64,000 nucleotides of DNA, taken from Planctomycetaceae bacterium (lineage in GTDB: Bacteria > Planctomycetota > Planctomycetia > Pirellulales > UBA1268). The DNA lies in NCBI GenBank assembly GCA_021300535.1, contig JAJTED010000014.1, positions 15,234 to 79,233 on the forward strand, in the 5' to 3' direction. Both the position numbers and the translations under genes were made by a program. Positions 1 through 64,000 of this stretch are shown here, in pieces (the first letter of the stretch is position 1; each line of letters begins with the position of its first letter). The notes under the pieces are model-generated. The model did not search any database. It was not told the origin of the DNA and was given only the letters and a program-made list of their open reading frames with translations.

Positions 1-8
1 CATGATGT

Positions 9-1235
9 TCAGCTCCGACCCGCCACCTCGGTGATCGCCGCGCACAGCCGGTCGCAGCCCTCGTCCACCTCGGCCACGGAAATATTCATCGCCGGGAGGA
101 GGCGGATCACCCGCCCCTGCGTGGCGTTGACGAGCAGGTTTCGCTCCAGGGCGGCCTGGACGACCGCCGCCCCGTCGATCGAGAGTTCCACGCCGATCAT
201 CATGCCGATCACGCGCACGTCGCGGACGACATCGCAGCCGGCCTGGAAGGCGGTGAGCCGCTCGCGGAACCGGGCCGCCACCTCGTCGACGTGGGTCAGG
301 AGCCCCTGAGCCTCGATCATCTCGATGGCGGCGATCCCGGCCGCGGCGGCGAGCGGATTGCCGCCGAACGTGGCCGCATGCATGCCCGGCCGCAGGTGCT
401 TCGCCAGGTCCACGGTCGTCAGCATCGCGCCGCCGGCCACGCCCGCACACAGGCTCTTGGCGAGCGTCATCACGTCGGGCACGACCCCGAAGTGCTGGTA
501 GCCGAACCACTTGCCGGTGCGACCGCAGCCGCACTGCACCTCGTCGAACACCAGCAGCAGGTCGCGCTCGTCGCAGATCCGCCGCAGCCCTGCGAGGAAG
601 CCGGCCGGCGCCGGCACCACGCCCCCCTCGCCGAGGATCGGCTCCACGAGGATCCCGCCGGTCTGGTCGTCGATGATCTTCTCGACCGCCTCGAGGTCGC
701 CGTGCGGCGCGTACTGAAAGCCGGCCAGCATCGGCCCCAGCCCCTCGTGATATTTCGGCTGGGCGGTCGCCGTCACGCTCCCCATCGTGCGGCCGTGAAA
801 GCCGCCGCGGAAGGTGACGATCTTGTACTTGCGGCCGTCGGTCCGCAGCCGCACGAGTTTGATCGCCGCCTCGTTGGCCTCGGTGCCGGAATTGCAGAAG
901 AAGGCCTGGCCGCCGAACGACCGCTCGGAGAGCCGCCGGGCCCACTCCCCCTGCGGCTCGGTGTACCAGGTGTTGGGCACATGGATCAGCTTCGCCACCT
1001 GCTCCTGCACGGCGCGGACCACCGGCTCGGGGCAGTGGCCGAGCAGGTTGCAGCCCCAGCCGGGAAAGAGGTCGAGGTATTCGTTGCCCTCGGCGTCCCA
1101 GACGAGCGAGCCGGCCCCGCGGACCAGGCAGACGGGAAACCGCCGGTAGTTGGGCACGACGTAGCGGCTGAAGGTGTCGATGACGGCCTGCGTCTTGGCG
1201 CCGAGGGCGGGCGACGCGGAATCGATGGTGGCCAT
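9..1235 (-). CDS. argD: acetylornithine aminotransferase (class-III PLP aminotransferase)
   Basis: 408 aa ORF with class-III aminotransferase motifs (FCNSGTEANEAA, DEVQCGCGRTGKWF, TLAKSL). Lies 36 bp downstream of argB on the same strand. Confidence 0.88.
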   Translation of the reverse strand: MATIDSASPALGAKTQAVIDTFSRYVVPNYRRFPVCLVRGAGSLVWDAEGNEYLDLFPGWGCNLLGHCPEPVVRAVQEQVAKLIHVPNTWYTEPQGEWARRLSERSFGGQAFFCNSGTEANEAAIKLVRLRTDGRKYKIVTFRGGFHGRTMGSVTATAQPKYHEGLGPMLAGFQYAPHGDLEAVEKIIDDQTGGILVEPILGEGGVVPAPAGFLAGLRRICDERDLLLVFDEVQCGCGRTGKWFGYQHFGVVPDVMTLAKSLCAGVAGGAMLTTVDLAKHLRPGMHAATFGGNPLAAAAGIAAIEMIEAQGLLTHVDEVAARFRERLTAFQAGCDVVRDVRVIGMMIGVELSIDGAAVVQAALERNLLVNATQGRVIRLLPAMNISVAEVDEGCDRLCAAITEVAGRS

Positions 1236-1271
1236 GAACGATGCTCCAGAGGGGCGTGCGATGCCGGTGGG

Positions 1272-2228
1272 TCAGCGGCCGGCTGCCGCCGGGGCGACGG
1301 CCCGGGCGGATAAGGAGACGGCGTCGTCGCGCACGAGCTCCGTGCCCACGCCGCTGGTCGTGTAGATCTCGAGGAGGAGCGAGTGCCGCAGGCGGCCGTC
1401 GATGATGTGGATCTTCTTCACGCCCTGCTCGAGCGTCGCCAGGCAGCCCTCGATCTTGGGGATCATGCCGGCCGAGATCGTGCCGTCGGCGATCAGCCGC
1501 CGGGCCTCGGCGGCGGTCAGCGAGTGGATCAGGCTCTCGGGGTCGTTGACGTCGCGGAGCACGCCGGGGATGTCGCTCAAGACCACCAGCTTTTCCGCGC
1601 CGATCGCCGCGGCCACGGCGGTGGCGGCGGTGTCGGCATTGACGTTGAGCTTCTCACCCTCGTCGGTCTGGGCCATCGAGGGGATGACCGGCACCTGGCC
1701 GGCGTAGGTGAGGTTGTCGATCGTGAGCCGGTCCACGCGGGTCACCTCGCCCACGTTGCCGAGATCGACCGGGCCGTCGGGCCCGTCGAGCACGAGCTTG
1801 TCGCCGAACAGCACGTTGGTGGAGAGGAAGTTGAGCGACATCGCCCGACCGCCGTACTCCTCGATCCGGGCCACGAGCTCGTGGTTGAGATCCGTGGCGA
1901 GCACCTGCTCCACGATCGCGAGGGTCGCCGCGTCGGTAAACCGGCGGCCCTGCACGAACCGGGGCACGATGCCCGCGGCGTCCATGGCACGACTGATCGC
2001 CTTGCCGCCGCCGTGCACGACCACGATCCGCATGCCGAGCGTCGACAGGAAGACGATGTCGATCAGCAGGTGGCGGAGCGAGTCGGGGTGCTCGACGACG
2101 CTGCCGCCGAGCTTGATGACGGTGGTCGTGTCACGGAACTTGCGGATCCAGCCGAGGGCCTCGATGAGCGTGTCGGCCTTCTGGATGGCCTTCTGCTGGG
2201 CCTTGCTGACGGAGGAAGAACTGGGCAC
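1272..2228 (-). CDS. argB: acetylglutamate kinase
   Basis: 318 aa with amino-acid-kinase motifs ([22 protein letters not shown]). GTG start. Confidence 0.88.
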
Positions 2229-2431
2229 GTCGCGAACGGTGCTCCGGCGGGGGGCGATGCAAAAACGAAGCCTGACAGTCTACCAGCCCGTCGGGAATGC
2301 GAAACGGCCCGGCCGCGGCGGCAGAGGCGGCTTTTGGCCGGGCAAAACTCGCGTTTACAACCCGCCGCCCGGTCGCCTAACTTTCCACGACCGCACAGTT
2401 CCCCAAACCGGCTCACCGGAGAAGTCCGCCC

Positions 2432-4873
2432 ATGATTCGCATCTTCCGCCCCGCCCGGCCGACGGCCCGCCGTAGCGGCACCGTTTCCCGGTCCCTGTTC
2501 AACGTGGGCCTGGAGCGGCTCGAGTCACGGCAGCTGCTGGCCGTGGACGTCACGACGCTCGCCGACTCCGGCGCCGGTTCGCTCCGCGCCGCGATCGCGG
2601 CGGTGAACTCGGGTGGCAAGGCCGACACGATCGTGTTCAAGAACCTCTCCGCCGGCACGATCTACGCCCTTTCGACCTTCCCCACGCTCGCCGTCTCCGG
2701 CACCAGCTTCCAGTTCTCCGGCACCACGACGGCGATCACGCTCGACGGCTCCGGCGCGGGCGCCGGCGGCGACGGCCTGATCATCGGCGCGGGTGTCAAC
2801 ACGATCGGCTTGAGCGGCATCGTGCTCACCATCCAGAACTTCGCCGAGAACGGCCTCTCGTTCGCGGGCGGCTCGACGGGCACGACGATCGACGGCATCG
2901 CGCTGCGGCTCAACGGCTTCAACGGCATCCAGTTCGCCGGCGGCAATTACTCGGGCACGACCGTCCGCAACACGCAGATCAGCGACAACGGCCGGGCCGG
3001 CATCGTCACCGCCGCGGCCGCCACCGGCCTGACGCTCGGCGGCACGCTCGCCAACCAGGGCAACAACATCTACGGCAACGGCACGCACGGCATCGAGCTG
3101 GCGGGCGGGGCCTACACCGGCTCCTCGATCGTCGGCAACCGGATCGTGGACAATGACCAGTGCGGCATCGCCACCGCCGGCGGCGTCTCCAGCCTGACGA
3201 TCGGCGGCACCACGGCGACCGCTGCCAACACGATCGCCATCAACACCGCCAGCGGCATCCAGCTCGGCCCCGGCAGCTACACGGGCACCACAATCCAGGG
3301 CAACACGATCTCGCTCAACGAGGCGGCGGGGTTCACCTTCGCCGTCGCGGGCGGATCGGCCACGGGCCTCACGATCGGCGGCACCGCGGCGGGGGCCGGC
3401 AACGAGATCAGCGGCAACGGCACCGCCGGCCTGCTCGTCTCCGCCGGCACCTACACCGGCACCCTCGTGCAGGGCAACTCGATCACGGGCAACACGACCG
3501 CGGGCGTGTCGCTGGCGCCCGCGGCGGCCGGCACCGTCTCCGGCCTCACGATCGGCGGCACGGCGGCCGGCACCGGCAACGAGATCGAGGCCAACGACGC
3601 CGTCGGCCTGCTCGTCGGCCCGGGCACCTACACGAGCACGCTCGTGCAGGGCAACACGATCCAGTCCAACGGCAGCCACGGCGTGAGCCTGGCGGCGGCG
3701 GCGGGCACGATCGCGTCGCTGACGATCGGCGGGAGCACGGCGGCCGCCAACACGATCACCGGCAACTCCGGCGACGGCGTCAACGTGGCGCCGGGCACGT
3801 TCACGTCCACCGCCGTGCAGGCCAATACGATCTCGTCGAACACCGGGGCCGGCGTGCGGCTGGCGCCCGGCGGCGGGAGCCTGGTCGGCCTGACCGTCGG
3901 CGGCACCACGAAGACCCCGCTCGGCAACACGCTCGTGGGCAACACGGCCGGCGGCGTGGTGGCCGAGGCCGGCACCTACACCGGCACGCTCGTGCAGGGC
4001 AACCAGATCAGTGGCAGCGCGGTGGGCGTCTCGCTGACCGCCGCCCAGGAGATCACCATCGGCGGCGCCACGTCCGACCTCGGCAACACCGTCACCGGGG
4101 CCACGACCCAGGGCCTGTTCGCCACCGGCACGCTGACGAAGGCCGCCGCGTCGTTCAATGTCCTCACCAACAACGCCACCGGCGCGGAGCTGCAAGACGC
4201 CACCGGCTTCACGTTCGGCAACACCGGCGTGGGCAACCGGATCACCGGCGGCAGCCGCGGCATCGTCGCCCGGGGCGTGCTCGACAACAGCCAGGTGCTG
4301 GGCAACACGGTCAGCGGTCCGGGCACCGGCATCCTGCTCGTCGACGCCCGCGGCTCCGCCTCGACGGCCCCGTTCCGCGTCGGCACGACCGCCACGGCCG
4401 CCGGCAACGGCGTGGGCAACAACGTCACGGCCACGACGCTCGGCCTGCACGCCCGCGGCGCCCTGGCCAACACGTTCGTCGCCGGCAACCTCTTCAAGGC
4501 CACGGCGGCCGGCGGCAACGGGGCGGCGCTGGTCAACGCCGCGGCCCTCACGCTCGGCGGATTCAACGCCGGCGACGGCAACATCCTCACGGCGGGCCTG
4601 GGCAACGGCCTGTACGCCACCGGCCTGTGCAACGGCACCCGCGTGTATCGCAACAACATCACCGCCAGCCAGTACGGCATCGTGCTCGACAGCGCCCGCA
4701 ACCTGTTCGTCGGCTTCCTCTACAACCCGGCGGTCGGGAATCTCGTGCAATACAACCAGGTGGGCCTGTTCACGACCGGCGTCAACACGGGCACGGGCGT
4801 GACCTACACGAATTGGTTCCGCAACGTCCGCCGGCAGATCAACGGCGGCAACGTCTTCATCTTCCCGGCGTGA
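2432..4873 (+). CDS. secreted right-handed parallel beta-helix repeat protein
   Basis: 813 aa, rich in Gly/Thr/Asn/Ala with many G.GN.I.GN coils. N-terminal LERLESRQLLA motif typical of planctomycete exoproteins. ATG at 2432. Confidence 0.75.
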   Translation: MIRIFRPARPTARRSGTVSRSLFNVGLERLESRQLLAVDVTTLADSGAGSLRAAIAAVNSGGKADTIVFKNLSAGTIYALSTFPTLAVSGTSFQFSGTTTAITLDGSGAGAGGDGLIIGAGVNTIGLSGIVLTIQNFAENGLSFAGGSTGTTIDGIALRLNGFNGIQFAGGNYSGTTVRNTQISDNGRAGIVTAAAATGLTLGGTLANQGNNIYGNGTHGIELAGGAYTGSSIVGNRIVDNDQCGIATAGGVSSLTIGGTTATAANTIAINTASGIQLGPGSYTGTTIQGNTISLNEAAGFTFAVAGGSATGLTIGGTAAGAGNEISGNGTAGLLVSAGTYTGTLVQGNSITGNTTAGVSLAPAAAGTVSGLTIGGTAAGTGNEIEANDAVGLLVGPGTYTSTLVQGNTIQSNGSHGVSLAAAAGTIASLTIGGSTAAANTITGNSGDGVNVAPGTFTSTAVQANTISSNTGAGVRLAPGGGSLVGLTVGGTTKTPLGNTLVGNTAGGVVAEAGTYTGTLVQGNQISGSAVGVSLTAAQEITIGGATSDLGNTVTGATTQGLFATGTLTKAAASFNVLTNNATGAELQDATGFTFGNTGVGNRITGGSRGIVARGVLDNSQVLGNTVSGPGTGILLVDARGSASTAPFRVGTTATAAGNGVGNNVTATTLGLHARGALANTFVAGNLFKATAAGGNGAALVNAAALTLGGFNAGDGNILTAGLGNGLYATGLCNGTRVYRNNITASQYGIVLDSARNLFVGFLYNPAVGNLVQYNQVGLFTTGVNTGTGVTYTNWFRNVRRQINGGNVFIFPA
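3026..4060 (+). repeat. intragenic tandem repeat, six units of 165-177 bp (55-59 codons)
   Basis: Unit starts (G/S-LT-I/L/V-GG) at 3026, 3191, 3365, 3542, 3716 and 3887. Similarity is visible at the DNA level. Confidence 0.6.
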
Positions 4874-4881
4874 GCCGGTGG

Positions 4882-5200
4882 CATGGACCACGGGGCGGCC
4901 TTCATGCCCGGTGTCCCCGGGTTTCCACCCGGGGCTTTTTGGGTCGCGCGCGTTACTCACACAAAAAGCCCCCGGCGGAAGCCGGGGGACTCCGGGTCGC
5001 ATCTCTTCCCGCTTGCTATGCGATGCGGGTTTGAACCGGTGCATCACCTGAAATCGTCCAGCATGGACCACGGGGCGGCCTTCGTGCCCGGTGTCCCCGG
5101 GTTTCCACCCGGGGCTTTTTGGGTCGCGCGCGTTACTCACTCAAAAAGCCCCCGGCGGAAGCCGGGGGACTCCGGGTCGCATGCAATCCCGCGTGCCATG
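4882..5200. repeat. family-1 REPIN, two tandem copies (180 bp period)
   Basis: Hairpin cores CCCCGGGtttccaCCCGGGG at 4915-4934 (second copy 180 bp downstream) and CCCCCGGCggaaGCCGGGGG at 4969-4988 (second copy 180 bp downstream). The arms are inverted copies separated by a 22 nt loop. Confidence 0.85.
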
Positions 5201-5271
5201 TCTTCCCGGTTTCCATGCGCTGCTCCACACGGAGCGTGCGAAAGCCGGCCGCCACCCTCTACACTTCCCGC

Positions 5272-6702
5272 ATGCGAATCCTCCTGACCGGGGCGACGGG
5301 CTACGTGGGCGGCGTGCTGCTGGACGAGCTCCAGCGCCAGGGCCACGTCGTGCGCTGCCTCGCCCGCCGGCCGGGGAAACTCGCCGGTCGCACGACCGCC
5401 ACGACCGAGGTCATGGCCGGCGACGCCTCCAACCCGGACGACCTCGCCCGGGCCTGCGCGGGTGTGGACGTGGCCTACTGGCTCGTCCACTCGATGGAGG
5501 GCGGCGTCGACTTCGAGCGGGCCGATCGCCTGGCCGCGGAGCGGTTCGCCGCGGCGGCGCGTGCGGCGGGCGTGCAGCGGCTGATCTATCTCGGTGGCCT
5601 CGGCGCCGACGACGACCGGCTCTCGGCCCACCTCCGCAGCCGCCATGAGGTGGGCGCCATCCTGCGGGCTTCCGGCGGCGACGTCGTCGAGTTCCGGGCG
5701 TCGATCATCATCGGCGCGGGCAGCTTCTCCTTCGACCTCGTGCGCACGCTCGTCGAGCGGCTGCCGGTGATGATCTGCCCCGCGTGGCTGGCCACGCCCA
5801 CGCAGCCGATCGCGATCGCAGACATCGTGGCCTATCTCGCGGCCGCGATCGACCTGCCGGCGGGGCCGCCGCGGATCTTCGAAATCGGCGGGCCGGACAA
5901 GGTGTCCTACGGCGCTATCATGCAGGAGTACGCCCGGCAGCGGGGCCTGCGGCGGCTGATGATCCCCGTGCCGGTGCTCACCCCACGGCTCTCGAGTTTG
6001 TGGCTGAAGCTGGTGACGCCGCGGTATTCAAAGGTGGGCCGAAAGTTGATCGACGGACTCAAAAACCCCACGGTCGTCACGAGCGACGCCGCCCGGCGTG
6101 AGTTCCCGATCCGGCCGCGCGACCTGCGCACGGCGGTCCGCGACGCGATCACGAGCGAAGACACCGAGTTCGCCGGCAAGCGTTGGGCCGACCTCGCCGA
6201 CGTCGAGGATCTGCCCCGCCGCTACGGCGGCAAGACGGAGGGCGCCCGGCTGGTGGACCACCGCCACGCGGTCGTGGCGGTCGCTCCCGAGCGGGCCTTC
6301 GCCGCCATCGAGCGGATCGGCGGTCCCCACGGCTGGTACGCCTGCGACTGGCTGTGGCAATTGCGCGGCTGGATGGACCGGATGATCGGCGGCCCCGGCA
6401 TGGTCCGCGGCCGCCGCGATCCCGACCGGCTCGTCACCGGCGACACGCTCGACTGCTGGCGGGTGGAGGCATGCGAGCCGCCGCGGCGACTGCGGCTGGC
6501 GGCCGAGATGAAGATCCCCGGCCGTGGCTGGCTGGAGTTCGAGGTGGTGCCGCGGGACGGCGACGTCACCATCCACCAGACGGCCGTCTTCGATCCCAAG
6601 GGGCTCGGCGGCCTGGCCTACTGGTACGCGATCTGGCCGCTGCACGAGCTCGTCTTCCGCCGCATGCTCGCCGGCATCGTCCGCCACGCCGTCCAGGCGT
6701 GA
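5272..6702 (+). CDS. NAD(P)-binding SDR-family protein with C-terminal DUF2867-like domain
   Basis: Rossmann motif MRILLTGATGYVGG at ATG 5272. The longer ORF from 5119 starts inside REP elements, so it is rejected. Confidence 0.75.
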   Translation: MRILLTGATGYVGGVLLDELQRQGHVVRCLARRPGKLAGRTTATTEVMAGDASNPDDLARACAGVDVAYWLVHSMEGGVDFERADRLAAERFAAAARAAGVQRLIYLGGLGADDDRLSAHLRSRHEVGAILRASGGDVVEFRASIIIGAGSFSFDLVRTLVERLPVMICPAWLATPTQPIAIADIVAYLAAAIDLPAGPPRIFEIGGPDKVSYGAIMQEYARQRGLRRLMIPVPVLTPRLSSLWLKLVTPRYSKVGRKLIDGLKNPTVVTSDAARREFPIRPRDLRTAVRDAITSEDTEFAGKRWADLADVEDLPRRYGGKTEGARLVDHRHAVVAVAPERAFAAIERIGGPHGWYACDWLWQLRGWMDRMIGGPGMVRGRRDPDRLVTGDTLDCWRVEACEPPRRLRLAAEMKIPGRGWLEFEVVPRDGDVTIHQTAVFDPKGLGGLAYWYAIWPLHELVFRRMLAGIVRHAVQA

Positions 6703-6744
6703 CGTCGTCGTCGTGTCTCCTCCTGGAGCGGCGGTCTCTGGCCG

Positions 6745-6906
6745 TCGAATCCCCCGGCTCCCGCCGGGGGCTTTTTGTGATGCGGCCGCGCATGCCCCAA
6801 AACGATGCGGCCGCGCATGCCCCAAAACGGTGCGGCCGCATCCGCCCCAAGAAGCCCCGGGTGGAAACCCGGGGACTCCGGGCATGAAAACCACCCCGTC
6901 AACCAT
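6745..6906. repeat. family-1 REPIN (reverse orientation) with expanded loop
   Basis: Cores at 6751-6770 and 6855-6874. The loop carries repeated 25 bp GCGGCCGC-containing units. Sits between convergent genes. Confidence 0.85.
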
Positions 6907-6996
6907 GCCTTGTTCGCTGGTGTCAGCCCGAATGACCGGACAACGCGCACCATCAACACCCGCGGCTCGGGCGTGCAGGACACCGCTCGCCGCTCC

Positions 6997-7941
6997 TCAC
7001 AGCGTGTCGGCGGGCCGCTGCGGGCAGGCGGCGGCCGCGGCCGCGTCCTCGAGTTGGATCGTGGCGTGGGCGATGCGAAACCGCTGCCGCGCGAGAGCGC
7101 CGGCCGCCGTGAGCACACCCCCGTGCGCGGCGATGTCAGGCACCACGAGGTGCGCGGTGAGCGACGTCTCGGAGGTGCTCGCGCCCCACACGTGCAGGTC
7201 GTGCACCTCGGCCACGCCGGGGATCGCGGCCAAGGCCGCGGACACCTCCGCCGGATCGAGGCCACGGGGCACCGCGTCGAGGGCCAGATCGATGGCCTCG
7301 CGAAACAGCCCCCACGTGCCCGCCACGATCACGGCGGCCACGGCCATGCTCACGATCGGGTCGATCCAAGTGAGCCCCGTGGCCAGGATGGCGATCCCCG
7401 CAGCCACGACCCCGGCCGACACGGCCGCATCGGCCGCCATGTGGAGAAAGGCGCCGCGGACATTCGCATCCCGGTGCCCGCGGAGGAAGAGCAGGGCCGT
7501 GAGCGTGTTGATGACGACCCCGATCGCGGCCACGGCGATCACCATCGGCCCGGCCACGGCCTCCGGCTCCCACAGGCGGTGCACCGCCTCCCAGAGGATC
7601 ACACCGCAAGCGGTGAGCAGAAGCATGGCGTTGCCGAGGGCGGCGTAGATCGTGGCCCGCCGCAGGCCCCAGGTGAATCTCCGCGACGGCGGCCGCCGCG
7701 CCAGCCAGTTCGCCCCCCAGGCCAGGAGCAGGCCGACGACGTCGCCGGCGTTGTGTCCCGCGTCTGCCATCAGCGCCAGCGACGACGCCCACAGGCCCGC
7801 CCCGAACTCCGTCACCACGAAGGCGGCATTGAGCCCCACGCCCACGAGCATCGCCCGGTCGAGGCCGGCGGCCGACAGCACGTGCGCATGGCCGTGCCCG
7901 CATTCGCCGCCGTGCCCGTGGCCGTGTCCGTCGTGCACCAT
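6997..7941 (-). CDS. cation diffusion facilitator (CzcD/ZitB-like) metal efflux transporter
   Basis: His-rich N-terminus (HDGHGHGHGGECGHGHAH), six TM segments and a CDF signature (ADAGHNAGD). The ATG at 7941 is preferred over 8019, which would overlap the divergent neighbour. Confidence 0.85.
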   Translation of the reverse strand: MVHDGHGHGHGGECGHGHAHVLSAAGLDRAMLVGVGLNAAFVVTEFGAGLWASSLALMADAGHNAGDVVGLLLAWGANWLARRPPSRRFTWGLRRATIYAALGNAMLLLTACGVILWEAVHRLWEPEAVAGPMVIAVAAIGVVINTLTALLFLRGHRDANVRGAFLHMAADAAVSAGVVAAGIAILATGLTWIDPIVSMAVAAVIVAGTWGLFREAIDLALDAVPRGLDPAEVSAALAAIPGVAEVHDLHVWGASTSETSLTAHLVVPDIAAHGGVLTAAGALARQRFRIAHATIQLEDAAAAAACPQRPADTL

Positions 7942-8009
7942 CACGGTACGATCATAGCCGTGCCGCAGCGAGATTTTCCCCTTTTCCCAGCCGAGCGGAG
8001 CGTGAGCCG

Positions 8010-9131
8010 ATGGATGCACTGAGGGTGGCGGCGATCGGCCGCACGGGCCGGGGCGACTGGGGCCATCAGATCGACGAGTTGTGGACGGGCCTGCCCGGCG
8101 TGGAACTCGTCGCCGTGGCCGACGAGGCGGAGGAGGGGCTCGCCAAGGCGGTCGCCCGCCACAAGCTCCCCGCGGCCGCGGGCTTTAGCGACTGGCGGAA
8201 GATGCTCGCCGCCGTACAGCCCGACATCGTCGCCCTCTGCATGCGCGACCTCGACTGCCGCGCGGAGATGGCGATCGCCGCCGCCGCGGCCGGCGTGAAG
8301 GGCATCTTCATGGAGAAGCCTTTCGTGCCTACCCGCGCGGCCGCCGACGCGGTGATCAAGGCCTGCACGCAGTCCAACACCAAGCTCGCGTTGGCCTTCG
8401 TCAACCGCCACGCGCCCGCCTACGCGGCCGTTCGCGACCTCATCGAAGCGGGGCGGATCGGCAAGGTCTTGGAGCTGCGCGGCCGCGGCAAGGAAGACCA
8501 GCGGGGCGGCGGCCAGGATCTGTGGGTCCTCGGCTGCCATGTGCTCGACATGATGGCCGACATCGGCGGTGCGCCGCAGTGGTGCGAGGCCGCGGTCACC
8601 GTCGGCGGCCGGCCGATCACGCGGGCCGACGCCGTGGAGGGACCGGAGGGCATCGGCCTGATCGCCGGTGATGCGATGACGGCGATGTTCGGCCTGGCCG
8701 ACGGGCCGATCGGGTATTTCGCGAGCGTCCGCGATGCGGGGCTCAAGCAGCCGAACTTCGGGCTCACGATCGTCGGCACTGCCGGCGCCATCCACATCCG
8801 TCCCGATCACGTGCCCCATGCGTATCTCCGGGAGGCGCCGTTGTGGCGGGTGGACAAGGAGTTTCCGTGGCGGCCGATCGGCTCCGAGGGGCTCGGCGGG
8901 CAGGTCGCGGCGATCACGCCCGAGGAGCGGGCGGCCGAGCGGATGGCATGGGGCCGCCGCGCGGCCGCGGATCTCATTGCTGCGATCGTCGAGGATCGTG
9001 AGCCGGAGACCGGCATGTACGCCGGCCGAACGACGGTCGAGATGACGGCGGCCGTGTTCGCCGCGGCGTTGGCAGGTCGCCGGATCACGCTGCCGCTCGA
9101 GCAGCCAGGCAACCCCCTGGCGGCGTCGTAG
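8010..9131 (+). CDS. Gfo/Idh/MocA family oxidoreductase
   Basis: 373 aa with an N-terminal Rossmann fold (RVAAIGRTGRGDWG ... VAVAD) and EKP motif (GIFMEKPF). Confidence 0.8.
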   Translation: MDALRVAAIGRTGRGDWGHQIDELWTGLPGVELVAVADEAEEGLAKAVARHKLPAAAGFSDWRKMLAAVQPDIVALCMRDLDCRAEMAIAAAAAGVKGIFMEKPFVPTRAAADAVIKACTQSNTKLALAFVNRHAPAYAAVRDLIEAGRIGKVLELRGRGKEDQRGGGQDLWVLGCHVLDMMADIGGAPQWCEAAVTVGGRPITRADAVEGPEGIGLIAGDAMTAMFGLADGPIGYFASVRDAGLKQPNFGLTIVGTAGAIHIRPDHVPHAYLREAPLWRVDKEFPWRPIGSEGLGGQVAAITPEERAAERMAWGRRAAADLIAAIVEDREPETGMYAGRTTVEMTAAVFAAALAGRRITLPLEQPGNPLAAS

Positions 9132-9178
9132 CGACGGTCTCTGGCCGGATCGCGATTTGTCGATTCGGCCCTGCGGCG

Positions 9179-9590
9179 CATGGCACGCGGGATCGCGATT
9201 CGACCCGGTGTCCCCCGGCTCCCGCCGGGGGCTTTTTGTGGTGTCATACCGCCCGCCCCAAAACGGCGTGGCCGCGCGGGCCCCCAAAACCGTGCGGCCG
9301 CGGGCCCCCAAAACCGTGCGGCCGCGTGCCCCCAAAACCGTGCGGCCGCGTGGACCCCAAGAAGCCCCGGGTGGAAACCCGGGGACTCCGGGTATGAACA
9401 CCACCCCGTCATCCATGCTCAAACGCCCCGCGCCAGGGCTGCGTAACGTCCACATGCATGGCACGCGGGATCGCGATTCGACCCGGTGTCCCCCGGCTAC
9501 CGCCGGGGGCTTTTTGTGGTGTCGTACCGCCCGCCCCAAGAAGCCCCGGGTGGAAACCCGGGGACTCCGGGTATGAACACCACCCCGTTC
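9179..9590. repeat. family-1 REPINs, two copies (239 bp with 4 loop units; about 134 bp with none)
   Basis: Cores at 9212-9231, 9365-9384, 9490-9509 and 9544-9563. The first copy has four cccaaaac/GCGGCCGC loop units. Confidence 0.85.
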
Positions 9591-9691
9591 CCACTCTCTG
9601 AACGGGCCTCGGAGGCTAAACACCGCCCCCCTGTTCCAGGCCCCCCGCCCGGACGCTTGCGATTTCCCAGACTCCCGCTAAACTTCTGCCT

Positions 9692-9784
9692 GTGGGTTAG
9701 AAGCCCTTTTTAATCGCAATAAGCGGTTAATCGTGGGTTTTGAGCCCTAAATGAATGGATTGACCGCCCTGCCCACCGTGGGCT
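9692..9784 (+). promoter_or_regulatory. GTGGG-containing direct repeats upstream of mraZ (candidate operator)
   Basis: GTGGGTTagaAGCCCT at 9692-9707, GTGGGTTttgAGCCCT at 9733-9748 and GTGGGCT at 9778-9784. Confidence 0.3.
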
Positions 9785-9838
9785 GTGCGGCATGCCCCGC
9801 GGAGCGGGTGGAAGTGCGTGACGCGAACAACCGCCGGC

Positions 9839-10321
9839 ATGAATGCTGCCGAATTGCTGATCGGCGAGTTTGTCCGCACGCTCGACGAGCGACATCGGCT
9901 GGCGATCCCGCCGGAACTGCTCGATCCGCTCCTGGCGGCCGGGCCGCGGCTCGTGCTCGCCAAGGAGCGAGCCGGCTGCCTCTCGCTCTGGCCTGCTGCG
10001 GTTTGGAAGCCCCGTCTGGATGCGGCCGTCGATGTCGTCCGCAGCAAGATGCAGGCTGGCCTCCTCACCCAGCGGGTCTCCCAGCTTCAGGATCTCGGCC
10101 GGCTGCTTTCGACGCGGCACAAGGTGGTGTCGCTCGCGGCCCGGGGCCGGCTGGTGGTGCCGGAGGGCTTCCGCGAGTTTCTCGCGGTCGAGCCCGGTGC
10201 CGACCTGATCGTGGTGGGAGCCGCGGTCTGCGTGGAACTCTGGCAGCCCGCCGCCTGGTCGGCCTTCGTGACGAGCGAGATGCCCGGCTTCCGGCAGCGG
10301 ATCGACGACCTCACTGCCTGA
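9839..10321 (+). CDS. mraZ: MraZ-like (SpoVT/AbrB double-domain) transcriptional regulator
   Basis: 160 aa from ATG 9839. First half has GEFVRTLDERHRLAIPPEL (DxxxR); second half has RGRLVVPEGFREFL ... VVGAAVCVELWQP. No dcw genes follow. Confidence 0.7.
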   Translation: MNAAELLIGEFVRTLDERHRLAIPPELLDPLLAAGPRLVLAKERAGCLSLWPAAVWKPRLDAAVDVVRSKMQAGLLTQRVSQLQDLGRLLSTRHKVVSLAARGRLVVPEGFREFLAVEPGADLIVVGAAVCVELWQPAAWSAFVTSEMPGFRQRIDDLTA

Positions 10322-10330
10322 ACGAATCTT

Positions 10331-10385
10331 TGGCCATGCCCGGATGAGAGGAAACGGTTTCTACCTGTCGGTCTCATCCGGCCAA
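10331..10385 (+). terminator. strong hairpin immediately after the mraZ stop
   Basis: TGGCC..CCGGATGAGA (loop) TCTCATCCGG CCA with a 10 bp perfect core stem. No U-tract follows. Confidence 0.35.
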
Positions 10386-10574
10386 GAAACACGATAGCCA
10401 CGGAACGGGCCCCATCAGCACGGATGCTGCCGCGGGACCTCCTCCGGGCATGGCCTTTTTCTGTCTTCACGTGGGCAAAGCCATCCCTGGCCTTTGCCCA
10501 CTTGGTCGGCCGGTGGAAAGGCAAGGCTTTCCACGGCCGACAAGCGTCGCCTCCTGCGACGCGCGATGGATGAC

Positions 10575-10795
10575 GGGGCGGCCTTCATACCCGGTGTCCC
10601 CGGGTTTCCACCCGGGGCTTCTCGGAGCCCGCGCGGCCACATCACAAAAAGCCCCCGGCGGGAGCCGGGGGACACCGGGTCGAATCGCGATCCCGCGTGC
10701 CATGCGTGTGGGCGTTGCGCAGCAAGAGCGCGGGGCGTTTGAGCATGGATGACGGGGCGTCCTTCATACCCGGTGTCCCCGGGTAACACACCTCC
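10575..10795. repeat. family-1 REPIN plus a truncated second copy, upstream of the RAYT-like gene
   Basis: Cores at 10608-10627 and 10662-10681. The partial copy at 10754-10795 is cut inside its first hairpin. Confidence 0.8.
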
Positions 10796-10838
10796 CCACT
10801 CTCTATGCCTCACGGCCGCGCACCCACGACGTGCCACC

Positions 10839-10864
10839 TTGTAAAAACTGTACGCCTGTACAAT
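10839..10864 (+). promoter_or_regulatory. AT-rich promoter-like palindrome upstream of the RAYT-like gene
   Basis: TTGTAAaaacTGTACgccTGTACAAT, with TTGTAA at 10839-10844 and TACAAT at 10859-10864. The spacer is only 14 nt. The ATG lies 10 nt after TACAAT. Confidence 0.25.
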
Positions 10865-10874
10865 ATTTGCGCCC

Positions 10875-11372
10875 ATGCCACACGAACCCGGTTCCGTCAT
10901 CCGCAACAATCCGTTGGCGTTCTTCCTCACGTGGACGACCTACGGTTCGTGGCTCCCCGGCGATGCCCGCGGTTGGACTGATCATCGTGGGACGATCCGT
11001 GACCCGAACCCGCGATTGAGGCGGATTGCCACGGGATCCCTGAAGCGCGAGTCGGTCGTTCTTGGCCCCACTGACCGCGACCAGGTCGAACAGGCCATCC
11101 GTGAACACTGTCGCTTTCGAGGCTGGCATCTGCTGGCTGCCAGTTGTCGTTCGACACACGTGCATGTTGTGGTCGCGGCCGAGAATCGCCGGCCCGAAGA
11201 GGTCTTGCGGTCCCTCAAGGCGTGGTGTTCGCGGCAGCTTGCCGCTCGCGCTATGTGTTCAACGTCGAGGTGGTCGCGCGGCGGCAGCGTGCGGCGGCTG
11301 TATGAATCGCGAGATGTCGAGGCCGTGGTGGTGTATGTCGCAGAACTTCAGGACAGGCCGCGAGACGGGTAA
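10875..11372 (+). CDS. REP-associated tyrosine transposase-like protein (Y1/HUH, IS200-like fold)
   Basis: 165 aa with HUH motif STHVHVVV, C-terminal Tyr in VVVYVAELQ, and N-terminal FLTWTTYGSWLPGDARGW. Flanked by REPINs rather than IS ends. Confidence 0.62.
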   Translation: MPHEPGSVIRNNPLAFFLTWTTYGSWLPGDARGWTDHRGTIRDPNPRLRRIATGSLKRESVVLGPTDRDQVEQAIREHCRFRGWHLLAASCRSTHVHVVVAAENRRPEEVLRSLKAWCSRQLAARAMCSTSRWSRGGSVRRLYESRDVEAVVVYVAELQDRPRDG

Positions 11373-11382
11373 CGCACCCATG

Positions 11383-11852
11383 CATGGCACGCGGGATCGC
11401 GGTTCGACCCGGTGTCCCCCGGCTCCCGCCGGGGGCTTTTTGTGTGCGGCCGAGCACGCTCCAAAACGGCGTGGACGCGCGGGCACCCAAAACCGCGCGG
11501 CCGCGCGGGCACCCAAAACGGTGCGGCAGCGCAAAACCCAAGAAGCCCCGGGTGGAAACCCGGGGACTCCGCGCGTGAACACCACCCCGTCAACCATGCT
11601 CCAAACGCCCACCCGACCGCTCCGCAACGCACCCATGCATGGCACGCGGGATCACATGCGACCCGGTGTCCCCCGGCTCCCGCCGGGGGCTTTTTGTGTG
11701 CGGCCGAGCACGCCCCAAAACGGCGTGGACGCGCGGGCACCCAAAACCGCGCGGCCGCGCGGGCACCCAAAACGGTGCGGCAGCGCAAAACCCAAGAAGC
11801 CCCGGGTGGAAACCCGGGGACTCCTCGCATGAACACCACCCCGTCAACAATG
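11383..11852. repeat. family-1 REPINs, two tandem copies (255 bp period), downstream of the RAYT-like gene
   Basis: Cores at 11416-11435, 11546-11565, 11670-11689 and 11800-11819. Orientation is opposite to the upstream copy. Confidence 0.85.
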
Positions 11853-11902
11853 CTCCAAACGCCCACCCGACCGCTCCGCAACGCCTGGCTCCCGCCCGGC
11901 GA

Positions 11903-12193
11903 TCAGCGGCCGCAGCCTTGGCAGCCGCCGGCGCACTTGCCGTTGCACGAGCCGGCGTCGCCCAACTCCTTCTTGTAGGCCTTCTGGGCCGCTGCCTCCT
12001 TCGAGAGTTTGAACTCGGGGCCGGCAGGGAAGTATTGGATGTCGTCCTGCAGGTAGTAGGCGCTCGGCAGCGTCTGGCCGCCGACGTCCACTTGGCAGCC
12101 CGTCAGCGAAAGCCCGCCCAACGCGGTGGCGGCCAGCAACACACGGCACAGGCCGCGGCGAGCGAAACGTCGGGTGATGCGGGATGCTGTCAT
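11903..12193 (-). CDS. small lipoprotein with Cys-rich C-terminal tail
   Basis: 96 aa from ATG 12193. Signal peptide plus lipobox (LSLTGC). Tail is GSCNGKCAGGCQGCGR. Confidence 0.55.
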   Translation of the reverse strand: MTASRITRRFARRGLCRVLLAATALGGLSLTGCQVDVGGQTLPSAYYLQDDIQYFPAGPEFKLSKEAAAQKAYKKELGDAGSCNGKCAGGCQGCGR

Positions 12194-12386
12194 GGCTCTC
12201 GTCCGGAAGCGGGTACGGGATCGAACGCATCCCACGTATCGACCGGCGCAACCCGCAAACTTTGAACGACCCGTACGACCGGCCGAAAAGCGGCGCCCCC
12301 TCCGCCGCCCGATCGCCCATCCTTCCCAAACCTCCACCCGCCGCGTCCCCACCGCCGCGTCGCCGAAACGTGTACAACATTCCTCC

Positions 12387-15381
12387 ATGACCCCGCCTTC
12401 CGCCGTCCGCCACGGCCTGCCGGTCGCCGCAGCCGTCGCCTGCCTGCTCGCCGTGGCGGCCCGCGCCCAGGTCGTGTTACCGCCCGGGCTGGGGCAGGTT
12501 CCCGACGGCCAGATCGTGCCCACCGCCGCCTACGACCTCGCCTTGCAGGCACTCGCGGAAGGCAACTATTCCGGCGGCCTCGAGATCGCGGGCCGCGAAT
12601 ACCAGGGCGGCGTCCGGGTCGGCGCCCAGCGCTGGATCGACTCTATCGCATCGGCCGCGGTCGTGGGCGAATGCCGCTACGAGCTCGGCAGCTACCGCGA
12701 GGCGATCGCCGCCTACGAGGAGGCGTTGCTCCTCGCGGCCAACCATCCCGACTGGCTGGTTTCAGTGCAGTGGCCCCCGCAGCCGCTGCAGCCGCGGGCC
12801 GGGCGGCCGGTCGCCACCTGGGGCCGCAGCCAGCGCGGCGCGCGACCCGCGCAGCTGCCGGAAACGATCGCCATCCGCCGCGCCGGAGCCGATCCGCAGG
12901 AAGTGCTGCAGCGCGGCGGCGTGCTCGTGGCGCCGGCCGACTACCCGATTCGGCCGCAGGAGATCTTTCGGTCGCTCGAGATCGCGATCTACCGCCATGC
13001 CGAGATCCTCGGCGAGCTCGCCCGCGAGAGCCCGGCGATCGACACCGTCGCGAAAGCGCTGGTCCGCCGCGGCGCGCCGCCCAACCATTATTCGCAGGCG
13101 TGGATCGACGTGACGCTCGGCACGGCCTACTGGGTGCAGGGCAAGTCCGACCTCGCGCTGCCGCTGCTCAATCGCGGCCTGCTCATCGGCGAGGGGCTCG
13201 ACCATCCACTCACGGCCTGGGGCCTGATCGTCCTCGGACGGATCGCGCTCGCGTCCGACCAGGCTGCCGCCGCCGCGAAGCTCTTCGAGGAGGCCACCTA
13301 CGCTGCCGCCGACCACGGCGACGCCCGGGCCTTGGAAGAGGCGTTTCGCTTCGCCTTCACCGCCCACATGCTGGCCGGCACGCGTGGCGTGCCGCCGGCG
13401 ATCCGCGCGGGCTGCTCTTGGGCACAGGCCAACCTGCCGATGCTGGAGGTGAATCTCCTGGCGATGCAGGCCGAATGCCTCGCGGCTGCAGGCGAGGTGC
13501 GGCAGGCGGTGGCGGCGGTGAAGGAGATCGACGGCCGGCTGCTGCGCGGCGATCCGGGCCGCGGCCGTCCGGGGGCGCTGGCGGCCTATGCCGCCGCCAC
13601 GGTGAAGCACGCCGCCGGCGATACGGCCGCGGCCGACGCCGACCTCAACCGCGCGATTGCCATCGAGCGGTCCCGGTCGCCGCGGCTCTTCCAAACGACC
13701 AGGCTCGTGGAGTTCGCCGTCGCCGGGTCGAGTCTCGTCTCCGACCGCGAGGCCGACGGGCTGTTCGCGCGGCTGCTCGGCGACCCGACGGCCCGCGAGT
13801 TCGCCGCCGATCCGCTCGGCGCGCTGGCCGTCATCTCCACGCCCCGCACCGACGCCTTCGAGACCTGGGTCGAGGTGGCCGGCCGCCGCAGCAACGACGC
13901 GGCGCTCGAGGCGCTGGAGGCCACGGCCCGCGACCGCTGGCTGGCGGCGCAGCGGCTCGGCGGCCGCCCGATCGCGATCCAGCGGCTGCTCGGCACCGAT
14001 CCTCAAGATCTGCCGCCGGCCGAGGCGGCCCGCCGCGCGGCGGTTCTGGCCCGGTATCCGGAGCTCGCGGCCCTGCTCGACAAGCTCACACAGGTGCGCA
14101 CCGCGGTCACCGCCGCGGTCACCGCCGCCGCCGTGCAGCGGCCGGCGGGAGCCGCTGGCAAGCCGGTGCTGCCAGGCGCCGCGGCCGACTGGGAAACCTA
14201 CCGTGCGCTCGCGGCGCGGCTCGAGCAGTTCGTGGCCCGGATCGCGGCCGGCCGCGACTTCGCGCCGCTCGACTTCCCGCCGCGGACCGCCGCCGCCGAG
14301 ATTCGCCGCCGGCTCGCGCCCCGGCAGTTGATGCTGTCGTTCCACTGGACGAAGGCCGGCCTGTTCGGCGTGCTCGAATCCCGCGACCGCGCGGCCTTCT
14401 GGCAGGTGCGGCAGATCGCGGGCCTGCCCCGGGCCATGCAGGACCTCGCCAAGGCGCTGTGCCTGTTCGACCCGATCGCGCCGGTGCCCACCGATCGGCT
14501 CGTGGAGAGCGAGTGGCGCGGCGCCGCGGCCCAGGTCGAGCGCATCCTCCTCGAGAACTCGAAGATCACGCTCGCCGAGGGCATCGACGAGCTGGTGATC
14601 GTGCCCGACGGGCTGCTGTGGTATCTGCCGTTCGAGCTGCTGCCGGTCGCGTCGAACCGCCCCGGCGATCCCGACGCCGGCCAGACGAAGCTCCTCCGCG
14701 AGGTGTGCCGGATTCGCTACGCGCCCACCCGCAGCCTGGGCGTGATGCGGTTCGCGCCGCGGCAGCCCGGCGGGCCGGTCGGCATCCACGCCGGCCGGAT
14801 GTTTCGCGGCGACAAGGCCGACGACATCGCGGCCCTGCTCGAGCGGCTGACGGCGGCGGTGGAGCGCGCGGCCGCTGATCCAGCCCGCGGCAGGCACCGG
14901 CGGCATGACGTTCGGCGACTGGCTGGCCCCGCCGCTGAAACGCACGCGACGGATCCTCCTGCCCGGGCTGCAGACGGCGCTGGCCGGCGGCCTGGCGAAG
15001 CTGCCCGCCCGCGCCGGCGAAGACGTGTTCATCGCCGCCACCGATCTGCTCGCGGCAGGCAGCCAGACGGCGGTCGTGAGCCGCTGGCGGATGGGAGGCA
15101 AGGTGGCGGCCGACCTGATGGCGGAGTTTCTCCGCGACGTGACCGCTGCCAGCCCCGATGGGGCACCGCCCGCGGCGGCGGCGAGCTGGCAGCGGGCGAT
15201 CGACGTGGCGACGGCCGAAGAGCCCGATCCCGAGCGCGAGCCGCGGCTCAAGCCGGTGGCGAAGGCGGTGTTGACCGACGCGAAGCACCCGTTCCTGTGG
15301 GCGGGCTACATGCTCGTCGATTGCGGTCCGGGCACGTATGCCGATCCGCCCCCCGCGCCCGCCGTGCAGCCCGCGCGGTGA
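12387..15381 (+). pseudogene. CHAT-like domain protein, reading frame broken near 14851-14905
   Basis: Signal peptide at ATG 12387. CHAT-type motifs (VIVPDGLLWYLPFELLP; C-terminal HPFLWAGYMLVDCG) are split between frame 0 and the +1 frame (ORF 14905..15381). The 1414-aa track ORF is a high-GC read-through. Confidence 0.6.
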
Positions 15382-15398
15382 GGTCGCCCGCCGTCCCC

Positions 15399-16370
15399 AT
15401 GCCGCTCATCGCCACTCTCGATGCCCTGCAAGGCTATGCCATCCTCGCGGTGGCCGCGCTAGTGGCCGGGGCCGTGAACTCGTTCGCCGGCGGGGGCACG
15501 ATCCTCACCTTTCCCGTCCTGGGCGCGATTCTGCCCGACCTGCCGGGCCGCCTCGTCACGGCCAACGCCACGAGCACGATCGGTCTCTGGCCGGGCGCGG
15601 CGACGGCCGCCTGGGCCTACCGCGGCGAACGGGCCGACCTCCCGGCGTGGGCCCGCTGGCTCGTCGTGCCGAGCGTGGCCGGCGCGATCGTCGGCACGGC
15701 GCTCGTGCTCGTGCTGCCGCCCGAGTGGTTCGACGCCCTCGTGCCCTGGCTGATCCTCGTGGCCGCGGTGCTGTTCGCATGCCAGCCCCGGCTGGCTGCG
15801 ATGGGAACGAGTCGAGAGCAGCTCCCTCTCCCTCTGGGAGACGACCCCGGTCAGACAAAAATCCGCCCGCTCCCTCTGGGAGACGACCGTGATCCGACAA
15901 GACATCTCCCTCTCCCTCTGGGAGAGGGCCGGGGTGAGGGTGCCCCGGCGTTGCCCACCGCCCCTGCCGCATCACCTCACGTCCTGCAGCCCACCGCCCC
16001 CGCCCGCATCGCCCTGGCCTGCGGCCTGCAGTTTCTGGTGAGCGTGTACGGCGGCTACTTCGGCGCCGGCATCGGGATCCTGATGCTCGCGGTGCTGGGG
16101 ATGCTCGGCCTTGGCGACATCCATCGGCTCAACGGCGTGAAGAACGTGCTCGGCACGGTGGTCAACGGCGTGTCGGCCGCGGTGTTCGCCCTTGGCGCGC
16201 TGGCCGGATGGCACGCGGTCTCCTGGCCGCACGCGGCCGTGATGGCGGTGGCGGCGACCGTCGGCAGCCTCGGGGCCTCGCATCTGGCCCGCCGCCTGCC
16301 GGCCCGCATCGTCCGCCGCGGTGTGGCCCTGATCAGCTTCGCCCTCGCCGCCTACTATTTTCTCCGGTAG
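15399..16370 (+). CDS. TauE/SafE (DUF81) family anion exporter
   Basis: 323 aa from ATG 15399. Multi-TM protein with AGAVNSFAGGGTILTFP and VYGGYFGAGIGILML motifs. The central loop carries repeat-derived codons. Confidence 0.8.
   Translation: MPLIATLDALQGYAILAVAALVAGAVNSFAGGGTILTFPVLGAILPDLPGRLVTANATSTIGLWPGAATAAWAYRGERADLPAWARWLVVPSVAGAIVGTALVLVLPPEWFDALVPWLILVAAVLFACQPRLAAMGTSREQLPLPLGDDPGQTKIRPLPLGDDRDPTRHLPLPLGEGRGEGAPALPTAPAASPHVLQPTAPARIALACGLQFLVSVYGGYFGAGIGILMLAVLGMLGLGDIHRLNGVKNVLGTVVNGVSAAVFALGALAGWHAVSWPHAAVMAVAATVGSLGASHLARRLPARIVRRGVALISFALAAYYFLR
15822..15945 (+). repeat. family-3 palindromic element (LPLGEGRGEGA element), two partial copies plus one full copy, inside the TauE CDS
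   Basis: CTCCCTCTCCCTCTGGGAGAGGGCCGGGGTGAGGGTGCCCC at 15906-15945. Partial copies start at 15822 and 15870. The core is a 9 bp stem with a 3 nt loop. Confidence 0.7.
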
Positions 16371-16391
16371 CCACTCCGCAACGCCCTCATG

Positions 16392-16514
16392 CATGGCCCA
16401 CGGGATCGTGCGCGACCCGGTGTCCCCCGGCTCCCGCCGGGGGCTTTTTGTGCCCAAGAAGCCCCGGGTGGAAACCCGGGGACTCCGGGCATAAACACCT
16501 CCCCGTCATCAATG
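16392..16514. repeat. family-1 REPIN (123 bp, no loop units)
   Basis: Cores at 16424-16443 and 16462-16481. A degenerate remnant follows at about 16547-16583. Confidence 0.85.
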
Positions 16515-16702
16515 CCCGAAACGCCCACACAACCACTCCGCAACGCCCACATGCACGACCCACGGGATCGTGCGCGCTTCATGCCCCAAAGATCACATCC
16601 ACCCGCATTCGACGGTCTCTGACCGCCGCTCCACCTTCGGTCGAACACCGCCGCTATAACTTCGGTCATACACCGTCACTTGAACCACGTTCCTGGCACC
16701 TG

Positions 16703-17580
<878 letters not shown>

Positions 17581-17584
<4 letters not shown>

Positions 17585-18336
17585 TCTGGAACACGTCGAT
17601 CTGGAAGAAGACCTGGGGCGATCAGCGGCTGCTGTTCCTCTCCATGGCGGCGCTGTGGGGAGCGTTTCCGTGGCTCTATCTCTGGCTCTCGGCACAGATT
17701 CCGATGCCGGCCTTCCAGGAGGTGCTGCTGCGGGCGATCCCCGCCGACTGGCAGAAGCTCTCGGGCGTGCCGTTCTCGGAGGTGGCCACGCACGCCGGCC
17801 GCGTGGCGCTGGCATTCGTCGATCCGGTGGTGGTGCTCGCCGCCACGGTGTGGGGCATCACCCGCGGCAGCGACGCCGTCTCGGGGCCGCTGGAGCGGGG
17901 CACGATGGAGATGGTGCTGGCGGCTCCGGTGCGGCGGTCGGCGCTGTTCCTCACACAGGCCCTTGCCACCACGGCCGCCGCGGCGCTGCTGTGTGGCGTG
18001 CTCCTGGCGGCGGTCTGGTCGGCCGTGGCGTTCGGACCGTGGGCGGGGAAGGTCGATCCGGCCCGGTTCGTGCCGGCGGCGGCGAACGTCTTCGGGCTGA
18101 TGGTGTGTGTCGCGGGGATCACGGCCTGCGTGTCGGCGGCCGACAGTTACCGGTGGCGCACGGTCGGGATCTTGTGCGGGTTCTACGTGTTCTCGATCCT
18201 GGCCAAGCTCGTGGGCCGGTTGAGCGGGCCGCTGTGGTGGGTGGGCGGGCTGTCGATCCTCAATGCCTACGAGCCGCAGCGGCTGGCCGCCGCGACCTTG
18301 GCCGTGGCGCACGCCTCCAGGCGTGCGAATCGATGA
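17581..18336 (+). CDS. ABC-2 type transporter permease
   Basis: 251 aa multi-TM protein with PLERGTMEMVLAAPVRR motif. ATGA overlap with the ATPase stop. The last 9 codons lie inside a family-2 REP arm. Confidence 0.72.
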
Positions 18337-18381
18337 TGCCGCACTCCGACCCGCATTCGCACGCCTGGAGGCGTGCGCCAC
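18304..18381. repeat. family-2 REPIN (27 bp perfect inverted arms, 24 nt loop)
   Basis: GTGGCGCACGCCTCCAGGCGTGCGAAT at 18304-18330 and its exact reverse complement at 18355-18381. Confidence 0.8.
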
Positions 18382-18434
18382 TTCGGGCAAAACCCCACCC
18401 ATCGAGCAGCGTCAGGCTCTCGCCAGGAGGTTTC

Positions 18435-20138
18435 ATGTTGAACTGCCGCCCCCTTCCGCTTCGCCTCTCCGCTTGGCTGCTGGGTGCCTGCCTGCTGCTG
18501 GCCGGCCCCATCCGTGCCGTAGCCGACGACGCCCCGGGACAGGCCGATCTCGATAGGGCGATCGAGGCGAAGCTCTCGGTGGATCAGCTCGACGACTTCG
18601 GCCGAGTGCTCGACCTCTGCAAGAAGGCGATAGAGAAGGGGCTCGACGACGACGGCAAGAAGTTTGCCGAGGAGCTCTATACGGGCACGCTCATCGACCG
18701 GGCCGGCATGCTCGTCGAGGCGATCTTCGCCGCTCCCAGGCCCGACGCCCAGTGGCCGCGGATGCGGGCCTTCGCGATGCGTGATCTCAACGAGGTCGTG
18801 GAGCGGGATCCCAAGATCGGCCAGGCCCATCTGATGATGGCCCGGCTCCAGGCGTTGCCCGGCGGCAACCGCGAGCAGGCCGCGACCGCCGCCGCCAAGG
18901 CCCTGGAGCTCGTCGGCAACGACCGCCTCCAGCAGGCCCAGGCCCACGTCGTGCTCGGCTCGCTCGAGGACGACGTCGCCAAGCGGCTCGACCATCTCGG
19001 CAAGGCGGTGGACCTGGCCCCGCGTGACGTCGAGATCCGCCGCACCCGCGGCCTGGCGCTGCTGGTGGAGGATGAGTTCGACAAGGCCCGCGACGATCTG
19101 CTCGTGGCCACGGAGGAGGATGCCGACGACGCCGGGCTCTTCGAGGCCCTGGGCATGGCCTGCATGATGGGCGACCGGCTCGACGAGGCGGAGAAGGCGT
19201 TCAACCGCGCCCTGGAGATCGACCCCGAAGCCGCGGGCGTGCTCTTGCAGCGGGCCCGGCTACTGGCCGTCCGCGGCGAGAAGCAGCGGTCGCTCGCCGA
19301 CATCGACAAGGCGCTCGACATCGCTCCCGACGACACCTCGGCCCGGGTCCTGCGGGCCCGCGTGCACCAGCAGGCGGGCGACACGGAAAAGGCCCTGGCC
19401 GACCTGGAGGCGGTGCTCCGCGACGAGCCCGATCTGCCCGGCGCCCTGGAGCTTCGCGGCCTGATCGCCGCCGAGCAGGGCGACTACGACACCGCGATCC
19501 GCGACTTCCGCCGTCTCGTGGCCAAAAACCCCGACGATGCGGTGCTGGTCACGCAGCTGGGCACGCTCTACCTCGCGGCCAAGCAGCCCCGCGAGGCGAT
19601 CAGGCGGTTCACGCGGGCCCTCGAAATCGACGCGGAGAACTTCCCCAGCCGCCGCGGCCGTAGCGACGCCGAGATCACGATCGGCGACCACAAGGCGGCC
19701 CGCGCCGATCTGGAGAAGGCCCTCGAACTGCGGCCCGACGACACCGGCGTGCTCAACAACCTCGCCTGGCTGTTGGCCACGTCGCCCGACAACGATCTGC
19801 GCGACGGCAAGCGGGCGATCGAGCTGGCGGCCAAGGCCTGCGAGAAAACGGAATGGAAGGAGGCCCACATCGTGAGCACGCTCGCCGCCGGCCACGCGGA
19901 GACGGGCGACTTCGCCGCAGCGATGAAGTTCAGCCGCCAGGCGGTGGAGCTCGAGGAAGACGCGGCCGAGGTGAAGGAGCAGCTGCGGCAGGAGCTGGCC
20001 AGCTACGAGGCGGGCAAACCCTGGCGGGAGCGGCAGGAGGTCCCGGAAGCCGAAGCCCGGCCGGGCCCGGCCGCTCCGGCCGACGAGCAGAAGACGGCGC
20101 AGGAGCCGCGCAAGCCCCGCCGCCCGTTCGACGAGTAG
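18435..20138 (+). CDS. secreted TPR repeat protein
   Basis: 567 aa from ATG 18435, with AGGAGG at 18425-18430. Signal peptide followed by many TPR units (..ALE.DP....). Confidence 0.8.
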   Translation: MLNCRPLPLRLSAWLLGACLLLAGPIRAVADDAPGQADLDRAIEAKLSVDQLDDFGRVLDLCKKAIEKGLDDDGKKFAEELYTGTLIDRAGMLVEAIFAAPRPDAQWPRMRAFAMRDLNEVVERDPKIGQAHLMMARLQALPGGNREQAATAAAKALELVGNDRLQQAQAHVVLGSLEDDVAKRLDHLGKAVDLAPRDVEIRRTRGLALLVEDEFDKARDDLLVATEEDADDAGLFEALGMACMMGDRLDEAEKAFNRALEIDPEAAGVLLQRARLLAVRGEKQRSLADIDKALDIAPDDTSARVLRARVHQQAGDTEKALADLEAVLRDEPDLPGALELRGLIAAEQGDYDTAIRDFRRLVAKNPDDAVLVTQLGTLYLAAKQPREAIRRFTRALEIDAENFPSRRGRSDAEITIGDHKAARADLEKALELRPDDTGVLNNLAWLLATSPDNDLRDGKRAIELAAKACEKTEWKEAHIVSTLAAGHAETGDFAAAMKFSRQAVELEEDAAEVKEQLRQELASYEAGKPWRERQEVPEAEARPGPAAPADEQKTAQEPRKPRRPFDE

Positions 20139-20189
20139 GTCATACGTGCTAGCGCCCGTGGGTTATTGGGAACACGCACACGACACGCC

Positions 20190-20395
20190 CACAAAAAGCC
20201 CCCGGCGGGAGCCGGGGGACTCCGGGTCACCTGCCTCCCCGCTCACAATGCACCACGGTTTCGAGCCACGAAATCACCTGCCGTCGTGCGGCATGGATGA
20301 CGGGCTGGTTTTCGGACCCGGTGTCCCCGGGCTCCCGCCCGGGGCTTCTTGGACCACGCGCATCACCCACACAAAAAACCCCCGGCGCCTCGGGC
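20190..20395. repeat. family-1 REP hairpins (two clear, one degenerate)
   Basis: Cores at 20199-20218 and 20325-20344. A degenerate copy lies at 20371-20395. Confidence 0.8.
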
Positions 20396-20427
20396 TTCAC
20401 GGGCATCCGCTAAACAGCCAGCCTCGT

Positions 20428-21060
20428 TTGCGACTCTGGCTCGTCGCCTTTGCCGCTCTCCTCCTCGCCGGGCTCGCCGCGGTGGCCGCGGCGGCGGCGG
20501 AGCCGCGGGAGCGGACGGTGATGCGGGAGTTGCCGCCTGCGGCGGTGCTCGATCGGCCGCCGTCGCAGCGGGAGCTCGTCGATGCGCGGGCGGAGTTGCA
20601 GCGGCGGTTTCGGGAGCCGCTGTTTCGGGCAAGCACGACCGCCGGGGCGAATCGCGCGGCCGAGGTGCTCCTCGACGCCGCGATCGCGGAGCCGGATCGG
20701 GCGCTGAAGTGGGCGATGTTCACGAAGGCCCGGCGGCTGGCGGCGGCGGCGGGCAACGCGCTGGTGATCGATCAGGCGATCGTGCTGGCGTCGGCGAGTT
20801 ACGACTTCGACGAGATCGAGGCCGAGCTACGGACCCTCACCGAGATTCCGCTGCGGGGCCTCGATCCGGGCCGGGCCATGCGGCTGGCGGAGGTGGCGGA
20901 GCGGCTGGCGACGCGGGCCGAGACCGACCGGCGGTTCGACGACGCCCTTGCGGCGCAGTCACTGGCGGTCCGGGCCTGGCAGCGGGTGGGCAACAAGGCG
21001 GCGGCGTTGAAGGCGGCCGAGCGTCACGACGCCATCGCGGGCCAGCGGCCGCCCCTGTAG
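20428..21060 (+). CDS. hypothetical secreted helical protein
   Basis: A putative TTG start at 20428 gives signal peptide RLWLVAFAALLLAGLAAVAAAAA. The track ORF from 20146 begins inside REP elements. Confidence 0.4.
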   Translation: MRLWLVAFAALLLAGLAAVAAAAAEPRERTVMRELPPAAVLDRPPSQRELVDARAELQRRFREPLFRASTTAGANRAAEVLLDAAIAEPDRALKWAMFTKARRLAAAAGNALVIDQAIVLASASYDFDEIEAELRTLTEIPLRGLDPGRAMRLAEVAERLATRAETDRRFDDALAAQSLAVRAWQRVGNKAAALKAAERHDAIAGQRPPL

Positions 21061-21106
21061 TGGGCGCTTTCCGACCGTCGTGCCTCCCGCGTGCCCCCGC
21101 CCCTCC

Positions 21107-21184
21107 GTGGCGCATGCCTCCAGGCATGCGAATGGGCCCCTGCGCACCCAAACCCTCATTCGCACGCCTGGAGGCGTACGCCAC
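21107..21184. repeat. family-2 REPIN, second copy
   Basis: GTGGCGCATGCCTCCAGGCATGCGAAT at 21107-21133 and ATTCGCACGCCTGGAGGCGTACGCCAC at 21158-21184. Confidence 0.78.
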
Positions 21185-21945
21185 AAAAAGCCCCCGGCGG
21201 AAGCCGGGGGACTCCGGGTTGCACGCCTTCCCAGTTGCCATGCTGCGCGGGCTTGAACCGGCAAAGCACCTGCCGTCATGCGGCATGGATGGCGGGATGG
21301 TTTTCGGACCCGGAGTCCCCGGGCTCCCGCCCGGGGCTTCTTGGACCGCCCCACGAAAACTCCGGCCGGGCGTGACGACCGCAACTCCCTTGAGGCCACG
21401 CGCACCACCGCCCACAAAAAGCCCCCGGCGGAAGCCGGGGGACTCCGGGTCACCTGCCTCCCCGCTCACAATGCGCCACGGTTTCGAACCACGAAAGCAC
21501 CTGCCGTCGTGCGGCATGGATGACGGGCTGGCTTTCGGACCCGGAGTCCCCGGGCTCCCGCCCGGGGCTTCTTGGAACACGCACGCCACCCACACAAAAA
21601 GCCCCCGGCGGGAGCCGGGGGACTCCGGGTTTCACCCGTTCCCAGTTGCCATGCTGCGCGGGCTTGAACCGGCAAATCACCTGCCGTCGTGCGGCATGGA
21701 TGGCGGGATGGCTTTCGGACCCGGTGTCCCCGGGCTCCCGCCCGGGGCTTCTCGGAACACGCACGCCACCCACACAAAAAGCCCCCGGCGGAAGCCGGGG
21801 GACTCCGGGTTGCACGCCTTCCCAGTTGCCATGCTGCGCGGGCCTGAACCGGGAAAGCACCTGCCGTCGTGCGGCATGGATGACGGGCTGGCTTTCGTGC
21901 CCGGAGTCCCCGGGCTCCCGCCCGGGGCTTCTTGGACCACGCACG
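21185..21945. repeat. tandem array of family-1 REPINs (8 hairpin cores, 180 bp period)
   Basis: Cores at 21191, 21317, 21422, 21548, 21602, 21728, 21782 and 21908 (each 20 nt). The intervening sequence is also conserved. Confidence 0.85.
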
Positions 21946-21981
21946 CGAAACCACGGAGCGACTGCGGCCTGCGCCCCGATC

Positions 21982-22392
21982 TCAGCGCTGCCGCTGCTGC
22001 GGATAGAAATGCGAAAAATTCTGGAACGTCGCCCGGTGCCCTGTCGGCCGAATCGACTCATCCAACTGTCGGGCGCTGGTGTCTCGCTGGATCTGCTGCA
22101 CCTGATTCTGCATCTTCGTCATCTGCCGGGCCTGCTGCAGTTGCATGATCTGCTGCTGCTGCTGCTGGAGCTGCGGCTGCACCAGCGTTTGGTACGCACT
22201 TTGGCCTTGCATCGGGTTCAGCCCCTGTTGCGACATCTGGATGTAGGGACTGACGGTCGGCCGACGATAGATCGTGGAAAACGGCAGATTGTTCTGCCCT
22301 TGCTGGGCCAGCGCCGTGCCGGCCGAGGCCGCGGCCACTGCCCCGATCGCCATCACCATCGCCCGCATCACCGCACGCATATCGCACGTCAT
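21982..22392 (-). CDS. secreted Gln-rich hypothetical protein
   Basis: 136 aa with a signal peptide (AIGAVAAASAGTALAQQ) and a poly-Q coiled segment. Lies 62 bp downstream of the wza-like gene. Confidence 0.5.
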   Translation of the reverse strand: MTCDMRAVMRAMVMAIGAVAAASAGTALAQQGQNNLPFSTIYRRPTVSPYIQMSQQGLNPMQGQSAYQTLVQPQLQQQQQQIMQLQQARQMTKMQNQVQQIQRDTSARQLDESIRPTGHRATFQNFSHFYPQQRQR

Positions 22393-22454
22393 CGCTTCGC
22401 TCCTGGCAGTCCGCTCTCCATCCTCATCCTACCGTCCGCCGCCGCCGTCGGCGA

Positions 22455-23822
22455 TCACTCGGCCACCTTGGGCATTTCGGCCTCATACTTCTTGATCACC
22501 TGATCCATGAGGGCCTTGACCGCCGCCTTCGCCACCGGCTTGTCTTGGATCCATGCCGCAAACTCCTCGCCGTGGGCCGCGTAGGCCTCACGCAGCCAGT
22601 CGGGGGCTTCCGTCAGCAGCCACGCCCTGAACAGCAGCCACTGGGGGTTTTCGGCCCCATACACCTCGCGAGCCACCCAGCAGAACCCGCCGCCGAAGTT
22701 CGGGTTGAAGCCGAAGGGGAAGCGGTTGATCTGCTGGATGGCACTGGAGCCGACCAGGGTGAAGCCGAAGATCCGCTCGAAGGGGGCCGTGATCTTGCCC
22801 ACGATGCTGTCGAAGGCGATCCACTGGTCCTGGGCGATAAACACCCGGTCGCCCGGCAGGAGCTGGTAGTTGGTGGCCGTCGAGCCCCCCTTCATGATCG
22901 CCTCGATGTCCACCGGCAGCACCTGATCGCAGCCCACGCCCGACGGGGCCGGCCGGGCGATCCAGATGTCCTTGCTGGAGAGCCGCGAGAGGCCGTTGAT
23001 CTGGGCCACGGCGTCGAGCACGGTCTCGTTGCCGGTGACGGGGAAGCGGCCCACCTGGTCGCCGAAGCCGGCGCCCTCGGTGATCACGTAGTAGACCTTC
23101 GAGTTGTAGGAAAACACGTCCACGCTCACGAGCGGGGCGTCGAGGTGCTTTTCGAGGTGCTTCTCGATCGCGGCCTTGGCCTCGTCGAGCGTCAGCCCGG
23201 TCACATACACGCTGCCGTAGGTGCCGAGGTTGATCGTGCCGTCGGGGCCCACGAGGTGCTCACCGGCGATCTGCTGCTGGCCGGCGGCCTGGGCGAGCGT
23301 GAGCGACACCTGCGGCTCCCGCAGCACCCGCTTGAGGTGGCGGAAGACGGAGTCTTGGGCCTCTTCGAGCGACTGCCCGCCGACCATCACCTTCCCGTAG
23401 GAGGGGCCGAGGTCGAGCATCCCGCCCGGTTCCACGACATAGAGTCCATTGATCGGCTGTTCGAGGAGGGTGCCTTCCACGATCACCTGCAGCGTGTCGA
23501 ACGACTGGATGCGGAACGGGGGCTTGGGAACCACCCGCAGGGCGTCCACGAGGAGGATGTCCGGCGGCTCGATCACATAGGCCGGCAGCGTCACCTTCGC
23601 GAGTTCCTTCGCCGGCAGCCGGGCGGGATCGGTGGGCGGGCAGTTGGCGTCGAGCATCGCCTGCTGCGTGGTGTTGTGCTGCGGCCTGCCAAATGTCTTG
23701 CAGCCGGTCACGGCCGCCGCGGCCGCCACGACAAGGAGCAGCCCGCAGAACCGGGCCAGCCGCGGCCCCCCCGCCTGCCCGGCGTGGAATCCGCTTGATT
23801 CGTGCTCGAAACGGCTGGCCAT
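22455..23822 (-). CDS. polysaccharide export protein (Wza-like, Poly_export + SLBB), lipoprotein
   Basis: ATG at 23822 gives lipobox AAVTGC. Two export/SLBB-type segments (LGPSYGKVMVGGQSLEEA; INLGTYGSVYVTGLTLDEA). About 75 aa of extra C-terminal sequence. Confidence 0.8.
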   Translation of the reverse strand: MASRFEHESSGFHAGQAGGPRLARFCGLLLVVAAAAAVTGCKTFGRPQHNTTQQAMLDANCPPTDPARLPAKELAKVTLPAYVIEPPDILLVDALRVVPKPPFRIQSFDTLQVIVEGTLLEQPINGLYVVEPGGMLDLGPSYGKVMVGGQSLEEAQDSVFRHLKRVLREPQVSLTLAQAAGQQQIAGEHLVGPDGTINLGTYGSVYVTGLTLDEAKAAIEKHLEKHLDAPLVSVDVFSYNSKVYYVITEGAGFGDQVGRFPVTGNETVLDAVAQINGLSRLSSKDIWIARPAPSGVGCDQVLPVDIEAIMKGGSTATNYQLLPGDRVFIAQDQWIAFDSIVGKITAPFERIFGFTLVGSSAIQQINRFPFGFNPNFGGGFCWVAREVYGAENPQWLLFRAWLLTEAPDWLREAYAAHGEEFAAWIQDKPVAKAAVKALMDQVIKKYEAEMPKVAE

Positions 23823-24062
23823 GGCAAACTCCTTGCGACCGGTAGAGTCACTGCGATCGGCTTCATCGGCACAACCAGACGGCAAACTTTGCCCGTGTTT
23901 CCGGCGAGGTGCGGGAGCGGGTTTGCGCGATTTCCGCAAACCCCCCCGCGCGGAGCGACAACGCCCTTACGAGGACGTAAACTTCGGGAACTTGGCGGTT
24001 GAGCATCGCGGGACCATGGGCGGCCGTCGCCACCCAGAGGAACGGAGTTCGCGCATCCCAAA

Positions 24063-24633
24063 ATGCCCATTCTCCCCAAACAACAAGACATCTATCCGGA
24101 TGACCTCCTGGACGTGGTCGAGGGCGCAGCAGGGAGGGAGCCGCCCGTTGCAGGCGGGCGATGGGTCGCCTTCTACACTCTCTCGCGGCGTGAGAAGGAT
24201 CTCATGCGGAAGCTGCAAGCCGCCGGCGTGCCCTTCTACGGCCCGATGGTCCGCCGCCGCCTCCACTCCGCGGGCGGCCGCGTGCGGTCGTCCTACGTCC
24301 CGCTTTTCCCCGGCTACGTATTCTCGCACGTTGACGACGAGCAGCGGCGTGCGGCCCTGGCAACCAACACGGTCGCCCGCTGGATTCCGATCGTCGACGA
24401 GCGAATGCTTGTCGACGACCTGCGGGCGATCAAGCGGCTCATCGACACCGAGAAGCCGCTCACCCCGGAGGCTCGAACCCGGCCAGTTGGTCCGCGTCCG
24501 AACGGGCGCCCTCCGCGGGCTCGAGGGCACGGTGGTCAAGCGGCGCGGGGCGGAGCGGCTCGTGGTCGCCGTGCGGTTTCTGAACCAGGGGGCGTCGATC
24601 GAGCTCGAAGACGTGGATTTGGAGCGGCTTTGA
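24063..24633 (+). pseudogene. UpxY/RfaH-like NusG paralog, NGN and KOW domains in different frames
   Basis: NGN domain (WVAFYTLSRREK...PLFPGYVF) is in frame 0 to about 24470. KOW domain (LEPGQLVRVRTGALRGLEGTVV...) is in the +1 frame and ends at 24633. Confidence 0.65.
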
Positions 24634-24655
24634 CTTTGTCGCGCAGGAAGCACTC

Positions 24656-26517
24656 ATGAATATCTCCGCACCACGCATGCCGTTTCGCCGCATCAACCGC
24701 CGGGCGGTCACGCTGCTCTTCGTGCACGCCGCGATCTTCGCGATCACCTATTTCCTCGCGTTCTTCATCCGCAACGACTTCAAGTTCGACGACTGGCTCC
24801 AGACCTACGCGGCGACGGTCGGCGGCGTGATCGCCATGAAACTGGCCGTCTTTTATTTCCTGGGCCATTGCCACGCCTCGTGGGCGCGGGTCGCGTTCGG
24901 GGACCTCACGAACCTGCTGTGGGGCGCCACGCTCTCGATGCTCGTGCTGACGACGATCGACAGTCTCTTCATCTCCACGGGCTTCTTCCGCGTGCCGCGG
25001 GTGCAGCGGAGCGTGGTCCTGCTCGACTGGGCCGGCACGGTCCTGCTGATCGGCGGCATGCGGACGATTTATCGCAGCCTGCGCGAGGAACTGCGGCCGC
25101 TGTTCTCCCGCCGGCCCGCCCGTTTGGCGATCATCGTGGGGGCGAATCGGGCCGGCGAACTGATTGCCCGCAACCTGATGGCCGCCTCCAAAAACCCCTA
25201 CTTCATCCTCGGCTTCCTCGACGACGACCCGCACCTCAAGCACACCCGCGTGGCGGGCATCGAGGTCCTCGGCGGCGTCGATCAGGCCAGTTACGAGGTC
25301 AACCGGCGACAGGTTGACGACGTGATCGTGCAGTCGGGCACACTCACCGGGAAACGGTTCCGCCGCCTTCTCGACGAATGTGCCGCCGCCGGGGCCACGG
25401 TAAAGGTGCTGCCGGCCATCGACGAGCTGCTCGACGGCCAGACCGATCCGTCGCACGTGTTGCTGCGGTCGGTCGAAATCAAGGACCTCCTGCGCCGCGA
25501 ACCGGTGAAACTCGACGACTCCGCGATCCGCGTGCTGATCGAGGGCCGCACCGTGATGGTGACGGGGGCCGGCGGCTCGATCGGCTCCGAGATCTGCCGC
25601 CAGGTGCTGCGGTTCTCGCCGCGGCGGCTGCTGCTGGTGGAACGCGGGGAGAACGCCCTGTTTCTCGTGGAGCAGGAGTTCTCCCGGCTCGATCCGAAGC
25701 CCGCCTTCGAGCCGCTCATCGCCGACATCACCGACGCCCACCGCATGGAGCAGATCTTCGCCACCTACCAGCCGGAGGTGGTGTTTCACGCGGCCGCCCA
25801 CAAGCACGTGCCGATGATGGAATGGAACCCGGCCGAGGCGATCAAGAACAACGTCCTCACAAGGCGGTGAATCCGACGAGCGTCATGGGCTGCTCGAAGC
25901 TGCTGGCCGAGCGGTTCGTGCAGGCGATATCACAGGAGTCGAAGACGAAGTTCATCGTGGTGCGGTTCGGCAACGTCCTGGCCAGCAACGGCAGCGTGGT
26001 GCCCACGTTCCAGGAGCAGATTCGCCGCGGCGGGCCGATCACGGTCACGCACCCGGGCATCGAGCGGTTCTTCATGACCATCCCCGAGGCCTCGCAGCTC
26101 GTGCTCCAGGCGGCCACGCTCGGCTCCGGAGGCGAGATCTTCGTGCTCGACATGGGCGAGAGCGTGAAGATCGTCGATCTGGCCCGCGACCTGATCGCCC
26201 TTTCCGGCCTCGAGCCCGACGACATCGAGATCGTGTTCACCGGCCTGCGGCCCGGCGAGAAGCTCTACGAGGAGCTCTACTTCGAAGGCGAGCGGCGTGT
26301 GTCCACGAAGCATCCGAAGGTGTTCTGCGCCATGCACCGCCCCGCCGAAATGCCGGCCGTCGAGGCGCTGCTCGAGGACCTGTCGGAAGTGATCGACGAG
26401 TCGCCGCAGGCGGTTCGCGCCCATCTTCGCGACGTCGTGCCGGAATACACGGGCGAGGTGGGCGACCAGCTCGCCGCGCCGCAGGCCGAGGAAATGCGCA
26501 AGGCCCGTGCCAAGTAG
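24656..26517 (+). pseudogene. PglF/WbpM/CapD-like membrane UDP-sugar 4,6-dehydratase with internal deletion and frameshift
   Basis: N-terminal TM region, two Rossmann folds and VMVTGAGGSIGSE. HAAAHKHVPMMEWNPAEAIKNNVL joins directly to KAVNPTSVMG. About 23 aa including the S-T-D of the catalytic STDK are missing. A stop lies at 25868-25870. Confidence 0.7.
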
Positions 26518-27793
26518 CCGTCTGCAGATGATCCCGGAAGTGCACGTCGCGGGCGATCCGGCGGCGCAGGGCATCCGCGTGCCGTTCGTGCGGCCGGCGC
26601 TGCCGCCCGTGGAGGCCGTTCGGCCCGCGATCGACGAGATCGTGCGCACCGGCCGGCTCACGAAGGGGCCCTACGTCGAGCGATTCGAGAAGGCGGTCGC
26701 GGAGCGGCTCGGCGTGCGGCATGCCGTGGCGGTGAGCAGCTGCACCGTGGGCCTGATGCTCGTGTATCGGGGGCTCGATCTGGCCGCCGGCAGCTGCCGC
26801 AGCCGCCGCGGGATCGCCGAAGCCTGCCCGGTGGCCGCGATGGAGCCGCTCTCGCGGTTCGGCGTGGCCCGGTCGGGAAGCCGCTCGGAGCCGCTGGGGG
26901 AGGTGATCATCCCCAGCTTCACGTTCCTGGCGGCCCCGGCGGCGATCGCCTGGAACAACCTCCGCCCCGTGTTCATCGAGGTCGATCCGCGCACGACCAA
27001 CGTCTCCCCGCAGGCGGTGAAGGCGGCGATCTCGCCCCGCACCGTCGCGATCGCCGCCTGCCACAACTTCGGCAACCCCTGCGATATCCCGGCGCTGGAG
27101 GCGATCGCCGTCGAGCATGGTCTGCCGCTGGTCATCGACGCGGCCCACGGGTTCGGCGCCAGCGTGCATGGCCGGCCGGTGGGAGCCGGCGGCACGGCGC
27201 AGGTGTTCAGCCTCTCGCCCACAAAGTTGCTCGTGGCCGGCGAGGGAGGCATCGTGGCCACCGATTGCGACTGCCTGGCCCACTTCGTGCGGCTGGGCCG
27301 CGAATATGGCAACGACGGCTCCTACGACGCGCTCTTCCCGGGCGTCAACGGCCGGATGCCGGAGATGAGCGCCGCGCTGGCGTTGGCGTCGCTCGAAATC
27401 CTCGACCAGGTATCGGCCCGCCGCAACGAGCTCGCCGGGCTGTATCGCGAGGAACTCTCCCAGCTTCCCGGCATCGGGTTCGTGGAAATCGCCGCGGGCG
27501 CCCGCTCGAGCCACAAAGACTTCTCGATCACGATTGATCCCACGCGGTTTGGCATGTCGCGCGACGCGCTGCGGCGTGCCCTGGCCGCGCGGGGCATCGA
27601 AACGCGGGCCTATTACGATCCTCCCTGCCATCGCCAGACGGCGTTCGAGCATTTCCATGACCGGATGCGGCCGCTCCCGCAGACCGAGATGCTCGCCTCC
27701 CGCAGCCTCGCCCTGCCGATGGGCGGCCACGTGAACGAGGCCGTCGTCGCCGATGTGTGCGAGACGATCGCCAACGCAAAGCACCTCGATTGA
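26507..27793 (+). CDS. DegT/DnrJ/EryC1/StrS (PglE-like) sugar aminotransferase
   Basis: Motifs EVIIPSFTF, DAAHGFGA and FSLSPTKLL (PLP-Lys). Carries a roughly 38-codon insertion before EVIIPSFTF. Confidence 0.85.
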   Translation: MPSSRLQMIPEVHVAGDPAAQGIRVPFVRPALPPVEAVRPAIDEIVRTGRLTKGPYVERFEKAVAERLGVRHAVAVSSCTVGLMLVYRGLDLAAGSCRSRRGIAEACPVAAMEPLSRFGVARSGSRSEPLGEVIIPSFTFLAAPAAIAWNNLRPVFIEVDPRTTNVSPQAVKAAISPRTVAIAACHNFGNPCDIPALEAIAVEHGLPLVIDAAHGFGASVHGRPVGAGGTAQVFSLSPTKLLVAGEGGIVATDCDCLAHFVRLGREYGNDGSYDALFPGVNGRMPEMSAALALASLEILDQVSARRNELAGLYREELSQLPGIGFVEIAAGARSSHKDFSITIDPTRFGMSRDALRRALAARGIETRAYYDPPCHRQTAFEHFHDRMRPLPQTEMLASRSLALPMGGHVNEAVVADVCETIANAKHLD

Positions 27794-28851
27794 CCGACTC
27801 GGTCCTGTTCTGGGCGGCATGGTTCGCAGCCGCGGTCGTCGGGGCAGCCGCCATGACGTCGCGGCTGGTCGCATGGGCCGGGGCGCTCGGCGTGGTCGAC
27901 CGCCCCAACGCCCGCTCGAGCCACACAAACGTCACGCCCCGTGGCGGCGGGCTGGCGATCGTAGCCGTGACGGTGCTGGCCGCCGCGGTCGCGGCCGTGC
28001 TCTATCCCTCCGCGGCCGTGCGGCTCGCCGCGACCGTGATTCCGGCCGTGGTGATCGCCGCCGTGAGCTGGATCGATGATGTCCGCACGCTGAAAAACCG
28101 CGTCCGCTTCTCGGTGCACCTGGCGGCGGCAGCCGCCGCCGTCTTCGTTCTCGGCCCCGTACATTCCGTCGATCTCGGATCCTTTGGGAGCATCGACCTC
28201 GGGGCCGCCGCCTGGCCGCTCACGATGCTATGGATCGTCGGCCTGACCAACGCCTTCAACTTCATGGACGGGATCGACGGGATCGCCGGGATCACGGCGG
28301 CCGCAGCGGGTGCCGGGCTGGCCGCCGCGGCCTGGCTGCTCGGCGGCCCGGCCATCGCCGCGGTCGCCTTGGCCTTCACGGGAGCGGCGCTGGGGTTTCT
28401 GTCGCAGAACTGGCCGCCGGCCCGGATCTTCATGGGCGACGTGGGCAGCGCGTTCTGCGGGTTTCTGATCGCGGTGCTGCCGTTGGCCATACCCGCGGCC
28501 GACGTGCCGCGAATCGTGCCGGTCGCCGTGCTGGCGATGTGGCCCTTCATCTTCGACACGCTGTTCACGCTCGTGCGTCGGCTGCGGCGCGGTGAAAACA
28601 TTTTCCAGGCCCACCGCAGCCACCTCTATCAGCGGCTGGTGATCGCCGGCTGGTCGCACCGGGCCACGTCGAGCCTCTACGGCGCGTTGGCCGCGATGGC
28701 GGCGGCGATCGCGATCACGCCGCTCTTGAACCCGGCGCTCCGGGTGACGGCCGATCGCGCCGCCGCGGCGCTGGTCGGCGGCTGCAGCCTGTTCCTCGTC
28801 GGCCTGGCGATCTTCGCCGAGCGATGGCGTCCTTCTACGCCCGCTTCCTGA
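27790..28851 (+). CDS. WecA/WbpL-like polyprenyl-phosphate HexNAc-1-P transferase (MraY/GT4 family)
   Basis: Multi-TM protein with NAFNFMDGIDG and FMGDVGS motifs. The likely TTG start at 27790 overlaps the upstream stop; the track start is 27757. Confidence 0.8.
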   Translation: MTDSVLFWAAWFAAAVVGAAAMTSRLVAWAGALGVVDRPNARSSHTNVTPRGGGLAIVAVTVLAAAVAAVLYPSAAVRLAATVIPAVVIAAVSWIDDVRTLKNRVRFSVHLAAAAAAVFVLGPVHSVDLGSFGSIDLGAAAWPLTMLWIVGLTNAFNFMDGIDGIAGITAAAAGAGLAAAAWLLGGPAIAAVALAFTGAALGFLSQNWPPARIFMGDVGSAFCGFLIAVLPLAIPAADVPRIVPVAVLAMWPFIFDTLFTLVRRLRRGENIFQAHRSHLYQRLVIAGWSHRATSSLYGALAAMAAAIAITPLLNPALRVTADRAAAALVGGCSLFLVGLAIFAERWRPSTPAS

Positions 28852-29456
28852 AGCGGGGCTGCGATCTGGTGGCGGCTGTGGTGCTCACCGTCGTGCTGCT
28901 GCCGGCGATGGCGGTCGTCGCCGTGGCCGTGTGGCTCGCGCTCGGGCTGCCGATCCTCCATCGCGACGAACGGGCCGGGCTCGCCGGCCGTACCATCCGG
29001 ATCGCGAAGTTTCGCTCCATGACCAACGCCACCGGCCCCGACGGCCGGCTCCTGCCCGACTCCGCCCGCCTCGGTCCCTTCGGCAGGTTCCTGCGGCGGA
29101 CGAGCCTCGATGAATTGCCGCAGCTTTTCAGTGTGCTCTGCGGCGACATGAGCCTTGTCGGCCCCCGGCCGCTGCCGCTTCGCTACGTGCCGCGGTATTC
29201 TTCTCGCCAGGCCATCCGGCTGGAGGTCCGGCCAGGGCTCACCGGCTGGGCCCAGATTCACGGCCGCAACGCCGTGGATTGGCCGGAACGGCTGGAACTC
29301 GACGCCCGCTACGTGGAAATGCTGGCCCGGCCCACGGCCCCGCTGACCGATCTCTGGATCGTGGGCGTGACGGCGTTTCAAATACTCCTCCAGGCGGTGA
29401 CCGGCCGCGGGATCACCGCGCCGGGAGCCGCCACGATGCACGAGTTCGCCCCATGA
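28824..29456 (+). CDS. PglC/WbaP-C-type monotopic phosphoglycosyl (sugar) transferase
   Basis: 210 aa with KRGCDLV, RTSLDELPQL, DMSLVGPRP and RPGLTGWAQ motifs. Confidence 0.85.
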   Translation: MASFYARFLKRGCDLVAAVVLTVVLLPAMAVVAVAVWLALGLPILHRDERAGLAGRTIRIAKFRSMTNATGPDGRLLPDSARLGPFGRFLRRTSLDELPQLFSVLCGDMSLVGPRPLPLRYVPRYSSRQAIRLEVRPGLTGWAQIHGRNAVDWPERLELDARYVEMLARPTAPLTDLWIVGVTAFQILLQAVTGRGITAPGAATMHEFAP

Positions 29457-29767
29457 CTTCCCCGCAGCCGTCCGTGGCCGACGCCATCGCATCCGCGATC
29501 CGCACCGTGCTTCATGACACGGGCCGCGACGCCAAGGCCGTTGAGCCTACGATGCTCCTGGCCGCCGACCTCGGGCTCGACTCCCTCGACCTCGCCCAAA
29601 CGATCGTGCTCCTGGAGCGGTCGCTGGGCATCGACCCATTCCGCCAAGCTCCTGCCGCCGGCGGCCGGCCCGCCATCCGCACCGTCGCCGACCTGATCAC
29701 CATCTACACCTCCGCCCTCCCCTCTCCTTCTCCCCCTCCCTCTCCCTCTGGGAGAGGGCCGGGGTGA
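29453..29767 (+). CDS. acyl carrier protein
   Basis: 104 aa with phosphopantetheine site DLGLDSLD. ATGA overlap with the upstream stop. The C-terminal tail and stop codon lie inside a family-3 element. Confidence 0.75.
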   Translation: MTSPQPSVADAIASAIRTVLHDTGRDAKAVEPTMLLAADLGLDSLDLAQTIVLLERSLGIDPFRQAPAAGGRPAIRTVADLITIYTSALPSPSPPPSPSGRGPG

Positions 29768-29776
29768 GGGTGCCCC
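29736..29776 (+). repeat. family-3 palindromic element at the 3' end of the ACP gene
   Basis: Identical 41-mer CTCCCTCTCCCTCTGGGAGAGGGCCGGGGTGAGGGTGCCCC. Read here in its only stop-containing frame (TGA at 29765-29767). Confidence 0.75.
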
Positions 29777-29789
29777 CCACCACCAACCC

Positions 29790-31154
29790 ATGACCTCAAC
29801 CCCCACCATTCCCGACGCTTCCGTCGAAGACCGTCTCGCCTTCGCGATCACCGAGATCGCCCGCCAATCGCCCGACCGCGCGGCGATCGTCGCCGCCGCC
29901 GGCTCCCCGAGCCGCCGCGGGATCGACTATGCCGCGCTGGCCGCGGCCGTGGAAAAACTCGAGGCCGCGCTCGACGCCCACCGCCCCGTGGGCGTGGTCG
30001 CCCGCGCCATCCGCGTGGAATCGCTCGTGGCGATCGCCGCGGCCTGCGGCCGCCAGCACGTGCCCGTGGCGTTTCTCGCCGAAGACTCCCGCGACCTGGT
30101 CGGCGAACTCCGCGACTGGGTCACGCTCGACGATTCGCTCGTGCTTCCCGAATCAGCCAGCCGCGGCCCGCGGCGCGAGTTTACCGCGATTCCGGCCCAA
30201 GTTGTCGTGGCCACCTCCGGCACGAGCGGCCCGCCGAAGATCGTGCAGCACTCCTGGGATTCGGTGCTCGCCGCGGCCCGCCTCGCCGAGCAGTGGCACG
30301 GCCTGGCCTGGCTGCTGGTCTACGACGCAACCCGGTGGGCCGGCATCCAGGTGTGGATGCAGGCGCTGCTGACTGGCGGCACGCTCGTCGTGCCCGCGTC
30401 GCGCGATCCCGACGTCGTCGCCGCGGCGCTGGTCGCCGAGAAGGTGGCCGTCCTGCCGGCCACGCCCACCCTCCTGCGGCGGCTGCTGACATCGGCCGAC
30501 CGCAGCCATCTCGCCCAGGCGGCTCCGGCCCGGATCACGCTCGGTGGCGAAGCGGCCGATGGCCAGCTGCTGGCCGACGCGAAGGCGCTGTTTCCGCAGG
30601 CCAAGATCACGCAGGTCTACGCGACCACGGAGCTGGGCGAGGTGTTTCGGGTGGCCGACGGCCGGCCGGGCTTTCCCGCGGCCTGGCTGGGCAAGTCGCT
30701 GCCCGGTGGGGTGCGGCTCACGACCCGCCGCGACGGCGAGCTGCTCGTGCAACTCTCGCGCGACACAGCGGACGTGGGCACCGGCGACCTGGTCGAGCGG
30801 CGTGGCGACCGCTTCGAGTTCACGGGCCGCCGCAGCGACGTGATCGTGGTGGGGGGCGCGAAGGTGTTTCCGAAGCGGGTGGAGGAGATCCTGCGGCGGG
30901 TGCCGGGTGTGGCCGAGGCCCGCGTCTACGGTCTCCCCAGCGCCATCACCGGCGAACTGGTGGCCGCGGAGATCGTGCTCGCCGACCCGCTTCCTGAAGC
31001 GACCGCGCCCGACCAGGTCCGCACGGCCGCCCTGGCGATCTGCCGCGAATCGCTCGAGCCGCAGAGCGTGCCCCGCGTGCTCGACATCGTGAAGCAGATC
31101 GCCACCACCGCCGCCGGCAAAACCCCCCGCCGCCCCGCCCCCGTCCATCCGTGA
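29790..31154 (+). CDS. acyl-AMP/acyl-CoA ligase (ANL adenylating enzyme)
   Basis: 454 aa with motifs ATSGTSGPPKIV, YATTELGEV, GDLV and GRRSDVIVVGGAKVFP. Confidence 0.8.
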   Translation: MTSTPTIPDASVEDRLAFAITEIARQSPDRAAIVAAAGSPSRRGIDYAALAAAVEKLEAALDAHRPVGVVARAIRVESLVAIAAACGRQHVPVAFLAEDSRDLVGELRDWVTLDDSLVLPESASRGPRREFTAIPAQVVVATSGTSGPPKIVQHSWDSVLAAARLAEQWHGLAWLLVYDATRWAGIQVWMQALLTGGTLVVPASRDPDVVAAALVAEKVAVLPATPTLLRRLLTSADRSHLAQAAPARITLGGEAADGQLLADAKALFPQAKITQVYATTELGEVFRVADGRPGFPAAWLGKSLPGGVRLTTRRDGELLVQLSRDTADVGTGDLVERRGDRFEFTGRRSDVIVVGGAKVFPKRVEEILRRVPGVAEARVYGLPSAITGELVAAEIVLADPLPEATAPDQVRTAALAICRESLEPQSVPRVLDIVKQIATTAAGKTPRRPAPVHP

Positions 31155-31168
31155 CCGGTAATGTCTCG

Positions 31169-31197
31169 CCCCTGTAGCGGCGGTCTCTGACCGTCGT
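31169..31197 (+). repeat. hairpin element CCCCTGTAGCGGCGGTCTCTGACCGTCGT, left copy
   Basis: Perfect 29 bp direct repeat with 31659-31687. The core is an imperfect 8 bp palindrome (CGGCGGTC tct GACCGTCG, one mismatch). Confidence 0.8.
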
Positions 31198-31344
31198 GCC
31201 TCTCCCTTTAGCGTCACCTCGCCGTGCCTCATGCCCGATTGCCGGGAAGCCCGAAGCGCGAGCTGAGGGAATACGCGTCAATCCGCCGACCGCCGTTCCG
31301 GTCGCGTCTCGATTCTTCGCCACTCCACCGCGTAAAATCCGTCA

Positions 31345-31593
31345 ATGCTGACCGAATATCTCCACGCCGCCGCCGCTCACGCCCGCTACGAAATCCTCCC
31401 GGAGGACCTTGATTTCTACGGTGAGATTCCGCCCTGTCCTGGCGTGCATGCGACCGGCTCGACCTTGGAAGCGTGTCGCAACGAACTGCTGTCGGCTCTG
31501 GAAGACTGGATTCTCTTTCGGATTCATCGCCACCTGCCATTGCCAGTGATCGATGGCGTCGATCTGACGGTCAAGGCGGAAGCGTCGTCCTGA
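31345..31593 (+). CDS. hicB: HicB-family antitoxin
   Basis: 82 aa with YEILPEDLDFYGEIPPCPGVHATGSTLEACRNELLSALEDWI, the UPF0150/HicB pattern. Confidence 0.68.
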   Translation: MLTEYLHAAAAHARYEILPEDLDFYGEIPPCPGVHATGSTLEACRNELLSALEDWILFRIHRHLPLPVIDGVDLTVKAEASS

Positions 31594-31680
31594 ATGCCTG
31601 TCTTCGGCCCAGTGTCACGCCGGGTCGTAATCTCCCTCGTCTCTGACCGTCGTTCCTCCCCCTGTAGCGGCGGTCTCTGA
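31594..31680 (+). pseudogene. possible truncated hicA remnant
   Basis: MPVFGPVSRRVVISL resembles a HicA N-terminus (MP..P.VS.revi.aL). It then runs into hairpin-element copies and a stop. Confidence 0.3.
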
Positions 31681-31687
31681 CCGTCGT
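31659..31687 (+). repeat. hairpin element CCCCTGTAGCGGCGGTCTCTGACCGTCGT, right copy
   Basis: Identical to 31169-31197. An additional partial copy lies at 31638-31653. Confidence 0.8.
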
Positions 31688-31690
31688 TCT

Positions 31691-32491
31691 GTGCGTTCCG
31701 TGATCTCGCTCATCTCCGGCGGCTCGCGTGGCCTCGGCCTGGCGATCGTCGAGCGGCTGCTCGCCCGCGGCGATCGCGTGGCCACGTTCTCCCGCTCGGG
31801 CTCGCCGGCCCTCGCCGCACTCGCCGCGGCGCACCCCGATCGGCTGCACGCCGAATCTCTCGACGGCAGCGACTCGGCCGCGGTGATCGGCTTCGTGGGC
31901 CGGGTCGTGGAGCGGTTCGGCGGCCTCGATCACTGCATCGCGAATGCGGCGATCGCCCACGAGGGCGTGCTGGCGACGATGCGTGACGACGAGATCGACT
32001 CGCTGCTCACGGTGAACGTAAAAGCCTCGATCGTGCTCGTCCGCGAGTGCCTCCGCCAGATGCTCGCCCGCTCCCCGGCCCCCAGAAGCGAGCCGAAACA
32101 CTCCCCTCTCCCTCTGGGAGAGGGTGGCCGAAGGCCGGGTGAGGGTGCCCCGCCCGCCTCCATCACCGTCATCTCCTCGATCGTCGCCTCCCGCGGCTCC
32201 CCCGGCCTCGCCGTCTACGCCGCCACGAAAGCCGCGCTCGAAGGCTTCGCCCGCAGCCTCGCCCGCGAGGTGGGCCTGCGCGGTATCCGCGTCAACGCGA
32301 TTGCCCCCGGCTTTCTGGAAACCGACCTTTCGGCAACGCTCTCCGCCGACAACCGAGCCCGCCTCGCCCGCCGCACGGCCCTGGGCCGGCTCGGCACCAC
32401 CGCCGACGTCGTCGGCGCCCTCGAGTTCTTAACCAGTCCCCGCGCTGCCTTCATCACCGGCCAAGTGCTCACGATCGACGGCGGCAACTGA
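31691..32491 (+). CDS. SDR-family oxidoreductase (FabG-like ketoreductase)
   Basis: GTG start. Motifs ISGGSRGLG, NAAI, YAATKAAL and NAIAPGF. A roughly 28-codon insertion carries a family-3 element. Confidence 0.85.
   Translation: MRSVISLISGGSRGLGLAIVERLLARGDRVATFSRSGSPALAALAAAHPDRLHAESLDGSDSAAVIGFVGRVVERFGGLDHCIANAAIAHEGVLATMRDDEIDSLLTVNVKASIVLVRECLRQMLARSPAPRSEPKHSPLPLGEGGRRPGEGAPPASITVISSIVASRGSPGLAVYAATKAALEGFARSLAREVGLRGIRVNAIAPGFLETDLSATLSADNRARLARRTALGRLGTTADVVGALEFLTSPRAAFITGQVLTIDGGN
32101..32151 (+). repeat. family-3 palindromic element inside the SDR CDS
   Basis: CTCCCCTCTCCCTCTGGGAGAGGGtggccgaagGCCGGGTGAGGGTGCCCC, translated as SPLPLGEGGRRPGEGAP. Confidence 0.72.
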
Positions 32492-32506
32492 TCTGGATTG
32501 CAGTGC

Positions 32507-32821
32507 TCAGTAAACCTCGTCGTGCGTGCCCACGGTCAGGAGCACGATTGTTTCTGCATAAAGCCCGGCAATCTCTTTGGGTTCCCCCACCTCAAACACG
32601 ATTCTCAGGCTGTAATTCACGCTGCATGACCAGCACCCGGTGAGATCGCCTCTCAATCGATGCGATCGCAACGCGGGGTCAAACATGTCGGATCGAAGAA
32701 CAGCTACCGTCTGTAAATTTTGATCGGCCAGTGCCGCGTCTCGCTTGGCCGCTCGTTTTGCAGCCCGCCGAAAACCGCTCGTAACATAAATGTGACGAAC
32801 CGTGCCGCCCCCAGCCATCAT
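32507..32821 (-). CDS. RelE/YafQ-family type II toxin
   Basis: 104 aa with HRLRGDLTGCWSCSVNYSLRIVFEV...VLLTVGTHDEVY. ATGA overlap with the upstream small gene. Confidence 0.68.
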   Translation of the reverse strand: MMAGGGTVRHIYVTSGFRRAAKRAAKRDAALADQNLQTVAVLRSDMFDPALRSHRLRGDLTGCWSCSVNYSLRIVFEVGEPKEIAGLYAETIVLLTVGTHDEVY

Positions 32822-33033
32822 TTCCGCAAATCCCGTGCGAGATCATCGATATCGAGCAGAGTTGCCCTTCCTTGAGCCATCTCGTTTCGTCCCTCCAGAA
32901 CGTCTGAAACGATCTGTCGTCGCCCTTGCTCCGCAAGTCGTCGCTGTATCAAGTTCATTAGTTCTTTCTGGTCGTCCGCGCACAGGCTATCCACAGCCTC
33001 AACGACTTCGTCGAATGCCATCTTGCGAATCAT
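32818..33033 (-). CDS. putative cognate antitoxin
   Basis: 71 aa acidic/helical ORF, translationally coupled to the toxin. The family is not recognised. Confidence 0.5.
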   Translation of the reverse strand: MIRKMAFDEVVEAVDSLCADDQKELMNLIQRRLAEQGRRQIVSDVLEGRNEMAQGRATLLDIDDLARDLRK

Positions 33034-33131
33034 GTTCGCCTCCAGTCTCGGCTATGGTGTTCCAAACAGGCTACTTGCACCAACACCCAACAGTGTACAT
33101 CAGTCTATGCGCCTCGGCAACGCGATCACGT

Positions 33132-33365
33132 TCATCCCGTCGCCCGCAGCACGGATTGCTGCACCGTGTCAGGCACATCGATGGAGATAAACCAAGCTGA
33201 TGGATAGAGATAGTCCTCGCCCGTCTCATCGATGATGCGCAGGTCGCCATCGGCAGCGGCATCTGCATCTTCGATCACGGCGTAAATCTTGTTGCGGTGG
33301 AGCGACGTCTCGTATCCCTCGTTCGCTACGCACACAGCGAATTTGTTTCCGGGCAACGCGTTCAT
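33132..33365 (-). CDS. conserved small protein of unknown function (second gene of a two-gene cassette)
   Basis: 77 aa from ATG 33365: FAVCVANEGYETSLHRNKIYAVIEDADAAADGDLRIIDETGEDYLYP. Confidence 0.5.
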   Translation of the reverse strand: MNALPGNKFAVCVANEGYETSLHRNKIYAVIEDADAAADGDLRIIDETGEDYLYPSAWFISIDVPDTVQQSVLRATG

Positions 33366-33601
33366 CGCAAATACCTCTTGCGCTTCATTTCGACACGGCC
33401 GATGCCATGCGCTTCGTACCAGTGCAATTCCGCCAATCGCAGCCTGCCGCTCGGCAAACGTACGAGAGCGACACCTTTCATCTTCCGCCACCGTCCTGGC
33501 CCGTGCAACTTGATCAAGTGCACTCGGCAGCGGATCCTCGCCCCTCCAGCAATGACCGCAACGTCTTGAATGGAACCGACAACCGCAAAGGAATCAGGCA
33601 T
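33362..33601 (-). CDS. conserved small protein of unknown function (first gene of the cassette)
   Basis: 79 aa from ATG 33601: GPGRWRKMKGVALVRLPSGRLRLAELHWYEAHGIGRVEMK. ATGA overlap with the downstream gene. Confidence 0.5.
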   Translation of the reverse strand: MPDSFAVVGSIQDVAVIAGGARIRCRVHLIKLHGPGRWRKMKGVALVRLPSGRLRLAELHWYEAHGIGRVEMKRKRYLR

Positions 33602-33726
33602 GGAGCGCCACTCCGGAGAGGCAGCAGTATACGGGCGTACACTTTTTCGTAAACCCGGCTGCTTGACAACAAACCAATCCGGAAACAAATCCATTCTAGT
33701 CGCACTAAAATGGAGCAGGCTCCCGA

Positions 33727-34914
33727 ATGGCAGAGGCGTGGACACGACTCTTGTCGCTCGAGTTGCCGCGCAGTCAGTCCGCCTTCCTCTGGGGAGCCCG
33801 CAAGACCGGCAAATCGACGCTGCTGCGGACGGCCTTTCCGCAGAGCATCACGTACGACTTTTTGAAGACCGATCTTGCCCTGTCGTTTGGGGCCAGGCCG
33901 GCCCTGCTGCGGGAGCAGCTTCTGGCCCGGTCAGCGGCCGAGCTGGATAGCCCGATCATCCTCGACGAGGTGCAGAAGGTACCCGGCGTTCTCGACGAGG
34001 TGCACTGGCTGATCGAGAACCGGGGGCTGCGGTTCATCCTCTGCGGGTCGAGCGCCCGCAAGCTGAAACGCGGGCGAGCCAACCTGCTCGGGGGCCGCGC
34101 ATGGCGGTTCGAGATGTTTCCGTTGGTAACGGCCGAGTTTCCCGCAGCCGACCGGCCGCACGGCCGTTTCGACCTCCTGCGGGCGTTGAACCACGGCTTG
34201 CTGCCCTCCCATTACCTCTCTTCGCACCCGCGGCGGTCCTTGGAGGCCTATGTCCGCGACTACCTCAAGGAAGAGGTCTTCGACGCAGGGCTCACGCGGA
34301 ACGTGCCGGCATTCTCGCGATTCTTCGAGGCGGTCGGCTATTCGCACGGCGAACTCGTGAACTACGCGAACATCGCCCGCGACTGCGGGGTGGACGCCAA
34401 GACAGTCAAGGAATACTTCCAGATCCTCTGCGACACACTCCTCGGCCGGCTCGTGCCGCCGTACAAAAAACGACAAGAGCGGCAGGTCATCAGCAAGGCG
34501 CCCAAGTTCTATCTCTTCGACGTGGGCGTCGCCGGCGGGCTCACGAAACGGCATCTCGCGGAGCCACGCGGGGAGCAGTTTGGCCGGGCGCTCGAGCACC
34601 TCGTGTTCATGGAGCTCGCCGCCCATGCCTCGTATCGGGAACTGGGTTACGACATCTGCTTTTGGAGGACCAAGGCCGGGGCCGAGGTAGATTTCGTGCT
34701 GGGGCGAGGGGAGGTCGCGATCGAGGTGAAGGGCACATCCCGCGTCGATGATCGGGATCTGCGGTCGCTCGCGCTCTTCCGTGAGACCCATCGCCCCCGG
34801 CTTGCAGTCGTGGTCTGCAACGAGCCCGAGGAGCGCGTCGTCGCCGGGGTTCGCATCCTGCCCTGGCGGCTCTTTTTCCAGGAACTCTGGAACGGCCGCA
34901 TCATGGGCAGCTGA
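33727..34914 (+). CDS. AAA-family ATPase with DUF4143-like C-terminal domain
   Basis: 395 aa with Walker A GARKTGKST and Walker B PIILDEVQ. The architecture matches AAA_14 + DUF4143. Confidence 0.8.
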   Translation: MAEAWTRLLSLELPRSQSAFLWGARKTGKSTLLRTAFPQSITYDFLKTDLALSFGARPALLREQLLARSAAELDSPIILDEVQKVPGVLDEVHWLIENRGLRFILCGSSARKLKRGRANLLGGRAWRFEMFPLVTAEFPAADRPHGRFDLLRALNHGLLPSHYLSSHPRRSLEAYVRDYLKEEVFDAGLTRNVPAFSRFFEAVGYSHGELVNYANIARDCGVDAKTVKEYFQILCDTLLGRLVPPYKKRQERQVISKAPKFYLFDVGVAGGLTKRHLAEPRGEQFGRALEHLVFMELAAHASYRELGYDICFWRTKAGAEVDFVLGRGEVAIEVKGTSRVDDRDLRSLALFRETHRPRLAVVVCNEPEERVVAGVRILPWRLFFQELWNGRIMGS

Positions 34915-34955
34915 CCAACCTGTCGCCCGCCGCACGGATTGCTGGACCGCCCCCC

Positions 34956-34982
34956 GTGGCGCACACCTCCAGCCGTGCGAAT
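34956..34982 (+). repeat. solitary degenerate family-2 REP arm
   Basis: GTGGCGCACACCTCCAGCCGTGCGAAT; two mismatches to the 18304 arm break its internal palindrome. Confidence 0.5.
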
Positions 34983-35102
34983 CCGCGCCGATGCCGTCAT
35001 AACGCCTAACCCCCGCGAAAACCGCACCGCCGCCCCCCATGCCGCTCGAAAAATCCTTACCGCCCCGCGAAGAACTTCCGCAAACTTGCGGTAACATGAG
35101 AA

Positions 35103-35960
35103 TTGTCCGATGGGGTCTGCGGCCACCCAAAAAACGACAAAATCGCCTGCCGCCCTGCCACCGAAGGGAACGGAGTGCAGGACTCGCACCCCCCTCGTTT
35201 GAACTACCCCCGCCATCATTCGCTCCGCCAGTCGGGAGCGGTCGCCTGCAAGCCCGGTGATGATGTCGCCACGGCGACGAATCGCCGCACGCCCCCCGCT
35301 GATTGCCAGCGGATCCTGATCGTTGGGGCCGGAGGATTCGGCCGTGAAGTGCTGCAGTGGGCCCGCGACACGTGGCCCGATCATGCAGGGCGAATCGCCG
35401 GGTTTCTGTCATCCGATGCCCGCGTCCTCGATGGATTCGACGGCTGCCCCGAGATCATCGGCCATCCCGACGCATACCACCCCGCGCCGGGTGACTACCT
35501 CCTGCTCGCCATCGGCGTGCCCTACGCCCGCCGGCAGGTCGCGGAATCGCTCCTGGCCCGAGGGGCCGAGTTCCTCACGCTCGTGCATCCGACAGCCATC
35601 GTCGCCGCGTCGGCCCGCATCGGCGCAGGCGCGATCCTTTGCCCCTATTCGATCGCCAGCGACGCCTGCCGCGTGGGCCGGTTCGTGATCCTGAACTACC
35701 ACACGTCCCTCGGCCACGACGCCTCGGCGGGGGATTTCGCGGTGCTGTCGCCCTACGCCACGCTCGGCGGCAACGCGCACATCCATGAAGACGTGTTCCT
35801 CGGGCTCCATGCCTCCGTCGGACCGGGCAAGACCGTTGGTGCCCGCAGCAAGGTGAGCGCGAACTCATGCTCCCTGGCTAACGCCCCAGCCGATTCGATC
35901 ATCTTTGGCGTGCCGGGCCGGATCGCGCGCCGCGTGGGCGGCGATTGGTTGCAATCATGA
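35103..35960 (+). CDS. PglD/NeuD-family sugar N/O-acetyltransferase (left-handed beta-helix)
   Basis: The core starts around 35310 (RILIVGAGGFGREV), followed by hexapeptide repeats. The true start is unclear because there is no ATG/GTG/TTG close to the core. Confidence 0.7.
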   Translation: MSDGVCGHPKNDKIACRPATEGNGVQDSHPPRLNYPRHHSLRQSGAVACKPGDDVATATNRRTPPADCQRILIVGAGGFGREVLQWARDTWPDHAGRIAGFLSSDARVLDGFDGCPEIIGHPDAYHPAPGDYLLLAIGVPYARRQVAESLLARGAEFLTLVHPTAIVAASARIGAGAILCPYSIASDACRVGRFVILNYHTSLGHDASAGDFAVLSPYATLGGNAHIHEDVFLGLHASVGPGKTVGARSKVSANSCSLANAPADSIIFGVPGRIARRVGGDWLQS

Positions 35961-36043
35961 ATGGCTTTGCCCGCCTCGCTACAACCGCTGCCCCCCCCGT
36001 GAATGCAGTTTCAGCAGCGAAACATTCGTGCTCTCGCGCCTGT

Positions 36044-36078
36044 GCGATGCGAAATCATTTGTTCGCGATGCGGAATCA
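36044..36078 (+). promoter_or_regulatory. 14 bp direct repeat in the AT-rich gap at the GC-content boundary
   Basis: GCGATGCGAAATCA at 36044-36057 and GCGATGCGGAATCA at 36065-36078 (21 bp period). Lies about 200 bp upstream of the first low-GC gene. Confidence 0.25.
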
Positions 36079-36279
36079 AACCCGTGGGAAACAATGAAAA
36101 GCCCATGGGGGGGAAATCGCAAAACACGCTTTCCAATCCTCTCTCTTGGGGACTACGCACTTGCGCAGAGGGCGGCAACTACAGGTGACTGAAATCTTAC
36201 TTCCGAAATTTTCACGCAATCTCAACAGCCAAGAGTCTTCTCTACAACAACCTTTTACACTCACTTCTGAATATCACAC

Positions 36280-37284
36280 ATGACAAATCACAAGCACGTT
36301 GCACTCGTAACCGGCGCGGCAGGATTCCTAGGATCGCATGTCGCTGAGCACTGCCTCAGCCTTGGGCTGCGTGTCATCGGTATTGATGACCTGTCGGGCG
36401 GATTTGAATCCAACGTACCTAAGGGCGTGGAATTTCATCACGGCTCCGTGTGCGACAAACTTTTTGTGCAGTCGCTTTTCGCGAAGCATGCGGTTGACTA
36501 TGTGTATCACCTCGCGGCCTACGCGGCGGAAGGTCTGAGCCATTTCATCCGTCACTTTAATTACGAAAACAATCTGCAGGGATCGATCCTCCTCATTAAT
36601 GAGGCTGTTCTGCATGATGTAAAGTGCTTCGTTTTCACGTCGTCGATCGCGGTCTATGGAACGGGCCAAACGCCCATGACCGAGACACTCGTGCCCGTTC
36701 CGGAAGACCCATACGGAATCTCCAAATACGCAGTGGAACTCGATCTCAAGGCCGCCCATCACATGTTCGGCCTAAACTCGATTGTCTTCCGACCACACAA
36801 CGTCTATGGCGAGCGGCAGAACACATCCGACCGATACCGCAACGTCATCGGCATTTTCATGCAGCAGGCGCGCACGGGTCAGCCGATGTCAGTATTCGGC
36901 GATGGCCTGCAGACCCGAGCCTTTTCTCACGTAGACGACGTGGCGCCGATTATTGCAAGCGCGCCACTAGTGCCCGCCGCGTACAACGAGACGTTCAATG
37001 TGGGAGCTGACACACCCTACACCGTGTTGGCACTTGCTGAGGAGGTCGCCCGCGCTTTCGACATCACCCCCAACATCGTGCATCTGCCAGCACGTAACGA
37101 GGTCGTCCATGCGTTTTCGGATCACAGCAAGGTTCGACGTGTCTTCGCGCCGCCGCCCTGCGTCGAACTGGGAGAGGGGATCCGCCGGATGGCTAAATGG
37201 ACGAGAACGCAGCCGCTACTTCCGCCGACAAGCTTCGGAGCCATCGAGGTCCGCCGCAATCTGCCGCCGAGTTGGCAGGCCTAG
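36280..37284 (+). CDS. NAD-dependent sugar epimerase/dehydratase (extended SDR)
   Basis: 334 aa with VTGAAGFLGSH, YHLAAY and YGISKY motifs. Confidence 0.85.
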   Translation: MTNHKHVALVTGAAGFLGSHVAEHCLSLGLRVIGIDDLSGGFESNVPKGVEFHHGSVCDKLFVQSLFAKHAVDYVYHLAAYAAEGLSHFIRHFNYENNLQGSILLINEAVLHDVKCFVFTSSIAVYGTGQTPMTETLVPVPEDPYGISKYAVELDLKAAHHMFGLNSIVFRPHNVYGERQNTSDRYRNVIGIFMQQARTGQPMSVFGDGLQTRAFSHVDDVAPIIASAPLVPAAYNETFNVGADTPYTVLALAEEVARAFDITPNIVHLPARNEVVHAFSDHSKVRRVFAPPPCVELGEGIRRMAKWTRTQPLLPPTSFGAIEVRRNLPPSWQA

Positions 37285-37354
37285 ACCACGGTGATCCGCC
37301 ATAGACGGCTTCCCGCCCCCGGGCCACTCTTCTAGCCAATCTTCCGCTTAACTT

Positions 37355-38239
37355 ATGCCGAATCCACTCGTCAGCGCGTGTCTTTTAACTTATAAGCGGG
37401 CTTCCGTTGTGCCGCGAACCATCGCCGACCTTCTACAGCAGACTTTTCACGACTTCGAGTTGATTATCAACGACGACAACTCGCCGGACGACACTGAGGC
37501 GGTTTGTCGGGAGTTCGAGCATCGGGATCCGCGGGTCCGCTATTTCCGCAACGATCGCAATCTTCGCTACGCGGGCAATCAGAACGTCGCTGTTGAACGG
37601 TCCCGCGGGAAGTACGTGGCGTTCATTCACGACGGCGATCGTTACTCGCCGCAATTGCTTGAGCGATGGGTAGCGGCGATGGAGGCCTGCCCGGATGCCG
37701 CCTTGGTCTTCAATGCCGTCAATGTGCTCGACCGCGATGGGAACGTGGCCCGAAGCTACGACCATGGCTATGCCCCCTGCACGCCAGGCCGCGACTTTTA
37801 CGACCACATGCTTACAACTATCCATTCGCCGATCTTCGGGATCGTGATGGTGCGTCGCGATGCGATTGTGGCCGCCGGCCCCTTTGACTTGTCGTTTCCC
37901 ATTCTCGCGGACGTCGACATGTGGTTTCGCCTACTCCTTCGTGGCGACGTGGCCTACGTTCCGGAGCGGCTATACTCAATCTACCCGCGCGAGGCAGACC
38001 ACCCCAACGCACGAGTAAACTGGCGGATTCGTGCCGAGTTGGCCCGAATCTATCGAATGGCGTGCGACCGAAGGCATGGCCGAGGCAGTCCTGCCTGGCG
38101 ACAAGTGCGACGGCAGGTGGATCGGGCGTTGCTAAAGGCCGACGCCCGCGACCTCGCGGTCGCCCTGGCGAAGTTCCGCTGGGGCACGGCTGCCGCGGGC
38201 GTGCTCGCTGTCCTTCGTCGTCACCTGGTGGCCCGTTGA
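37355..38239 (+). CDS. glycosyltransferase family 2
   Basis: 294 aa with SACLLTYKR, IINDDNSPDDT and HDGD motifs. Confidence 0.85.
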   Translation: MPNPLVSACLLTYKRASVVPRTIADLLQQTFHDFELIINDDNSPDDTEAVCREFEHRDPRVRYFRNDRNLRYAGNQNVAVERSRGKYVAFIHDGDRYSPQLLERWVAAMEACPDAALVFNAVNVLDRDGNVARSYDHGYAPCTPGRDFYDHMLTTIHSPIFGIVMVRRDAIVAAGPFDLSFPILADVDMWFRLLLRGDVAYVPERLYSIYPREADHPNARVNWRIRAELARIYRMACDRRHGRGSPAWRQVRRQVDRALLKADARDLAVALAKFRWGTAAAGVLAVLRRHLVAR

Positions 38240-38322
38240 GTTCACCGCCAGCAGCTGGGAACGGCCCCGCCGAGGAGCGATTCGCGGCGCCCGCCGACCC
38301 ACAAACGCCCGTCATCGGCACC

Positions 38323-39852
38323 ATGCTGTCACGGCTCGTCGGCGGTTCAGCCGTGTCGCTTATTGGATTCGGCGTCACTGTGCTGCAAGCAATCTTACAA
38401 GTGCCTTTGCTGCTTGCAGCGTGGCCCGCTGAAACGTTCGCAGCCTGGGTAACCGCGTTGGCAATGCATGCGTTTGTCATTAGTTGTGACGTAGGTTTTC
38501 ACAGTTTCATTGGCGTTGAAATCACGCTGACGGGACTAGGCGATTGTCGACCCGTCCGTCAGTTGTTTGGCGCCGCGGTACGAATCTGGGGCGTCTTTTC
38601 CGTATTACAGATTGCAATACTTGCTGCGGTATGGTTCGGGCCAGACCTACTGGCCGGCATGGACATCCCGTCTATCGAGATCCTCCGCGCCGCACGCGCG
38701 CCTTTCGCGATTTTCGTAATTCAATGGATCTTCGTAGGCTCGTTTCTCAGCCTGGTGTGCCGAGTGCTGCTTGCCGGCGGAGAAACGATCTTTTTTCAGT
38801 GGTTTGGCGTGTTGCATCGAACCCTTTTATTCGCTGCCACCGTCACGGCGGCCTGGGCTGGTGCAGGGGCGGGCGCGGTCGCGATCGCCTATAGCTTCGC
38901 AGGCACGCTGTCGGCGCTGCTTTGTATTACCTATGTTTTGCGTCGTTATCCGGCGATCGTACCGAAATCGCCGGACGGCTCTTGGCAGATCGCTTGGTCG
39001 CTGTTTCGCCGATCCACGGGCCTGACGGTATCGAGCATGCTCGAGCAATCGTCGGTCGGCGGGCTGACAACCGCCGTGGCAGGGGTGTTCGATGACCTAC
39101 AGACCGCGGCTTTCGCCACCATGCGATCTCTGGCGAACTTTGTCACGCAGGCCGCGGGAGTCGTACTTAATCCGACCGTTCCCGAGTTTGGCAGGGCGGC
39201 GACCCCCGAAAACATCCACAAAGCCGCGCTGATCATCGACTCCGCTTTGATCATCGGCACGACCGTATTAGCCACAACGGTATCAGTAGCCTCACCTTGG
39301 ACCAGAGCGTTGTACGGAGCCTGGACCAGAAATGAACTGCCTTTCGACACTTGGTTATTCGTCGGCCTTGTTGCGGCGGTGCTGATTCGGCAGGTCGGGG
39401 TACCGTTTCATTGTTTCTTGCATGGAACAAATCGGGTTCGGCAGCAATTCGTCGCGACCGCGGTTCGGGCCTCCGTCTTGTTTGGGACGCTTCCGCTTGC
39501 GATAAATCGGCTTGGATTATCCGGCATTAGTACCGCCATGGTCGCCGCCGAAATCTGCACCGCCGCGTACCTCCTGGTAGTCGTGCGGCAGGCATTTCGG
39601 GAATACGGCCAACCTCTTCAACTGATCAGTCCGATCCTGGCCGCCGCACAAACGCTGGGCGCTGTAGCATGCCTAGGTGGTGCACTTGCGTCGCCGGTCG
39701 GTTCGCACGCCTGCGTTGGAGCCGCGATCGCGGCGCACACCGTGCTTCTGGGACTACAGCTCCGATCCCTTCCCGCCGAGCTAATTTCAGCTGTCATAAC
39801 GCACACATCGATCGGGCTCTCCCGCACCCGGAGGAGGACGGGACGTGCCTAA
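38323..39852 (+). CDS. oligosaccharide flippase-like (Wzx/MOP) membrane protein
   Basis: 509 aa from ATG 38323 with about 12 or more hydrophobic segments. Positioned inside the glycan locus. The track ORF from 37921 overlaps GT2. Confidence 0.55.
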   Translation: MLSRLVGGSAVSLIGFGVTVLQAILQVPLLLAAWPAETFAAWVTALAMHAFVISCDVGFHSFIGVEITLTGLGDCRPVRQLFGAAVRIWGVFSVLQIAILAAVWFGPDLLAGMDIPSIEILRAARAPFAIFVIQWIFVGSFLSLVCRVLLAGGETIFFQWFGVLHRTLLFAATVTAAWAGAGAGAVAIAYSFAGTLSALLCITYVLRRYPAIVPKSPDGSWQIAWSLFRRSTGLTVSSMLEQSSVGGLTTAVAGVFDDLQTAAFATMRSLANFVTQAAGVVLNPTVPEFGRAATPENIHKAALIIDSALIIGTTVLATTVSVASPWTRALYGAWTRNELPFDTWLFVGLVAAVLIRQVGVPFHCFLHGTNRVRQQFVATAVRASVLFGTLPLAINRLGLSGISTAMVAAEICTAAYLLVVVRQAFREYGQPLQLISPILAAAQTLGAVACLGGALASPVGSHACVGAAIAAHTVLLGLQLRSLPAELISAVITHTSIGLSRTRRRTGRA

Positions 39853-40876
39853 ACTGCTCTACGTTGGCGACCTCGCTTCTGGCACAACGTCCAGGATGAG
39901 ATGTGACACGCTCCGGCAGCTTGGTTTTACGACGTGCGAGTTGCCGACAGACGTTTTCCAGCCGAGTATTCTTTTGCGATATGCAGACAAGTTCGCCCGC
40001 CGGCTGCGGGTCCCAATTGACCATGCCGGCGTGAACGTAGCACTCCTTGCATTGCCAGAGGCCCCAGACCTGCTGTGGATCGACAAGGGCAACACGGTGC
40101 TACCGTCCACGCTGCGGCGACTGCGCAGGCGATTTCCGCGGTTGCGCATCGTCGGCTACAGTCCCGACGACATGATGCAATGGCACTGCAGTTCAATTTA
40201 TTTTCTACTGGGCCTGAAGTACTACGATGCCTTCCTCACGACGAAGTCATTTGGGGTAGCTGAACTCCGTCGGTGGGGCTGCCCGCGTGTGATTTTCAAC
40301 GAAAACGCTTACGATCCTGCCACCCACAGGCCGGCCCTAGACCACCATGGATTGCCAATTGAGCAAACGATCGGGGTCGGCTTCATCGGCCATCACGAAA
40401 TGGAGCGGTGCCGATCGATCGCGCGGCTGTGCGAGGCGGGAGTAGCGGTCACCGTCACTGGCCCTGGTTGGTACCGTTACCGCCGATCGCTGCCGGCGAA
40501 TGCCACCGTTCTGCCCCCGGTGTTCGGCGACGAATACGCCGCTCGGATCAGTGCGACAATCGTGAATCTCGGTTTTCTGCGGAAGATGAACCGTGACCTC
40601 CAAACGCAGCGTACGGTAGAAGTCCCGGCCTGCGGCGGATTCCTACTTGCCGAGCGCACGGCGGAGCAGCAACAACTGTTCGCCGAGGGCATGGAAGCCG
40701 ATTACTTCGGCGATGATGACGAACTGATTCGTAAAGCCAAGCTCTATCTCGCCAAGCCTGCTGCAGCTCGGCGCATCGGTGCCGCCGCTCTCGAGCGGTG
40801 CCGGTCAGGCCGTTACAGTTATAAAGAGCGTCTTTCCGACGCCCTTGCCGAACTCGACCTTCTGCCGTCAGGGTAG
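39845..40876 (+). CDS. CgeB-like/DUF3880-type glycosyltransferase
   Basis: 343 aa with a C-terminal GT1-like fold (EVPACGGFLLAERTAEQQQLF, YFGDDDEL). GTG start. Confidence 0.6.
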   Translation: MPKLLYVGDLASGTTSRMRCDTLRQLGFTTCELPTDVFQPSILLRYADKFARRLRVPIDHAGVNVALLALPEAPDLLWIDKGNTVLPSTLRRLRRRFPRLRIVGYSPDDMMQWHCSSIYFLLGLKYYDAFLTTKSFGVAELRRWGCPRVIFNENAYDPATHRPALDHHGLPIEQTIGVGFIGHHEMERCRSIARLCEAGVAVTVTGPGWYRYRRSLPANATVLPPVFGDEYAARISATIVNLGFLRKMNRDLQTQRTVEVPACGGFLLAERTAEQQQLFAEGMEADYFGDDDELIRKAKLYLAKPAAARRIGAAALERCRSGRYSYKERLSDALAELDLLPSG

Positions 40877-40882
40877 TCAACG

Positions 40883-42340
40883 ATGGGCATCTTAATCCTA
40901 ATTCTATGCATAGGCTGTTTTACACCGCTCATGGTTGGCATGGCGAGACACATTCTCCATTTCCCGGAGAGGATCTCGACGCCAACCTGGCTGTTGGTGA
41001 CCAATGCGTTGTTTATTCTCGGCGGGCCCGTCGTTTACTGGACGCTGTACGGGGAAGATCTGACGAACTCGGTCCGCGGTGCCGCGACTATCGCGGGCGT
41101 CATCGTCGCCTATTCGGCCTGCCTCGCCGGCTCTTATTTTGTAGTAACGCGGGGCGTAACAGCGATCACGGGCATCCGGATTGAAGGCTCTGTGGCCTCG
41201 CTCAAGCGTGTCGCCGCCGTCGCGAAGCCGACTGAGGTGCTAATGTGTTCGGCAGTCGTAATCGCCGTGCAAGTGGTTTCGCTGTGGCTCTACAGCCTCG
41301 GCCTTACCGGCGGCACGATGGCCTACGACTACAAGCTTCACGTCCCCTATTTCATCATAGTGGCGTACATGCTGATAGGAAGCGCATCGCTCGGCGTGGC
41401 TGCTTTGCTGGCCAAGATCGCGTTAGGACAGAGCGATTTACGATTTCGCTTTGCGGCTATGGCCATGCTTGCGATTGAGTACGCAATCACGATTTACTCG
41501 GGTCGACGTGAACTGGTTTGGCTTACCGTCGCCGTCACCTTGGGCGTGATTTGGTCCGGCCGACGTCGATGGTTAGTGGCCGCGCCGTTTGCATTGGGCG
41601 GCGTTTACCTGATCCTGTTCGTATTCGCGCCGGTGTTTCTCCGGGCAAGAATTTTGTATTCCGGCGGCAACGCCCCTTCCGTGATGGAGGCGTATCGAAT
41701 TGCCATCGAGGACCGGTCAACTGACGTCACGGGAAAGACCGACCTGGAAGCGCAGCGAAACACGTCCTGGAGGTTTCGCACCTATGCCTTCTGGGAGCAG
41801 TTTTATGAGGATCGCGGACCAGCGTTCACGCACGGCAAGATTCTGAGCCAGGCAGTCCTGATGACCTTGCCCCGGGCAATCTTCGGTTTCACCAAATATT
41901 CTCTCGGCGTCGTGGACGAGAATCTACTTGAAACACGAATCGACATCTGCAACAACGTCAGCCTGGAGTCATACGTCGATCTTGGCGCGCTCGGCCCCGC
42001 CGTATACGGGATCATCTTCGGCGCCGTGTTCGCCCTTTGCGATGCCCTGATCTGCTTCTCCGGTTCTCGCTATCGGATGCTCGCCGCGCTAAACATCGGG
42101 ATCCTCATGCGGCATCTGCTCGGTCCGGAGGCGAATCCCATTGCCTACTTTTCTGAGTTCCGCACCTGTGTCATCTACGCGCTATTGGCTGCCCTGTTTG
42201 CAACTTTACTTCGCCGGAAGCCGATGCAAGCGGATTCCGAACCGCTCAAAAGCGGTATAGCGGCAAGAACCCGCCTGGAGCCCGCGGCAATCCCGCCGGT
42301 CAGGCCGCCAAGCCGCCCGCTACCGGTGCTTCCTTCTTAA
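40883..42340 (+). CDS. polytopic membrane protein, O-antigen polymerase (Wzy)-like
   Basis: 485 aa with 10 or more TM segments and no soluble domain. The call rests mainly on context. Confidence 0.45.
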   Translation: MGILILILCIGCFTPLMVGMARHILHFPERISTPTWLLVTNALFILGGPVVYWTLYGEDLTNSVRGAATIAGVIVAYSACLAGSYFVVTRGVTAITGIRIEGSVASLKRVAAVAKPTEVLMCSAVVIAVQVVSLWLYSLGLTGGTMAYDYKLHVPYFIIVAYMLIGSASLGVAALLAKIALGQSDLRFRFAAMAMLAIEYAITIYSGRRELVWLTVAVTLGVIWSGRRRWLVAAPFALGGVYLILFVFAPVFLRARILYSGGNAPSVMEAYRIAIEDRSTDVTGKTDLEAQRNTSWRFRTYAFWEQFYEDRGPAFTHGKILSQAVLMTLPRAIFGFTKYSLGVVDENLLETRIDICNNVSLESYVDLGALGPAVYGIIFGAVFALCDALICFSGSRYRMLAALNIGILMRHLLGPEANPIAYFSEFRTCVIYALLAALFATLLRRKPMQADSEPLKSGIAARTRLEPAAIPPVRPPSRPLPVLPS

Positions 42341-43527
42341 CTCGCCATCAGCCCGCGCACCTTGCGGCCGATCTTGTCTAGAACGTCTTGCCAAACTTGC
42401 TGGCGGTGAGACGTTCCCGCGATCTGCGTCAGATCTCTGCTGCGTGAATCGAATTGGAGGTAAGTTATGAGTCGGCCAAGATCCTCGCGTTGGCGATCCT
42501 CGTGATATTCCCGCAGCACGAACTCGCGGCCGGCAATCCCCATCGCGTCGCCCGCTTCCGGATGCTCGAGCAGATGCCGCAGCGCTGCCTCCGCCTGGTC
42601 GCGTCCTGTGACGCGAAGGCCGGTACCGAAGGGGTTGGAAAAAGCGTAAACCATGTCGTTGCCCGAGATTACTGGGCGGCCCATGGCGTGGGCGTCGAGC
42701 ACCGACCCTGGGCCGCATTCGTTTCCCAAGCTGACGACCGCCACGCGAGCGGTGCTGATTTCTTGCAGGAGCCTGGCCAGCGGCAGGCAAAGAACCGAAA
42801 TCCGTTCCCGGGGAAGGGAGACGCCTACCGTGAGGTGTGGCGGAAGCTGCTGGCGGCTCGTGCCATACTGAGGACCGCACAGCATCCAGCGAAGCCCAGG
42901 CCGCGTCCTCATAACTTTCGCCATTACTTCACACCACGTTCTCAGGCCCTTCTTGTTCCAGGACCCGACCCAAACAACCTTGTCTTCCACGGTTGCTGGA
43001 GCGACGCGGCTGTGAAACTCCGCCCAGGGAATCGCGTTCCGCACGAGCACGAACTTTCCCCGAAGCCGTGGAAACCGCGCGCAGTAGTCGGCGAGATGAC
43101 CTGGGCCCACGAAGGCATAGGCGTCGATCCATCTGCCGTGCGAGAAGGCCGCCCGATCGGCTCCGACGTCGATATTCTGACCGACGTGCACGATTCGGGC
43201 GCTCGGAAAATTCGCCCGAAAACAGGCGGCCGCGTCGTAGGCGCCCTCCAGCAACACGATGTCCGGAGACCGCACGCGGCCCTGCCGAATCGCCGCCAAC
43301 TGATCGTCGCGCGACCCCGTTCCAATGAACTCGACGTTCCGCTCGACGAACGAGTTCGGACCAGCGCCCATCACCTGCACTCTATGCCCAAGCGCCGTGA
43401 GGTGCTGCGCGTGCCAGAGCATCTGCAACTCCGTGCCACCCACTCCCGTGTGCGCGACCGTCGAAAAAGTAAGTCCGTCCCGAAACGCCGAATGCCAGCC
43501 TCGCCAGAGCAAAATCGACAGGCCCAT
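42337..43527 (-). CDS. glycosyltransferase (GT1/GT4-like)
   Basis: ATG at 43527 (MGLSILLW). Has GVGGTELQ near the N-terminus and a GT-B C-terminal half. It is the only minus-strand gene in the block, with a 4 bp tail-to-tail overlap with the Wzy-like gene. Confidence 0.6.
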   Translation of the reverse strand: MGLSILLWRGWHSAFRDGLTFSTVAHTGVGGTELQMLWHAQHLTALGHRVQVMGAGPNSFVERNVEFIGTGSRDDQLAAIRQGRVRSPDIVLLEGAYDAAACFRANFPSARIVHVGQNIDVGADRAAFSHGRWIDAYAFVGPGHLADYCARFPRLRGKFVLVRNAIPWAEFHSRVAPATVEDKVVWVGSWNKKGLRTWCEVMAKVMRTRPGLRWMLCGPQYGTSRQQLPPHLTVGVSLPRERISVLCLPLARLLQEISTARVAVVSLGNECGPGSVLDAHAMGRPVISGNDMVYAFSNPFGTGLRVTGRDQAEAALRHLLEHPEAGDAMGIAGREFVLREYHEDRQREDLGRLITYLQFDSRSRDLTQIAGTSHRQQVWQDVLDKIGRKVRGLMAS

Positions 43528-43627
43528 GATCAACGTCCAAATGGTTTCCGTGGGCCACCGCCCCGGTGCCGAGCATGGTACGCAATGAAGGCGCCCTCCA
43601 CCAGCAGCGCGCGACGCAGGTGACGCT

Positions 43628-44422
43628 TTGATCCTTCGACTTTTGCGGGCGCTGAGATCGCTGGCCGTAAACCCGCACAACTACTACCGGGAGTTGGTCA
43701 CGACCAACTGGCGACTGCACATCGTTGATCCGACCGACTGGCTCCGATTCAAGACACTCGTCCAGCGAGAGATGGCCTCCCGCAGGTCGATTAATTCCCG
43801 GGTCGAGACGCGGGCGATCGATGTGCTTTTCCCGGGAATCCTATCGGAGCCCGTGCGAATTTTTCCTATTCCCCCACATCCCTTCAATGTCTCTTGGCAT
43901 GAACTAGTGCTGCTGGCCGCGATCACGCGGCACCTCAAGCCGAAGCAGATCTTCGAGTTCGGCACCTTCGATGGGCGGACATCCCTTCATCTGGCCGCGA
44001 ACGCACCGGACGATGGCGTTTTACACACGATCGACATCACCGCAGGAGCATTCGATTTTGGTGCAGATTCAGGATTCTGCGAACCGGTCAGCGTTGGCCG
44101 ATGGATCTGCGGCCGCATTCTCGATCCCCATATCGTCGCGATCACGGGCGATTCGGCGACGTACGATTTCTCGGCTTTTCGCGGTCGCACCGACCTGGTG
44201 TTCATTGACGCCGATCGCGGTGAGGCCGCGGTCCTCCGCGACTCGGCCGCCGCTTTCGAGATGCTCGCTTCAGGCCGGGTGGTAATTTGGCATGACTACC
44301 TGATGCTCGACAGCGTCACCAAGGCGCTGACAGGATTGGCCGAAGGCCGCAAGATCTTCCACGTTTCCGGCACGACCTTGGCGCTGACTCGCAACGCTCC
44401 TCCCAACGTGACGGCAGCATGA
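43628..44422 (+). CDS. class I SAM-dependent (O-)methyltransferase
   Basis: IFEFGTFDGRTSLHLA and VFIDADR motifs. The TTG start at 43628 is uncertain. Confidence 0.62.
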   Translation: MILRLLRALRSLAVNPHNYYRELVTTNWRLHIVDPTDWLRFKTLVQREMASRRSINSRVETRAIDVLFPGILSEPVRIFPIPPHPFNVSWHELVLLAAITRHLKPKQIFEFGTFDGRTSLHLAANAPDDGVLHTIDITAGAFDFGADSGFCEPVSVGRWICGRILDPHIVAITGDSATYDFSAFRGRTDLVFIDADRGEAAVLRDSAAAFEMLASGRVVIWHDYLMLDSVTKALTGLAEGRKIFHVSGTTLALTRNAPPNVTAA

Positions 44423-45648
44423 AAATCCTCGTCGTCGCCGACTACTTCTTTCCCTGCCAGCCCGGCGGGCTCGCGCGGGTGGCGTGGGATGTTGCCCAGG
44501 CACTCGCCCGGCGCGGCCACGACGTCGAACTCGTGGCTGCGGGCGCGGGCGACAGCGCGGCCTCGACGACAACCACGGTTGTCGAAGGTGTGTTATGCCA
44601 CCTGTTTCGCAGGCCGCTTTTCGCTAACTGGGATCCAAGGCGATTGACCGCCGCAGTGGCGGCCTACGCGGGGCAGGTAAGCAGAGCGCTCGCCGGGAAA
44701 CAATTTGACGTTATTCACTTCCACAGCATCTTCACGGGCGCCGCAGTGCTGCGGGCGATGAAGCAAGCGCCCCAACGGGCTGCCTTGGTTTACACTGTGC
44801 ATTCGCCGGTCGTTCAGGAACAGCGGCTCACGTGGTCGCAGCAGGGCCTGGTGGGCTTCGTCAATCAGGCCGTCGGGATCCCGGTGGCGCGGCGGATGGA
44901 GCGGCGGCTCCTCGCGTGCGCCCATGCCACCCACGTTCTCTCCCGATTCACGGCCAATGAGCTCGCCCGAGAACATCCGCAGGTACGCTTCCCGTGCCAA
45001 CTGATTCCGCACTTCTTCTACGGCGAGTGGCGGAGGCGGCTGACCAGGGCCGAAGCCCGGAGCCGACTTGGCTGGCCGTCGAACCGGCCCGCTTTATTCA
45101 CGGTTAGGCAATTGCGGCACCGGTATGGCATCGACGACGCCATCACCGCCGTGGCTCCACTGGCGGCTGCAGGGCGGTGCACGTTTCACATCGCTGGTGA
45201 CGGGCCCAACATGGGCAAACTCCGTACGCAAATCGACGACAGCGGGTGCCGTGAATCGATCACACTTATGGGGCGGCTGCCAGATGACACTCTGCAGGTC
45301 GGGTATCAGGCGGCAGATCTCTTTCTCTTGCCGACACGCGCCTTGGAGTGCTTTGGGCTCATCAGCCTCGAGGCGATGAGTTTCGGTCTTCCCGTGCTCG
45401 GCACCAACGTTGGCGCGATTCCCGAGGTGATTGGTCCGGTTTTGCCAGGTTTTCTGAGTCCGCCGGGTGACCCAGAGGCTTTTCGTGCGAAAATCACCGA
45501 CTATTTGGACGGCCGAATTATTCCTCCAGCGGAAGAAGTCATTCGCGGCCATGTCACAGCCAACTATTCCGAGTTAGCCGTGATGACGCAGTATGAACTG
45601 CTCTACGAACGCGCCCGTGCAACAAAGGCCAAGTTGCCCACCTCGTGA
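44419..45648 (+). CDS. glycosyltransferase family 4 (GT-B)
   Basis: 409 aa with KILVVADYFFPCQPGGLARV and a C-terminal E..G...LEAMS.G.PV motif. ATGA coupling to the upstream gene. Confidence 0.85.
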   Translation: MKILVVADYFFPCQPGGLARVAWDVAQALARRGHDVELVAAGAGDSAASTTTTVVEGVLCHLFRRPLFANWDPRRLTAAVAAYAGQVSRALAGKQFDVIHFHSIFTGAAVLRAMKQAPQRAALVYTVHSPVVQEQRLTWSQQGLVGFVNQAVGIPVARRMERRLLACAHATHVLSRFTANELAREHPQVRFPCQLIPHFFYGEWRRRLTRAEARSRLGWPSNRPALFTVRQLRHRYGIDDAITAVAPLAAAGRCTFHIAGDGPNMGKLRTQIDDSGCRESITLMGRLPDDTLQVGYQAADLFLLPTRALECFGLISLEAMSFGLPVLGTNVGAIPEVIGPVLPGFLSPPGDPEAFRAKITDYLDGRIIPPAEEVIRGHVTANYSELAVMTQYELLYERARATKAKLPTS

Positions 45649-46850
45649 GCCGGTGCGGAATGACAAAACTCAGCATTCTTTTGCTGACCACCGGCGTGAA
45701 CCCGGCGATTGGAGGCCCGTTTGAGTCCGTTTCAGGTCTCGCGCGTGGTTTTTCGAAGGATCCATTCACGAATGTTACCGTTGTTGGCTGCGCCTCGCGG
45801 AACGTTGACTGGGAGTCTCATCGCGAACGGTGGGGGGCCGCCAGTTTGTCTGTTCACCAAGGAAGTCGCTTCAAAAGATTGGCCAAGGCGCGGCGGTATC
45901 TGATGGATCGCATAGCCCGCGACTCGATCGAAATCGTCCACGCCAGTGGCTTGTGGGATGAGACCACGCTGCTTGCGAGGTGGGTCATTGGCCGTTCGAC
46001 GTTACCGCTCGTATGGAGCATTCGCGGCATGCTCGAGCCATGGGCGCTTGCGTATCGGCGACCGCGTAAAGTCGTTGCTTGGGCGGCCCTCCAGCGCGCG
46101 TCATTAACTGCGGCCAACGTCATTCACGCCACGGCCGACTCCGAAGCCCGCTCGTGTCGCCGCGCCGGGCTCCGCCAACCGATCGCGGTGGTCCCTAACG
46201 GGATCGACGTACACCCGTTGCCGATAGCCGCGGATGACCGCCACTCGAACCGACTTGGACGTTGCGGCTACCTGGGTCGGCTTCATCCCAAGAAGGGTCT
46301 GCCGAATCTGATCGAAGCATGGCGTCATTGCGACACCAGACGTTGGGAACTGGTGATCGCAGGGCCCGACTCGGGCGGCCACGCAGCGCTGCTCAAATCA
46401 CTTGCTCGCCATCATGGCCTTGCCAACGTACACATCGTGGAACCCGTTTATGGCGAGGATCGCACGCGATTCCTCGAGCAATGTGACTTGTTCGTCTGTC
46501 CTTCGTTTTCCGAAAACTTCGGCAACGCGATTGCGGAGGCCATGGAGCGAGGCAAGCCGGTCATCACCACCACAGGAACCCCGTGGAGTGTTCTATCGCA
46601 CGAGCATATTGGGTGGTGGGTCGATCCCGAGCCCTCGGCACTGGCACGTGGGCTCGCCGACGCCCTGCAGGCCGATCCGCACCAACTGAATGTCATGGGC
46701 TCTAGGTGTCGCGAGCACGTCGTGAACACGTATTCCTGGCCGGTCGTTGTGCGGCAGATGCGGGCGGTGTATGAATGGTTGCTTGGCGGCGACGCTCCCG
46801 GCTGGCTTTATCTCGGTGAAAGGGCCGCCCGCTTCGAAAGACAGGCGTGA
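45645..46850 (+). CDS. glycosyltransferase family 4 (GT-B)
   Basis: 401 aa with PSFSENFGNAIAEAMERGKPVITT. GTGA overlap with the upstream gene. Confidence 0.8.
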   Translation: MSRCGMTKLSILLLTTGVNPAIGGPFESVSGLARGFSKDPFTNVTVVGCASRNVDWESHRERWGAASLSVHQGSRFKRLAKARRYLMDRIARDSIEIVHASGLWDETTLLARWVIGRSTLPLVWSIRGMLEPWALAYRRPRKVVAWAALQRASLTAANVIHATADSEARSCRRAGLRQPIAVVPNGIDVHPLPIAADDRHSNRLGRCGYLGRLHPKKGLPNLIEAWRHCDTRRWELVIAGPDSGGHAALLKSLARHHGLANVHIVEPVYGEDRTRFLEQCDLFVCPSFSENFGNAIAEAMERGKPVITTTGTPWSVLSHEHIGWWVDPEPSALARGLADALQADPHQLNVMGSRCREHVVNTYSWPVVVRQMRAVYEWLLGGDAPGWLYLGERAARFERQA

Positions 46851-46908
46851 CCTCCGCCGCCCGGCCGTCAGACCCGGGTTGCACAGCGACGCACCGCAGG
46901 CATCTGGC

Positions 46909-47769
46909 ATGCATCCCAGGCGACTTACGAAACACATACTGGACGTGGCGTTCGGGGCTGTTGGCCTCCAACTCATAAGGCCGGCACACGATTTCGACAG
47001 CCGGCCGATCGGTCACGCCAAGGATCGAATGCTCGGCGCCTTGGCGGATGCGTTCGATGACTGGTGCAGGACTTCGTCCATTTGGCCGCTCACGCCCGCA
47101 GCGGACACCGCGAGCGCGGTCGAGCGATTCTACGATGAATATCTAGCCAGCCCATTTCGCGACCAGGCTGGAGGCAGCCGTTTCAACAATCTGCTTTGGC
47201 TTTTTCTGCTCACCAGAGCTACGCGACCTTCCCTGATAGTGGACTCCGGCACCTACCGGGGGGCGAGCGCCTGGGCGTTTGCCAATGCAGAGCCTGAGTG
47301 TCCGATCCTTAGCTTCGATATCGACCTCTCGTCCCTGGCTCGTCGGACACCCGGCGTCACGTTTCTGCAATCGGATTGGGCCACGCATGAGTTCACGGGG
47401 TATGACCTGTCGAGATCGCTCGCCTACTTCGACGACCACGTCGATCAGGGCCGCAGGCTGGAGGAAGCCGCCGCACGCGGCGTGCCGTGGCTCGTTTTCG
47501 ACGACGATTTCCCAGTCACATCATTCGTCTCGATGGCACATGACGGCAACGCGCTCCCAAAGATCGAGTTCCTGCTAGACGACGGGCTTCGCGGCGTCTC
47601 GACCATCTCGTGGGAGAGAAACGGCCGGGAGATCCAGTGGCCGATAGATCACCAGCGGCTCGAACGATTGCGAACGCTCATTGCCGCGACAGACCGTCTT
47701 CCTAACACCTCCCTGATCACTGGCATCCACCAGACCCCGTACCGGCTCGTAAGTACCGCCATCAAATAA
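46909..47769 (+). CDS. putative methyltransferase-fold protein (CmcI/Methyltransf_24-like)
   Basis: ATG at 46909. LIVDSGTYRGASAWAFA resembles SAM motif I. Otherwise the protein is not recognised. Confidence 0.42.
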   Translation: MHPRRLTKHILDVAFGAVGLQLIRPAHDFDSRPIGHAKDRMLGALADAFDDWCRTSSIWPLTPAADTASAVERFYDEYLASPFRDQAGGSRFNNLLWLFLLTRATRPSLIVDSGTYRGASAWAFANAEPECPILSFDIDLSSLARRTPGVTFLQSDWATHEFTGYDLSRSLAYFDDHVDQGRRLEEAAARGVPWLVFDDDFPVTSFVSMAHDGNALPKIEFLLDDGLRGVSTISWERNGREIQWPIDHQRLERLRTLIAATDRLPNTSLITGIHQTPYRLVSTAIK

Positions 47770-47809
47770 AGGGCAGCTATACCTGTAGCCGCAGGACATA
47801 CAAAGCATC

Positions 47810-48622
47810 GTGCCAGTTCTTTCATCAATACGTGAATCATTAATCGCCTTCGACCGGTTTGCCTTCGGCGGACGTGGCCTGACGCGTTATCGGCGTTGGG
47901 TGAGCCGGCGAAAGCTTGATGACATCGTGCAACGTTCCAGCCACAATACGTTCGCCATCCACTACTCGGGCCGATCGTTCGCCGCGTTCGCACATCTATG
48001 CGACAAATACGGCTCGGACAAAGGCACTCGCGCTCCAGGGCCCCACCCGTACCCACACCAGCCGCACGCCTATGCCGATTTTTATGCGCTTATGTTTGAC
48101 CATTGTCGGCTGTCGGTCCGAAAAGTCTTTGAGTGCGGTCTCGGCACAAACAACCCCTCGATCCCGTCGAATATGGGAATCACCGGTCGCCCGGGAGCCT
48201 CTTTGCGGGCGTGGCGCGACTATTTTCCGAATGCGTTTATCTACGGCGCTGATATCGATCCCAACGTCCTCTTTTCCGAAAACCGGATCATTACCTTCCA
48301 GGTTGACCAGACTAGCCCTGAATCTGTCGCAGCGCTGTGGAGACATCCTGACCTTTGCGATTTCGATGTCTTTGTTGACGACGGACTCCATACCTTTGAC
48401 GCAGGAATCGCTCTTTTTCAGAACAGCTTCCACAGAGTACGGCCGGGCGGCGTCTATATTATCGAAGATGTTCCACAACACTCGCTGCAGAGGTTTTGCG
48501 ATTATTTCGAACAGGCGGCGGTCGACTATTCGCACGCGACCTCGACCGCTCGCTGTAGGCAAGCCAAACTCGACAGCACGCTGATCATTATCCGAAAGCC
48601 CTATCTGCCTAACGCCAGCTAA
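47810..48622 (+). CDS. class I SAM-dependent methyltransferase
   Basis: VFECGLGTN, IYGADID and VFVDDGLH motifs. GTG start. Confidence 0.6.
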   Translation: MPVLSSIRESLIAFDRFAFGGRGLTRYRRWVSRRKLDDIVQRSSHNTFAIHYSGRSFAAFAHLCDKYGSDKGTRAPGPHPYPHQPHAYADFYALMFDHCRLSVRKVFECGLGTNNPSIPSNMGITGRPGASLRAWRDYFPNAFIYGADIDPNVLFSENRIITFQVDQTSPESVAALWRHPDLCDFDVFVDDGLHTFDAGIALFQNSFHRVRPGGVYIIEDVPQHSLQRFCDYFEQAAVDYSHATSTARCRQAKLDSTLIIIRKPYLPNAS

Positions 48623-49459
48623 ATGGAACCCACTACACTCAGCCGTCGCCTACTATGGCGGGCCACACGCAGCAAACGCGGCTTTGCAGAAACGCTTTTC
48701 CGGCTTTGTCGCGCTTACGTACAGGCCTATCACGATTTTTCATACAATTCTGATTTGAATGGCGAGCGAACTCTTTTGAACCGACTAACATCTGTTCGCA
48801 TGAAGACAGTGTTTGATGTCGGCGCGAACATAGGCGATTGGACTAAATTGGCGTTGCAGGCAATTCCCGGAGTTACCATCCACGCCTTTGAGTTAAGCGA
48901 AGCAACGCGCGCTGCTTTTCGAAGAAACATTACCGCGCTGAATGTTTTGCTTGTTGACGCTCCGCTGGGCAGTGACGACGGCCATGTGCAATTCAAGGAT
49001 TTCGGGGATTCATCTGGCCTCAATACGATCGTCACCCAGACGACGCACCACGATTGGCGGGCGCCGAAACTTCGAGAATGCATCGCTATGCGGGGTGATA
49101 CGTACTGCAAAGAGCACGGCGTGAACAAAATCGACCTCATGAAGGTCGACGTCGAGGGCTACGAGAGCGCAGTGCTCGAGGGCTTCGGTAAAATGCTAAA
49201 GCCAGACACGATCCGGTGCATTCAATTTGAATATGGCTACGGCAACGGCGACCTTCATTGGTTAATGAAAGACTTTAACGACTACCTTCATGCTCGTGGA
49301 TATATAGTCGGCAAGCTGTGGCATGACGGAGTCTCCTTTGCGCCTTTTGATTATGCATGGAATAACTTTGACTCGGGGCCAAATTACGTGGCTGTCGGGC
49401 GTGACGACGTCGAACTTCGCGATCTTGTCGATCGCAAGCAAACGAAACCACAGCACTGA
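48623..49459 (+). CDS. FkbM-family methyltransferase
   Basis: VFDVGANIGDWT and MKVDVEGYESAVLEG motifs. The start abuts the upstream stop. Confidence 0.8.
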   Translation: MEPTTLSRRLLWRATRSKRGFAETLFRLCRAYVQAYHDFSYNSDLNGERTLLNRLTSVRMKTVFDVGANIGDWTKLALQAIPGVTIHAFELSEATRAAFRRNITALNVLLVDAPLGSDDGHVQFKDFGDSSGLNTIVTQTTHHDWRAPKLRECIAMRGDTYCKEHGVNKIDLMKVDVEGYESAVLEGFGKMLKPDTIRCIQFEYGYGNGDLHWLMKDFNDYLHARGYIVGKLWHDGVSFAPFDYAWNNFDSGPNYVAVGRDDVELRDLVDRKQTKPQH

Positions 49460-49471
49460 AGCGAGTGATCG

Positions 49472-50117
49472 TTGATTTTCGCCAATAGCCAAAAAAGCGT
49501 GTTCCATACTACTGCCCACTGTTTTATCGCGGCGGCCGTTCCCTTCAGACAAAGCGTGACCTGTTCGCAAGGCGTCAAATTGGCATCAGGGTTTTTCGGC
49601 TTACGCCAGAGAGATGGAGTTTTTTCGCGTTCTACTGTTGCGGCTGTTCGGCGCTAGGGTAAAGTTGTTGGCGACCATCTCTCGAGCGTGTCGAATCTAC
49701 GCGCCATACGCGATTGTTCTTGGCGAGATGAGTTGTCTAGCGGCAGGCGTCGACTGCCATTGTGTCGATGGCATTGTCCTTGAAGACGACGTGACTGTGA
49801 GTCCGGATGCCTTCCTATGCACGGCGTCGCATGACATCGACTGAGCCGACAGGGCCTTGGTGACCGTGCCGATTCGCATCGTCCGAGGCGCGTGGATTTT
49901 CGCACGGGCCACGGCTCTGCAGGTCGTCACTGTGGGAGAAGGAGCCGTCGTGGCGGCATGCGCCGGGGTGACGCAGGACGTCCCGGCTTACGCCGTCGTG
50001 TCTGGCAACCCAGCGCGAGTAGTTGGTGACCGGGCTTATTGCTTATTGCGGCCCCAGCGACGAGAAAGGCGTGAGCCGCGATGGGTGATCTCGGGCAGCC
50101 GCGCCTCGCGGCGGTGA
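49472..50117 (+). pseudogene. WcaF-like hexapeptide acetyltransferase with two frameshifts and an in-frame TGA
   Basis: Homology runs frame 2 -> frame 1 at the A6 run (49491-49496), then frame 1 -> frame 0 at the T6 run (about 49620-49625). There is a TGA at 49842-49844 inside [18 protein letters not shown]. Confidence 0.65.
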
Positions 50118-50926
50118 TCATCACGCGCAATGAGTCGCTCGACATTGCCGCGTGCATCGAGTCTTGCTCGTTCGCCGAGAAAGTCTTCGTTCTCGATTCG
50201 CTCAGCACCGACGACACGGCCGCCCGGGCGCGCGCCGCCGGAGCCGATGTTCAGTTTCGGGAGTTCACGAACTACGCCGACCAACAAAACGTGGCCCTGT
50301 CGCTCGTCGCTGACTTCGATTGGGTGTTGATGATGGATGCCGACGAACGGGTGCCAAAAGACATGGCCAGCGAGGTGCGAGCCGTCGTTTGCGACGCATC
50401 AGACGACATCGTTCTCTATCGCATCCGACGCAAGGACTTCTTTTTCGGCAGATGGCTGCGTTGTGCGACTGGATACCCGACGTGGTCTGCGCGTCTGATG
50501 AGGCCGGTCCGCGTTCACTTCACGCGAGACATCAACGAGGAACTCGTCGCCCACGGGAAGACCGCCTTCCTATCGACGCATTTCCATCATTTTCCTTTCA
50601 GCAAGGGGATTTCAGCCTGGTTCGAACGGCACAACTCTTATTCCACCATGGAGGCCATCCGGCTTGGCGAGGAGCAATCATCGCGGATCGGCTGGAGGTT
50701 GTCCGACCTCGGCGACCCCGCGAGGCGTAGGCGTGTCGCGAAGCAGGTGTTCTACCGGTTGCCTTGTCGTCCCTTGATCGCGTTCCTCGGCTTATATCTG
50801 CTGCGTGGCGGCTTTCTCGACGGCTGGGCCGGCCTGCAGTATTGCCGCCCGCGATCGATGTACGAATACATGATCGCGTTGAAGATGCACGAGCGCCGGT
50901 TTCTCGCTGCTGCACGCAGGACATGA
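50081..50926 (+). CDS. glycosyltransferase family 2
   Basis: 281 aa with [17 protein letters not shown] and MDADE motifs. Confidence 0.8.
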
Positions 50927-50962
50927 CGTGCGGACCGATCTTCCTCCTGTCGCAAGACTGGC

Positions 50963-52105
50963 GTGATGCGGCGAACTGGAGGTGACGAAGACCTGCTGAT
51001 TGCCAGCACGCTCTCCGCAGATGGCGGACTGCCCGTCGCGGTCGGCCGATTGGCGGGGTTGCTTACGCAATATGGCCGACATGTCGTGGTGGTCGGCCCC
51101 GGAGTCGGGCCAGACTGCACTGCGATCACGGAGTCGGCGGCGGAGATCGTGCGCCTACCAGCATCTGCCGGACTGACGAGCACGCTGAGGGCAGTGCAGG
51201 CATGCCGGGCTATCGTCTACCAGGCCGCCGTCCTGGGAGCGGCGAGGCCGCGGCCAATCGTTCACATTCATGGGATCTGGACACCCCCGGTGGTTGCGGC
51301 AGCCCGCGCGGCGCGACGAACAGGCATTCCTTACGTGATATCGCCGCACGGCATGCTGTTGAAGCCCGCGATGCGAAAGAGCCACTGGCGTAAACGGCTC
51401 GTTTTGGCGATGGAGATGCGACAGGCGCTAGCCCAAGCGAGGGCGGTTCATTGCGCCTCCGACGAAGAGGCGGAGGCGGTGCGACATCTCGCCCCTGCTG
51501 CACATACGCGGATCATTCCCTTCGGCGTTGATGTGGCTCAATCCACTGTCACACAGCCCGTCAACCGTCCCAAGATCGCGGGCTACCTAGGGCGGCTCAC
51601 GGCGATCAAGAACTTGGAAACGCTCGTGGCGGCATGGGCTGATGTTCGGCCTGCCGGGTGGCAACTCCGAATCGCCGGTCCCGACTGCGACGGCACCCGC
51701 GCTCGCGTGCAGGAGATGGTCCGCCGATTAGAATTGAACGGAATCGTGTCGGTCGACCCACCGGTAGCCGCGCAAGCGGTACCGAAGTTTCTGTCGTCGC
51801 TCGCCGTCTTCATCCAGCCGTCTCTGTCCGAGAACTTCGGGATGGTTGTCGCGGAGGCACTGGCGGCCTCTACGCCCGTGATCGCCACGACCGGAACGCC
51901 CTGGCATGCGCTCGCAGACCGGGGCTGTGGCTGGTGCGTGGCACCGAGTCAGGCCGCGCTCGCAGCAGCTATTCGCGCGGCCACCTCCGCCTCAACTGAC
52001 GAACTTGCCCATATGGGCCGACGAGGGACCGATTGGATCGCAGCCGAGTATTCCTGGCCCGTCATTGCTCCACGCTTCTTGCGCGAGCTTTATGAAATTG
52101 CCTGA
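50963..52105 (+). CDS. glycosyltransferase family 4 (GT-B)
   Basis: 380 aa with PSLSENFGMVVAEALAASTPVIAT. Confidence 0.8.
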   Translation: MMRRTGGDEDLLIASTLSADGGLPVAVGRLAGLLTQYGRHVVVVGPGVGPDCTAITESAAEIVRLPASAGLTSTLRAVQACRAIVYQAAVLGAARPRPIVHIHGIWTPPVVAAARAARRTGIPYVISPHGMLLKPAMRKSHWRKRLVLAMEMRQALAQARAVHCASDEEAEAVRHLAPAAHTRIIPFGVDVAQSTVTQPVNRPKIAGYLGRLTAIKNLETLVAAWADVRPAGWQLRIAGPDCDGTRARVQEMVRRLELNGIVSVDPPVAAQAVPKFLSSLAVFIQPSLSENFGMVVAEALAASTPVIATTGTPWHALADRGCGWCVAPSQAALAAAIRAATSASTDELAHMGRRGTDWIAAEYSWPVIAPRFLRELYEIA

Positions 52106-53324
52106 ATCGCTCGTCCGGCATGGTCCAGCGGTTACGCGGCGGATTTTCGCCTGTAGCAGCGTTGCCTTGGACTACTTTCGCTTTCTGTGCGTCAGCCTAG
52201 AGCCTTCCGCCGCGCAGGTCATTCAGGTCGCGGCCGTCTCAGAGGATGATTATCGTCGCGATGCACGGGGCTCGGCTGGCAAGCGCATTCGTCTGCGGCT
52301 GCGAATGTACGTCGGCTACCCGCTGCAGCTCGTGCTGTCCACGTGTCGTGCACGAAGCGGCGACGTGTTCATCGTGACCAGCAACACATTCTTCGCCCCG
52401 ATGCTGGTCGCGTTGTTCGTGCGTTGGCGGGGCGTCCGCGTCGTGCACCTGCTATACGACCTGTTTCCGGATGCGTTGGAGGTATCCGGCAGCGCTCGCA
52501 CCGACGGGCCGCTGTCGCGGGTGCTGGGCTTAGTGACCTGGGCCAACCAGCACTTTACCGACGGAACGGTGTATCTGGGGGATTTTCTCCGAGATTATGC
52601 GGAACGCCGCTGGGGGCGAACGCGCCGGCCGGGCGTGGTGCCGATTGCGACCGACGTCAGACTTTACGATGACGGTCTGTCGTGCGATGCCGCTTCGACC
52701 GTTCTAGCGATGCACTACGGCGGACAACTAGGCCTCATGCATGATGTTGCGTCGCTCGTCGAGAGCCTGCGGGCGGTGTCGATCGCGGGGCTGCTCGGCT
52801 ACCGAGTCCAGTTCGAGGGGCTCGTCAGCGGAGCCCGGGCGGCCGCGCTTGAAAAAGCGGTCGGTGGCATGGACGGCGTCAAGGTCGGGGCGACGTTGTC
52901 GAGTGATGCCTGGCGACGACACGTCGAGCACTTTCAGCTCGGGATTGTCACGCTCAGTCCGGGGGGGGCGACCGTTTGCCTGCCGAGCAAGACGTACGCG
53001 ATGATGGCGGCAGGACTGGCGGTAGTCGCCATCTGTCCCGCCTGGAGTGATCTTGCCCGCCTTGTGGAGGAGTCTGGAGCCGGCTGGGTGATCGACAACG
53101 CGGCCTGTCCTCGACCGCTGGACGAGGTCGAGTATCTGCCCGCCTGCCGATCCGGGCGCCCCGCGGCGGAGGTCGCGAACGACTTTCAAGCGTTAATCGC
53201 CCGGCTCGTCGACAATCCCGCGGAAGTGTCTAAATGCCGAAGCAACGCGTGGCATGCCGTGCGGGAACGCTTTTCGCCCGCCCACATTAGCGAAGCGTGG
53301 GCACGTTATCTGAGGTCGCTTTGA
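52092..53324 (+). CDS. glycosyltransferase (WcaI/GT4-like)
   Basis: ATG at 52092 overlaps the upstream gene's end. Has VVHLLYDLFPDAL and a GT-B-like C-terminal half. Confidence 0.5.
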   Translation: MKLPESLVRHGPAVTRRIFACSSVALDYFRFLCVSLEPSAAQVIQVAAVSEDDYRRDARGSAGKRIRLRLRMYVGYPLQLVLSTCRARSGDVFIVTSNTFFAPMLVALFVRWRGVRVVHLLYDLFPDALEVSGSARTDGPLSRVLGLVTWANQHFTDGTVYLGDFLRDYAERRWGRTRRPGVVPIATDVRLYDDGLSCDAASTVLAMHYGGQLGLMHDVASLVESLRAVSIAGLLGYRVQFEGLVSGARAAALEKAVGGMDGVKVGATLSSDAWRRHVEHFQLGIVTLSPGGATVCLPSKTYAMMAAGLAVVAICPAWSDLARLVEESGAGWVIDNAACPRPLDEVEYLPACRSGRPAAEVANDFQALIARLVDNPAEVSKCRSNAWHAVRERFSPAHISEAWARYLRSL

Positions 53325-53341
53325 ATTCGAGAGCCCCTTGC

Positions 53342-56300
53342 ATGAGCGAACTGCCCAGGTATCCGCGCGACCGCTTTGTGCTCCGCTGGCACCCGATAGC
53401 CTCGGTCTGCGTCGTGATTGCGTGCTGCAACGTTGCCGCACCGGCCGACGATCATCCCGATCTCGCGGCGGCTGCACGGACCGTCGCCGCGATGCACGCA
53501 GCCGGCCGTCCATCGGCCGAGTACGTGATTCGCCTTGTTGAACTCGGCCGGCTGTATCGCGCCCACGGCGAGCCAATCCGTGCTGCCACGACGCTTGACG
53601 AGGCTGTCGCGGCGAGCGACGTGGTATTCGGGCGTGAGCACCCTGAGACGGCCGCGGCCCTCGACAACAGAGCAGAGTTGGCGATCGCGACCGGGGACGT
53701 CGAAACGGCGTGTACCGCACACCGGCGTGCGCTTGCGATCCGCGAGCGCACGCTCGGCGGCAATGACCCGATGACCGCCCGCAGCCTAAACAATCTCGGG
53801 CTCGCCAGGCTCGCGGCCGGCGACAAAAAAGAAGCGGTCGACCTGCTTGCGCGCGCACTGACGCTCAACGAAAAACATTTCGGCTATGAACATCGAGCGA
53901 CCGCCGCGAGTCTCGTGAACCTGGGTCGAGCCCAGCTAGCGGCCGAGGATGCCCACGCGGCGGTTGTGTCGGTGGCCCGTGCCCGCGACATCCGCTCCGC
54001 GACCCTTGGGGGAGACGATCCGCGGACCATCCAAGCGGCAGTGATTCTCGCCCGGGCCATGGTGGCGTCGGGCGCTGTGGCGGACGCCGAAATCGCGCTC
54101 GACAAAGCCTATCCGTTGCTGGTCAGAACCCTCGGCGAACGGCACCCCGACACGCTCGAGGCACTCGACGCGCTGGCAAGCGCGACGCGCATCCTCGAGT
54201 CGCGGCACCTGAAGCAGCCAGGCAGCGAGCCGCGGGCAAAAGGTCGGAGGCGGTTTTACGTCCGTGAGTTTCTCGGCATTGACTGGAAGGACCAGTTGCT
54301 TTCGTATCCGATCGAAGCGGTCGCCGGGGAGTGCAGCCCACAGCGGGCACGGTTGAGCGGACCGGAGGGTGATGTTCCGGTTCAGTTCGTCGATGTCACG
54401 ACATGGGCCGATGGCAGTATTCGCACGGCCCGCGCATGCTTTTACGCTGATTTACCCCCGTTTCGGAACGACGCCTATACGCTCCGGTTCGATGCCGCGA
54501 CTGAAGCAGCCCCGGCAGCCCCGCCCGCGCGGTTGGCGATCGCCCGCCGGGGCGATCGCGTCGAGGTCCGCGGAAAATACCTCGGCGCCGAGTTTGACCT
54601 CTCTCCGCGACAAGCTGAAGTCGGCCGATCCAAAGGTCTGCCGCCGCCCCTCGTGGCGATGATCGCACCGGATGGCAGCCGGTTTGGCGGAAGCGAGTTC
54701 TTTGGTAACGCCGTCGCCGAGAACGTCACGGCCGCAATCGTGGCCGAAGGGCCGGTCCTGGCTGAGTTTTCGTGGCGTTATCGTTGCCGCGATGGCCTCG
54801 CCTATGAGCTCCGGGCGACCATCGGTAACCGAGACACGGCTGTTCACTGGGACATGCGGGTCACCGGAGATCGGCCTAACGACGGCTGGCGAATCCGATT
54901 GAACGATCCTGGCGATGCTATGGATTTCGTCTTCCAAAAAAAGTCGTTTTCCGCATTCGATTCGGATCCGAAGGTGCGACAAGCGGGAGAACTCGAATGG
55001 GTTCGGGTGCCGCTTACGCCCGGCCTCAAGCCCATCGGCCTGGCGCCGTGGTATCAGCAGTATTTCGACGACCAGCAGACAGTGGTACTGCTGCGGTCCC
55101 CGCAAACCGCTCAGACACGATACGTTATGCTTCGCGATCCCGGCGTATGGGTCGATCCCAAATGGCCACGACGGTTTTCCGAGCCATATCCTGCGCGACT
55201 GGCCAAGTCGATGCCGATCTCAGTCAGCGAGGCCGGTATCGTCCACCTCACCGCCCACTGCGGCACTTCGCTCGGCGGGGGAGTGCGGCGATGGACGGTG
55301 GGAATCGCCCGGCCCGATCAGACCGCGGCCATCTCCAAGATGGCTGCCGAGACCAGCCCCATGCCGGCAAGCATGACGCTGGGAAAATGGCGAGAGCCGA
55401 ACATTAATGACCTCTTGGACAACCGTAGGCTTGACCGAGTCAAGGACTATGTTCTGCGTTGGCCACGCTCCCGGTCTCGGCCCGGTTTGTTCGCAACTCG
55501 CCCGCAGATCGCGCAGGCGAGAGCCCTCGCCGCGCAACTCCCAGGCCCGGCTCAAGCGCGAACTTTCACGTCGTTTGACTCGTTCGTCGATCATCTCGCA
55601 GCCACGGGCGACGGGCCATGGTACGAGCCGTGGCATCACGACGCATTCGCCCTGGTGGCTTTTCTGCGAGGTGACAAGACGGCGGCGGAGATGAGGATTC
55701 GGGACCGGGTCTTCCATCATCTCGGACTGCTCGGCCGCATTGACTGGATGCGCGATGCCGGGATCGTGGCCGCTCTATATGACGGGACGGTCGATTCAGG
55801 CGTGTTCTCCGAAGCGGAGTCACGGCTGCTCGATGCCTGGATGGCCTATCTGTGTTATGTCTACGCCGATCCGAACGTGACGTCGATCGAGCGGGGATAC
55901 AACCCGGGGCCCCCGAACATCACCATCTCCTACGTGCTGAGCCTGGGCGTGTGTGCGTGTGCCATTCCAGAACATCCGCTCGCGCGGGAGTGGACGGAAG
56001 AAGTGTCACGAAAACTGCGTTACTGGCTGGATGTCGAACTAGGCCCCGAGGGGGAATGGTTCGAAGGAGGGCACTACGACAATGTGACTCTCACGCAGTT
56101 CATCGCGTTCGCGCTCGCAATGCGTCACGCAGGCTTCGCGGATTTGCCGAACGACCCCCGGCTGAAACGAATGGCCGAATGTCTCGCGGAATACGCCACG
56201 CCGCCGGATCCCATGCGCGACGGCCGGCGGGTGGCGCCGCCGCTCGGGCGCCGCGTCGCGGGCAATACTTGGGCGTTATCCGGACTGATGGCCCGATCAA

Positions 56301-57544
56301 CGGCGGATACGGATCCCGACTATTCAGGAAGGATGCAGTGGGCCTGGCACAAAGCCGGCGATTCCTGGCGCATTCCGGACGATCGGATGGGCGGCCTGGA
56401 GATGCTGTTCTTGGACCCCCGCCTTCCAACTGTAGAGCCGTCATGGAAAAGTCGTTGGTTTCCCCGCAGCGCGGTGGTTCTACGTGCCGCGGTTGGCAAG
56501 CCAGAGGAATCGTATTTCTTGCTTCCGACACATTGGAACGAGGCACTCGCCCCGTACCAGGTCGGAAGCATTGCGAAATGGTTTGCCCGCGGCGCTCCCA
56601 TGGGTGGCGCGTTTTCAGACGGCGACGTCGATCGCCATCAGCTTCTGGCCAGCCACGTGGTTCCGGCGTTTCGTCCGCGAGATGGCATCGAGTGGCAGCT
56701 GCGGTCCTACAACTATTCCAGAGGCTCTGTGCAGGCGGCCGTCATGCAGCCCATGGCGGACTACGTGGATGTCAAAGTCGAAACACCTTTTCCCGCCTAC
56801 CAGCGCGGCAGCAAGGTCGCGATGCCAGGCCCCGCCCGGCCGTCCACGATGCCTGAGTGGCCCGAGGTTAATCGCGGCGGCGATTCTCCGATCGAGTGGA
56901 GGCGGCAGGCGCTGTTCGTCAAGTCAACAGATGCCGGCACGCCTGAATACGTTGTCCTCCGGGACACGGTAGTCTCTCGCGAGCCGAGCATGTGGCTCTT
57001 CTGGACGCTCACTCGCGGGCTCGTGGAAACTGGCGGATCTCCGTTGAAGGACGGAGCGACGAGTCGCCCCACACGACCCCTCAGCGGCAACCGATTCACG
57101 GGCCGCGGCCAATGGGGCGTCGACCTGGAATACTTTGTCGCGGAGCCGCAGGGTACGCCGAGGCACACGTTGCGCTGGGGAAAGAGCCAGGGAAACCCGC
57201 CCCCCGCGGTCGACGAATACCAGGATCTCCTGCACCTGCAACTCCCCGGCCCAGGAGCTTACTTCGTCGTGCTCTATCCGCGCGCAACCACGACGCCCGC
57301 GCCATCGTTCGAAATGCTTGCACCCTCTGTCGTTCGGATTCGCGACGCATGGGGTGAAGACGTTGTTGTCATGGGCGATGACAAGGTGCGAAGCACACGC
57401 GATGGCATCACAATCGAGGCACGCGTCGGCGTGGTTCGCCGCTTGCCCGACAAGGACATCATCTGCCTTCCCGCCGGCGGCCGCTGTCAGACCCCGCGCC
57501 TCGATGTGAAGGATAGCGGGCCGACGACGAAGATCGGGCAATAG
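53342..57544 (+). CDS. large TPR-repeat protein with C-terminal heparinase II/III-like (polysaccharide lyase-like) region
   Basis: 1400 aa from ATG 53342. N-terminal hydrophobic anchor, about 6 TPR_12-type units (53.5-54.2 kb), and EGEWFEGGHYDNVT resembling heparinase II/III. The C-terminal assignment is tentative. Confidence 0.55.
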   Translation: MSELPRYPRDRFVLRWHPIASVCVVIACCNVAAPADDHPDLAAAARTVAAMHAAGRPSAEYVIRLVELGRLYRAHGEPIRAATTLDEAVAASDVVFGREHPETAAALDNRAELAIATGDVETACTAHRRALAIRERTLGGNDPMTARSLNNLGLARLAAGDKKEAVDLLARALTLNEKHFGYEHRATAASLVNLGRAQLAAEDAHAAVVSVARARDIRSATLGGDDPRTIQAAVILARAMVASGAVADAEIALDKAYPLLVRTLGERHPDTLEALDALASATRILESRHLKQPGSEPRAKGRRRFYVREFLGIDWKDQLLSYPIEAVAGECSPQRARLSGPEGDVPVQFVDVTTWADGSIRTARACFYADLPPFRNDAYTLRFDAATEAAPAAPPARLAIARRGDRVEVRGKYLGAEFDLSPRQAEVGRSKGLPPPLVAMIAPDGSRFGGSEFFGNAVAENVTAAIVAEGPVLAEFSWRYRCRDGLAYELRATIGNRDTAVHWDMRVTGDRPNDGWRIRLNDPGDAMDFVFQKKSFSAFDSDPKVRQAGELEWVRVPLTPGLKPIGLAPWYQQYFDDQQTVVLLRSPQTAQTRYVMLRDPGVWVDPKWPRRFSEPYPARLAKSMPISVSEAGIVHLTAHCGTSLGGGVRRWTVGIARPDQTAAISKMAAETSPMPASMTLGKWREPNINDLLDNRRLDRVKDYVLRWPRSRSRPGLFATRPQIAQARALAAQLPGPAQARTFTSFDSFVDHLAATGDGPWYEPWHHDAFALVAFLRGDKTAAEMRIRDRVFHHLGLLGRIDWMRDAGIVAALYDGTVDSGVFSEAESRLLDAWMAYLCYVYADPNVTSIERGYNPGPPNITISYVLSLGVCACAIPEHPLAREWTEEVSRKLRYWLDVELGPEGEWFEGGHYDNVTLTQFIAFALAMRHAGFADLPNDPRLKRMAECLAEYATPPDPMRDGRRVAPPLGRRVAGNTWALSGLMARSTADTDPDYSGRMQWAWHKAGDSWRIPDDRMGGLEMLFLDPRLPTVEPSWKSRWFPRSAVVLRAAVGKPEESYFLLPTHWNEALAPYQVGSIAKWFARGAPMGGAFSDGDVDRHQLLASHVVPAFRPRDGIEWQLRSYNYSRGSVQAAVMQPMADYVDVKVETPFPAYQRGSKVAMPGPARPSTMPEWPEVNRGGDSPIEWRRQALFVKSTDAGTPEYVVLRDTVVSREPSMWLFWTLTRGLVETGGSPLKDGATSRPTRPLSGNRFTGRGQWGVDLEYFVAEPQGTPRHTLRWGKSQGNPPPAVDEYQDLLHLQLPGPGAYFVVLYPRATTTPAPSFEMLAPSVVRIRDAWGEDVVVMGDDKVRSTRDGITIEARVGVVRRLPDKDIICLPAGGRCQTPRLDVKDSGPTTKIGQ

Positions 57545-57631
57545 GCGCTACCGCGACCTGAAGCAGGTTTTCCCCGTCTTTGCTATCGCTTACACTTCGC
57601 CTCACCGACTCGTCGCAACGCTAGGAAAGGT

Positions 57632-58606
57632 ATGGACACGGGCATGGCCGACATTCGATCAATACGTGGACGTCCATGCTTGATCTGCAGCGCCATCGTT
57701 GCGTTCCTGGGATTTCTTTTGGCGACAGCGTCTGCAGATCCGATCCGCGGCTATCACATCGGCAACTCATTGACATGGGGGGCAGTCAGCCCTGGGTTTT
57801 CCGATGCCTTCCAATCGATCGGTGCGTCTATCCAGATGGGCTATCACATACGCTGCGGCTCACCCCTCGAAAACATCGTGGCCGATCCATCTGTCCGCTG
57901 TGTACCTGCTCCCGCCCCGTTTGCGGACTGGCACACGGCGATGACTCAATACACCTGGGATTACGTTACCCTGCAGACCCATGCCGGCACGGCTGCCGGA
58001 GAAATTCAGGCGGCAATCGACGTTGTGACAACGACGACCGCAGCGGGCCGCAACAGTGACACCCGGTTTTTCGTGTACAGCGCGTGGCCGACGCTATCGA
58101 ACTCATTGACGTACCGGCAGGTTCGTACGCAGTCTTTGACGTCCTTGGCACTGAACACGAATGCTTTCCTGGGGACGTTGCATTCACAACTCGCGGCATC
58201 ATTTCCGACGATCGACATTGGGTACATACCCGCTGGCGAAGTGCTCTTGCAACTCGACGATATGCTGCGGGCAACGCCGGTGGCGGGCCTGAACAACGCA
58301 TGGGATCTGTATGGGGATCTCTATCACCTGAATGACTCCGGAAGATACGTCGCACATGCGACGATGGCTTCTGTGCTCACGGGGACTCGGCCGCACGAGC
58401 TTGCATTTCCAGCGCTGTTCAACGGCATTGACCCAGCCTTCAAGGCGTTGGCAAACGAGGCGATCGAGAATGTCATTTCCAACGATGCCCGCGTGATGCC
58501 CCTGCCGGAACCAGAAATGCCCTCGGTGCTGGTGCTTGTTGCCGGTGCAACATGCTGGTATTTGACAAGCAAACGCGTTTACTTCGCCCGGCAATCGATG
58601 AGCTAA
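57632..58606 (+). CDS. secreted SGNH/GDSL-like protein with PEP-CTERM sorting signal
   Basis: Signal peptide, GNSLT near the N-terminus, DLYHLND near the C-terminal part. Ends in PLPEPEMPSVLVLVAGATCWYLTSKR. Confidence 0.62.
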   Translation: MDTGMADIRSIRGRPCLICSAIVAFLGFLLATASADPIRGYHIGNSLTWGAVSPGFSDAFQSIGASIQMGYHIRCGSPLENIVADPSVRCVPAPAPFADWHTAMTQYTWDYVTLQTHAGTAAGEIQAAIDVVTTTTAAGRNSDTRFFVYSAWPTLSNSLTYRQVRTQSLTSLALNTNAFLGTLHSQLAASFPTIDIGYIPAGEVLLQLDDMLRATPVAGLNNAWDLYGDLYHLNDSGRYVAHATMASVLTGTRPHELAFPALFNGIDPAFKALANEAIENVISNDARVMPLPEPEMPSVLVLVAGATCWYLTSKRVYFARQSMS

Positions 58607-58982
58607 AACCTACATGCGGTGAGCCACTGCGATGATCGCACCGACTTGGCCTACCACTTACGACCGACTCGCACCTGGTTCAACTAGACTGGCCATGATT
58701 CCTGGTGTTCTCTTTATCCGCGGCCGCGTTCGTCAAGTTACGCAGGTTCTTCGGGGATTTTCGTGGTACCGGGCGGTCGTTTCGGAGACTTCGATGGCGT
58801 AGAGTGCCGGGATGGAAACACTCTCTGCGCATTACGCCCGTTTGTTCGGGATCGATGACTCTTGGCGGGTTGACTCGGTGGCCCTTCGACTCGAAGAGCG
58901 TGTGTCCTTCCGGCAAATCTGCGAATTCTCGGCGGCGAAAGGGTTGCCGGGGGGGCCGCATCAGGGCTCAGAGCACGTCGAG

Positions 58983-59255
58983 CTAGCCGTCGCCGTAGCG
59001 TTCGGCTGTCTCGAGGCGACTGCAGAGTTCGAAAACATCGTCCTGCAACGGGCCGGGCTTGGTCTGGTTGATCGAGCAGCAGAGGTTGCCGATTAGTTGC
59101 TCGAGGTTGAAGCGATCGATCGGAACCCACTCGATGTCTTGGCTCGCTGCACAGGCTTTGAGAGCAGTCTCACTCTCTGAGAATGGATAGCCGTAGCGAA
59201 GTAGCGGCCCGCGTTCTGCCGCGGTGAGGCGCATCCTGATCACGTCGTGAGCCAT
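58983..59255 (-). CDS. hypothetical protein
   Basis: 90 aa ORF with ordinary amino-acid composition in a non-GC-rich stretch. No family recognised. Confidence 0.3.
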   Translation of the reverse strand: MAHDVIRMRLTAAERGPLLRYGYPFSESETALKACAASQDIEWVPIDRFNLEQLIGNLCCSINQTKPGPLQDDVFELCSRLETAERYGDG

Positions 59256-59361
59256 GGCGATCAGCTTCCTGGTTTCTTCCGGGGCTAGTCTACTCGTGGC
59301 CGCCTACGCGCGGCCGCAATCGCCTGAGTCAGCCTGCGACCAGGCACTCGAGCCGCCTCCG

Positions 59362-59680
59362 CTAGTTCCACGGCATCCACTCACCCGGAGCGGCGGCGAC
59401 GGCAGCGGCATGCCGCTGAAGAGTGGTCAGGTAGTCGAACGGATTGCCGCCGTTTAGCTCACACGTGTGGATGAGGCTCAGATACAAGTCACCCACCGCC
59501 GCCCCATGCTTGGTCTTGAAAAACAGTGCGTTCTTGCGGTGCAGGATCGCCTTCTTCAGAGCGCGTTCGCAGATGTTGTTGTCCAGCGGCGCACCGGCCA
59601 CGCGGAGGAACAGCGTCAGCTTCTCCCAGCGCTTGCGAAGATAGTTGACGCCGTCCCCAGCCCGGAGTTCGGCTCCACCA
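59362..59680 (-). pseudogene. IS66-family transposase, C-terminal fragment
   Basis: GDGVNYLRKRWEKLTLFLRVAGAPLDNNICERALK...RKNALFFKT...LIHTCELNGGNPFDYL...WMPWN. The N-terminal roughly 80% is missing. Confidence 0.72.
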
Positions 59681-59858
59681 GCTTCTGTTCGCTGTGACGC
59701 TTGTTAGTGCAACATACGTTCTGTAAATCGCCGGTGCGTGCCTGACCGAGGCGAGCGCAAGCGAGCCGAGGGAAGGCACGCACCGGCGGCCCGAGTTGAA
59801 GAGGTGGGCCATCGAGGTTTTCTTGGAAGTGTCTTACGCCAACAAGAAGGAACCTGCG

Positions 59859-60284
59859 ATGACCCACCAAGACGAATGCCCAGCCATCAACGACCTCACA
59901 GCCCTGCTCATTGAGCACGGCCCAGCTGCCATGGCCTCTGCCCTCGGCACGCTCATGAATCACGCGATGCAGATCGAGCGTGAGCAGGTGCTGCAGGCCG
60001 AGTCTCATCAGCGAACTGCCGATCGTCAAGGCTACGCCAATGGATTCAAACCCAAGACCCTGAAGACCCGCGTCGGCCGGCTCGACCTGCGGATCCCGCA
60101 GACCCGCGATTACCGCGACGAGAACGGGCGCCCGTTCTACCCCCGGGCCCTCGAGCGGGGCGTCCGCAGCGAGCGGGCGATGACACTTGCTGTCGCCGAG
60201 ATGTACGTCCAGGGCGTCAGCACCCGGAAGGTCACGGCGATCGTCGAGGAGCTCTGCGGCCTCGAGATCACCTCGACCCAGGTA
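59859..60284 (+). pseudogene. IS256-family transposase, 5' part (interrupted by IS630)
   Basis: GYANGFKPKTLKTRVGRLDLRIPQTRD...AEMYVQGVSTRKVTAIVEELCG. The frame resumes at 63973 as SRAAAELDE. Confidence 0.78.
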
Positions 60285-60385
60285 ATACGGCCCCCACTTG
60301 AGACCTGCGCGCCTCCGCCCTGCTTTCCCATATTGCGCCCTCTGCCTGCCGATGGGATGATGCGGCCCCCAGACAAGGAGGCCGC

Positions 60386-60481
60386 ATGGATGTCCCCGAA
60401 CGGAAGCGTGGTGATCGGCGCAGGCTTGCTCGCCTGATTGCCAAAGAATCGGACGCGGTGCAGCGGGATTGTGAACGCCGG
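60386..60481 (+). pseudogene. IS630 orfA, 5' segment
   Basis: AAGGAGG then ATG at 60386 (MDVPERKRGDRRRLARLIAKESDAVQRDCERR). Joins in-frame to 62971 once the IS21 element and one CCGG copy are removed. Confidence 0.7.
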
Positions 60482-60596
60482 TTGAAAAGTGCAGCGCGCG
60501 GCGGTCGAAAAGTGCAGCGCTGGGGATGGGTTGAATCTACTCCGGGGTAGCTGGTTGCTCCAAGGATCTGTGTGTCAGGACGGAAGGATCTGTGTG

Positions 60597-61370
60597 TCAG
60601 GACGGGCCAGAGGCCCGTCGTTGCCGCCTGCGGGCGTCCCGAAGGCGGAAGCTCTCGCCCTTCGCCTCGAGGATGTGGCAGCGGTGCGTGAGGCGATCGA
60701 GTGCGGCTCCGGTGAGCCGTTCGCTGCCGAGCACCTCGGTCCACTGCTCGAAGGGCAGGTTCGTGGTGACGATCAGACTTTGCCGCTCATAGGCCGTGCT
60801 CAGGACGTCAAAAAGCAGCTCGGCCCCTACCTTCCCGGTCGGAACGTAGCCCAATTCGTCAAGAACGATGAGGTCGAGCTGCTTGATCTGCTTGCGGAAC
60901 CGGAGGAGCTGCTTCTCCTCCTTGGCTTCCATAAGCAGCGTGATCAGTTCAGTCACCCGAAAGAACCGCACCTTCCGGCCCTGTCCGCAGGCGGCGAGGC
61001 CCAGGGCGATGGCCAGATGGGTCTTGCCCACGCCGCTGGAGCCGATGAGTAGGACATTCTCGCGGTCATCGATGTACTGCCCCTTGGCCAGTTCGAGCAC
61101 CAGAGGCTTGTTGATCGAGGGCTGCTGGCCGAAGTCGAACTCGTCGAGGGTCTTCGTCTGCGGGAAGCGGGCGGCCTTCAGCCTCCGTTCCACCGCCCGT
61201 CGCTCCCGCTCGATCAGCTCCAGTTCACAGAGCCGCTGCAGGTAGGCGAGGTGATCGAGGTTCTCCACCGCCGCCCGGGAAGCGACCTTGTCGCACTCCT
61301 GTGACATGGTCGGCAGCTTGAGTGCCTTCAGGTGATGCTTCACGAGCACCGTGCTCTTGGTCGTGCTCAT
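60597..61370 (-). CDS. istB: IS21 helper ATPase IstB
   Basis: 257 aa from ATG 61370. Walker A GSSGVGKTH and Walker B LIVLDELG. ATGA overlap with the istA stop. Confidence 0.9.
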   Translation of the reverse strand: MSTTKSTVLVKHHLKALKLPTMSQECDKVASRAAVENLDHLAYLQRLCELELIERERRAVERRLKAARFPQTKTLDEFDFGQQPSINKPLVLELAKGQYIDDRENVLLIGSSGVGKTHLAIALGLAACGQGRKVRFFRVTELITLLMEAKEEKQLLRFRKQIKQLDLIVLDELGYVPTGKVGAELLFDVLSTAYERQSLIVTTNLPFEQWTEVLGSERLTGAALDRLTHRCHILEAKGESFRLRDARRRQRRASGPS

Positions 61371-62872
61371 TCCGACACCTCCCGCTCCAGGAGCGACGTA
61401 TAGGCCGTGATGTCCGTCGGTGGAACATGCACGAGCTTCAGGTGCGGACGGCTGTCGAGGCAGAAGAGTGCGACCGGCGACTCTCGCTTGTGCTCCAGGA
61501 TCACACGGATCGTGTCGGCATCGGCGATTCCCAGGCTGGTGGCGTACTCCACCGCCGCCGACAGCTCTTCGAGCGTCGCCTTCTCGAGCAGGAGAAGCAC
61601 CCGGATGAACTCCTTCGTCCCCAAGCCGTCGGGAGTGCGCTCCATCCGGCGGCGGAGAACGTTCAGGCACTCGGGCAACTGCCAGTCGGCGAGCGGCCGG
61701 GCATAGTCGAAGGCCCCAGGCTTGCGTTCGAGGAGCGCCAGGTAGTGGATCGGGTCGTAAAAGTACTCTTTTCGGCCCCAGTGACGACGGTGCCTGGCAA
61801 TCAGCTGGTTCTCGAAGACGAGCTTCACGTCATCGACCGTCGCCACCACGGTGATCCTGCGGTGGGCGTACTTCACAGGGACGCTGTATCGGTTCGTGTC
61901 GAACTGCACCAGCGACAGGGAACTGGCATCGGCTTGCGTGATCCGTCTGGCCTCGCACTCTTGGGCCGGAAGTGGCAGAAAGGCGGTACGCTCCTCGGTC
62001 AGGAGCACCTCCTTCGTGCCGCTCTTGCCCCAGAGTTGTCGCTGGAGGTCGGTTCGGCAGCGTTCATCCAGCATCTCGTTGAGTTCACCAAGCGACGACA
62101 CCTTCGGAACGGGCACCAGGAAGTTCGCCCGGCCGAAGTCCACCAAGCACTCGACGTGCCCCTTTTCGTTGGCACGCCGCACGAGGCAGAACTGCGTCTC
62201 GAACAGGTAGTGGCTCTGGAGTCGTTGGAACTCCGACGTCACCTGCCGCTCGCGGGTGCCGGTGATCTTCGCCACGGCGATCTTGCTGTTGTCGTAACGG
62301 ATCTTGCGTGGCACGCCCCCCAAGAACCGGAACGCCCGGTTGTGGCCCTCAAGGAACGCCTCCGTGCACTCCCGCGGGAACGCTTGGATATAGAGGGCGT
62401 CGGAATGCGGCAGCGACATCACGAACAGCGCCACCTGATGCCGCTCACCGGCGACGTCGACGTAGGCGAACCCGAAGTCCACCTGCGCCTCACCCGGCGG
62501 GTGCGAGAGCGGAATGAACACCTCTTTCGTGGTGGCCTTCCACTTCTGCACGGCATCCTTCACGACCGTGTAGCCGCCGCTGTAAACCCGTTCCGCCTTC
62601 AGCCGGTCGAAAATCCGCTTCGCGGTGTGCCGCTGCTTCTTGGGTTCCTTCTTGTCCTGCTCCAGCACCTCGTGGATCCACGCCAGGTGCGGGCCCAGCA
62701 CCGGTTGCTCACGCTTCGCCTGCCGCCGATATCCCGGCGGCTCGACGTGGGAGAGCATCTTCTCCAGCGTTCGCCAGTTCAGGCCGTACTCCTGGCAGGC
62801 GGCTCGCTTCGACAACTCGCCGGTCAAAACGCGGCGGCGGACTTCCGTCCATATCTCCATGTCTGCATACAC
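61367..62872 (-). CDS. istA: IS21 transposase IstA
   Basis: 501 aa with an N-terminal HTH (ISKRAACQEYGLNWRTL) and a DDE integrase core. Confidence 0.9.
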   Translation of the reverse strand: MYADMEIWTEVRRRVLTGELSKRAACQEYGLNWRTLEKMLSHVEPPGYRRQAKREQPVLGPHLAWIHEVLEQDKKEPKKQRHTAKRIFDRLKAERVYSGGYTVVKDAVQKWKATTKEVFIPLSHPPGEAQVDFGFAYVDVAGERHQVALFVMSLPHSDALYIQAFPRECTEAFLEGHNRAFRFLGGVPRKIRYDNSKIAVAKITGTRERQVTSEFQRLQSHYLFETQFCLVRRANEKGHVECLVDFGRANFLVPVPKVSSLGELNEMLDERCRTDLQRQLWGKSGTKEVLLTEERTAFLPLPAQECEARRITQADASSLSLVQFDTNRYSVPVKYAHRRITVVATVDDVKLVFENQLIARHRRHWGRKEYFYDPIHYLALLERKPGAFDYARPLADWQLPECLNVLRRRMERTPDGLGTKEFIRVLLLLEKATLEELSAAVEYATSLGIADADTIRVILEHKRESPVALFCLDSRPHLKLVHVPPTDITAYTSLLEREVSE

Positions 62873-62970
62873 TCCTCGTGCCTCGCTCTCGGTAAAGGGG
62901 AAATCGCGGCTCCGCCGCGATTCTCCTCACCGATATCGCTGCACAGTTGTGCGCTGCATTTTTCGACCGG

Positions 62971-63414
62971 CCGGGCTACCCCGCGTTCACACGGGATCGG
63001 TTACGCAGCGTGTTGCTGGTGTTGCAGGGGCGGCAGGCATTGGAAGTTGCTGACGTCGTAGGCCGCAGTCGCAGGTTCGTGCAACATTGGGCGTACGCTT
63101 ATCGTGATGGCGGTATCGAGGCGGTGCGTGGCCGTACGGCACCCGGTCGTCAGCGACGCCTGTCACCCGAGCAAGAGGCTCGGTTCGTTGAGAGAGTAAA
63201 GGCTGGTGCAACGCCACGAGATGGCGTGGCGTCGCTCCGAGGGCCACAGATTCAGGGGATTCTGGATCGTGAGTTCGGCAAGACGTTCTCCCTCAACGGG
63301 ATCTACAAGCTGTTGAATCGTCATGGCTTCGTCTGCCTCAAGCCCCGACCCAGGCATCCCCGACAGGATCCGGATGCAGCCAAGGCTTTCAAGCGTCGCG
63401 CCCCCTTTTTGTGA
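62971..63414 (+). pseudogene. IS630 orfA, 3' segment (HTH domains)
   Basis: LRSVLLVLQGRQALEVADVVGRSRRFVQHWAYAYRDGGIEA...GIYKLLNRHGFVCLKPRPRHP. Confidence 0.75.
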
Positions 63415-63965
63415 ACAGCGTGCGGGCCTCCCGGCCGCGCACCAAAGTCCGCATCTGGTTTCAGGACGAAGCTCGATTCGGGCAGCAGGCAACGTTGACG
63501 TCGGTATGGGCTGCCAAAGGATCTCGTCCCACGGTCGTACGACAAAACGGGCGGAAGTCGATCTGGGTGTTCGGCATTGTCGATCCGGCGACCGGGTGGT
63601 CGATGGTCAGTCCACACCGGGAAGCGAATACCGCAACCATGCAGCACTTCCTCAAGGCAGCGGCCAAAAAGCTTGGCCCACGCCAACACGCAGTGATGGT
63701 GCTGGACAGAGCGGGCTGGCACACCGCGAAGCAGCTCAAGTGGCCCAAGCGCATAACGCCGCTGTTCTTGCCGCCCTATTCGCCGGAGCTGAATCCTGCC
63801 GAGCGGTTGTGGCTGTGGTTCCGTGAACACCACTGGAGCAACCGCGTCTACCCAGACGAGCCGTCGCTGATCCACGAGGCGCAGCGGAGCCACCGCCAGC
63901 TTCGTCGCGCGGAAGTCCGTTCAATCTGTGCAACGCGATGGGTCACGCGCAGGGATCAAGTGTGA
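63411..63965 (+). CDS. IS630 orfB (DDE_3 catalytic domain), -1 frame relative to orfA
   Basis: IWFQDEARFGQQ...VLDRAGWH...LPPYSPELNPAERLW. Confidence 0.8.
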   Translation: MNSVRASRPRTKVRIWFQDEARFGQQATLTSVWAAKGSRPTVVRQNGRKSIWVFGIVDPATGWSMVSPHREANTATMQHFLKAAAKKLGPRQHAVMVLDRAGWHTAKQLKWPKRITPLFLPPYSPELNPAERLWLWFREHHWSNRVYPDEPSLIHEAQRSHRQLRRAEVRSICATRWVTRRDQV

Positions 63966-63972
63966 GCCGTAT

Positions 63973-64000
63973 AAGCCGGGCCGCCGCCGAACTCGACGAG
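63973..64000 (+). pseudogene. IS256-family transposase, continuation after the IS630 insertion (runs off the window)
   Basis: agc cgg gcc gcc gcc gaa ctc gac gag translates to SRAAAELDE, in-frame with ...TSTQV at 60284. Confidence 0.7.

Follow-up and report, generated by a model that had tools for sequence, protein, structure and literature searches.

A Y1 transposase-like gene amid inverted REP doublets in a planctomycete: a probable class 3 TnpA_Y1 REPtron

The stretch of DNA analysed here (64,000 nucleotides from a Planctomycetaceae bacterium, hereafter the window) carries a gene for an HUH/Y1 endonuclease that is bracketed by inverted pairs of REP units. We think that this locus is probably a class 3 TnpA_Y1 REPtron, i.e. 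a single-copy, vertically inherited Y1 gene amid its cognate REP hairpins. The evidence lies in the fold and motifs of the protein, in the association of gene and repeat throughout the family, in the dispersal of REPs to sites without the gene, in compensatory changes of the hairpin stems, and in conserved synteny together with purifying selection. No case of a domesticated transposase that maintains non-coding replicators as a population in bacterial genomes has been studied as well as the REPIN-RAYT systems, and to our knowledge what is known of these comes almost wholly from Proteobacteria. The initial annotation of the window took a planctomycete version to be new, and in this it was mistaken: class 3 TnpA_Y1, with REP-like hairpins around the genes, was defined by Quentin et al. 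2018 (PMC6006769; BMC Genomics 19:475) from 24 proteins (ADG69454.1, ABJ83664.1 and ABQ56422.1 among them) whose hosts are principally Planctomycetes. The planctomycete system of gene and REPs has been known since that study, and the window adds another example of it. The present clade is set apart by a derived, terminator-like hairpin with a perfect stem and by its long composite doublets, the arms of which measure about 85 nt.

The Y1 gene and its protein

The gene (10875..11372, forward strand) encodes a RAYT-like protein of 165 aa which, as the initial annotation stated, has an HUH motif (STHVHVVV, with T94-H95-V96-H97) and a C-terminal tyrosine, the predicted catalytic residue (Y154 within VVVYVAELQ, i.e. 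Y154-V-A-E-L-Q159). Its score against Pfam Y1_Tnp, the profile to which that annotation pointed, lies above the gathering cut-off (26.6 bits against 23), and 35 of its 38 relatives match the same profile. In the alignment of 38 homologues (family profile of 164 positions) H95, V96, H97, Y154 and Q159 are invariant, and so is an N-terminal block, W-x2-Y-x2-W-x2-GD-x-RGW, with invariant residues spanning A15 to W34. W133 is invariant too, the next residue being T in most relatives and S in the window protein. The family consensus of the tyrosine motif is YVxECQ, in which Y, V and Q never vary and the fifth residue is C or L, not E. Neither the protein nor the family profile retrieved anything relevant when searched by sequence against the PDB, and the link to Y1 transposases came from fold comparison alone: for the AF2 model (pLDDT 85.9), the top 30 Foldseek matches are all TnpA proteins of ISDra2, IS608 or IS200 or the E. 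coli RAYT 4er8, at probability 1.00, with ISDra2 TnpA ranked slightly above the RAYT.

The protein is not a canonical RAYT, nor does it appear to be an IS200 transposase. Against NCBIfam REP_Tyr_transpos (NF047646) it scores 18.9 bits, below the cut-off of 80 (33 of the 38 relatives also match this model only weakly), and against the NCBIfam IS200 model (NF033573) 26.5 bits, below the cut-off of 55. This low RAYT score, a Y----Q motif instead of Y..NP and REPs without a GTAG foot are the reasons for which we do not call it a canonical RAYT. Of the REPIN-RAYT architecture first proposed for the locus, the HUH/Y1 gene among inverted, dispersed REP doublets stands (63 of 68 loci, see below), whereas the RAYT in the strict sense does not. 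The hallmarks of class 3 are NHVH, W[TA], Y----Q (YV[VI][AENY]EQ) and a 155-aa profile with an extended N-terminus (PMC6006769). The window protein fits this class, an assignment made by motifs, host phylum and REP design and not by alignment to the published proteins.

The gene is under purifying selection, since dN/dS is 0.22 between it and an ortholog of 87% identity. Its GC3, at 0.70 against 0.84-0.97 in the neighbouring genes, is atypical of a long-resident gene and counts against the REPtron reading. Immediately 5' of the ATG, which has no Shine-Dalgarno sequence, lies an AT-rich stretch (TTGTAA ... TGTAC..TGTACAAT; 10839..10864, forward strand) that may act as a promoter. Its -35 hexamer is TTGACA in two orthologs; the stretch is conserved in the window and at loci L093, L001 and L007, is absent from L097 and L098, and was not called by a strict consensus promoter scan.

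REP units and REPINs of the window

The REP unit measures about 62-85 nt and consists of a GCATGG... head, ACCCGGWGT, an 8-bp GC stem, a T[TCG]CC loop and a CTTYTTG tail, the conserved head extending over about 40 nt, beyond the hairpin. Inverted pairs of units form REPINs, which measure about 160-250 nt and lie in intergenic DNA, in almost every case directly 3' of a gene, and minisatellites of 24-26 nt occur in their spacers. Between 4.9 and 22 kb of the window, eight intergenic sites hold 28 full units in all. Among these, 13 pairs in tail-to-tail order can be counted, and unpaired end units occur at two of the sites (20185-20358 and the array at 21177-21941). At seven of the eight sites the first unit begins 0-117 nt past a stop codon. 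A 30-nt REP pattern matches the window 26 times, never beyond 22 kb, as compared with 0 matches in 100 dinucleotide-preserving shuffles.

The initial annotation had REP doublets on both sides of the gene, in opposite orientation and without IS termini, and the unit analysis agrees on all three points. The upstream REPIN (10556..10713) consists of a type A unit (10556-10631, forward) and a type B unit (10638-10713, reverse), tails inward, with a 6-nt spacer. Downstream, a type B unit on the forward strand follows straight after the stop codon, then a spacer with a 26-nt minisatellite (11461-11532), then a type A unit on the reverse strand (11374..11607); a second copy (11628..11861) is a tandem duplicate of the first, with a period of 254 nt and 96% identity. 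The order is thus A then B upstream and B then A downstream, so that a 74-nt inverted repeat of 95% identity brackets the gene (10643-10716 versus 11371-11444), and same-strand left and right ends are absent. A truncated copy reported at about 10745-10795 is real, and a more fitting description of it would be a REPIN remnant from which an internal segment was deleted (10728..10826): a forward type A head and 5' half-stem (to 10784) are fused to a reverse type A head, the hairpins and spacer being lost between two CCGGGT repeats. At L093 a homologous reverse type A head abuts the promoter-like stretch.

The six further intergenic sites claimed for the first 22 kb were all recovered. Two tandem REPINs (4873..5210, period 180) lie downstream of a gene for an 813-aa repeat protein, and one REPIN (6709..6916), with a diverged left unit head and a 25-nt minisatellite in its spacer (6779-6850), lies between convergent genes. 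Of two REPINs at 9170..9605, the first contains a minisatellite of 3.5 copies of 24 nt (9275-9360), and 68 nt of its B unit match the B unit upstream of the Y1 gene at 99% identity (9177-9244 versus 10639-10706). A short REPIN with overlapping tails (16382..16523) follows a TauE-like gene; a REP pair in head-to-head order, B reverse then A' forward, was recognised at 20185..20358; and a BIME-like array of eight alternating units, with a period of 180 (about 3 copies plus extra units), occupies 21177..21941. All the REPINs of the window fall within -6 to +11 kb of the gene. The window is occupied from 32 kb onwards by a glycosyltransferase island of lower GC, and REP sites in metagenomes show wide dispersal, so that a clustering of REPINs around the gene cannot be assessed from the window.

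The stems come in four variants, every one perfectly complementary, and the 8-bp stem is perfect in 279 of 304 units, which points to a structure kept under selection. The folding energy of whole REPINs is near that of shuffled GC-rich sequence (z of -1.4 and -2.5) and is for this reason weak evidence; the compensatory variants are better. The hairpins around published class 3 genes are several in number and atypical, being weak and interrupted by an internal loop; they occur at high copy number in the genome, and the REP foot is a 5' CnGA tetranucleotide (PMC6006769). The window hairpin reaches -11.8 kcal/mol, against about -2 to -4 for a hairpin of the published type, and CCGA stands near the foot in only two of the 28 units (10598 and 21728). 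The usual foot is CAAAAAG or CAAGAAG (CAAR-AAG), which is the T-tail read on the other strand; set against GT[AG]G, it reads G[TA]GT on the T-tail strand and AAAG or GAAG on the other. An Rfam scan of the window gave no match. In a terminator scan every one of the 14 B-type cores was terminator-like, as were two A-type cores, with 37 terminator-like sites in total against 7.5 expected. A hairpin followed by a T-run makes a canonical intrinsic terminator whichever strand is read, and for this reason the doublets are probably also bidirectional terminators or stabilisers of mRNA 3' ends, a role that would help to explain their retention.

Inheritance, association of gene and repeat, and alternative readings

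Homologous loci number at least 539 in Planctomycetota genomes, and 3,868 clusters at 50% identity match the family. The flanks were compared for the 80 closest loci, 68 of which have enough flanking sequence, a repeat being counted as shared when it gives at least 40 bits between the 500 nt upstream and the 500 nt downstream of the gene. The two flanks share a repeat in 63 of these 68 loci (93%), as compared with 3.7% of cross-species pairs and 1.9% of 429 within-locus control pairs. The repeat itself differs between clades: sharing between loci is at most 0.5% below 50% protein identity and 81% at or above 70%, a rise that is confounded by the common descent of the loci. Beside the gene in most of the loci L001-L080 the REP consensus is GCCCGAAGCG-CAAG-CGAGGG, folding as (((...((....))..))), and both this sequence design and the predicted fold are those of the published P. 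limnophilus REP. REPs of the window type were found on at least 118 metagenome stretches (at least 109 distinct clusters, 237 REPs), none of which encodes the protein. At L097 and L007 every REP within 20 kb adjoins the gene, so that some genomes may contain few copies away from it.

One may ask whether the gene and its flanking hairpins are simply an autonomous insertion sequence of the IS200/IS605 type, with gene-less doublets as its non-autonomous derivatives (MITE-like or PATE-like) moved by ordinary transposition. The protein has traits that favour this: Y----Q is nearer to IS200 than to the Y..NP of RAYTs, the IS200 model scores slightly above the RAYT model (26.5 versus 18.9 bits), and Foldseek places ISDra2 TnpA just over the RAYT. 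To these can be added a GC3 below that of the host, the long direct repeats that flank the gene in many relatives, and the fact that class 3 has itself been likened to both IS and REPtrons, with three closely related copies in Solibacter (PMC6006769). Nevertheless, we consider this hypothesis unlikely. An identical protein occurs on 15 contigs, and the 10 listed all show the same context (an mraZ-like gene upstream and/or a 96-aa gene downstream); the 87% ortholog is syntenic with the window gene, and in another lineage synteny also holds for a second ortholog pair (P0008 and P0010). There is one gene copy per locus in the 80 loci, no tnpB partner and no homologue of the 165-aa protein in a tblastn search of plasmids; the flanks are inverted doublets instead of same-strand ends, and the gene is missing from all 118 REP-bearing metagenome stretches. 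On the contigs compared, none of which is a complete genome, the Y1 gene appears to be single-copy and vertically inherited, in agreement with the REPtron reading.

A second hypothesis is that the gene is a relic, kept for some other function on single-stranded DNA (at the replication fork, or in repair at REP hairpins), and that REPs are bound or cut while REPINs are immobile. Purifying selection and synteny would suit it, and so would the knowledge that E. coli TnpA_REP is known for cleavage and strand transfer in vitro only, not for transposition in vivo. The comparison of strains can also be read in this way. Between the window and L081, a contig 99.97% identical over 20 kb, the sole REPIN polymorphism is a tandem copy number of two versus one: the second downstream copy is missing from L081 (and from L088 and L091), a change for which slippage or unequal recombination suffices without a transposase, and no insertion or excision of a REPIN was seen. 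Two other indels relative to L081 are not REPINs: at 14867 and 18286 the window has lost coding DNA, 110 nt and 181 nt respectively. Several observations speak for movement, however: near-identical units at separate sites (the 68 nt at 99% mentioned above), the REPIN after the TauE-like gene, which is present in the window and absent from the 87% relative L093, and more than 100 distinct REP sites in related metagenome DNA together suggest a fairly recent spread, and we regard an immobile relic as improbable. The intergenic DNA at the empty site in L093 is too diverged for the REPIN boundaries to be placed.

Finally, the hairpins might be no more than intrinsic terminators, or stabilisers in 3' UTRs, that recombination and gene conversion have spread, with the Y1 gene as a bystander. 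This would suit their textbook terminator-like cores 3' of genes and a strain polymorphism limited to tandem copy number, but is very improbable given an association in 93% of 68 loci despite clade-specific repeats (controls 2-4%) and given conserved heads of about 40 nt, inverted doublets and arrays of up to eight units, which no terminator needs.

Mechanism, significance and comparison with known systems

If the locus is indeed a class 3 REPtron, the protein would bind the REP hairpin in single-stranded DNA, as E. coli TnpA_REP and the TnpA of IS608 and ISDra2 do with theirs. Tyr154 would cut beside the hairpin, with a metal held by His95 and His97 and formation of a 5'-phosphotyrosine link, and rejoining of the DNA could then lead to REPs and REPINs being excised, copied or inserted in trans. 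It is by this analogy that we infer REP cleavage and REPIN mobilisation by a class 3 protein, and a terminator function of the REPINs is put forward in the same conditional sense.

One could go further and imagine that class 3 REPtrons are phylum-wide and largely vertical in Planctomycetota (hundreds of species) with clade-specific, co-diverging REPs, and that in a freshwater Pirellulales-like clade the REP was remodelled into a strong T-tailed hairpin, a domesticated Y1 endonuclease seeding bidirectional intrinsic terminators genome-wide. We hold this wider scenario as tentative and rather doubtful; if true, it would offer a clearer view of REPIN-RAYT co-evolution and exaptation than any other system outside the Proteobacteria. 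What the survey itself adds is the large size of the class 3 family, a gene-repeat association that is near universal across Planctomycetota among the usable loci, and a range of repeats from weak looped to perfect terminator-like hairpins. These protein-REP pairs form a tractable set for the question of how Y1 enzymes recognise their substrate without a GTAG guide, the concept itself being unchanged.

Among known systems, the IS200/IS605 transposases (IS608 and ISDra2 TnpA) come closest in structure (E 4e-5, TM normalised to target 0.57-0.65). They share HUH, a single tyrosine on the C-terminal helix and a Q after it, and their recognition of subterminal hairpins in single-stranded DNA is the model for the mechanism proposed above; the window gene differs by its single syntenic copy without same-strand ends or TnpB. 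With the E. coli REPtron (TnpA_REP, a group 2 RAYT; PDB 4er8, fold match at E 1.8e-4) the window shares a Y1 HUH gene in single copy with inverted REPs on both sides, and alternating inverted units in BIME-like arrays that lie 3' of genes and have terminator or stabiliser potential. It departs from it in having no GTAG guide tetranucleotide, Y----Q instead of YxxxNP, a stem without bulge and far longer units. A single-copy gene with flanking REPs that also occur dispersed without it is a feature of canonical RAYTs in general, and one that the window gene has too. In the REPIN-RAYT system of Pseudomonas fluorescens SBW25 (Bertels and Rainey 2011; group 3 RAYT), too, the inverted REP doublet is the repeated unit, the gene is flanked by its own REPINs, the stems are perfect palindromes, and the REPINs are extragenic and occur in tandem clusters; the protein is of another class, and the REPINs of the window are longer (160-250 nt versus about 100 nt), with T-tails and variable spacers bearing minisatellites. 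The closest parallel is class 3 itself (PMC6006769). The window units depart from it in their perfect 8-bp GC stem without internal loop (the relatives mostly keep the loop), in CAAR-AAG in place of the CnGA foot, and in their heads of about 40 nt, doublets, alternating arrays and spacer minisatellites. The likeness to class 3 extends to the HVH motif, W followed by T or S, Y----Q, the N-terminal conservation, the size of the profile (about 155-164 positions) and of the protein (about 165-178 aa), the predominance of planctomycete hosts, and gene-flanking hairpins that are found elsewhere in the genome as well.

The Y1 gene and its product

The ORF at 10875-11372 (plus strand) encodes a protein of 165 aa with the motifs STHVHVVV and VVVYVAELQ, and the HUH/Y1 identity that the initial annotation proposed for it was borne out by a profile check, the match to Pfam Y1_Tnp (PF01797) reaching 26.6 bits for a gathering cut-off of 23. 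Its scores against the NCBIfam equivalog models of the IS200 transposase (26.5, cut-off 55) and of the REP-associated tyrosine transposase (18.9, cut-off 80) are far too low for either assignment. A homology search found 783 relatives, mostly of 160-180 aa; the automatic names carried by some ("RayT", from a COG name, or "transposase") were not counted as evidence. Among 38 aligned relatives, 35 match Y1_Tnp, all match the IS200 model weakly and 33 do so for the RAYT model. The alignment establishes the motifs: H95, V96, H97, Y154, V155 and Q159 are invariant, as are the N-terminal block W20..Y23..W26..G29-D30..R32-G33-W34 and K115, R120, W133, S138 and R140. The fold is shown too. In the AlphaFold model built from this alignment (mean pLDDT 85.9), the predicted order of elements is beta-alpha-alpha-beta-beta(HUH)-alpha-beta-alpha(Tyr), and the best 30 PDB fold matches are all Y1 HUH enzymes, namely ISDra2 TnpA (E 4e-5), E. 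coli RAYT 4er8 (1.8e-4), IS608 TnpA and IS200; by sequence alone, the PDB gave no relevant match. A profile run against 1.84 billion representatives shows that the family is large, with 3,868 clusters at E<=1e-3 and 2,101 at E<=1e-10.

Directly before the ATG lies a promoter-like element (10839-10874; TTGACA, here TTGTAA, then TGTAC..TGTA, with a TGTAC..TGTACA motif), and no Shine-Dalgarno sequence is found there, which suggests a leaderless or near-leaderless transcript that is possibly regulated. The stretch is kept in four of six orthologs, those of the window, of the 87% relative (L093) and of loci L001 and L007; it is absent from L097 and L098, in which the ATG is directly preceded by a REP tail instead. 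The gene has a G+C content of 63.5% and a GC3 of 0.70, for 0.84-0.97 in its neighbours, a codon usage unusual in a gene that is syntenic and under purifying selection.

REP units and REPINs of the window

The repeats lie where they had been reported, and 28 full REP units can be counted. The window has a G+C content of 65.7% as a whole (about 70% in its first 32 kb) and contains 26 matches to a 30-nt REP pattern, all between 4.9 and 22 kb, for none in 100 shuffles. Written on the T-tail strand, a unit consists of a head of about 35-50 nt, (CTCCGCAACGCCCAC)ATGCATGG..., followed by ACCCGG[T/A]GT, by a hairpin (8-bp stem, 4-nt loop T[T/C/G]CC, complementary stem) and by the tail CTT[T/C]TTG. The stems in the window are of types A (CCCCGGGT), A' (CCCCGGGC) and B (CCCCCGGC). 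When 304 units from the window and related metagenome DNA are pooled, four stem variants are seen, all perfectly complementary, and the 8-bp stem is perfect in 279 units; positions 5, 7 and 8 have therefore changed jointly on both sides, which establishes stem covariation.

The units pair in inverted orientation, mostly with tails inward. Their ends are separated by spacers of 0-105 nt and their hairpin stems by up to 133 nt, and four REPIN spacers hold a 24-26-nt minisatellite of 2.4-3.5 copies. Doublets also form tandem or alternating arrays, with a period of 180 at 4873-5210 and 21177-21941 and of 254 at 11371-11884. Upstream of the Y1 gene is an A(+)/B(-) doublet (10556-10713); downstream, two B(+)/A(-) doublets begin 2 nt past the stop codon, so that the opposite orientation claimed for the flanking copies is indeed seen, and the gene-proximal B units on the two sides make up a 74-nt inverted repeat of 95% identity. 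The truncated upstream copy also exists, as a REPIN remnant: at 10728-10826, an A(+) head and half-stem are joined at CCGGGT to an A(-) head.

Each REP site is intergenic and immediately follows the 3' end of one gene or more. The scan for intrinsic terminators picks out all 14 B cores and two A cores; it gives 37 terminator-like sites in total, for 7.5 expected. REPINs, in which a T-run follows a strong hairpin on each strand, probably act as bidirectional terminators, a predicted function. The spacer minisatellite units hold a small hairpin of their own, CCGCGCGGCCGCGCGG, followed by TTTTGGG (minus strand, 11493-11508 and 11747-11762), and long REPINs therefore contain extra terminator-like modules.

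Two other dispersed repeats are present. The short CCTGTAGCGGCGGTCTCTGACCGTCG (6722-6759, 16610-16675, 31171-31208, 31661-31698, 45056-45093) adjoins REPINs at two sites, and a 25-nt tandem repeat related to it lies at 16622-16675. CTCCCTCTCCCTCTGGGAGAGGGCCGGGGTGAGGGTGCCCC (15822-15946, 29736-29776, 32091-32121), also found in L093, forms a 42-nt tandem array within a TauE-like reading frame and has a 41-nt copy, 100% identical, 13.8 kb away. The first REPIN pair directly follows the gene at 2432-4873 for an 813-aa protein lacking a Pfam match, which has 174-177-nt tandem coding repeats and a GC3 of 0.97. No REP occurs at 32000-64000, where G+C declines from some 70% to some 60% and GC3 is lower too. 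Genes in this part code for glycosyltransferases (families 1 and 2), a PglD-like acetyltransferase, an AAA_14/DUF4143 ATPase, a 1417-aa TPR protein, a Mutator-family transposase fragment (59727-60437) and a Mu-type transposase (61367-62926, minus strand). The part has the look of a polysaccharide-synthesis island gained by horizontal transfer.

Association with the gene, residence and dispersal

In GTDB species genomes, a relative is encoded at no fewer than 539 loci. The best 80 of these (closest relative 67% identical) are nearly all labelled Planctomycetota, a few MAG records being labelled otherwise, and their hosts include Pirellulales, Planctomycetales, Isosphaeraceae and isolates such as Blastopirellula marina. 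Of the 80, 68 have 300 nt or more on each side, and in these we compared the 500 nt upstream with the 500 nt downstream: in 63 (93%) the two have a repeat of 40 bits or more in common, compared with 3.7% of 4,556 cross-species flank pairs and 1.9% of 429 within-locus control pairs more than 1 kb from the gene. The gene-repeat association is thus established. In many loci the flank repeat recurs within the 20 kb or less examined (up to 15 copies, in L053 and L076), and its sequence differs from clade to clade. Sharing between loci climbs with protein identity: it is 81% where identity is 70% or more, for 0.5% or less where identity is below 50%, a rise to which common descent of the loci contributes. 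The majority of the distant relatives have variants of GCCCGAAGCG-CAAG-CGAGGG beside the gene, commonly in inverted pairs on its two sides, and the perfect GC hairpin of the window is found in relatives at 56-99% identity (L001, L007, L093, L097, L098). L007 additionally carries CCCCTCGC-TGCC-GCGAGGGG, which bridges the two hairpin designs.

Several observations speak against a multicopy insertion sequence. The identical protein is encoded on 15 metagenome contigs, with the mraZ-like and/or 96-aa gene adjoining in all 10 of those compared; the 87% ortholog is syntenic and REPIN-flanked; no second copy occurs at any of the loci checked; no homologue was found on plasmids; and dN/dS against the 87% ortholog is 0.22. 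Two more distant relatives (P0008 and P0010, about 60% identity) have a different context, conserved between the two, and the promoter-like stretch is kept in four of the six orthologs. The Y1 gene thus behaves as a resident gene, its GC3 being the one anomaly.

The REPs are also dispersed in DNA that lacks the gene: a search by pattern in JGI metagenomes gave at least 118 REP-bearing stretches (835 kb; 109 distinct clusters, 237 REPs), and none of those listed encodes the Y1 protein or overlaps the window. The 167-kb contig L081 is 99.97% identical to the window over 875-21336, and the only REPIN difference is the 254-nt downstream doublet, present there once instead of twice; L088 and L091 have one copy and L082-L084 two, a change in number that could come from slippage. 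The REPIN at 16382-16523, after the TauE-like gene, is absent in the 87% relative, which has an intergenic gap of about 35 nt there. The window also lacks 110 nt at 14867, inside a TPR/CHAT gene, relative to L081 and L091 (99.97-100% identical), and 181 nt at 18286 relative to L081, covering the 3' end of an ABC-2 permease gene and the following intergenic DNA. The 110-nt loss shifts the frame and gives rise in the window to one apparent 1414-aa ORF (12126-16370) that spans the CHAT and TauE-like gene regions; these losses reflect either genuine deletions in the strain or errors of assembly.

A probable class 3 REPtron

Quentin et al. 2018 (PMC6006769) sorted the Y1 HUH proteins into three groups: class 1 (IS200/IS605), class 2 (RAYT/TnpA_REP) and class 3, which they called "previously unknown". 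Class 3 comprised 24 proteins averaging 178 aa, 11 of them from Planctomycetes, which carry the motifs NHVH, W[TA] and YV[VI][AENY]EQ (Y----Q) and give a profile of 155 aa in which conservation reaches into the N-terminus; their genes have atypical hairpins on their flanks, of a kind that occurs in many copies. The P. limnophilus REP listed there, CACGAGCCGGAAGCGTGAGCGACGGGT (Table S1), matches our family consensus at 16 of 20 positions, with the common fold (((...((....))..))). The family of the window therefore corresponds, as judged from motifs, host phylum and REP design, to class 3. The outline of a REPIN-RAYT architecture, a Y1 gene among REP doublets, was correctly seen; the protein fits class 3, and its score lies below the RAYT cut-off. 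Nor is a planctomycete version new, class 3 having been described from this phylum: the feature is real, and its kind is already known in Planctomycetes.

The best-supported reading is a class 3 REPtron (Y1 gene plus cognate REPs), in which a domesticated Y1 endonuclease-ligase would recognise the REP hairpin in single-stranded DNA and would cut and rejoin beside it via a Tyr154 phosphotyrosine intermediate; REPs and REPINs may thereby be maintained or spread in trans. We infer this catalysis and mobility, as we do termination. Our literature search found no published test of class 3; for class 2 enzymes, cleavage at CT or CA has been shown to be guided by the tetranucleotide 5' of the hairpin (Corneloup et al. 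2021, PMC8266576), and tagged REPs have also been reported in the PVC group (Di Nocera et al. 2013, PMC3733652).

The practical value of the window is that of a well-documented class 3 example, which differs from those published in several respects: its stems are perfect 8-bp GC stems (-11.8 versus -2 to -4 kcal/mol), the CnGA foot occurs in just 2 of its 28 units, its REP heads are long and conserved, and its REPs are organised as doublets and arrays, with minisatellites in the REPIN spacers.

Follow-up and report, generated by a model that had tools for sequence, protein, structure and literature searches.

BoxC/TM_ECO elements have been on record for 30 years, and the earlier accounts of BoxC and PIT elements are reportedly those of Bergler in 1992 and of Hoyne and Maher in 2000 and 2002. 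We know of no accepted function for these elements and of no route by which they spread; likewise, to our knowledge, no insertion mechanism and no mobilising enzyme is known for them.

Holder et al. (2015, PMC4666352) defined the TM_ECO pattern as CCCTCNCCC-N3-6-GGGNGAGGG-N3-GGGNGAGGG, equated it with the BoxC and PIT elements, distinguished a type A with the loop TTA from a type B with the loop CCG, and showed by CD and NMR that it forms a stable purine-motif intrastrand triplex in vitro. In E. coli the motif was always intergenic, had no association with phages, plasmids or transposons, and was tied to local genomic instability and to deletion by slippage. The known element is interspersed and multi-copy, and inverted pairs of its type A and type B copies are frequent. 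The same authors saw no regulatory pattern in E. coli in their own analysis and reported that earlier work on PIT elements by Hoyne and Maher had found promoter and terminator activity to be absent; the genomes of their census were proteobacterial (Holder 2015, PMC4666352). Kaplan et al. (2016, PMC5100583) described the same DNA as HPG1/HPG2, a G-quadruplex-hairpin-duplex switch without copies in ORFs, and proposed that it acts as a regulatory switch with an intergenic role. Their HPGQ definition asks for G3+N1-7 four times, preceded on the 5' side by a conserved C-rich arm with complementarity to the first two G-tracts (PMC5100583). For BoxC/TM_ECO the intergenic location describes the E. coli copies and is not an element of the sequence definition.

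We analysed a 64-kb stretch of planctomycete DNA, called the window in what follows, in which the repeat is present in and at the end of genes. The closest genome to the window was GCA_041442895.1.

Sequence and identity of the repeat

The exact 41-mer CTCCCTCTCCCTCTGGGAGAGGGCCGGGGTGAGGGTGCCCC occurred twice in the window, in the gene of a TauE/SafE-family membrane protein and at the 3' end of an acyl-carrier-protein-like (ACP) gene (29736-29776), on the + strand in both cases, and 100 shuffles of the window gave 0 matches to it. Its core, CCCTCTCCC-NNN-GGGAGAGGG, is a 9-bp stem with a 3-nt loop and was perfect at 15908, 29738 and 32104, the last site lying in a short-chain dehydrogenase (SDR) gene, while degenerate forms were found at 15824 and 15866; the chance expectation for the core is 0.08. 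The preliminary description of this DNA had recognised the core correctly, and it had placed the 41-mer inside the TauE, ACP and SDR genes, which holds for the exact copies in TauE and ACP but not for the SDR copy, a variant. It had also called the element a palindrome, a term that captures the hairpin stem but misses the third strand GGGTGAGGG of a triplex/G4 motif.

The published TM_ECO pattern was matched exactly by the TauE copy (15908-15940) and by the ACP copy (29738-29770). The SDR copy departs from it in the second loop alone, with 13 nt against 3, and is therefore a variant. Compared with copy no. 1 of E. coli MG1655, the type-B copy of the window differed only in loop 1. A BLAST search with positions 15900-15952 gave matches in 4316 of 5426 complete E. 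coli genomes, at a median of 5 places per genome; the best short E. coli matches had 94.7% identity over 38 nt, and no annotated feature was found under the E. coli matches, among the 8 listed. An Rfam scan of the region 15-33 kb at a permissive E-value detected no meaningful family over the elements, the sole overlap being the DUF1874 RNA with E=7, far below the gathering score. As the element fits the published pattern base for base, matches E. coli DNA and is present in many phyla (see below), it is already known and not specific to this lineage, and the earlier view of an element undescribed for the lineage has to be given up. Judged by its sequence, it is the BoxC/PIT/TM_ECO intrastrand-triplex motif of type B and equally HPG2.

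The G-tracts GGGAGAGGGCCGGGGTGAGGG and the complementary 5' arm CCCTCTCCC agree with the HPGQ definition of a G4-hairpin. The predicted energy of the hairpin was -12.8 kcal/mol as DNA and -24.9 kcal/mol as RNA, and the G-tract alone was predicted as a quadruplex at -12.6 kcal/mol (ViennaRNA, G4 allowed), the RNA hairpin being the stronger. Five of the six reading frames of the element are free of stops, as had been proposed, and a TGA is found solely in frame +2 (PSPSGRGPG*). With 3 loci per 64 kb the element is multi-copy and interspersed; no inverted pairs were found in the window, and in the ortholog L123 inverted copies alternate with forward ones. The G-rich strand was the sense strand for every copy in the window and in the contigs of the lineage.

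Inserts in the TauE, ACP and SDR genes

Orthologs of the three host genes were taken from metagenomes, those of TauE and SDR by protein homolog search, and the homologs of these two were named Planctomycetia or Pirellulales. At each of the three loci their alignment showed both filled and empty sites: orthologs without the palindromic DNA were also without the peptide, and the empty sites are therefore clean. The preliminary description had named orthologs with the peptide but without the DNA as a refuting case, and the alignments gave the opposite. The host genes and the segments derived from the repeat are collected in Table 1.

Table 1. Host genes and repeat-derived segments, in positions of the 64-kb window
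Feature	Position	Strand	Description
TauE/SafE-family membrane protein gene, 323 aa, insert host	15399..16370	+	Pfam PF01925, E=1.4e-38, single stretch, residues 16-319
Tandem unit 1, 42 bp	15822..15863	+	Hairpin half CTCCCTCTCCCTCTGGGAGA kept, remainder diverged; encodes LPLPLGDDPGQTKI
Tandem unit 2, 42 bp	15864..15905	+	Hairpin half, degenerate; encodes RPLPLGDDRDPTRH
Full BoxC/TM_ECO type-B element	15906..15946	+	C-arm CCCTCTCCC, loop TCT, G-arm GGGAGAGGG, loop CCG, third strand GGGTGAGGG; read as LPLPLGEGRGEGA
Insert tail	15947..15989	+	Diverged duplicate of the downstream flank (CCCACCGCCCCTGCCGCATCACC... vs CCCACCGCCCCCGCCCGCATCGCC...); CTGCAG at end
Acyl-carrier-protein-like gene, 104 aa	29453..29767	+	PF00550 (phosphopantetheine-binding); last 12 codons and stop codon derived from the insert
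Insert of ~59 bp at the ACP/AMP-ligase junction	29720..29778	+	C/T-rich tract (29720-29737) and exact element
Short-chain dehydrogenase (3-oxoacyl-ACP-reductase-like) gene, 266 aa	31691..32491	+	PF13561/PF00106, two stretches skipping residues 129-155
SDR insert, ~69 bp (23 aa)	32084..32152	+	Leader of 19-20 nt, AGAAGCGAGCCGAAACACT, and variant element CCCTCTCCC-TCT-GGGAGAGGG-TGGCCGAAGGCCG-GGTGAGGG-TGCCCC; read as ..PKHSPLPLGEGGRRPGEGAP

Taking the empty-site ortholog P0010 (L121) as reference, in which the syntenic site reads GAGCAG^CCCACCGCCCCC, the TauE insert spans 15822-15989, that is 168 bp (4 x 42) or 56 residues. GCAG(C) was found at both junctions, Tandem Repeats Finder reported a period of 42 bp at 15824-15925 (2.4 copies, 83% matches), and the last 42 bp of the insert are a diverged copy of the flank downstream. 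The earlier account of one full and two partial copies put the addition at about 55 residues; the insert continues 44 bp beyond the end given there.

Among the TauE orthologs found in the homolog search the protein length ranged from 267 to 384 aa, and the alignment showed that it varies solely in the central loop. The number of units ranged from 0 (P0010, P0019, P0023, P0024, P0029, P0033 and P0035) to 5 (P0001), the window having 3 and the duplicated flank. The pair of units 1 and 2 is duplicated once more in the ortholog L124, and P0009 contains three full forward copies with inverted copies interleaved. Some of the empty alleles, e.g., that of P0010, are probably secondary precise deletions, the polarity of gain and loss at each polymorphic site being read solely from outgroups and nesting; the N-terminal TauE sequence of P0010 is most like those of the insert-bearing P0005 and P0006.

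The ACP copy had also been taken for an internal in-frame insert, and here the data gave a different picture, as it occupies the final codons of the gene, where the stop-containing frame gives PSPSGRGPG* and a new stop, a TGA within GGGTGAGGG. Insert-free ACP orthologs have 92 aa, and their stop overlaps the start of the ligase gene as ATGA. In L125 and L126 the site is empty and the ATGA overlap is retained, and in the window and in L127 about 59 bp are inserted a few codons ahead of the ATGA point. At the window locus 11 nt lie between the 3' edge of the insert and the old ATGA, and the ligase start follows the new stop after a spacer of 22 nt. On the minus strand, the C/T tract of this insert creates a further triplex-type pattern, and a relative (L138) carries the element twice in tandem at the same junction. 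No clear short repeat was found at the junctions of the ACP insert.

In the SDR gene, the variant element (32104-32150) has the 13-nt sequence TGGCCGAAGGCCG, itself a mini-hairpin, in place of CCG as second loop, and we count this subtype as new content. SDR orthologs had 240-291 aa and 0 to 3 copies. Those of P0127, P0131, P0135 and P0137 are insert-free, with 240-243 aa, and have 95-98% identity to the window protein once the insert is set aside. The empty sites of L125 and L126 read TCCCCGGCCCCC^GGCCCC and define the window insert as ~69 bp; the short repeat at its junction is GCCCC. Decayed versions of the element were present in more distant SDR orthologs.

AlphaFold models of TauE and SDR, built on the ortholog alignments, showed that both internal inserts map to predicted disordered loops. 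In TauE, residues 139-198 are coil with pLDDT <50 between helices 108-140 and 201-221, and in SDR, residues 130-152 are coil with pLDDT <50 between helix 99-126 and strand 157-166. The SDR insert site is the loop preceding the strand of the catalytic Ser.

We also looked for the features of a MITE. Except for the internal hairpin, no terminal inverted repeats were found in the element, and the junction repeats, GCAG(C) in TauE and GCCCC in SDR, could reflect microhomology instead of target-site duplications.

Conservation of the core inside genes and distribution of the motif

Conservation was compared on orthologs retrieved via protein similarity and not via the DNA motif. Between the window and L127, the SDR element core was identical at 47/47 nt, while the rest of the gene was 84% identical and its third codon positions 70%; the 20-nt leader of the same insert had diverged (12/20, by eye). 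Between the window and L123, the TauE core was identical at 37/37 nt, with ~88% for the gene and 79% for third positions. Under these third-position rates, the probabilities of such runs are ~5e-8 for SDR and ~2e-4 for TauE. As the cores are identical amid diverging third positions, these results point to a core held at the DNA level, either by a constraint that acts on DNA or RNA rather than on the peptide, or by homogenisation between copies. The perfect conservation could also reflect a function. The decayed copies of distant SDR orthologs indicate that the constraint is not permanent.

A scan with CCCTCTCCCNNNGGGAGAGGGNNNGGGTGAGGG against one genome per GTDB species gave at least 120 loci in many phyla. 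Among the matches listed were Pseudomonas, Enterobacter, Klebsiella, Citrobacter, Acinetobacter, Variovorax and Geomonas, as well as Akkermansia, Dehalococcoidia, Myxococcota, cyanobacteria, Omnitrophota and several planctomycete MAGs. The copies of Pseudomonas and Enterobacteriaceae form classic intergenic arrays. In the 120 loci listed there were 161 pattern copies, 36 of which had a stop-free frame spanning them with at least 60 codons on each side. A coding location was supported by Pfam for only 4 of the 161, i.e., a few per cent: in DnaX, at the linker of domains III-V (L003), in the N-terminal domain of a GH31 enzyme (L025), in the Radical_SAM_N domain of a YgiQ protein (L041) and in an FtsX permease (L109). 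Most of the 36 spanning frames were rejected as coding copies, being unsupported or made of two genes in one frame, as for DUF559 and Ppx in L084, and a strict GC3 test retained L025 and L041 alone besides the window copies.

A scan of metagenomes for the exact 39-mer returned 18 contigs. TauE orthologs accounted for 4 contigs and the ACP junction for 1; in-frame copies after the Proton_antipo_M domain of a NuoL/Mrp-type antiporter subunit were found in L133 and L145, copies in the 5' leader of two prepilin-type genes, and in L141 the copy was flanked by short open frames only. The remaining matches, on 8 contigs of the 18, were in-frame linker copies in an IS91-family (Y2_Tnp, PF04986) transposase gene or its remnants. 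The Y2_Tnp matches next to the element had suggested that it might be the oriIS or the end of an IS91-family transposon; this was rejected on the alignment, in which the element is inserted in frame in the transposase linker that precedes the C-terminal zinc ribbon. The four independent internal coding copies of this lineage (TauE, SDR, NuoL-like and transposase) share the G-rich sense strand and the frame PLPLGEG..., and the ACP copy has their orientation and a different frame.

Viral sequences also carried the motif, with at least 120 contigs in IMG/VR. Copies were found inside phage genes for the large terminase (L210, L264), the portal protein (L160, L166) and a serine integrase (L173), contrary to the earlier report of no association between the motif and phages.

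A literature search for coding copies of BoxC found no paper, and nothing was found on the encoded peptides (LGEGRGEG, PLPLGEG and others). The location in coding sequences, with polymorphism of presence/absence and of copy number, is the new part of these results and has hardly been described before, since the E. coli papers report a strictly intergenic motif. Also new are the occurrence in Planctomycetota and in structural genes of phages, and the conservation at the DNA level inside genes.

Origin of the coding copies and comparison with known repeats

We consider it likely that the inserts are copies of a selfish structured BoxC/TM repeat, tolerated in loops, linkers and 3' ends and resized by slippage or microhomology events. 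Such a non-autonomous GC-rich repeat of about 35-60 bp, whose single strand may adopt the form of a 9-bp hairpin, of an intrastrand triplex of the purine motif or of a G-quadruplex, would have entered coding DNA at three places, namely the central loop of TauE, the SDR loop before the catalytic Ser and the last codons of ACP. The copies would have survived because most of their frames are open, encoding a flexible peptide rich in Pro, Gly and Glu, and because extra residues are tolerated at these sites, which are loops or gene termini. The structured repeat would then promote replication slippage or microhomology events, such as tandem duplication, duplication of the flank and clean deletion, which would produce the 0-5-unit polymorphism of near-identical orthologs. 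The core would be kept identical by a constraint on nucleic-acid structure or by homogenisation, before an eventual decay. We infer the slippage mechanism, as well as the neutrality of the copies for the host. The shared orientation and frame (PLPLGEG..) of the internal copies is not predicted by simple neutral tolerance and therefore counts against this explanation; it could stem from selection for the peptide or from a process that depends on orientation.

A bolder proposal, which we regard as rather improbable, is that active copying of BoxC/TM continues in this planctomycete lineage through a sequence-specific machinery present across phyla, with phages or IS91-type elements as possible carriers, and that this machinery keeps the core identical also within genes. 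The coding copies, all in one orientation and frame, would then be more than passengers, namely cassettes of instability and translation pausing that resize loops and uncouple overlapping genes. If true, this would be the first natural system separating DNA-level from protein-level selection on the motif.

It also seems unlikely that the coding copies are functional in themselves, either as a hairpin, G4 or triplex switch on the sense strand or mRNA regulating transcription, translation speed or mRNA stability, or through the flexible PLPLGEGRGEGA loop, which would be under selection as a linker or as a hypervariable cassette. The core shows perfect conservation, synonymous positions included, the G-rich strand is sense in all copies of the window and of the lineage contigs, one frame is common to the four internal copies, and the RNA hairpin is strong (-24.9 kcal/mol), all of which would suit such a role, as would the regulatory switch proposed by Kaplan et al. 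(2016, PMC5100583). However, the host genes are unrelated in function, near-identical orthologs dispense with the insert, the copy number varies from 0 to 5 and older copies have decayed; moreover, PIT elements were without promoter and terminator activity and no regulatory pattern was seen in E. coli (Holder 2015, PMC4666352).

A very unlikely reading is that the element is mobilised by, or spreads with, an IS91-family rolling-circle transposon or phages. The IS91-family genes among the 39-mer contigs and the viral contigs, with their terminase and portal genes, are in line with it. Yet in the transposase the element is an in-frame linker insert and not a terminus, no IS91-family transposase was found in the window, and no mobile-element link was reported in E. 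coli (Holder 2015, PMC4666352); carriage would make these elements a possible vehicle, not a mechanism.

Finally, the segments might be native low-complexity loops or artefacts of assembly or annotation (collapsed repeats, pseudogenes), given that Pro/Gly-rich linkers are frequent in GC-rich genomes, that tandem repeats misassemble easily and that a chimeric join at the repeat is possible in the contigs L130, L128 and L136, but this hardly credible reading is contradicted by the identical 39-41 nt of DNA in unrelated genes (in another frame at ACP), by the same DNA between genes in other phyla, by filled and empty alleles from many independent assemblies, and by frames and Pfam domains intact on both sides of the inserts.

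Copies in coding DNA offer several advantages for the study of this motif. Their exact empty and filled sites give the boundaries of the inserts and the microhomologies at the junctions, unlike intergenic copies, and synonymous sites are an internal neutral yardstick for the constancy of the core that is unavailable to intergenic copies. In the 0-5 tandem units of one loop, the instability ascribed to the motif can be read directly. The results also correct the textbook view, the motif being neither strictly extragenic nor unlinked to phages. For annotation, peptides of the PLPLGEGRGEGA type and their versions in other frames are to be read as repeat-derived insertions and not as features of a domain.

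The preliminary description had likened the element to the Rickettsia palindromic elements (RPEs), reportedly described by Ogata et al. in 2000. In behaviour the likeness stands, as both are selfish palindromic repeats that enter unrelated genes in frame, are tolerated at structurally permissive surface positions and are present or absent among orthologs; the element is not a member of an RPE family. RPEs are ~100-150 bp long, confined to Rickettsia, and form ten families, each encoding a conserved peptide of 30-50 aa (PMC10969869). In contrast, the window element has 35-70 bp, is found in many phyla, is mostly intergenic and carries a triplex/G4 motif. The window inserts (59-69 bp per copy) are shorter, and it is the published lengths and host of RPEs that set the two apart.

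The RAYT-mobilised REP/REPIN sequences are likewise short GC-rich extragenic palindromes, frequently in inverted pairs and at high copy number. They are marked by a GTAG or CGTC tetranucleotide at the palindrome end and by an associated RAYT (Y1 transposase) gene. REPs are species-specific, whereas the window element is near-identical across phyla, and the three window copies have neither GTAG nor CGTC on their flanks. We know of no association of a BoxC-type element with RAYT.

Intragenic small repeats such as MITEs, ERIC and BOX, reportedly treated by Delihas in 2007, are similar in being small open-frame repeats that fuse in frame internally or extend 3' ends, as in ACP. A MITE is bounded by terminal inverted repeats, has target-site duplications of fixed length and derives from a parent IS, whereas the window element has no terminal inverted repeats beyond its internal hairpin and only 4-5-bp repeats, possibly microhomologies, at its junctions. 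In-frame gene fusion of small repeats (RPE, ERIC, BOX, MITEs) is well documented (PMC3184786, PMC10969869), and the review of small repeats by Delihas (2011, PMC3184786) has no mention of BoxC.

The closest likeness is to BoxC/TM_ECO itself, with which the window element shares the pattern, the CCG loop of type B, multi-copy interspersion, forward and inverted pairs (L123) and local indels and deletions. It differs in that the window copies lie in or at the end of coding sequences of a planctomycete host, and the SDR copy, with its 13-nt second loop and mini-hairpin, falls outside the published pattern. HPG1/HPG2 likewise have four G3 tracts, 3-nt loops and a complementary C-rich arm on the 5' side, the window copy corresponding to HPG2, but the window copies are in coding DNA and none of Kaplan's lie within ORFs. 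The resizing of loops seen here agrees with the instability that Holder et al. documented at intergenic copies.

Copies in viral contigs and IS91-family transposases

The BoxC/PIT/TM_ECO motif was found in at least 120 predicted viral contigs from IMG/VR (L146-L265), where in-frame copies lie within large-terminase, portal and serine-integrase genes. The motif has been stated to be unassociated with phages (PMC4666352), a statement that these viral copies contradict, and they suggest phages as a possible vehicle for its spread between lineages. An exact 39-mer of the element is also hosted in frame, read as PLPLGEGRGEGAP, by IS91-family (PF04986 Y2_Tnp) transposase genes of eight metagenome contigs, after the catalytic domain and before the C-terminal CPNCGG zinc ribbon. 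Transposase homology in L130 begins exactly where the element does on its 5' side, beside the end of an MFS gene; in L128 and L136 this homology begins about 45 nt upstream of the element. Such starts are due either to rearrangements with their break-points at the element or to chimeric assembly.

Features bearing the motif, genes flanking the SDR gene, and unrelated repeats
Feature	Location	Strand
Large-terminase gene with copy	L264 5356-7080; L210 2098-3921	
Portal gene with copy	L160 4726-6813; L166 1284-2846	
Serine-integrase gene with copy	L173 7593-9044	
Exact 39-mer in transposase gene	L128, L131, L132, L135, L136, L137, L144; L130 2496-2534	
HicB-like gene, upstream of SDR	window 31345-31593	+
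YafQ-toxin-like gene and partner, downstream of SDR	window 32507-32821, 32818-33033	both -
Other repeat families	window 11371-11884; 21397-21946; 6779-6850; 9275-9360; 11461-11532; 11700-11786	

Surroundings of the copies in the window

The SDR gene, within a polysaccharide-biosynthesis cluster, has small toxin-antitoxin-like genes on both sides, whose presence or absence varies across syntenic contigs. In some SDR orthologs (P0146, P0164, P0195), the same loop holds a different recurrent peptide, ..GGWLRRCLPPFS.. / ..GGRHLRCLPPFS.. (alignment A2, columns ~150-215), which may originate in another repeat element or another frame. Further intergenic repeat families, unrelated to the element, were also present: a 254-bp unit occurring twice, a 180-bp unit occurring three times with the GC-rich hairpin CCCCCGGCGGAAGCCGGGGG, and tandem units of 24-26 bp with GCGGCCGCGC..CCCAAAAC.

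Regarding TauE, a stop-free mechanical ORF of 1414 aa (window 12126-16370) extends from the upstream TPR/CHAT-like gene to the end of TauE. It was ruled out as the extent of TauE, the real start being the ATG at 15399, which matches the orthologs, and it exemplifies how misleading open frames can be in 66% GC DNA.

Two-sided and inverted arrangements

At the 3' end of the ACP-like gene, the minus strand (window 29720-29758) carries a second triplex-type pattern, CCCTCTCCC-AGA-GGGAGAGGG-..-GGAGAGGG, provided by a C/T-rich tract immediately upstream of the element; this copy is therefore two-sided, an arrangement conserved and tandemly duplicated in L138. In the TauE ortholog P0009 (L123 3465-3737), copies of the GGCCGAAGGCC-loop subtype in inverted orientation alternate with forward type-B copies, and all of them are translated in a single frame throughout, PLPLGEGRGEGA ... 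HPHPAFGHPLPKGEG. The inverted copies show the SDR-type variant to be a subtype that recurs, and their alternation with forward copies parallels the inverted pairing of types A and B in E. coli.

What the first reader, a model, noticed from the sequence alone, without database searches (positions are those of the whole stretch)
29453..32491. ACP + acyl-AMP ligase + ketoreductase embedded in the sugar-priming block
A stand-alone ACP (DSLD site), an ANL-family adenylating enzyme and a FabG-like SDR follow the two priming transferases directly. The ACP start overlaps the PglC-like stop (ATGA). This suggests that an acyl or hydroxyacyl group is loaded on ACP and transferred to the 4-amino sugar or to the lipid-linked intermediate. 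That would give an N-acylated rather than N-acetylated residue. No acyltransferase other than the PglD-like enzyme is visible.
Basis: inference. Interest (0 to 1): 0.55.

Follow-up and report, generated by a model that had tools for sequence, protein, structure and literature searches.

The report
Carrier-protein acyl cassette for amino sugar
An uncultured freshwater planctomycete carries, inside a bacillosamine-type sugar operon, a three-gene cassette (carrier protein, loading enzyme, reductase) related to the mupirocin "priming cassette"; it probably puts a short hydroxy-acyl group rather than acetate on the sugar's 4-amino group, but no such sugar-linked cassette has been tested biochemically.

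Summary
An ACP (29453-29767), a 454-aa ANL ligase (29790-31154) and a classical SDR (31691-32491) follow the PglC-like gene. The ATGA overlap is real.

In more than 20 loci of related Pirellulales the order pglF-pglE-wecA-pglC-acp-lig-sdr-pglD is kept, and the SDR is often followed directly by the PglD-like gene.

The chemistry needs refining. The SDR's best solved relative is MupS (181 bits; best FabG 133). The ACP's best is MacpD. All three proteins match the ligase-SDR-ACP set of the thiomarinol plasmid. The trio is therefore a Mup-type priming cassette. In mupirocin that cassette turns malonyl-CoA into 3-hydroxypropionyl-ACP. Here its product most likely goes to the PglD-like transferase.

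Ligase-then-MupS-like-SDR cassettes occur in at least seven phyla, mostly next to glycan genes. The Aeromonas flagellin-island cassette is a distinct family.

In this assembly the PglF-like gene has a 67-nt frameshifting deletion, so the pathway may be dead here.

This scan found the same cassette before in other planctomycete genomes.

Verdict: new variant of a known kind; interest is moderate.

The parts
24063..24659 (+). NusG/UpxY-like antiterminator at the head of the operon
   Evidence: Pfam NusG 2.3e-8; NCBIfam UpxY 6.6e-10. Conserved at this position in relatives.
24656..26517 (+). PglF-like UDP-HexNAc 4,6-dehydratase, broken by a 67-nt deletion near 25870 (two frames: 24656-25870 and about 25870-26517)
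   Evidence: Polysacc_synt_2 profile positions 1-107 and 130-291 lie in different frames. The deletion shows against L024 and L039. It is the only copy in the assembly.
26507..27793 (+). DegT/PglE-like sugar aminotransferase
   Evidence: Pfam DegT_DnrJ_EryC1 9e-92.
27757..28851 (+). WecA-like polytopic phosphoglycosyl transferase
   Evidence: Pfam Glycos_transf_4 4.7e-36.
28824..29456 (+). PglC-like monotopic phosphoglycosyl transferase
   Evidence: Pfam Bac_transf 2.6e-49.
29453..29767 (+). Dedicated acyl carrier protein (MacpD-like). The last ~15 residues and the stop codon come from a repeat element.
   Evidence: PP-binding 24 bits. Best PDB hit is MacpD 6tg5 at 7.7e-8. DSLD is conserved in orthologues, which end about 15 residues earlier. 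The repeat copy is at 29742.
29790..31154 (+). Short ANL adenylating ligase (MupQ/TmlQ relative)
   Evidence: Pfam. 31% identity, E 7e-41, to the pTML1 ligase. AF2 and Foldseek give an ANL fold. Single copy in the genome.
31345..31593 (+). hicB-like antitoxin gene inserted between ligase and SDR, flanked by 28-nt direct repeats at 31170-31197 and 31660-31687; not part of the pathway
   Evidence: Pfam UPF0150 2.7e-26. Repeats. hicB lies at the same place in L028, L039 and L046.
31691..32491 (+). MupS-like classical SDR, with a repeat-derived insertion of about 20 residues (about residues 129-152) in a surface loop
   Evidence: Best PDB hit is MupS 4yxf at 181 bits; best FabG 133 bits. 41% identical to the pTML1 SDR. 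The insertion is absent from L014, L015 and L019 and has pLDDT below 50 in the model.
35103..35960 (+). PglD/NeuD-like left-handed beta-helix N-acyltransferase, the presumed acceptor-side enzyme; start codon uncertain, conserved part begins near residue 69
   Evidence: Pfam PglD_N and Hexapep. PDB relatives are WeeI, VioB, PglB-ATD, PerB and PglD. It directly follows the SDR in many relatives. Start analysis.

Best explanation
The ACP, the short ANL ligase and the MupS-like SDR form a Mup-type 'priming cassette' recruited into a bacillosamine-type amino-sugar operon.

Proposed steps, by analogy with MupQ/MupS/MacpD:
1. The ligase adenylates the free carboxylate of a small dicarboxylyl-CoA, such as malonyl- or succinyl-CoA.
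2. It loads that acid on the phosphopantetheine arm of the dedicated ACP.
3. The SDR reduces the CoA-thioester end to a primary alcohol with NADPH. This leaves an omega-hydroxyacyl-ACP: 3-hydroxypropanoyl or 4-hydroxybutanoyl.
4. The PglD/NeuD-like transferase uses this acyl-ACP instead of acetyl-CoA to acylate the 4-amino group made by the PglF-like and PglE-like enzymes.
5. The PglC-like transferase starts the glycan with the N-hydroxyacylated sugar.

Shown here: the genes, their motifs, their conserved order, and their specific homology to the Mup/Tml cassette. Taken from the literature: the Mup chemistry. Inferred: the acid used, the acyl-ACP specificity of the PglD-like enzyme, and the 4-N acceptor.

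In this assembly the PglF-like gene is frameshifted, so the pathway may be inactive in this genome. It is intact in close relatives.
For: Gene identity and motifs.

Synteny within the group. The order pglF-pglE-wecA-pglC-acp-lig-sdr(-pglD) holds in L013-L015, L019, L020 and L024-L048. The PglD-like gene comes straight after the SDR in L014, L025, L030, L035, L036, L040, L042 and L047. The ligase was found in 14 of 24 sampled genus genomes. PglC was not found in 4 of 5 good-quality genomes that gave no ligase match, so the block comes and goes as a unit.

Specific homology to the priming cassette.
- SDR: best PDB hit is MupS, 180.7 bits, E 3e-52; the best FabG scores 133.5 bits.
- ACP: best PDB hit is MacpD, E 7.7e-8; the next ACP is at 1.3e-4.
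- Thiomarinol plasmid pTML1 carries ileS, ligase, SDR, ACP and a PKS gene in a row. Its ligase is 31% identical (7e-41), its SDR 41% (1e-59) and its ACP 31% (2e-7) to the window proteins.
- The ligase is much closer to this set than to any solved ANL, where the best match is 1.5e-16 and covers the C-terminal domain only.

Chemistry of the characterised relative. MupQ is an adenylation enzyme. [quoted passage not shown] With MacpD they make 3-hydroxypropionyl-ACP from malonyl-CoA (PMC10098928).

Family-wide link to acyltransferases and glycans. All 38 analysed loci with the order ligase-then-SDR have a MupS/TmlS-like SDR. PglD-like or other beta-helix transferases lie beside the cassette in L054, L056, L059, L063, L064, L069, L074, L075 and L080, among others. 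Polysaccharide deacetylase, GT2, RmlD-like and Wzx genes lie beside it in Acidobacteriota and Actinomycetota. In Azospirillum brasilense Sp7 it lies beside pseI and flagellin.

Genetic precedent for an ACP-made acyl group on a 4-amino sugar with a VioB/PglD-type transferase: the P. syringae viosamine island (PMC3927599).
Against: No biochemical datum exists for any glycan-linked member.

- The window ligase is only about 31% identical to the pTML1 ligase. In the trees it falls in a deep clade separate from the TmlQ-like and dfn-like ligases. Its substrate could therefore differ from a dicarboxylyl-CoA.
- PglD-family enzymes characterised so far use acyl-CoA (general knowledge; the names of the PDB relatives are). 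Use of acyl-ACP here is inferred only from gene neighbourhood.
- Some family-1 cassettes sit in non-glycan contexts: an MMPL transporter in L060, a sigma-54 regulator in L056, and a PKS in B. velezensis.
- In this assembly PglF is frameshifted and is the only copy found.
- The SDR has a GTG start abutting a repeat and carries a 20-residue insertion.
- The PglD-like gene is separated by 2.6 kb of partly antisense accessory genes and has no obvious start codon.
Confidence: 0.55

Rival explanations
1. Classical reading. The ligase loads a free short acid such as acetoacetate on the ACP. The SDR acts as an ordinary beta-ketoacyl-ACP reductase and gives a 3-hydroxyacyl-ACP such as 3-hydroxybutanoyl. 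The PglD-like enzyme then puts it on the 4-amino sugar, as for the modified viosamine of P. syringae.
For: The SDR keeps the FabG-type N-S-Y-K tetrad and scores 178 bits on FabG models. In P. syringae, vioR (a ketoreductase), acp and vioB give N-(3-hydroxy-1-oxobutyl)viosamine, and a vioR deletion loses the sugar (PMC3927599). The window ligase lies in a different deep clade from the TmlQ-like ligase.
Against: The SDR is clearly nearer to MupS than to any FabG: 181 against 133 bits. The ACP is nearest to MacpD. No ketosynthase is present to make a beta-keto thioester. Free beta-keto acids are few and unstable (general knowledge).
Confidence: 0.2
2. The cassette does make an acyl-ACP for this glycan, but the acyl group goes elsewhere. 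Possible destinations are an O-acyl position, a de-N-acetylated 2-amino group, or the lipid-linked intermediate, through a transferase other than the PglD-like enzyme. The PglD-like enzyme would remain an ordinary acetyl-CoA-dependent acetyltransferase.
For: In Acidobacteriota and Actinomycetota loci the cassette sits with polysaccharide deacetylases and unassigned proteins of about 370-390 aa rather than PglD. The window holds large proteins without a Pfam match, at 37921-39852 and 40883-42340.
Against: No homologue of those unassigned proteins was found in the window. The PglD-like gene is the constant immediate neighbour of the SDR in this group, and of cassettes in several other lineages. 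Only one PglD-like gene was found in the assembly.
Confidence: 0.12
3. The three genes belong to an unrelated lipid or polyketide pathway that merely adjoins the sugar genes.
For: Characterised relatives (Mup, Tml) and the B. velezensis dfn-like locus feed polyketide or fatty-acid synthases. L060 has an MMPL transporter next to the cassette.
Against: No ketosynthase, acyltransferase-domain or PKS gene was seen near the cassette in the window or in the genus loci examined. The trio is nested between pglC and pglD, with an ATGA overlap to pglC. It co-varies in presence with pglC.
Confidence: 0.03
4. In this genome the module is a decaying relic and makes nothing, whatever it does in relatives.
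For: A 67-nt frameshifting deletion removes the catalytic S/T-D region of the only PglF-like gene. Repeat-element insertions lie in the ACP tail and an SDR loop. hicB, toxin-antitoxin and AAA-ATPase genes are inserted in the operon. A truncated hicA and a degenerate acetyltransferase lie nearby.
Against: The ACP, ligase, SDR and PglD-like reading frames are all open with catalytic residues intact. The SDR insertion lies in a loop that also varies in L013 and is modelled as disordered with the core intact. The deletion could be an assembly or population artefact of a metagenome-assembled genome at 86% completeness.
Confidence: 0.35

Closest known systems
MupQ / MupS / MacpD priming cassette of mupirocin (Pseudomonas fluorescens), and the TmlQ / TmlS / TacpD equivalent on thiomarinol plasmid pTML1
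   Same: Same three parts: a stand-alone ANL ligase of about 450 aa, a classical SDR directly after it, and a dedicated ACP. The window SDR's best solved relative is MupS and the ACP's is MacpD. All three window proteins align with the pTML1 set at 31-41% identity.
   Different: In mup and tml the hydroxyacyl-ACP primes a ketosynthase for chain extension (PMC10098928). Here there is no ketosynthase, and the neighbour is a PglD-like N-acyltransferase in a sugar operon. Gene order is ACP-ligase-SDR rather than ligase-SDR-ACP. The ligase lies in a separate deep clade. The substrate is unknown.
Pseudomonas syringae pv. tabaci viosamine island (vioA, vioB, vioS, vioR, acp)
   Same: A dedicated ACP and an SDR make a short hydroxyacyl group. 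A VioB/PglD-type transferase puts it on the 4-amino group of a 4-amino-4,6-dideoxyhexose. There is genetic and mass-spectrometric support (PMC3927599). VioB of Acinetobacter is among the best solved relatives of the window's PglD-like protein.
   Different: That system uses a KAS III condensing enzyme (VioS) instead of an adenylating ligase. Its sugar is dTDP-viosamine on flagellin, not a bacillosamine-type UDP-sugar started by a PglC-like transferase.
ACP / 3-oxoacyl-ACP reductase / AMP-dependent synthetase (with LuxE and LuxC) of Aeromonas and Enterobacteriaceae flagellin glycosylation islands; Vibrio cholerae O1 tetronate genes (wbeK-wbeO)
   Same: An ACP, an SDR and an ANL ligase sit together inside glycan loci (PMC7874193, PMC4875605, PMC3441752). 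The ligases are homologous at about 30% identity.
   Different: This is a separate cassette family. The order is ACP-SDR-ligase. Its SDR is an ordinary FabG-like enzyme and not MupS-like: 22 of 22 such loci, and MupS is not among the Aeromonas SDR's hits. It is often accompanied by LuxE and LuxC, which are absent here.
Start of the trans-AT PKS cluster of Bacillus velezensis (NusG paralogue, acyltransferase, ACP, 454-aa ligase, SDR, PKS), which fits the difficidin dfn genes
   Same: Same order, ACP-ligase-SDR, and the same ligase length. Its SDR is also MupS-like, at 218 bits against 179 for FabG.
   Different: It feeds a polyketide synthase. Assigning it to dfnX/dfnB/dfnC rests on my knowledge of the cluster plus PMC10434259 and PMC12691694, not on an annotated record.

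Membership tests
Mup-type priming cassette (MupQ/MupS/MacpD) | SDR is of the MupS type rather than an ordinary FabG | tested here: met
   Best PDB hit is MupS 4yxf at 180.7 bits, E 3e-52; best FabG 133.5 bits. 41% identity to the pTML1 SDR.
Mup-type priming cassette (MupQ/MupS/MacpD) | Dedicated stand-alone ACP of the MacpD type | tested here: met
   Best PDB hit is MacpD 6tg5, E 7.7e-8; next ACP 1.3e-4. 31% identity to the pTML1 ACP.
Mup-type priming cassette (MupQ/MupS/MacpD) | Stand-alone ANL ligase homologous to MupQ/TmlQ, placed directly before the SDR | tested here: inconclusive
   31% identity, E 7e-41, to the pTML1 ligase, and the same ligase-then-SDR order. However, it falls in a different deep clade from the TmlQ-like and dfn-like ligases. 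No MupQ sequence was available.
Mup-type priming cassette (MupQ/MupS/MacpD) | Substrate is a dicarboxylyl-CoA; a bis-thioester intermediate is reduced to an omega-hydroxyacyl-ACP | not testable with these tools
   Known only from the literature for Mup (PMC10098928).
Mup-type priming cassette (MupQ/MupS/MacpD) | Product is handed to a ketosynthase for chain extension | tested here: not met
   No ketosynthase or PKS was seen in the window or the genus loci. The neighbour is a PglD-like acyltransferase.
Campylobacter-type diNAcBac pathway (PglF, PglE, PglD, PglC) | All four enzyme families present in one locus | tested here: met
   Pfam and NCBIfam hits. In this assembly PglF is frameshifted.
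Campylobacter-type diNAcBac pathway (PglF, PglE, PglD, PglC) | PglD uses acetyl-CoA to give a 4-N-acetyl group | not testable with these tools
   The conserved insertion of the cassette between pglC and pglD argues for a different donor, but the donor was not tested.
Aeromonas-type flagellin-island cassette (ACP, FabG-like SDR, ligase) | Order ACP-SDR-ligase with an Aeromonas-type SDR | tested here: not met
   The window order is ACP-ligase-SDR. All 38 such loci have a MupS/TmlS-like SDR, and all 22 loci with SDR before ligase have the Aeromonas type.

The most novel reading that the evidence does not exclude
Mup-type priming cassettes may have a second, widespread and unstudied job. They would make omega-hydroxyacyl-ACP donors for NeuD/PglD-type and other beta-helix acyltransferases. 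Surface sugars in at least seven phyla would then carry 3-hydroxypropanoyl or 4-hydroxybutanoyl amides. PglD-family enzymes would include members that take acyl-ACP rather than acyl-CoA.
Probability: 0.45. Interest if true: 0.55.

Novelty: new variant of a known kind. Interest (0 to 1): 0.45.

Why it matters
Non-acetyl N-acyl groups on bacterial surface sugars shape antigenicity and phage recognition. How most of them are made is unknown.

This locus links a biochemically defined cassette, the mupirocin starter-unit machinery, to a sugar N-acylation step. That gives a concrete reaction to test: dicarboxylyl-CoA plus ATP and NADPH, on a dedicated ACP, then a PglD-type transferase.

The analysis also separates two look-alike cassette families in glycan loci that annotation lumps together as 'fatty-acid synthesis genes'. 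One has a MupS-type SDR after the ligase. The other has a FabG-type SDR before it.

For Planctomycetota, whose envelope glycans are almost unstudied, it predicts a hydroxyacylated bacillosamine-type sugar in a common freshwater Pirellulales lineage.

Azospirillum brasilense Sp7 carries a family-1 cassette beside pseI and flagellin. It offers a culturable organism for the test.

Tried and rejected
1. NCBIfam gave no specific family for the ligase or the ACP; every hit was far below its cut-off.
2. PDB sequence search with the ligase and Foldseek on its AF2 model gave only generic ANL matches (PchD, MatB, MenE, McbA, ACSM2A at 16-24% identity). No substrate call is possible.
3. My first working idea was acetoacetate loaded and reduced to 3-hydroxybutanoyl. 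I downgraded it after the MupS and MacpD hits.
4. I first took the Aeromonas/Enterobacteriaceae flagellin-island cassette as the closest relative. I rejected this because its SDR is not MupS-like and its gene order differs.
5. Full-text searches for a biochemical study of such a cassette in a glycan locus found none in the held library. Walker et al. 2020 (ACS Chem Biol 15:494) is not held, so its content is cited only through PMC10098928.
6. The careful maximum-likelihood tree did not finish. A quick IQ-TREE and a FastTree were used instead. Deep branching and the root are therefore uncertain.
Synteny came from the genome search, the fetch from genomes and the search for related loci.
8. I searched the window for homologues of the unassigned proteins next to cassettes in other phyla. 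None was found, apart from a degenerate hexapeptide acetyltransferase remnant.

Full report
**What is there**

The window comes from a metagenome-assembled genome of an uncultured freshwater Pirellulales bacterium. The assembly is 4.0 Mb in 197 contigs and 86% complete. The region has about 70% G+C.

On the + strand a long operon starts at a NusG/UpxY-like gene (24063-24659). It continues with:
- a PglF-like 4,6-dehydratase (24656-26517);
- a DegT/PglE-like aminotransferase (26507-27793);
- a WecA-like transferase (27757-28851);
- a PglC-like transferase (28824-29456);
- an ACP (29453-29767);
- an ANL ligase (29790-31154);
- a hicB-like gene (31345-31593);
- a classical SDR (31691-32491).

An islet follows: a YafQ-type toxin on the minus strand, small unknown genes, and an AAA/DUF4143 ATPase. 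Then comes a PglD/NeuD-like acyltransferase (35103-35960). After it lies a lower-GC block of epimerase and glycosyltransferase genes.

**The three genes are real**

- The ACP passes the Pfam PP-binding threshold. It keeps DLGLDSLDL in every orthologue.
- The ligase has all ANL core motifs. It folds as a complete two-domain ANL, with pLDDT 89 and pTM 0.88. It is short because loops are trimmed, notably around motif A6.
- The SDR keeps the N-S-Y-K tetrad and a GGSRGLG...FSR cofactor motif. By general knowledge of classical SDRs, that motif fits NADPH use.
- Orthologues of the ligase are numerous in freshwater metagenomes. There are 546 proteins at E <= 1e-10, and the top 120 are at least 73% identical.

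I fetched loci from genomes of the same genus and from public species representatives.

- More than 20 loci keep the order pglF-pglE-wecA-pglC-acp-lig-sdr.
- In L014, L025, L030, L035, L036, L040, L042 and L047 the PglD-like gene follows the SDR within about 100-270 nt.
- Elsewhere the SDR-pglD junction holds variable inserts such as toxin-antitoxin genes, as in the window.
- The ligase was found in 14 of 24 sampled genus genomes.
- In 4 of 5 good-quality genomes with no ligase match, PglC was not found either. In the fifth, pglC lies at a contig end.

The trio is therefore an integral part of the amino-sugar block, not a neighbour from a lipid pathway.

**What kind of cassette it is**

A lead from earlier notes of this scan pointed to the mupirocin priming cassette. 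I tested it.

- The SDR's best solved relative is MupS (4yxf) at 180.7 bits, E 3e-52. The best FabG scores 133.5 bits.
- The ACP's best solved relative is MacpD (6tg5) at E 7.7e-8. The next ACP is at 1.3e-4.
- The thiomarinol plasmid pTML1 carries ileS, a 445-aa ligase, an SDR, an ACP and a PKS gene in a row. By my knowledge these are TmlQ, TmlS and TacpD. They align with the window proteins at 31% (7e-41), 41% (1e-59) and 31% (2e-7).
- A Bacillus velezensis locus has a divergent NusG paralogue, a tandem acyltransferase, an ACP, a 454-aa ligase, an SDR, and then a PKS that opens with a ketosynthase domain. Its SDR is also MupS-like. This fits the start of the difficidin cluster (PMC10434259, PMC12691694, and my own knowledge).

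[quoted passage not shown] With MacpD they generate 3-hydroxypropionyl-ACP from malonyl-CoA. That paper cites Walker et al. 2020, which I could not read.

**Two cassette families**

Among 80 loci recovered with a ligase profile, 54 have a ligase less than 60% identical to the window's. Of these 54:
- 41 have both an ACP and an SDR beside the ligase;
- 7 have an ACP only;
- 6 have neither, and some of those are cut by contig ends.

Gene order sorts the loci cleanly.
- All 38 loci with ligase followed by SDR have a MupS/TmlS-like SDR. The window belongs here.
- All 22 loci with SDR before ligase have the SDR type of the Aeromonas flagellin glycosylation islands. That SDR's best solved relatives are ordinary FabGs, and MupS is not listed.

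The ligase trees show the same deep split, though TmlQ-like and dfn-like ligases fall nearer the second group. The published 'ACP, 3-oxoacyl-ACP reductase, AMP-dependent synthetase' sets of Aeromonas and Enterobacteriaceae flagellin islands (PMC7874193, PMC4875605) are therefore cousins, not the same cassette.

**Link to acyltransferases and glycans**

Family-1 cassettes occur in Planctomycetota, Acidobacteriota, Actinomycetota, Verrucomicrobiota, Myxococcota, Margulisiibacteriota, Bacteroidota, Bacillota and Pseudomonadota. Their neighbours include:
- PglD-like or beta-helix acyltransferases immediately beside the cassette (L054, L056, L059, L063, L064, L069, L074, L075, L080);
- DegT aminotransferases;
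- polysaccharide deacetylases, GT2, RmlD-like and Wzx genes;
- pseI and flagellin in Azospirillum brasilense Sp7 plasmid p3.

A family-2 example, L022, is a stand-alone ACP-SDR-ligase-PglD set.

A few contexts are not obviously glycan-related: an MMPL transporter, a sigma-54 regulator, and PKS genes.

The P. syringae viosamine island gives genetic proof that an ACP-made hydroxyacyl group can be put on a 4-amino sugar by a VioB/PglD-type enzyme (PMC3927599).

**Most likely mechanism**

1. The ligase adenylates the free carboxylate of malonyl- or succinyl-CoA and loads it on the ACP.
2. The MupS-like SDR reduces the CoA-thioester end to the alcohol.
3. The PglD-like enzyme transfers the 3-hydroxypropanoyl or 4-hydroxybutanoyl group to the 4-amino group of the UDP-sugar.
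4. The PglC-like enzyme starts the glycan.

Steps 1 and 2 rest on homology plus the literature. Step 3 rests on gene neighbourhood. The identity of the acid is open. I put 0.55 on this reading as a whole. I put about 0.8 on the weaker claim that the trio supplies a non-acetyl acyl donor to this glycan pathway.

**State of the locus in this genome**

- Compared with L024 and L039, the PglF-like gene lacks 67 nt. These include the codons for the conserved ...FV.ISTD segment, and the loss shifts the frame. No second copy was found.
- The ACP's last ~15 residues and stop codon, and a ~20-residue loop insertion in the SDR, come from copies of one repeat element, CTCCCTCTGGGAGAGGG. The SDR insertion is modelled as a disordered loop on an intact core.
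- hicB with a truncated hicA sits between ligase and SDR, flanked by exact 28-nt repeats. hicB lies at the same site in L028, L039 and L046.
- The PglD-like gene has no ATG, GTG or TTG near its conserved N-terminus.

The cassette genes themselves are intact. The pathway may still be inactive here, or the deletion may be an assembly artefact.

**Novelty**

The parts and the general idea are known: the Mup/Tml priming cassette, ACP-dependent N-acylation in P. syringae, and the proposed ACP-dependent tetronate route of V. cholerae O1. What is not described, in the literature I could search, is the Mup-type cassette wired to a PglD-type transferase in glycan operons, or its separation from the Aeromonas-type cassette.

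This scan had already reached the same reading on other planctomycete genomes. I rate it a new variant of a known kind, of moderate interest.

Noticed in passing
window 25860-25875: The PglF-like dehydratase lacks 67 nt relative to L024 and L039. The loss removes the conserved ...FV.ISTD segment and shifts the frame. It is the only PglF-like copy in the assembly.
   Followed up: yes
window 15912, 29742, 32108 (also 15828, 15870 with 2 mismatches): One repeat element (core CTCCCTCTGGGAGAGGG) is translated inside three genes: a TauE-domain protein, the ACP tail and an SDR loop. Among the 104 loci fetched at that point it was found only in this genome and in its nearest relative, G007.
   Followed up: partly
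window 31170-31687: hicB plus a stub of about 15 codons of hicA lie between exact 28-nt direct repeats. hicB sits at the same ligase-SDR junction in L028, L039 and L046, but the repeats were not found there.
   Followed up: partly
window 32492-35100; L013, L015, L034, L041, L046: The junction between the SDR and the PglD-like gene is a recurrent insertion site in this genus. It takes toxin-antitoxin genes, small unknown genes and an AAA/DUF4143 ATPase. Other relatives have the two genes adjacent.
   Followed up: partly
window 35103-35310: The PglD-like gene has no ATG, GTG or TTG close to its conserved RILIVGAGGFG start. Several orthologues share this. A short GNGV-coding stretch upstream is conserved in L025, L028 and L035.
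   Followed up: partly
window 49620-50030: A degenerate hexapeptide (WcaF-like) acetyltransferase remnant with an in-frame stop lies in the glycosyltransferase block.
   Followed up: partly
L043:3950-16830: A Pirellulales genome (M30B53) shows a tandem duplication of about 6.7 kb. The unit holds ACP-ligase-SDR, a Gfo/Idh/MocA oxidoreductase and an unknown 489-aa protein. No pglC or pglD was detected nearby.
   Followed up: no
L016 (G002) and L017 (G018): Two genomes of the genus keep an intact ligase next to WecA-like genes. No ACP, SDR, PglC or PglE was detectable beside it. This may be a remnant arrangement.
   Followed up: partly
L106 (Azospirillum brasilense Sp7 plasmid p3, NZ_CP033315, 342222-345553): ACP, ligase, a MupS/TmlS-like SDR (45% identity to the pTML1 SDR) and a KAS III gene lie between pseI/glycosyltransferase genes and a flagellin gene. 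This is a culturable organism carrying a family-1 cassette in a flagellin glycosylation locus.
   Followed up: partly
L052, L053 (Acidobacteriota, Actinomycetota): A conserved protein of about 370-390 aa with no Pfam match (43% identical between the two phyla) and a polysaccharide deacetylase accompany the cassette. Together they could be a deacetylate-then-reacylate pair.
   Followed up: no
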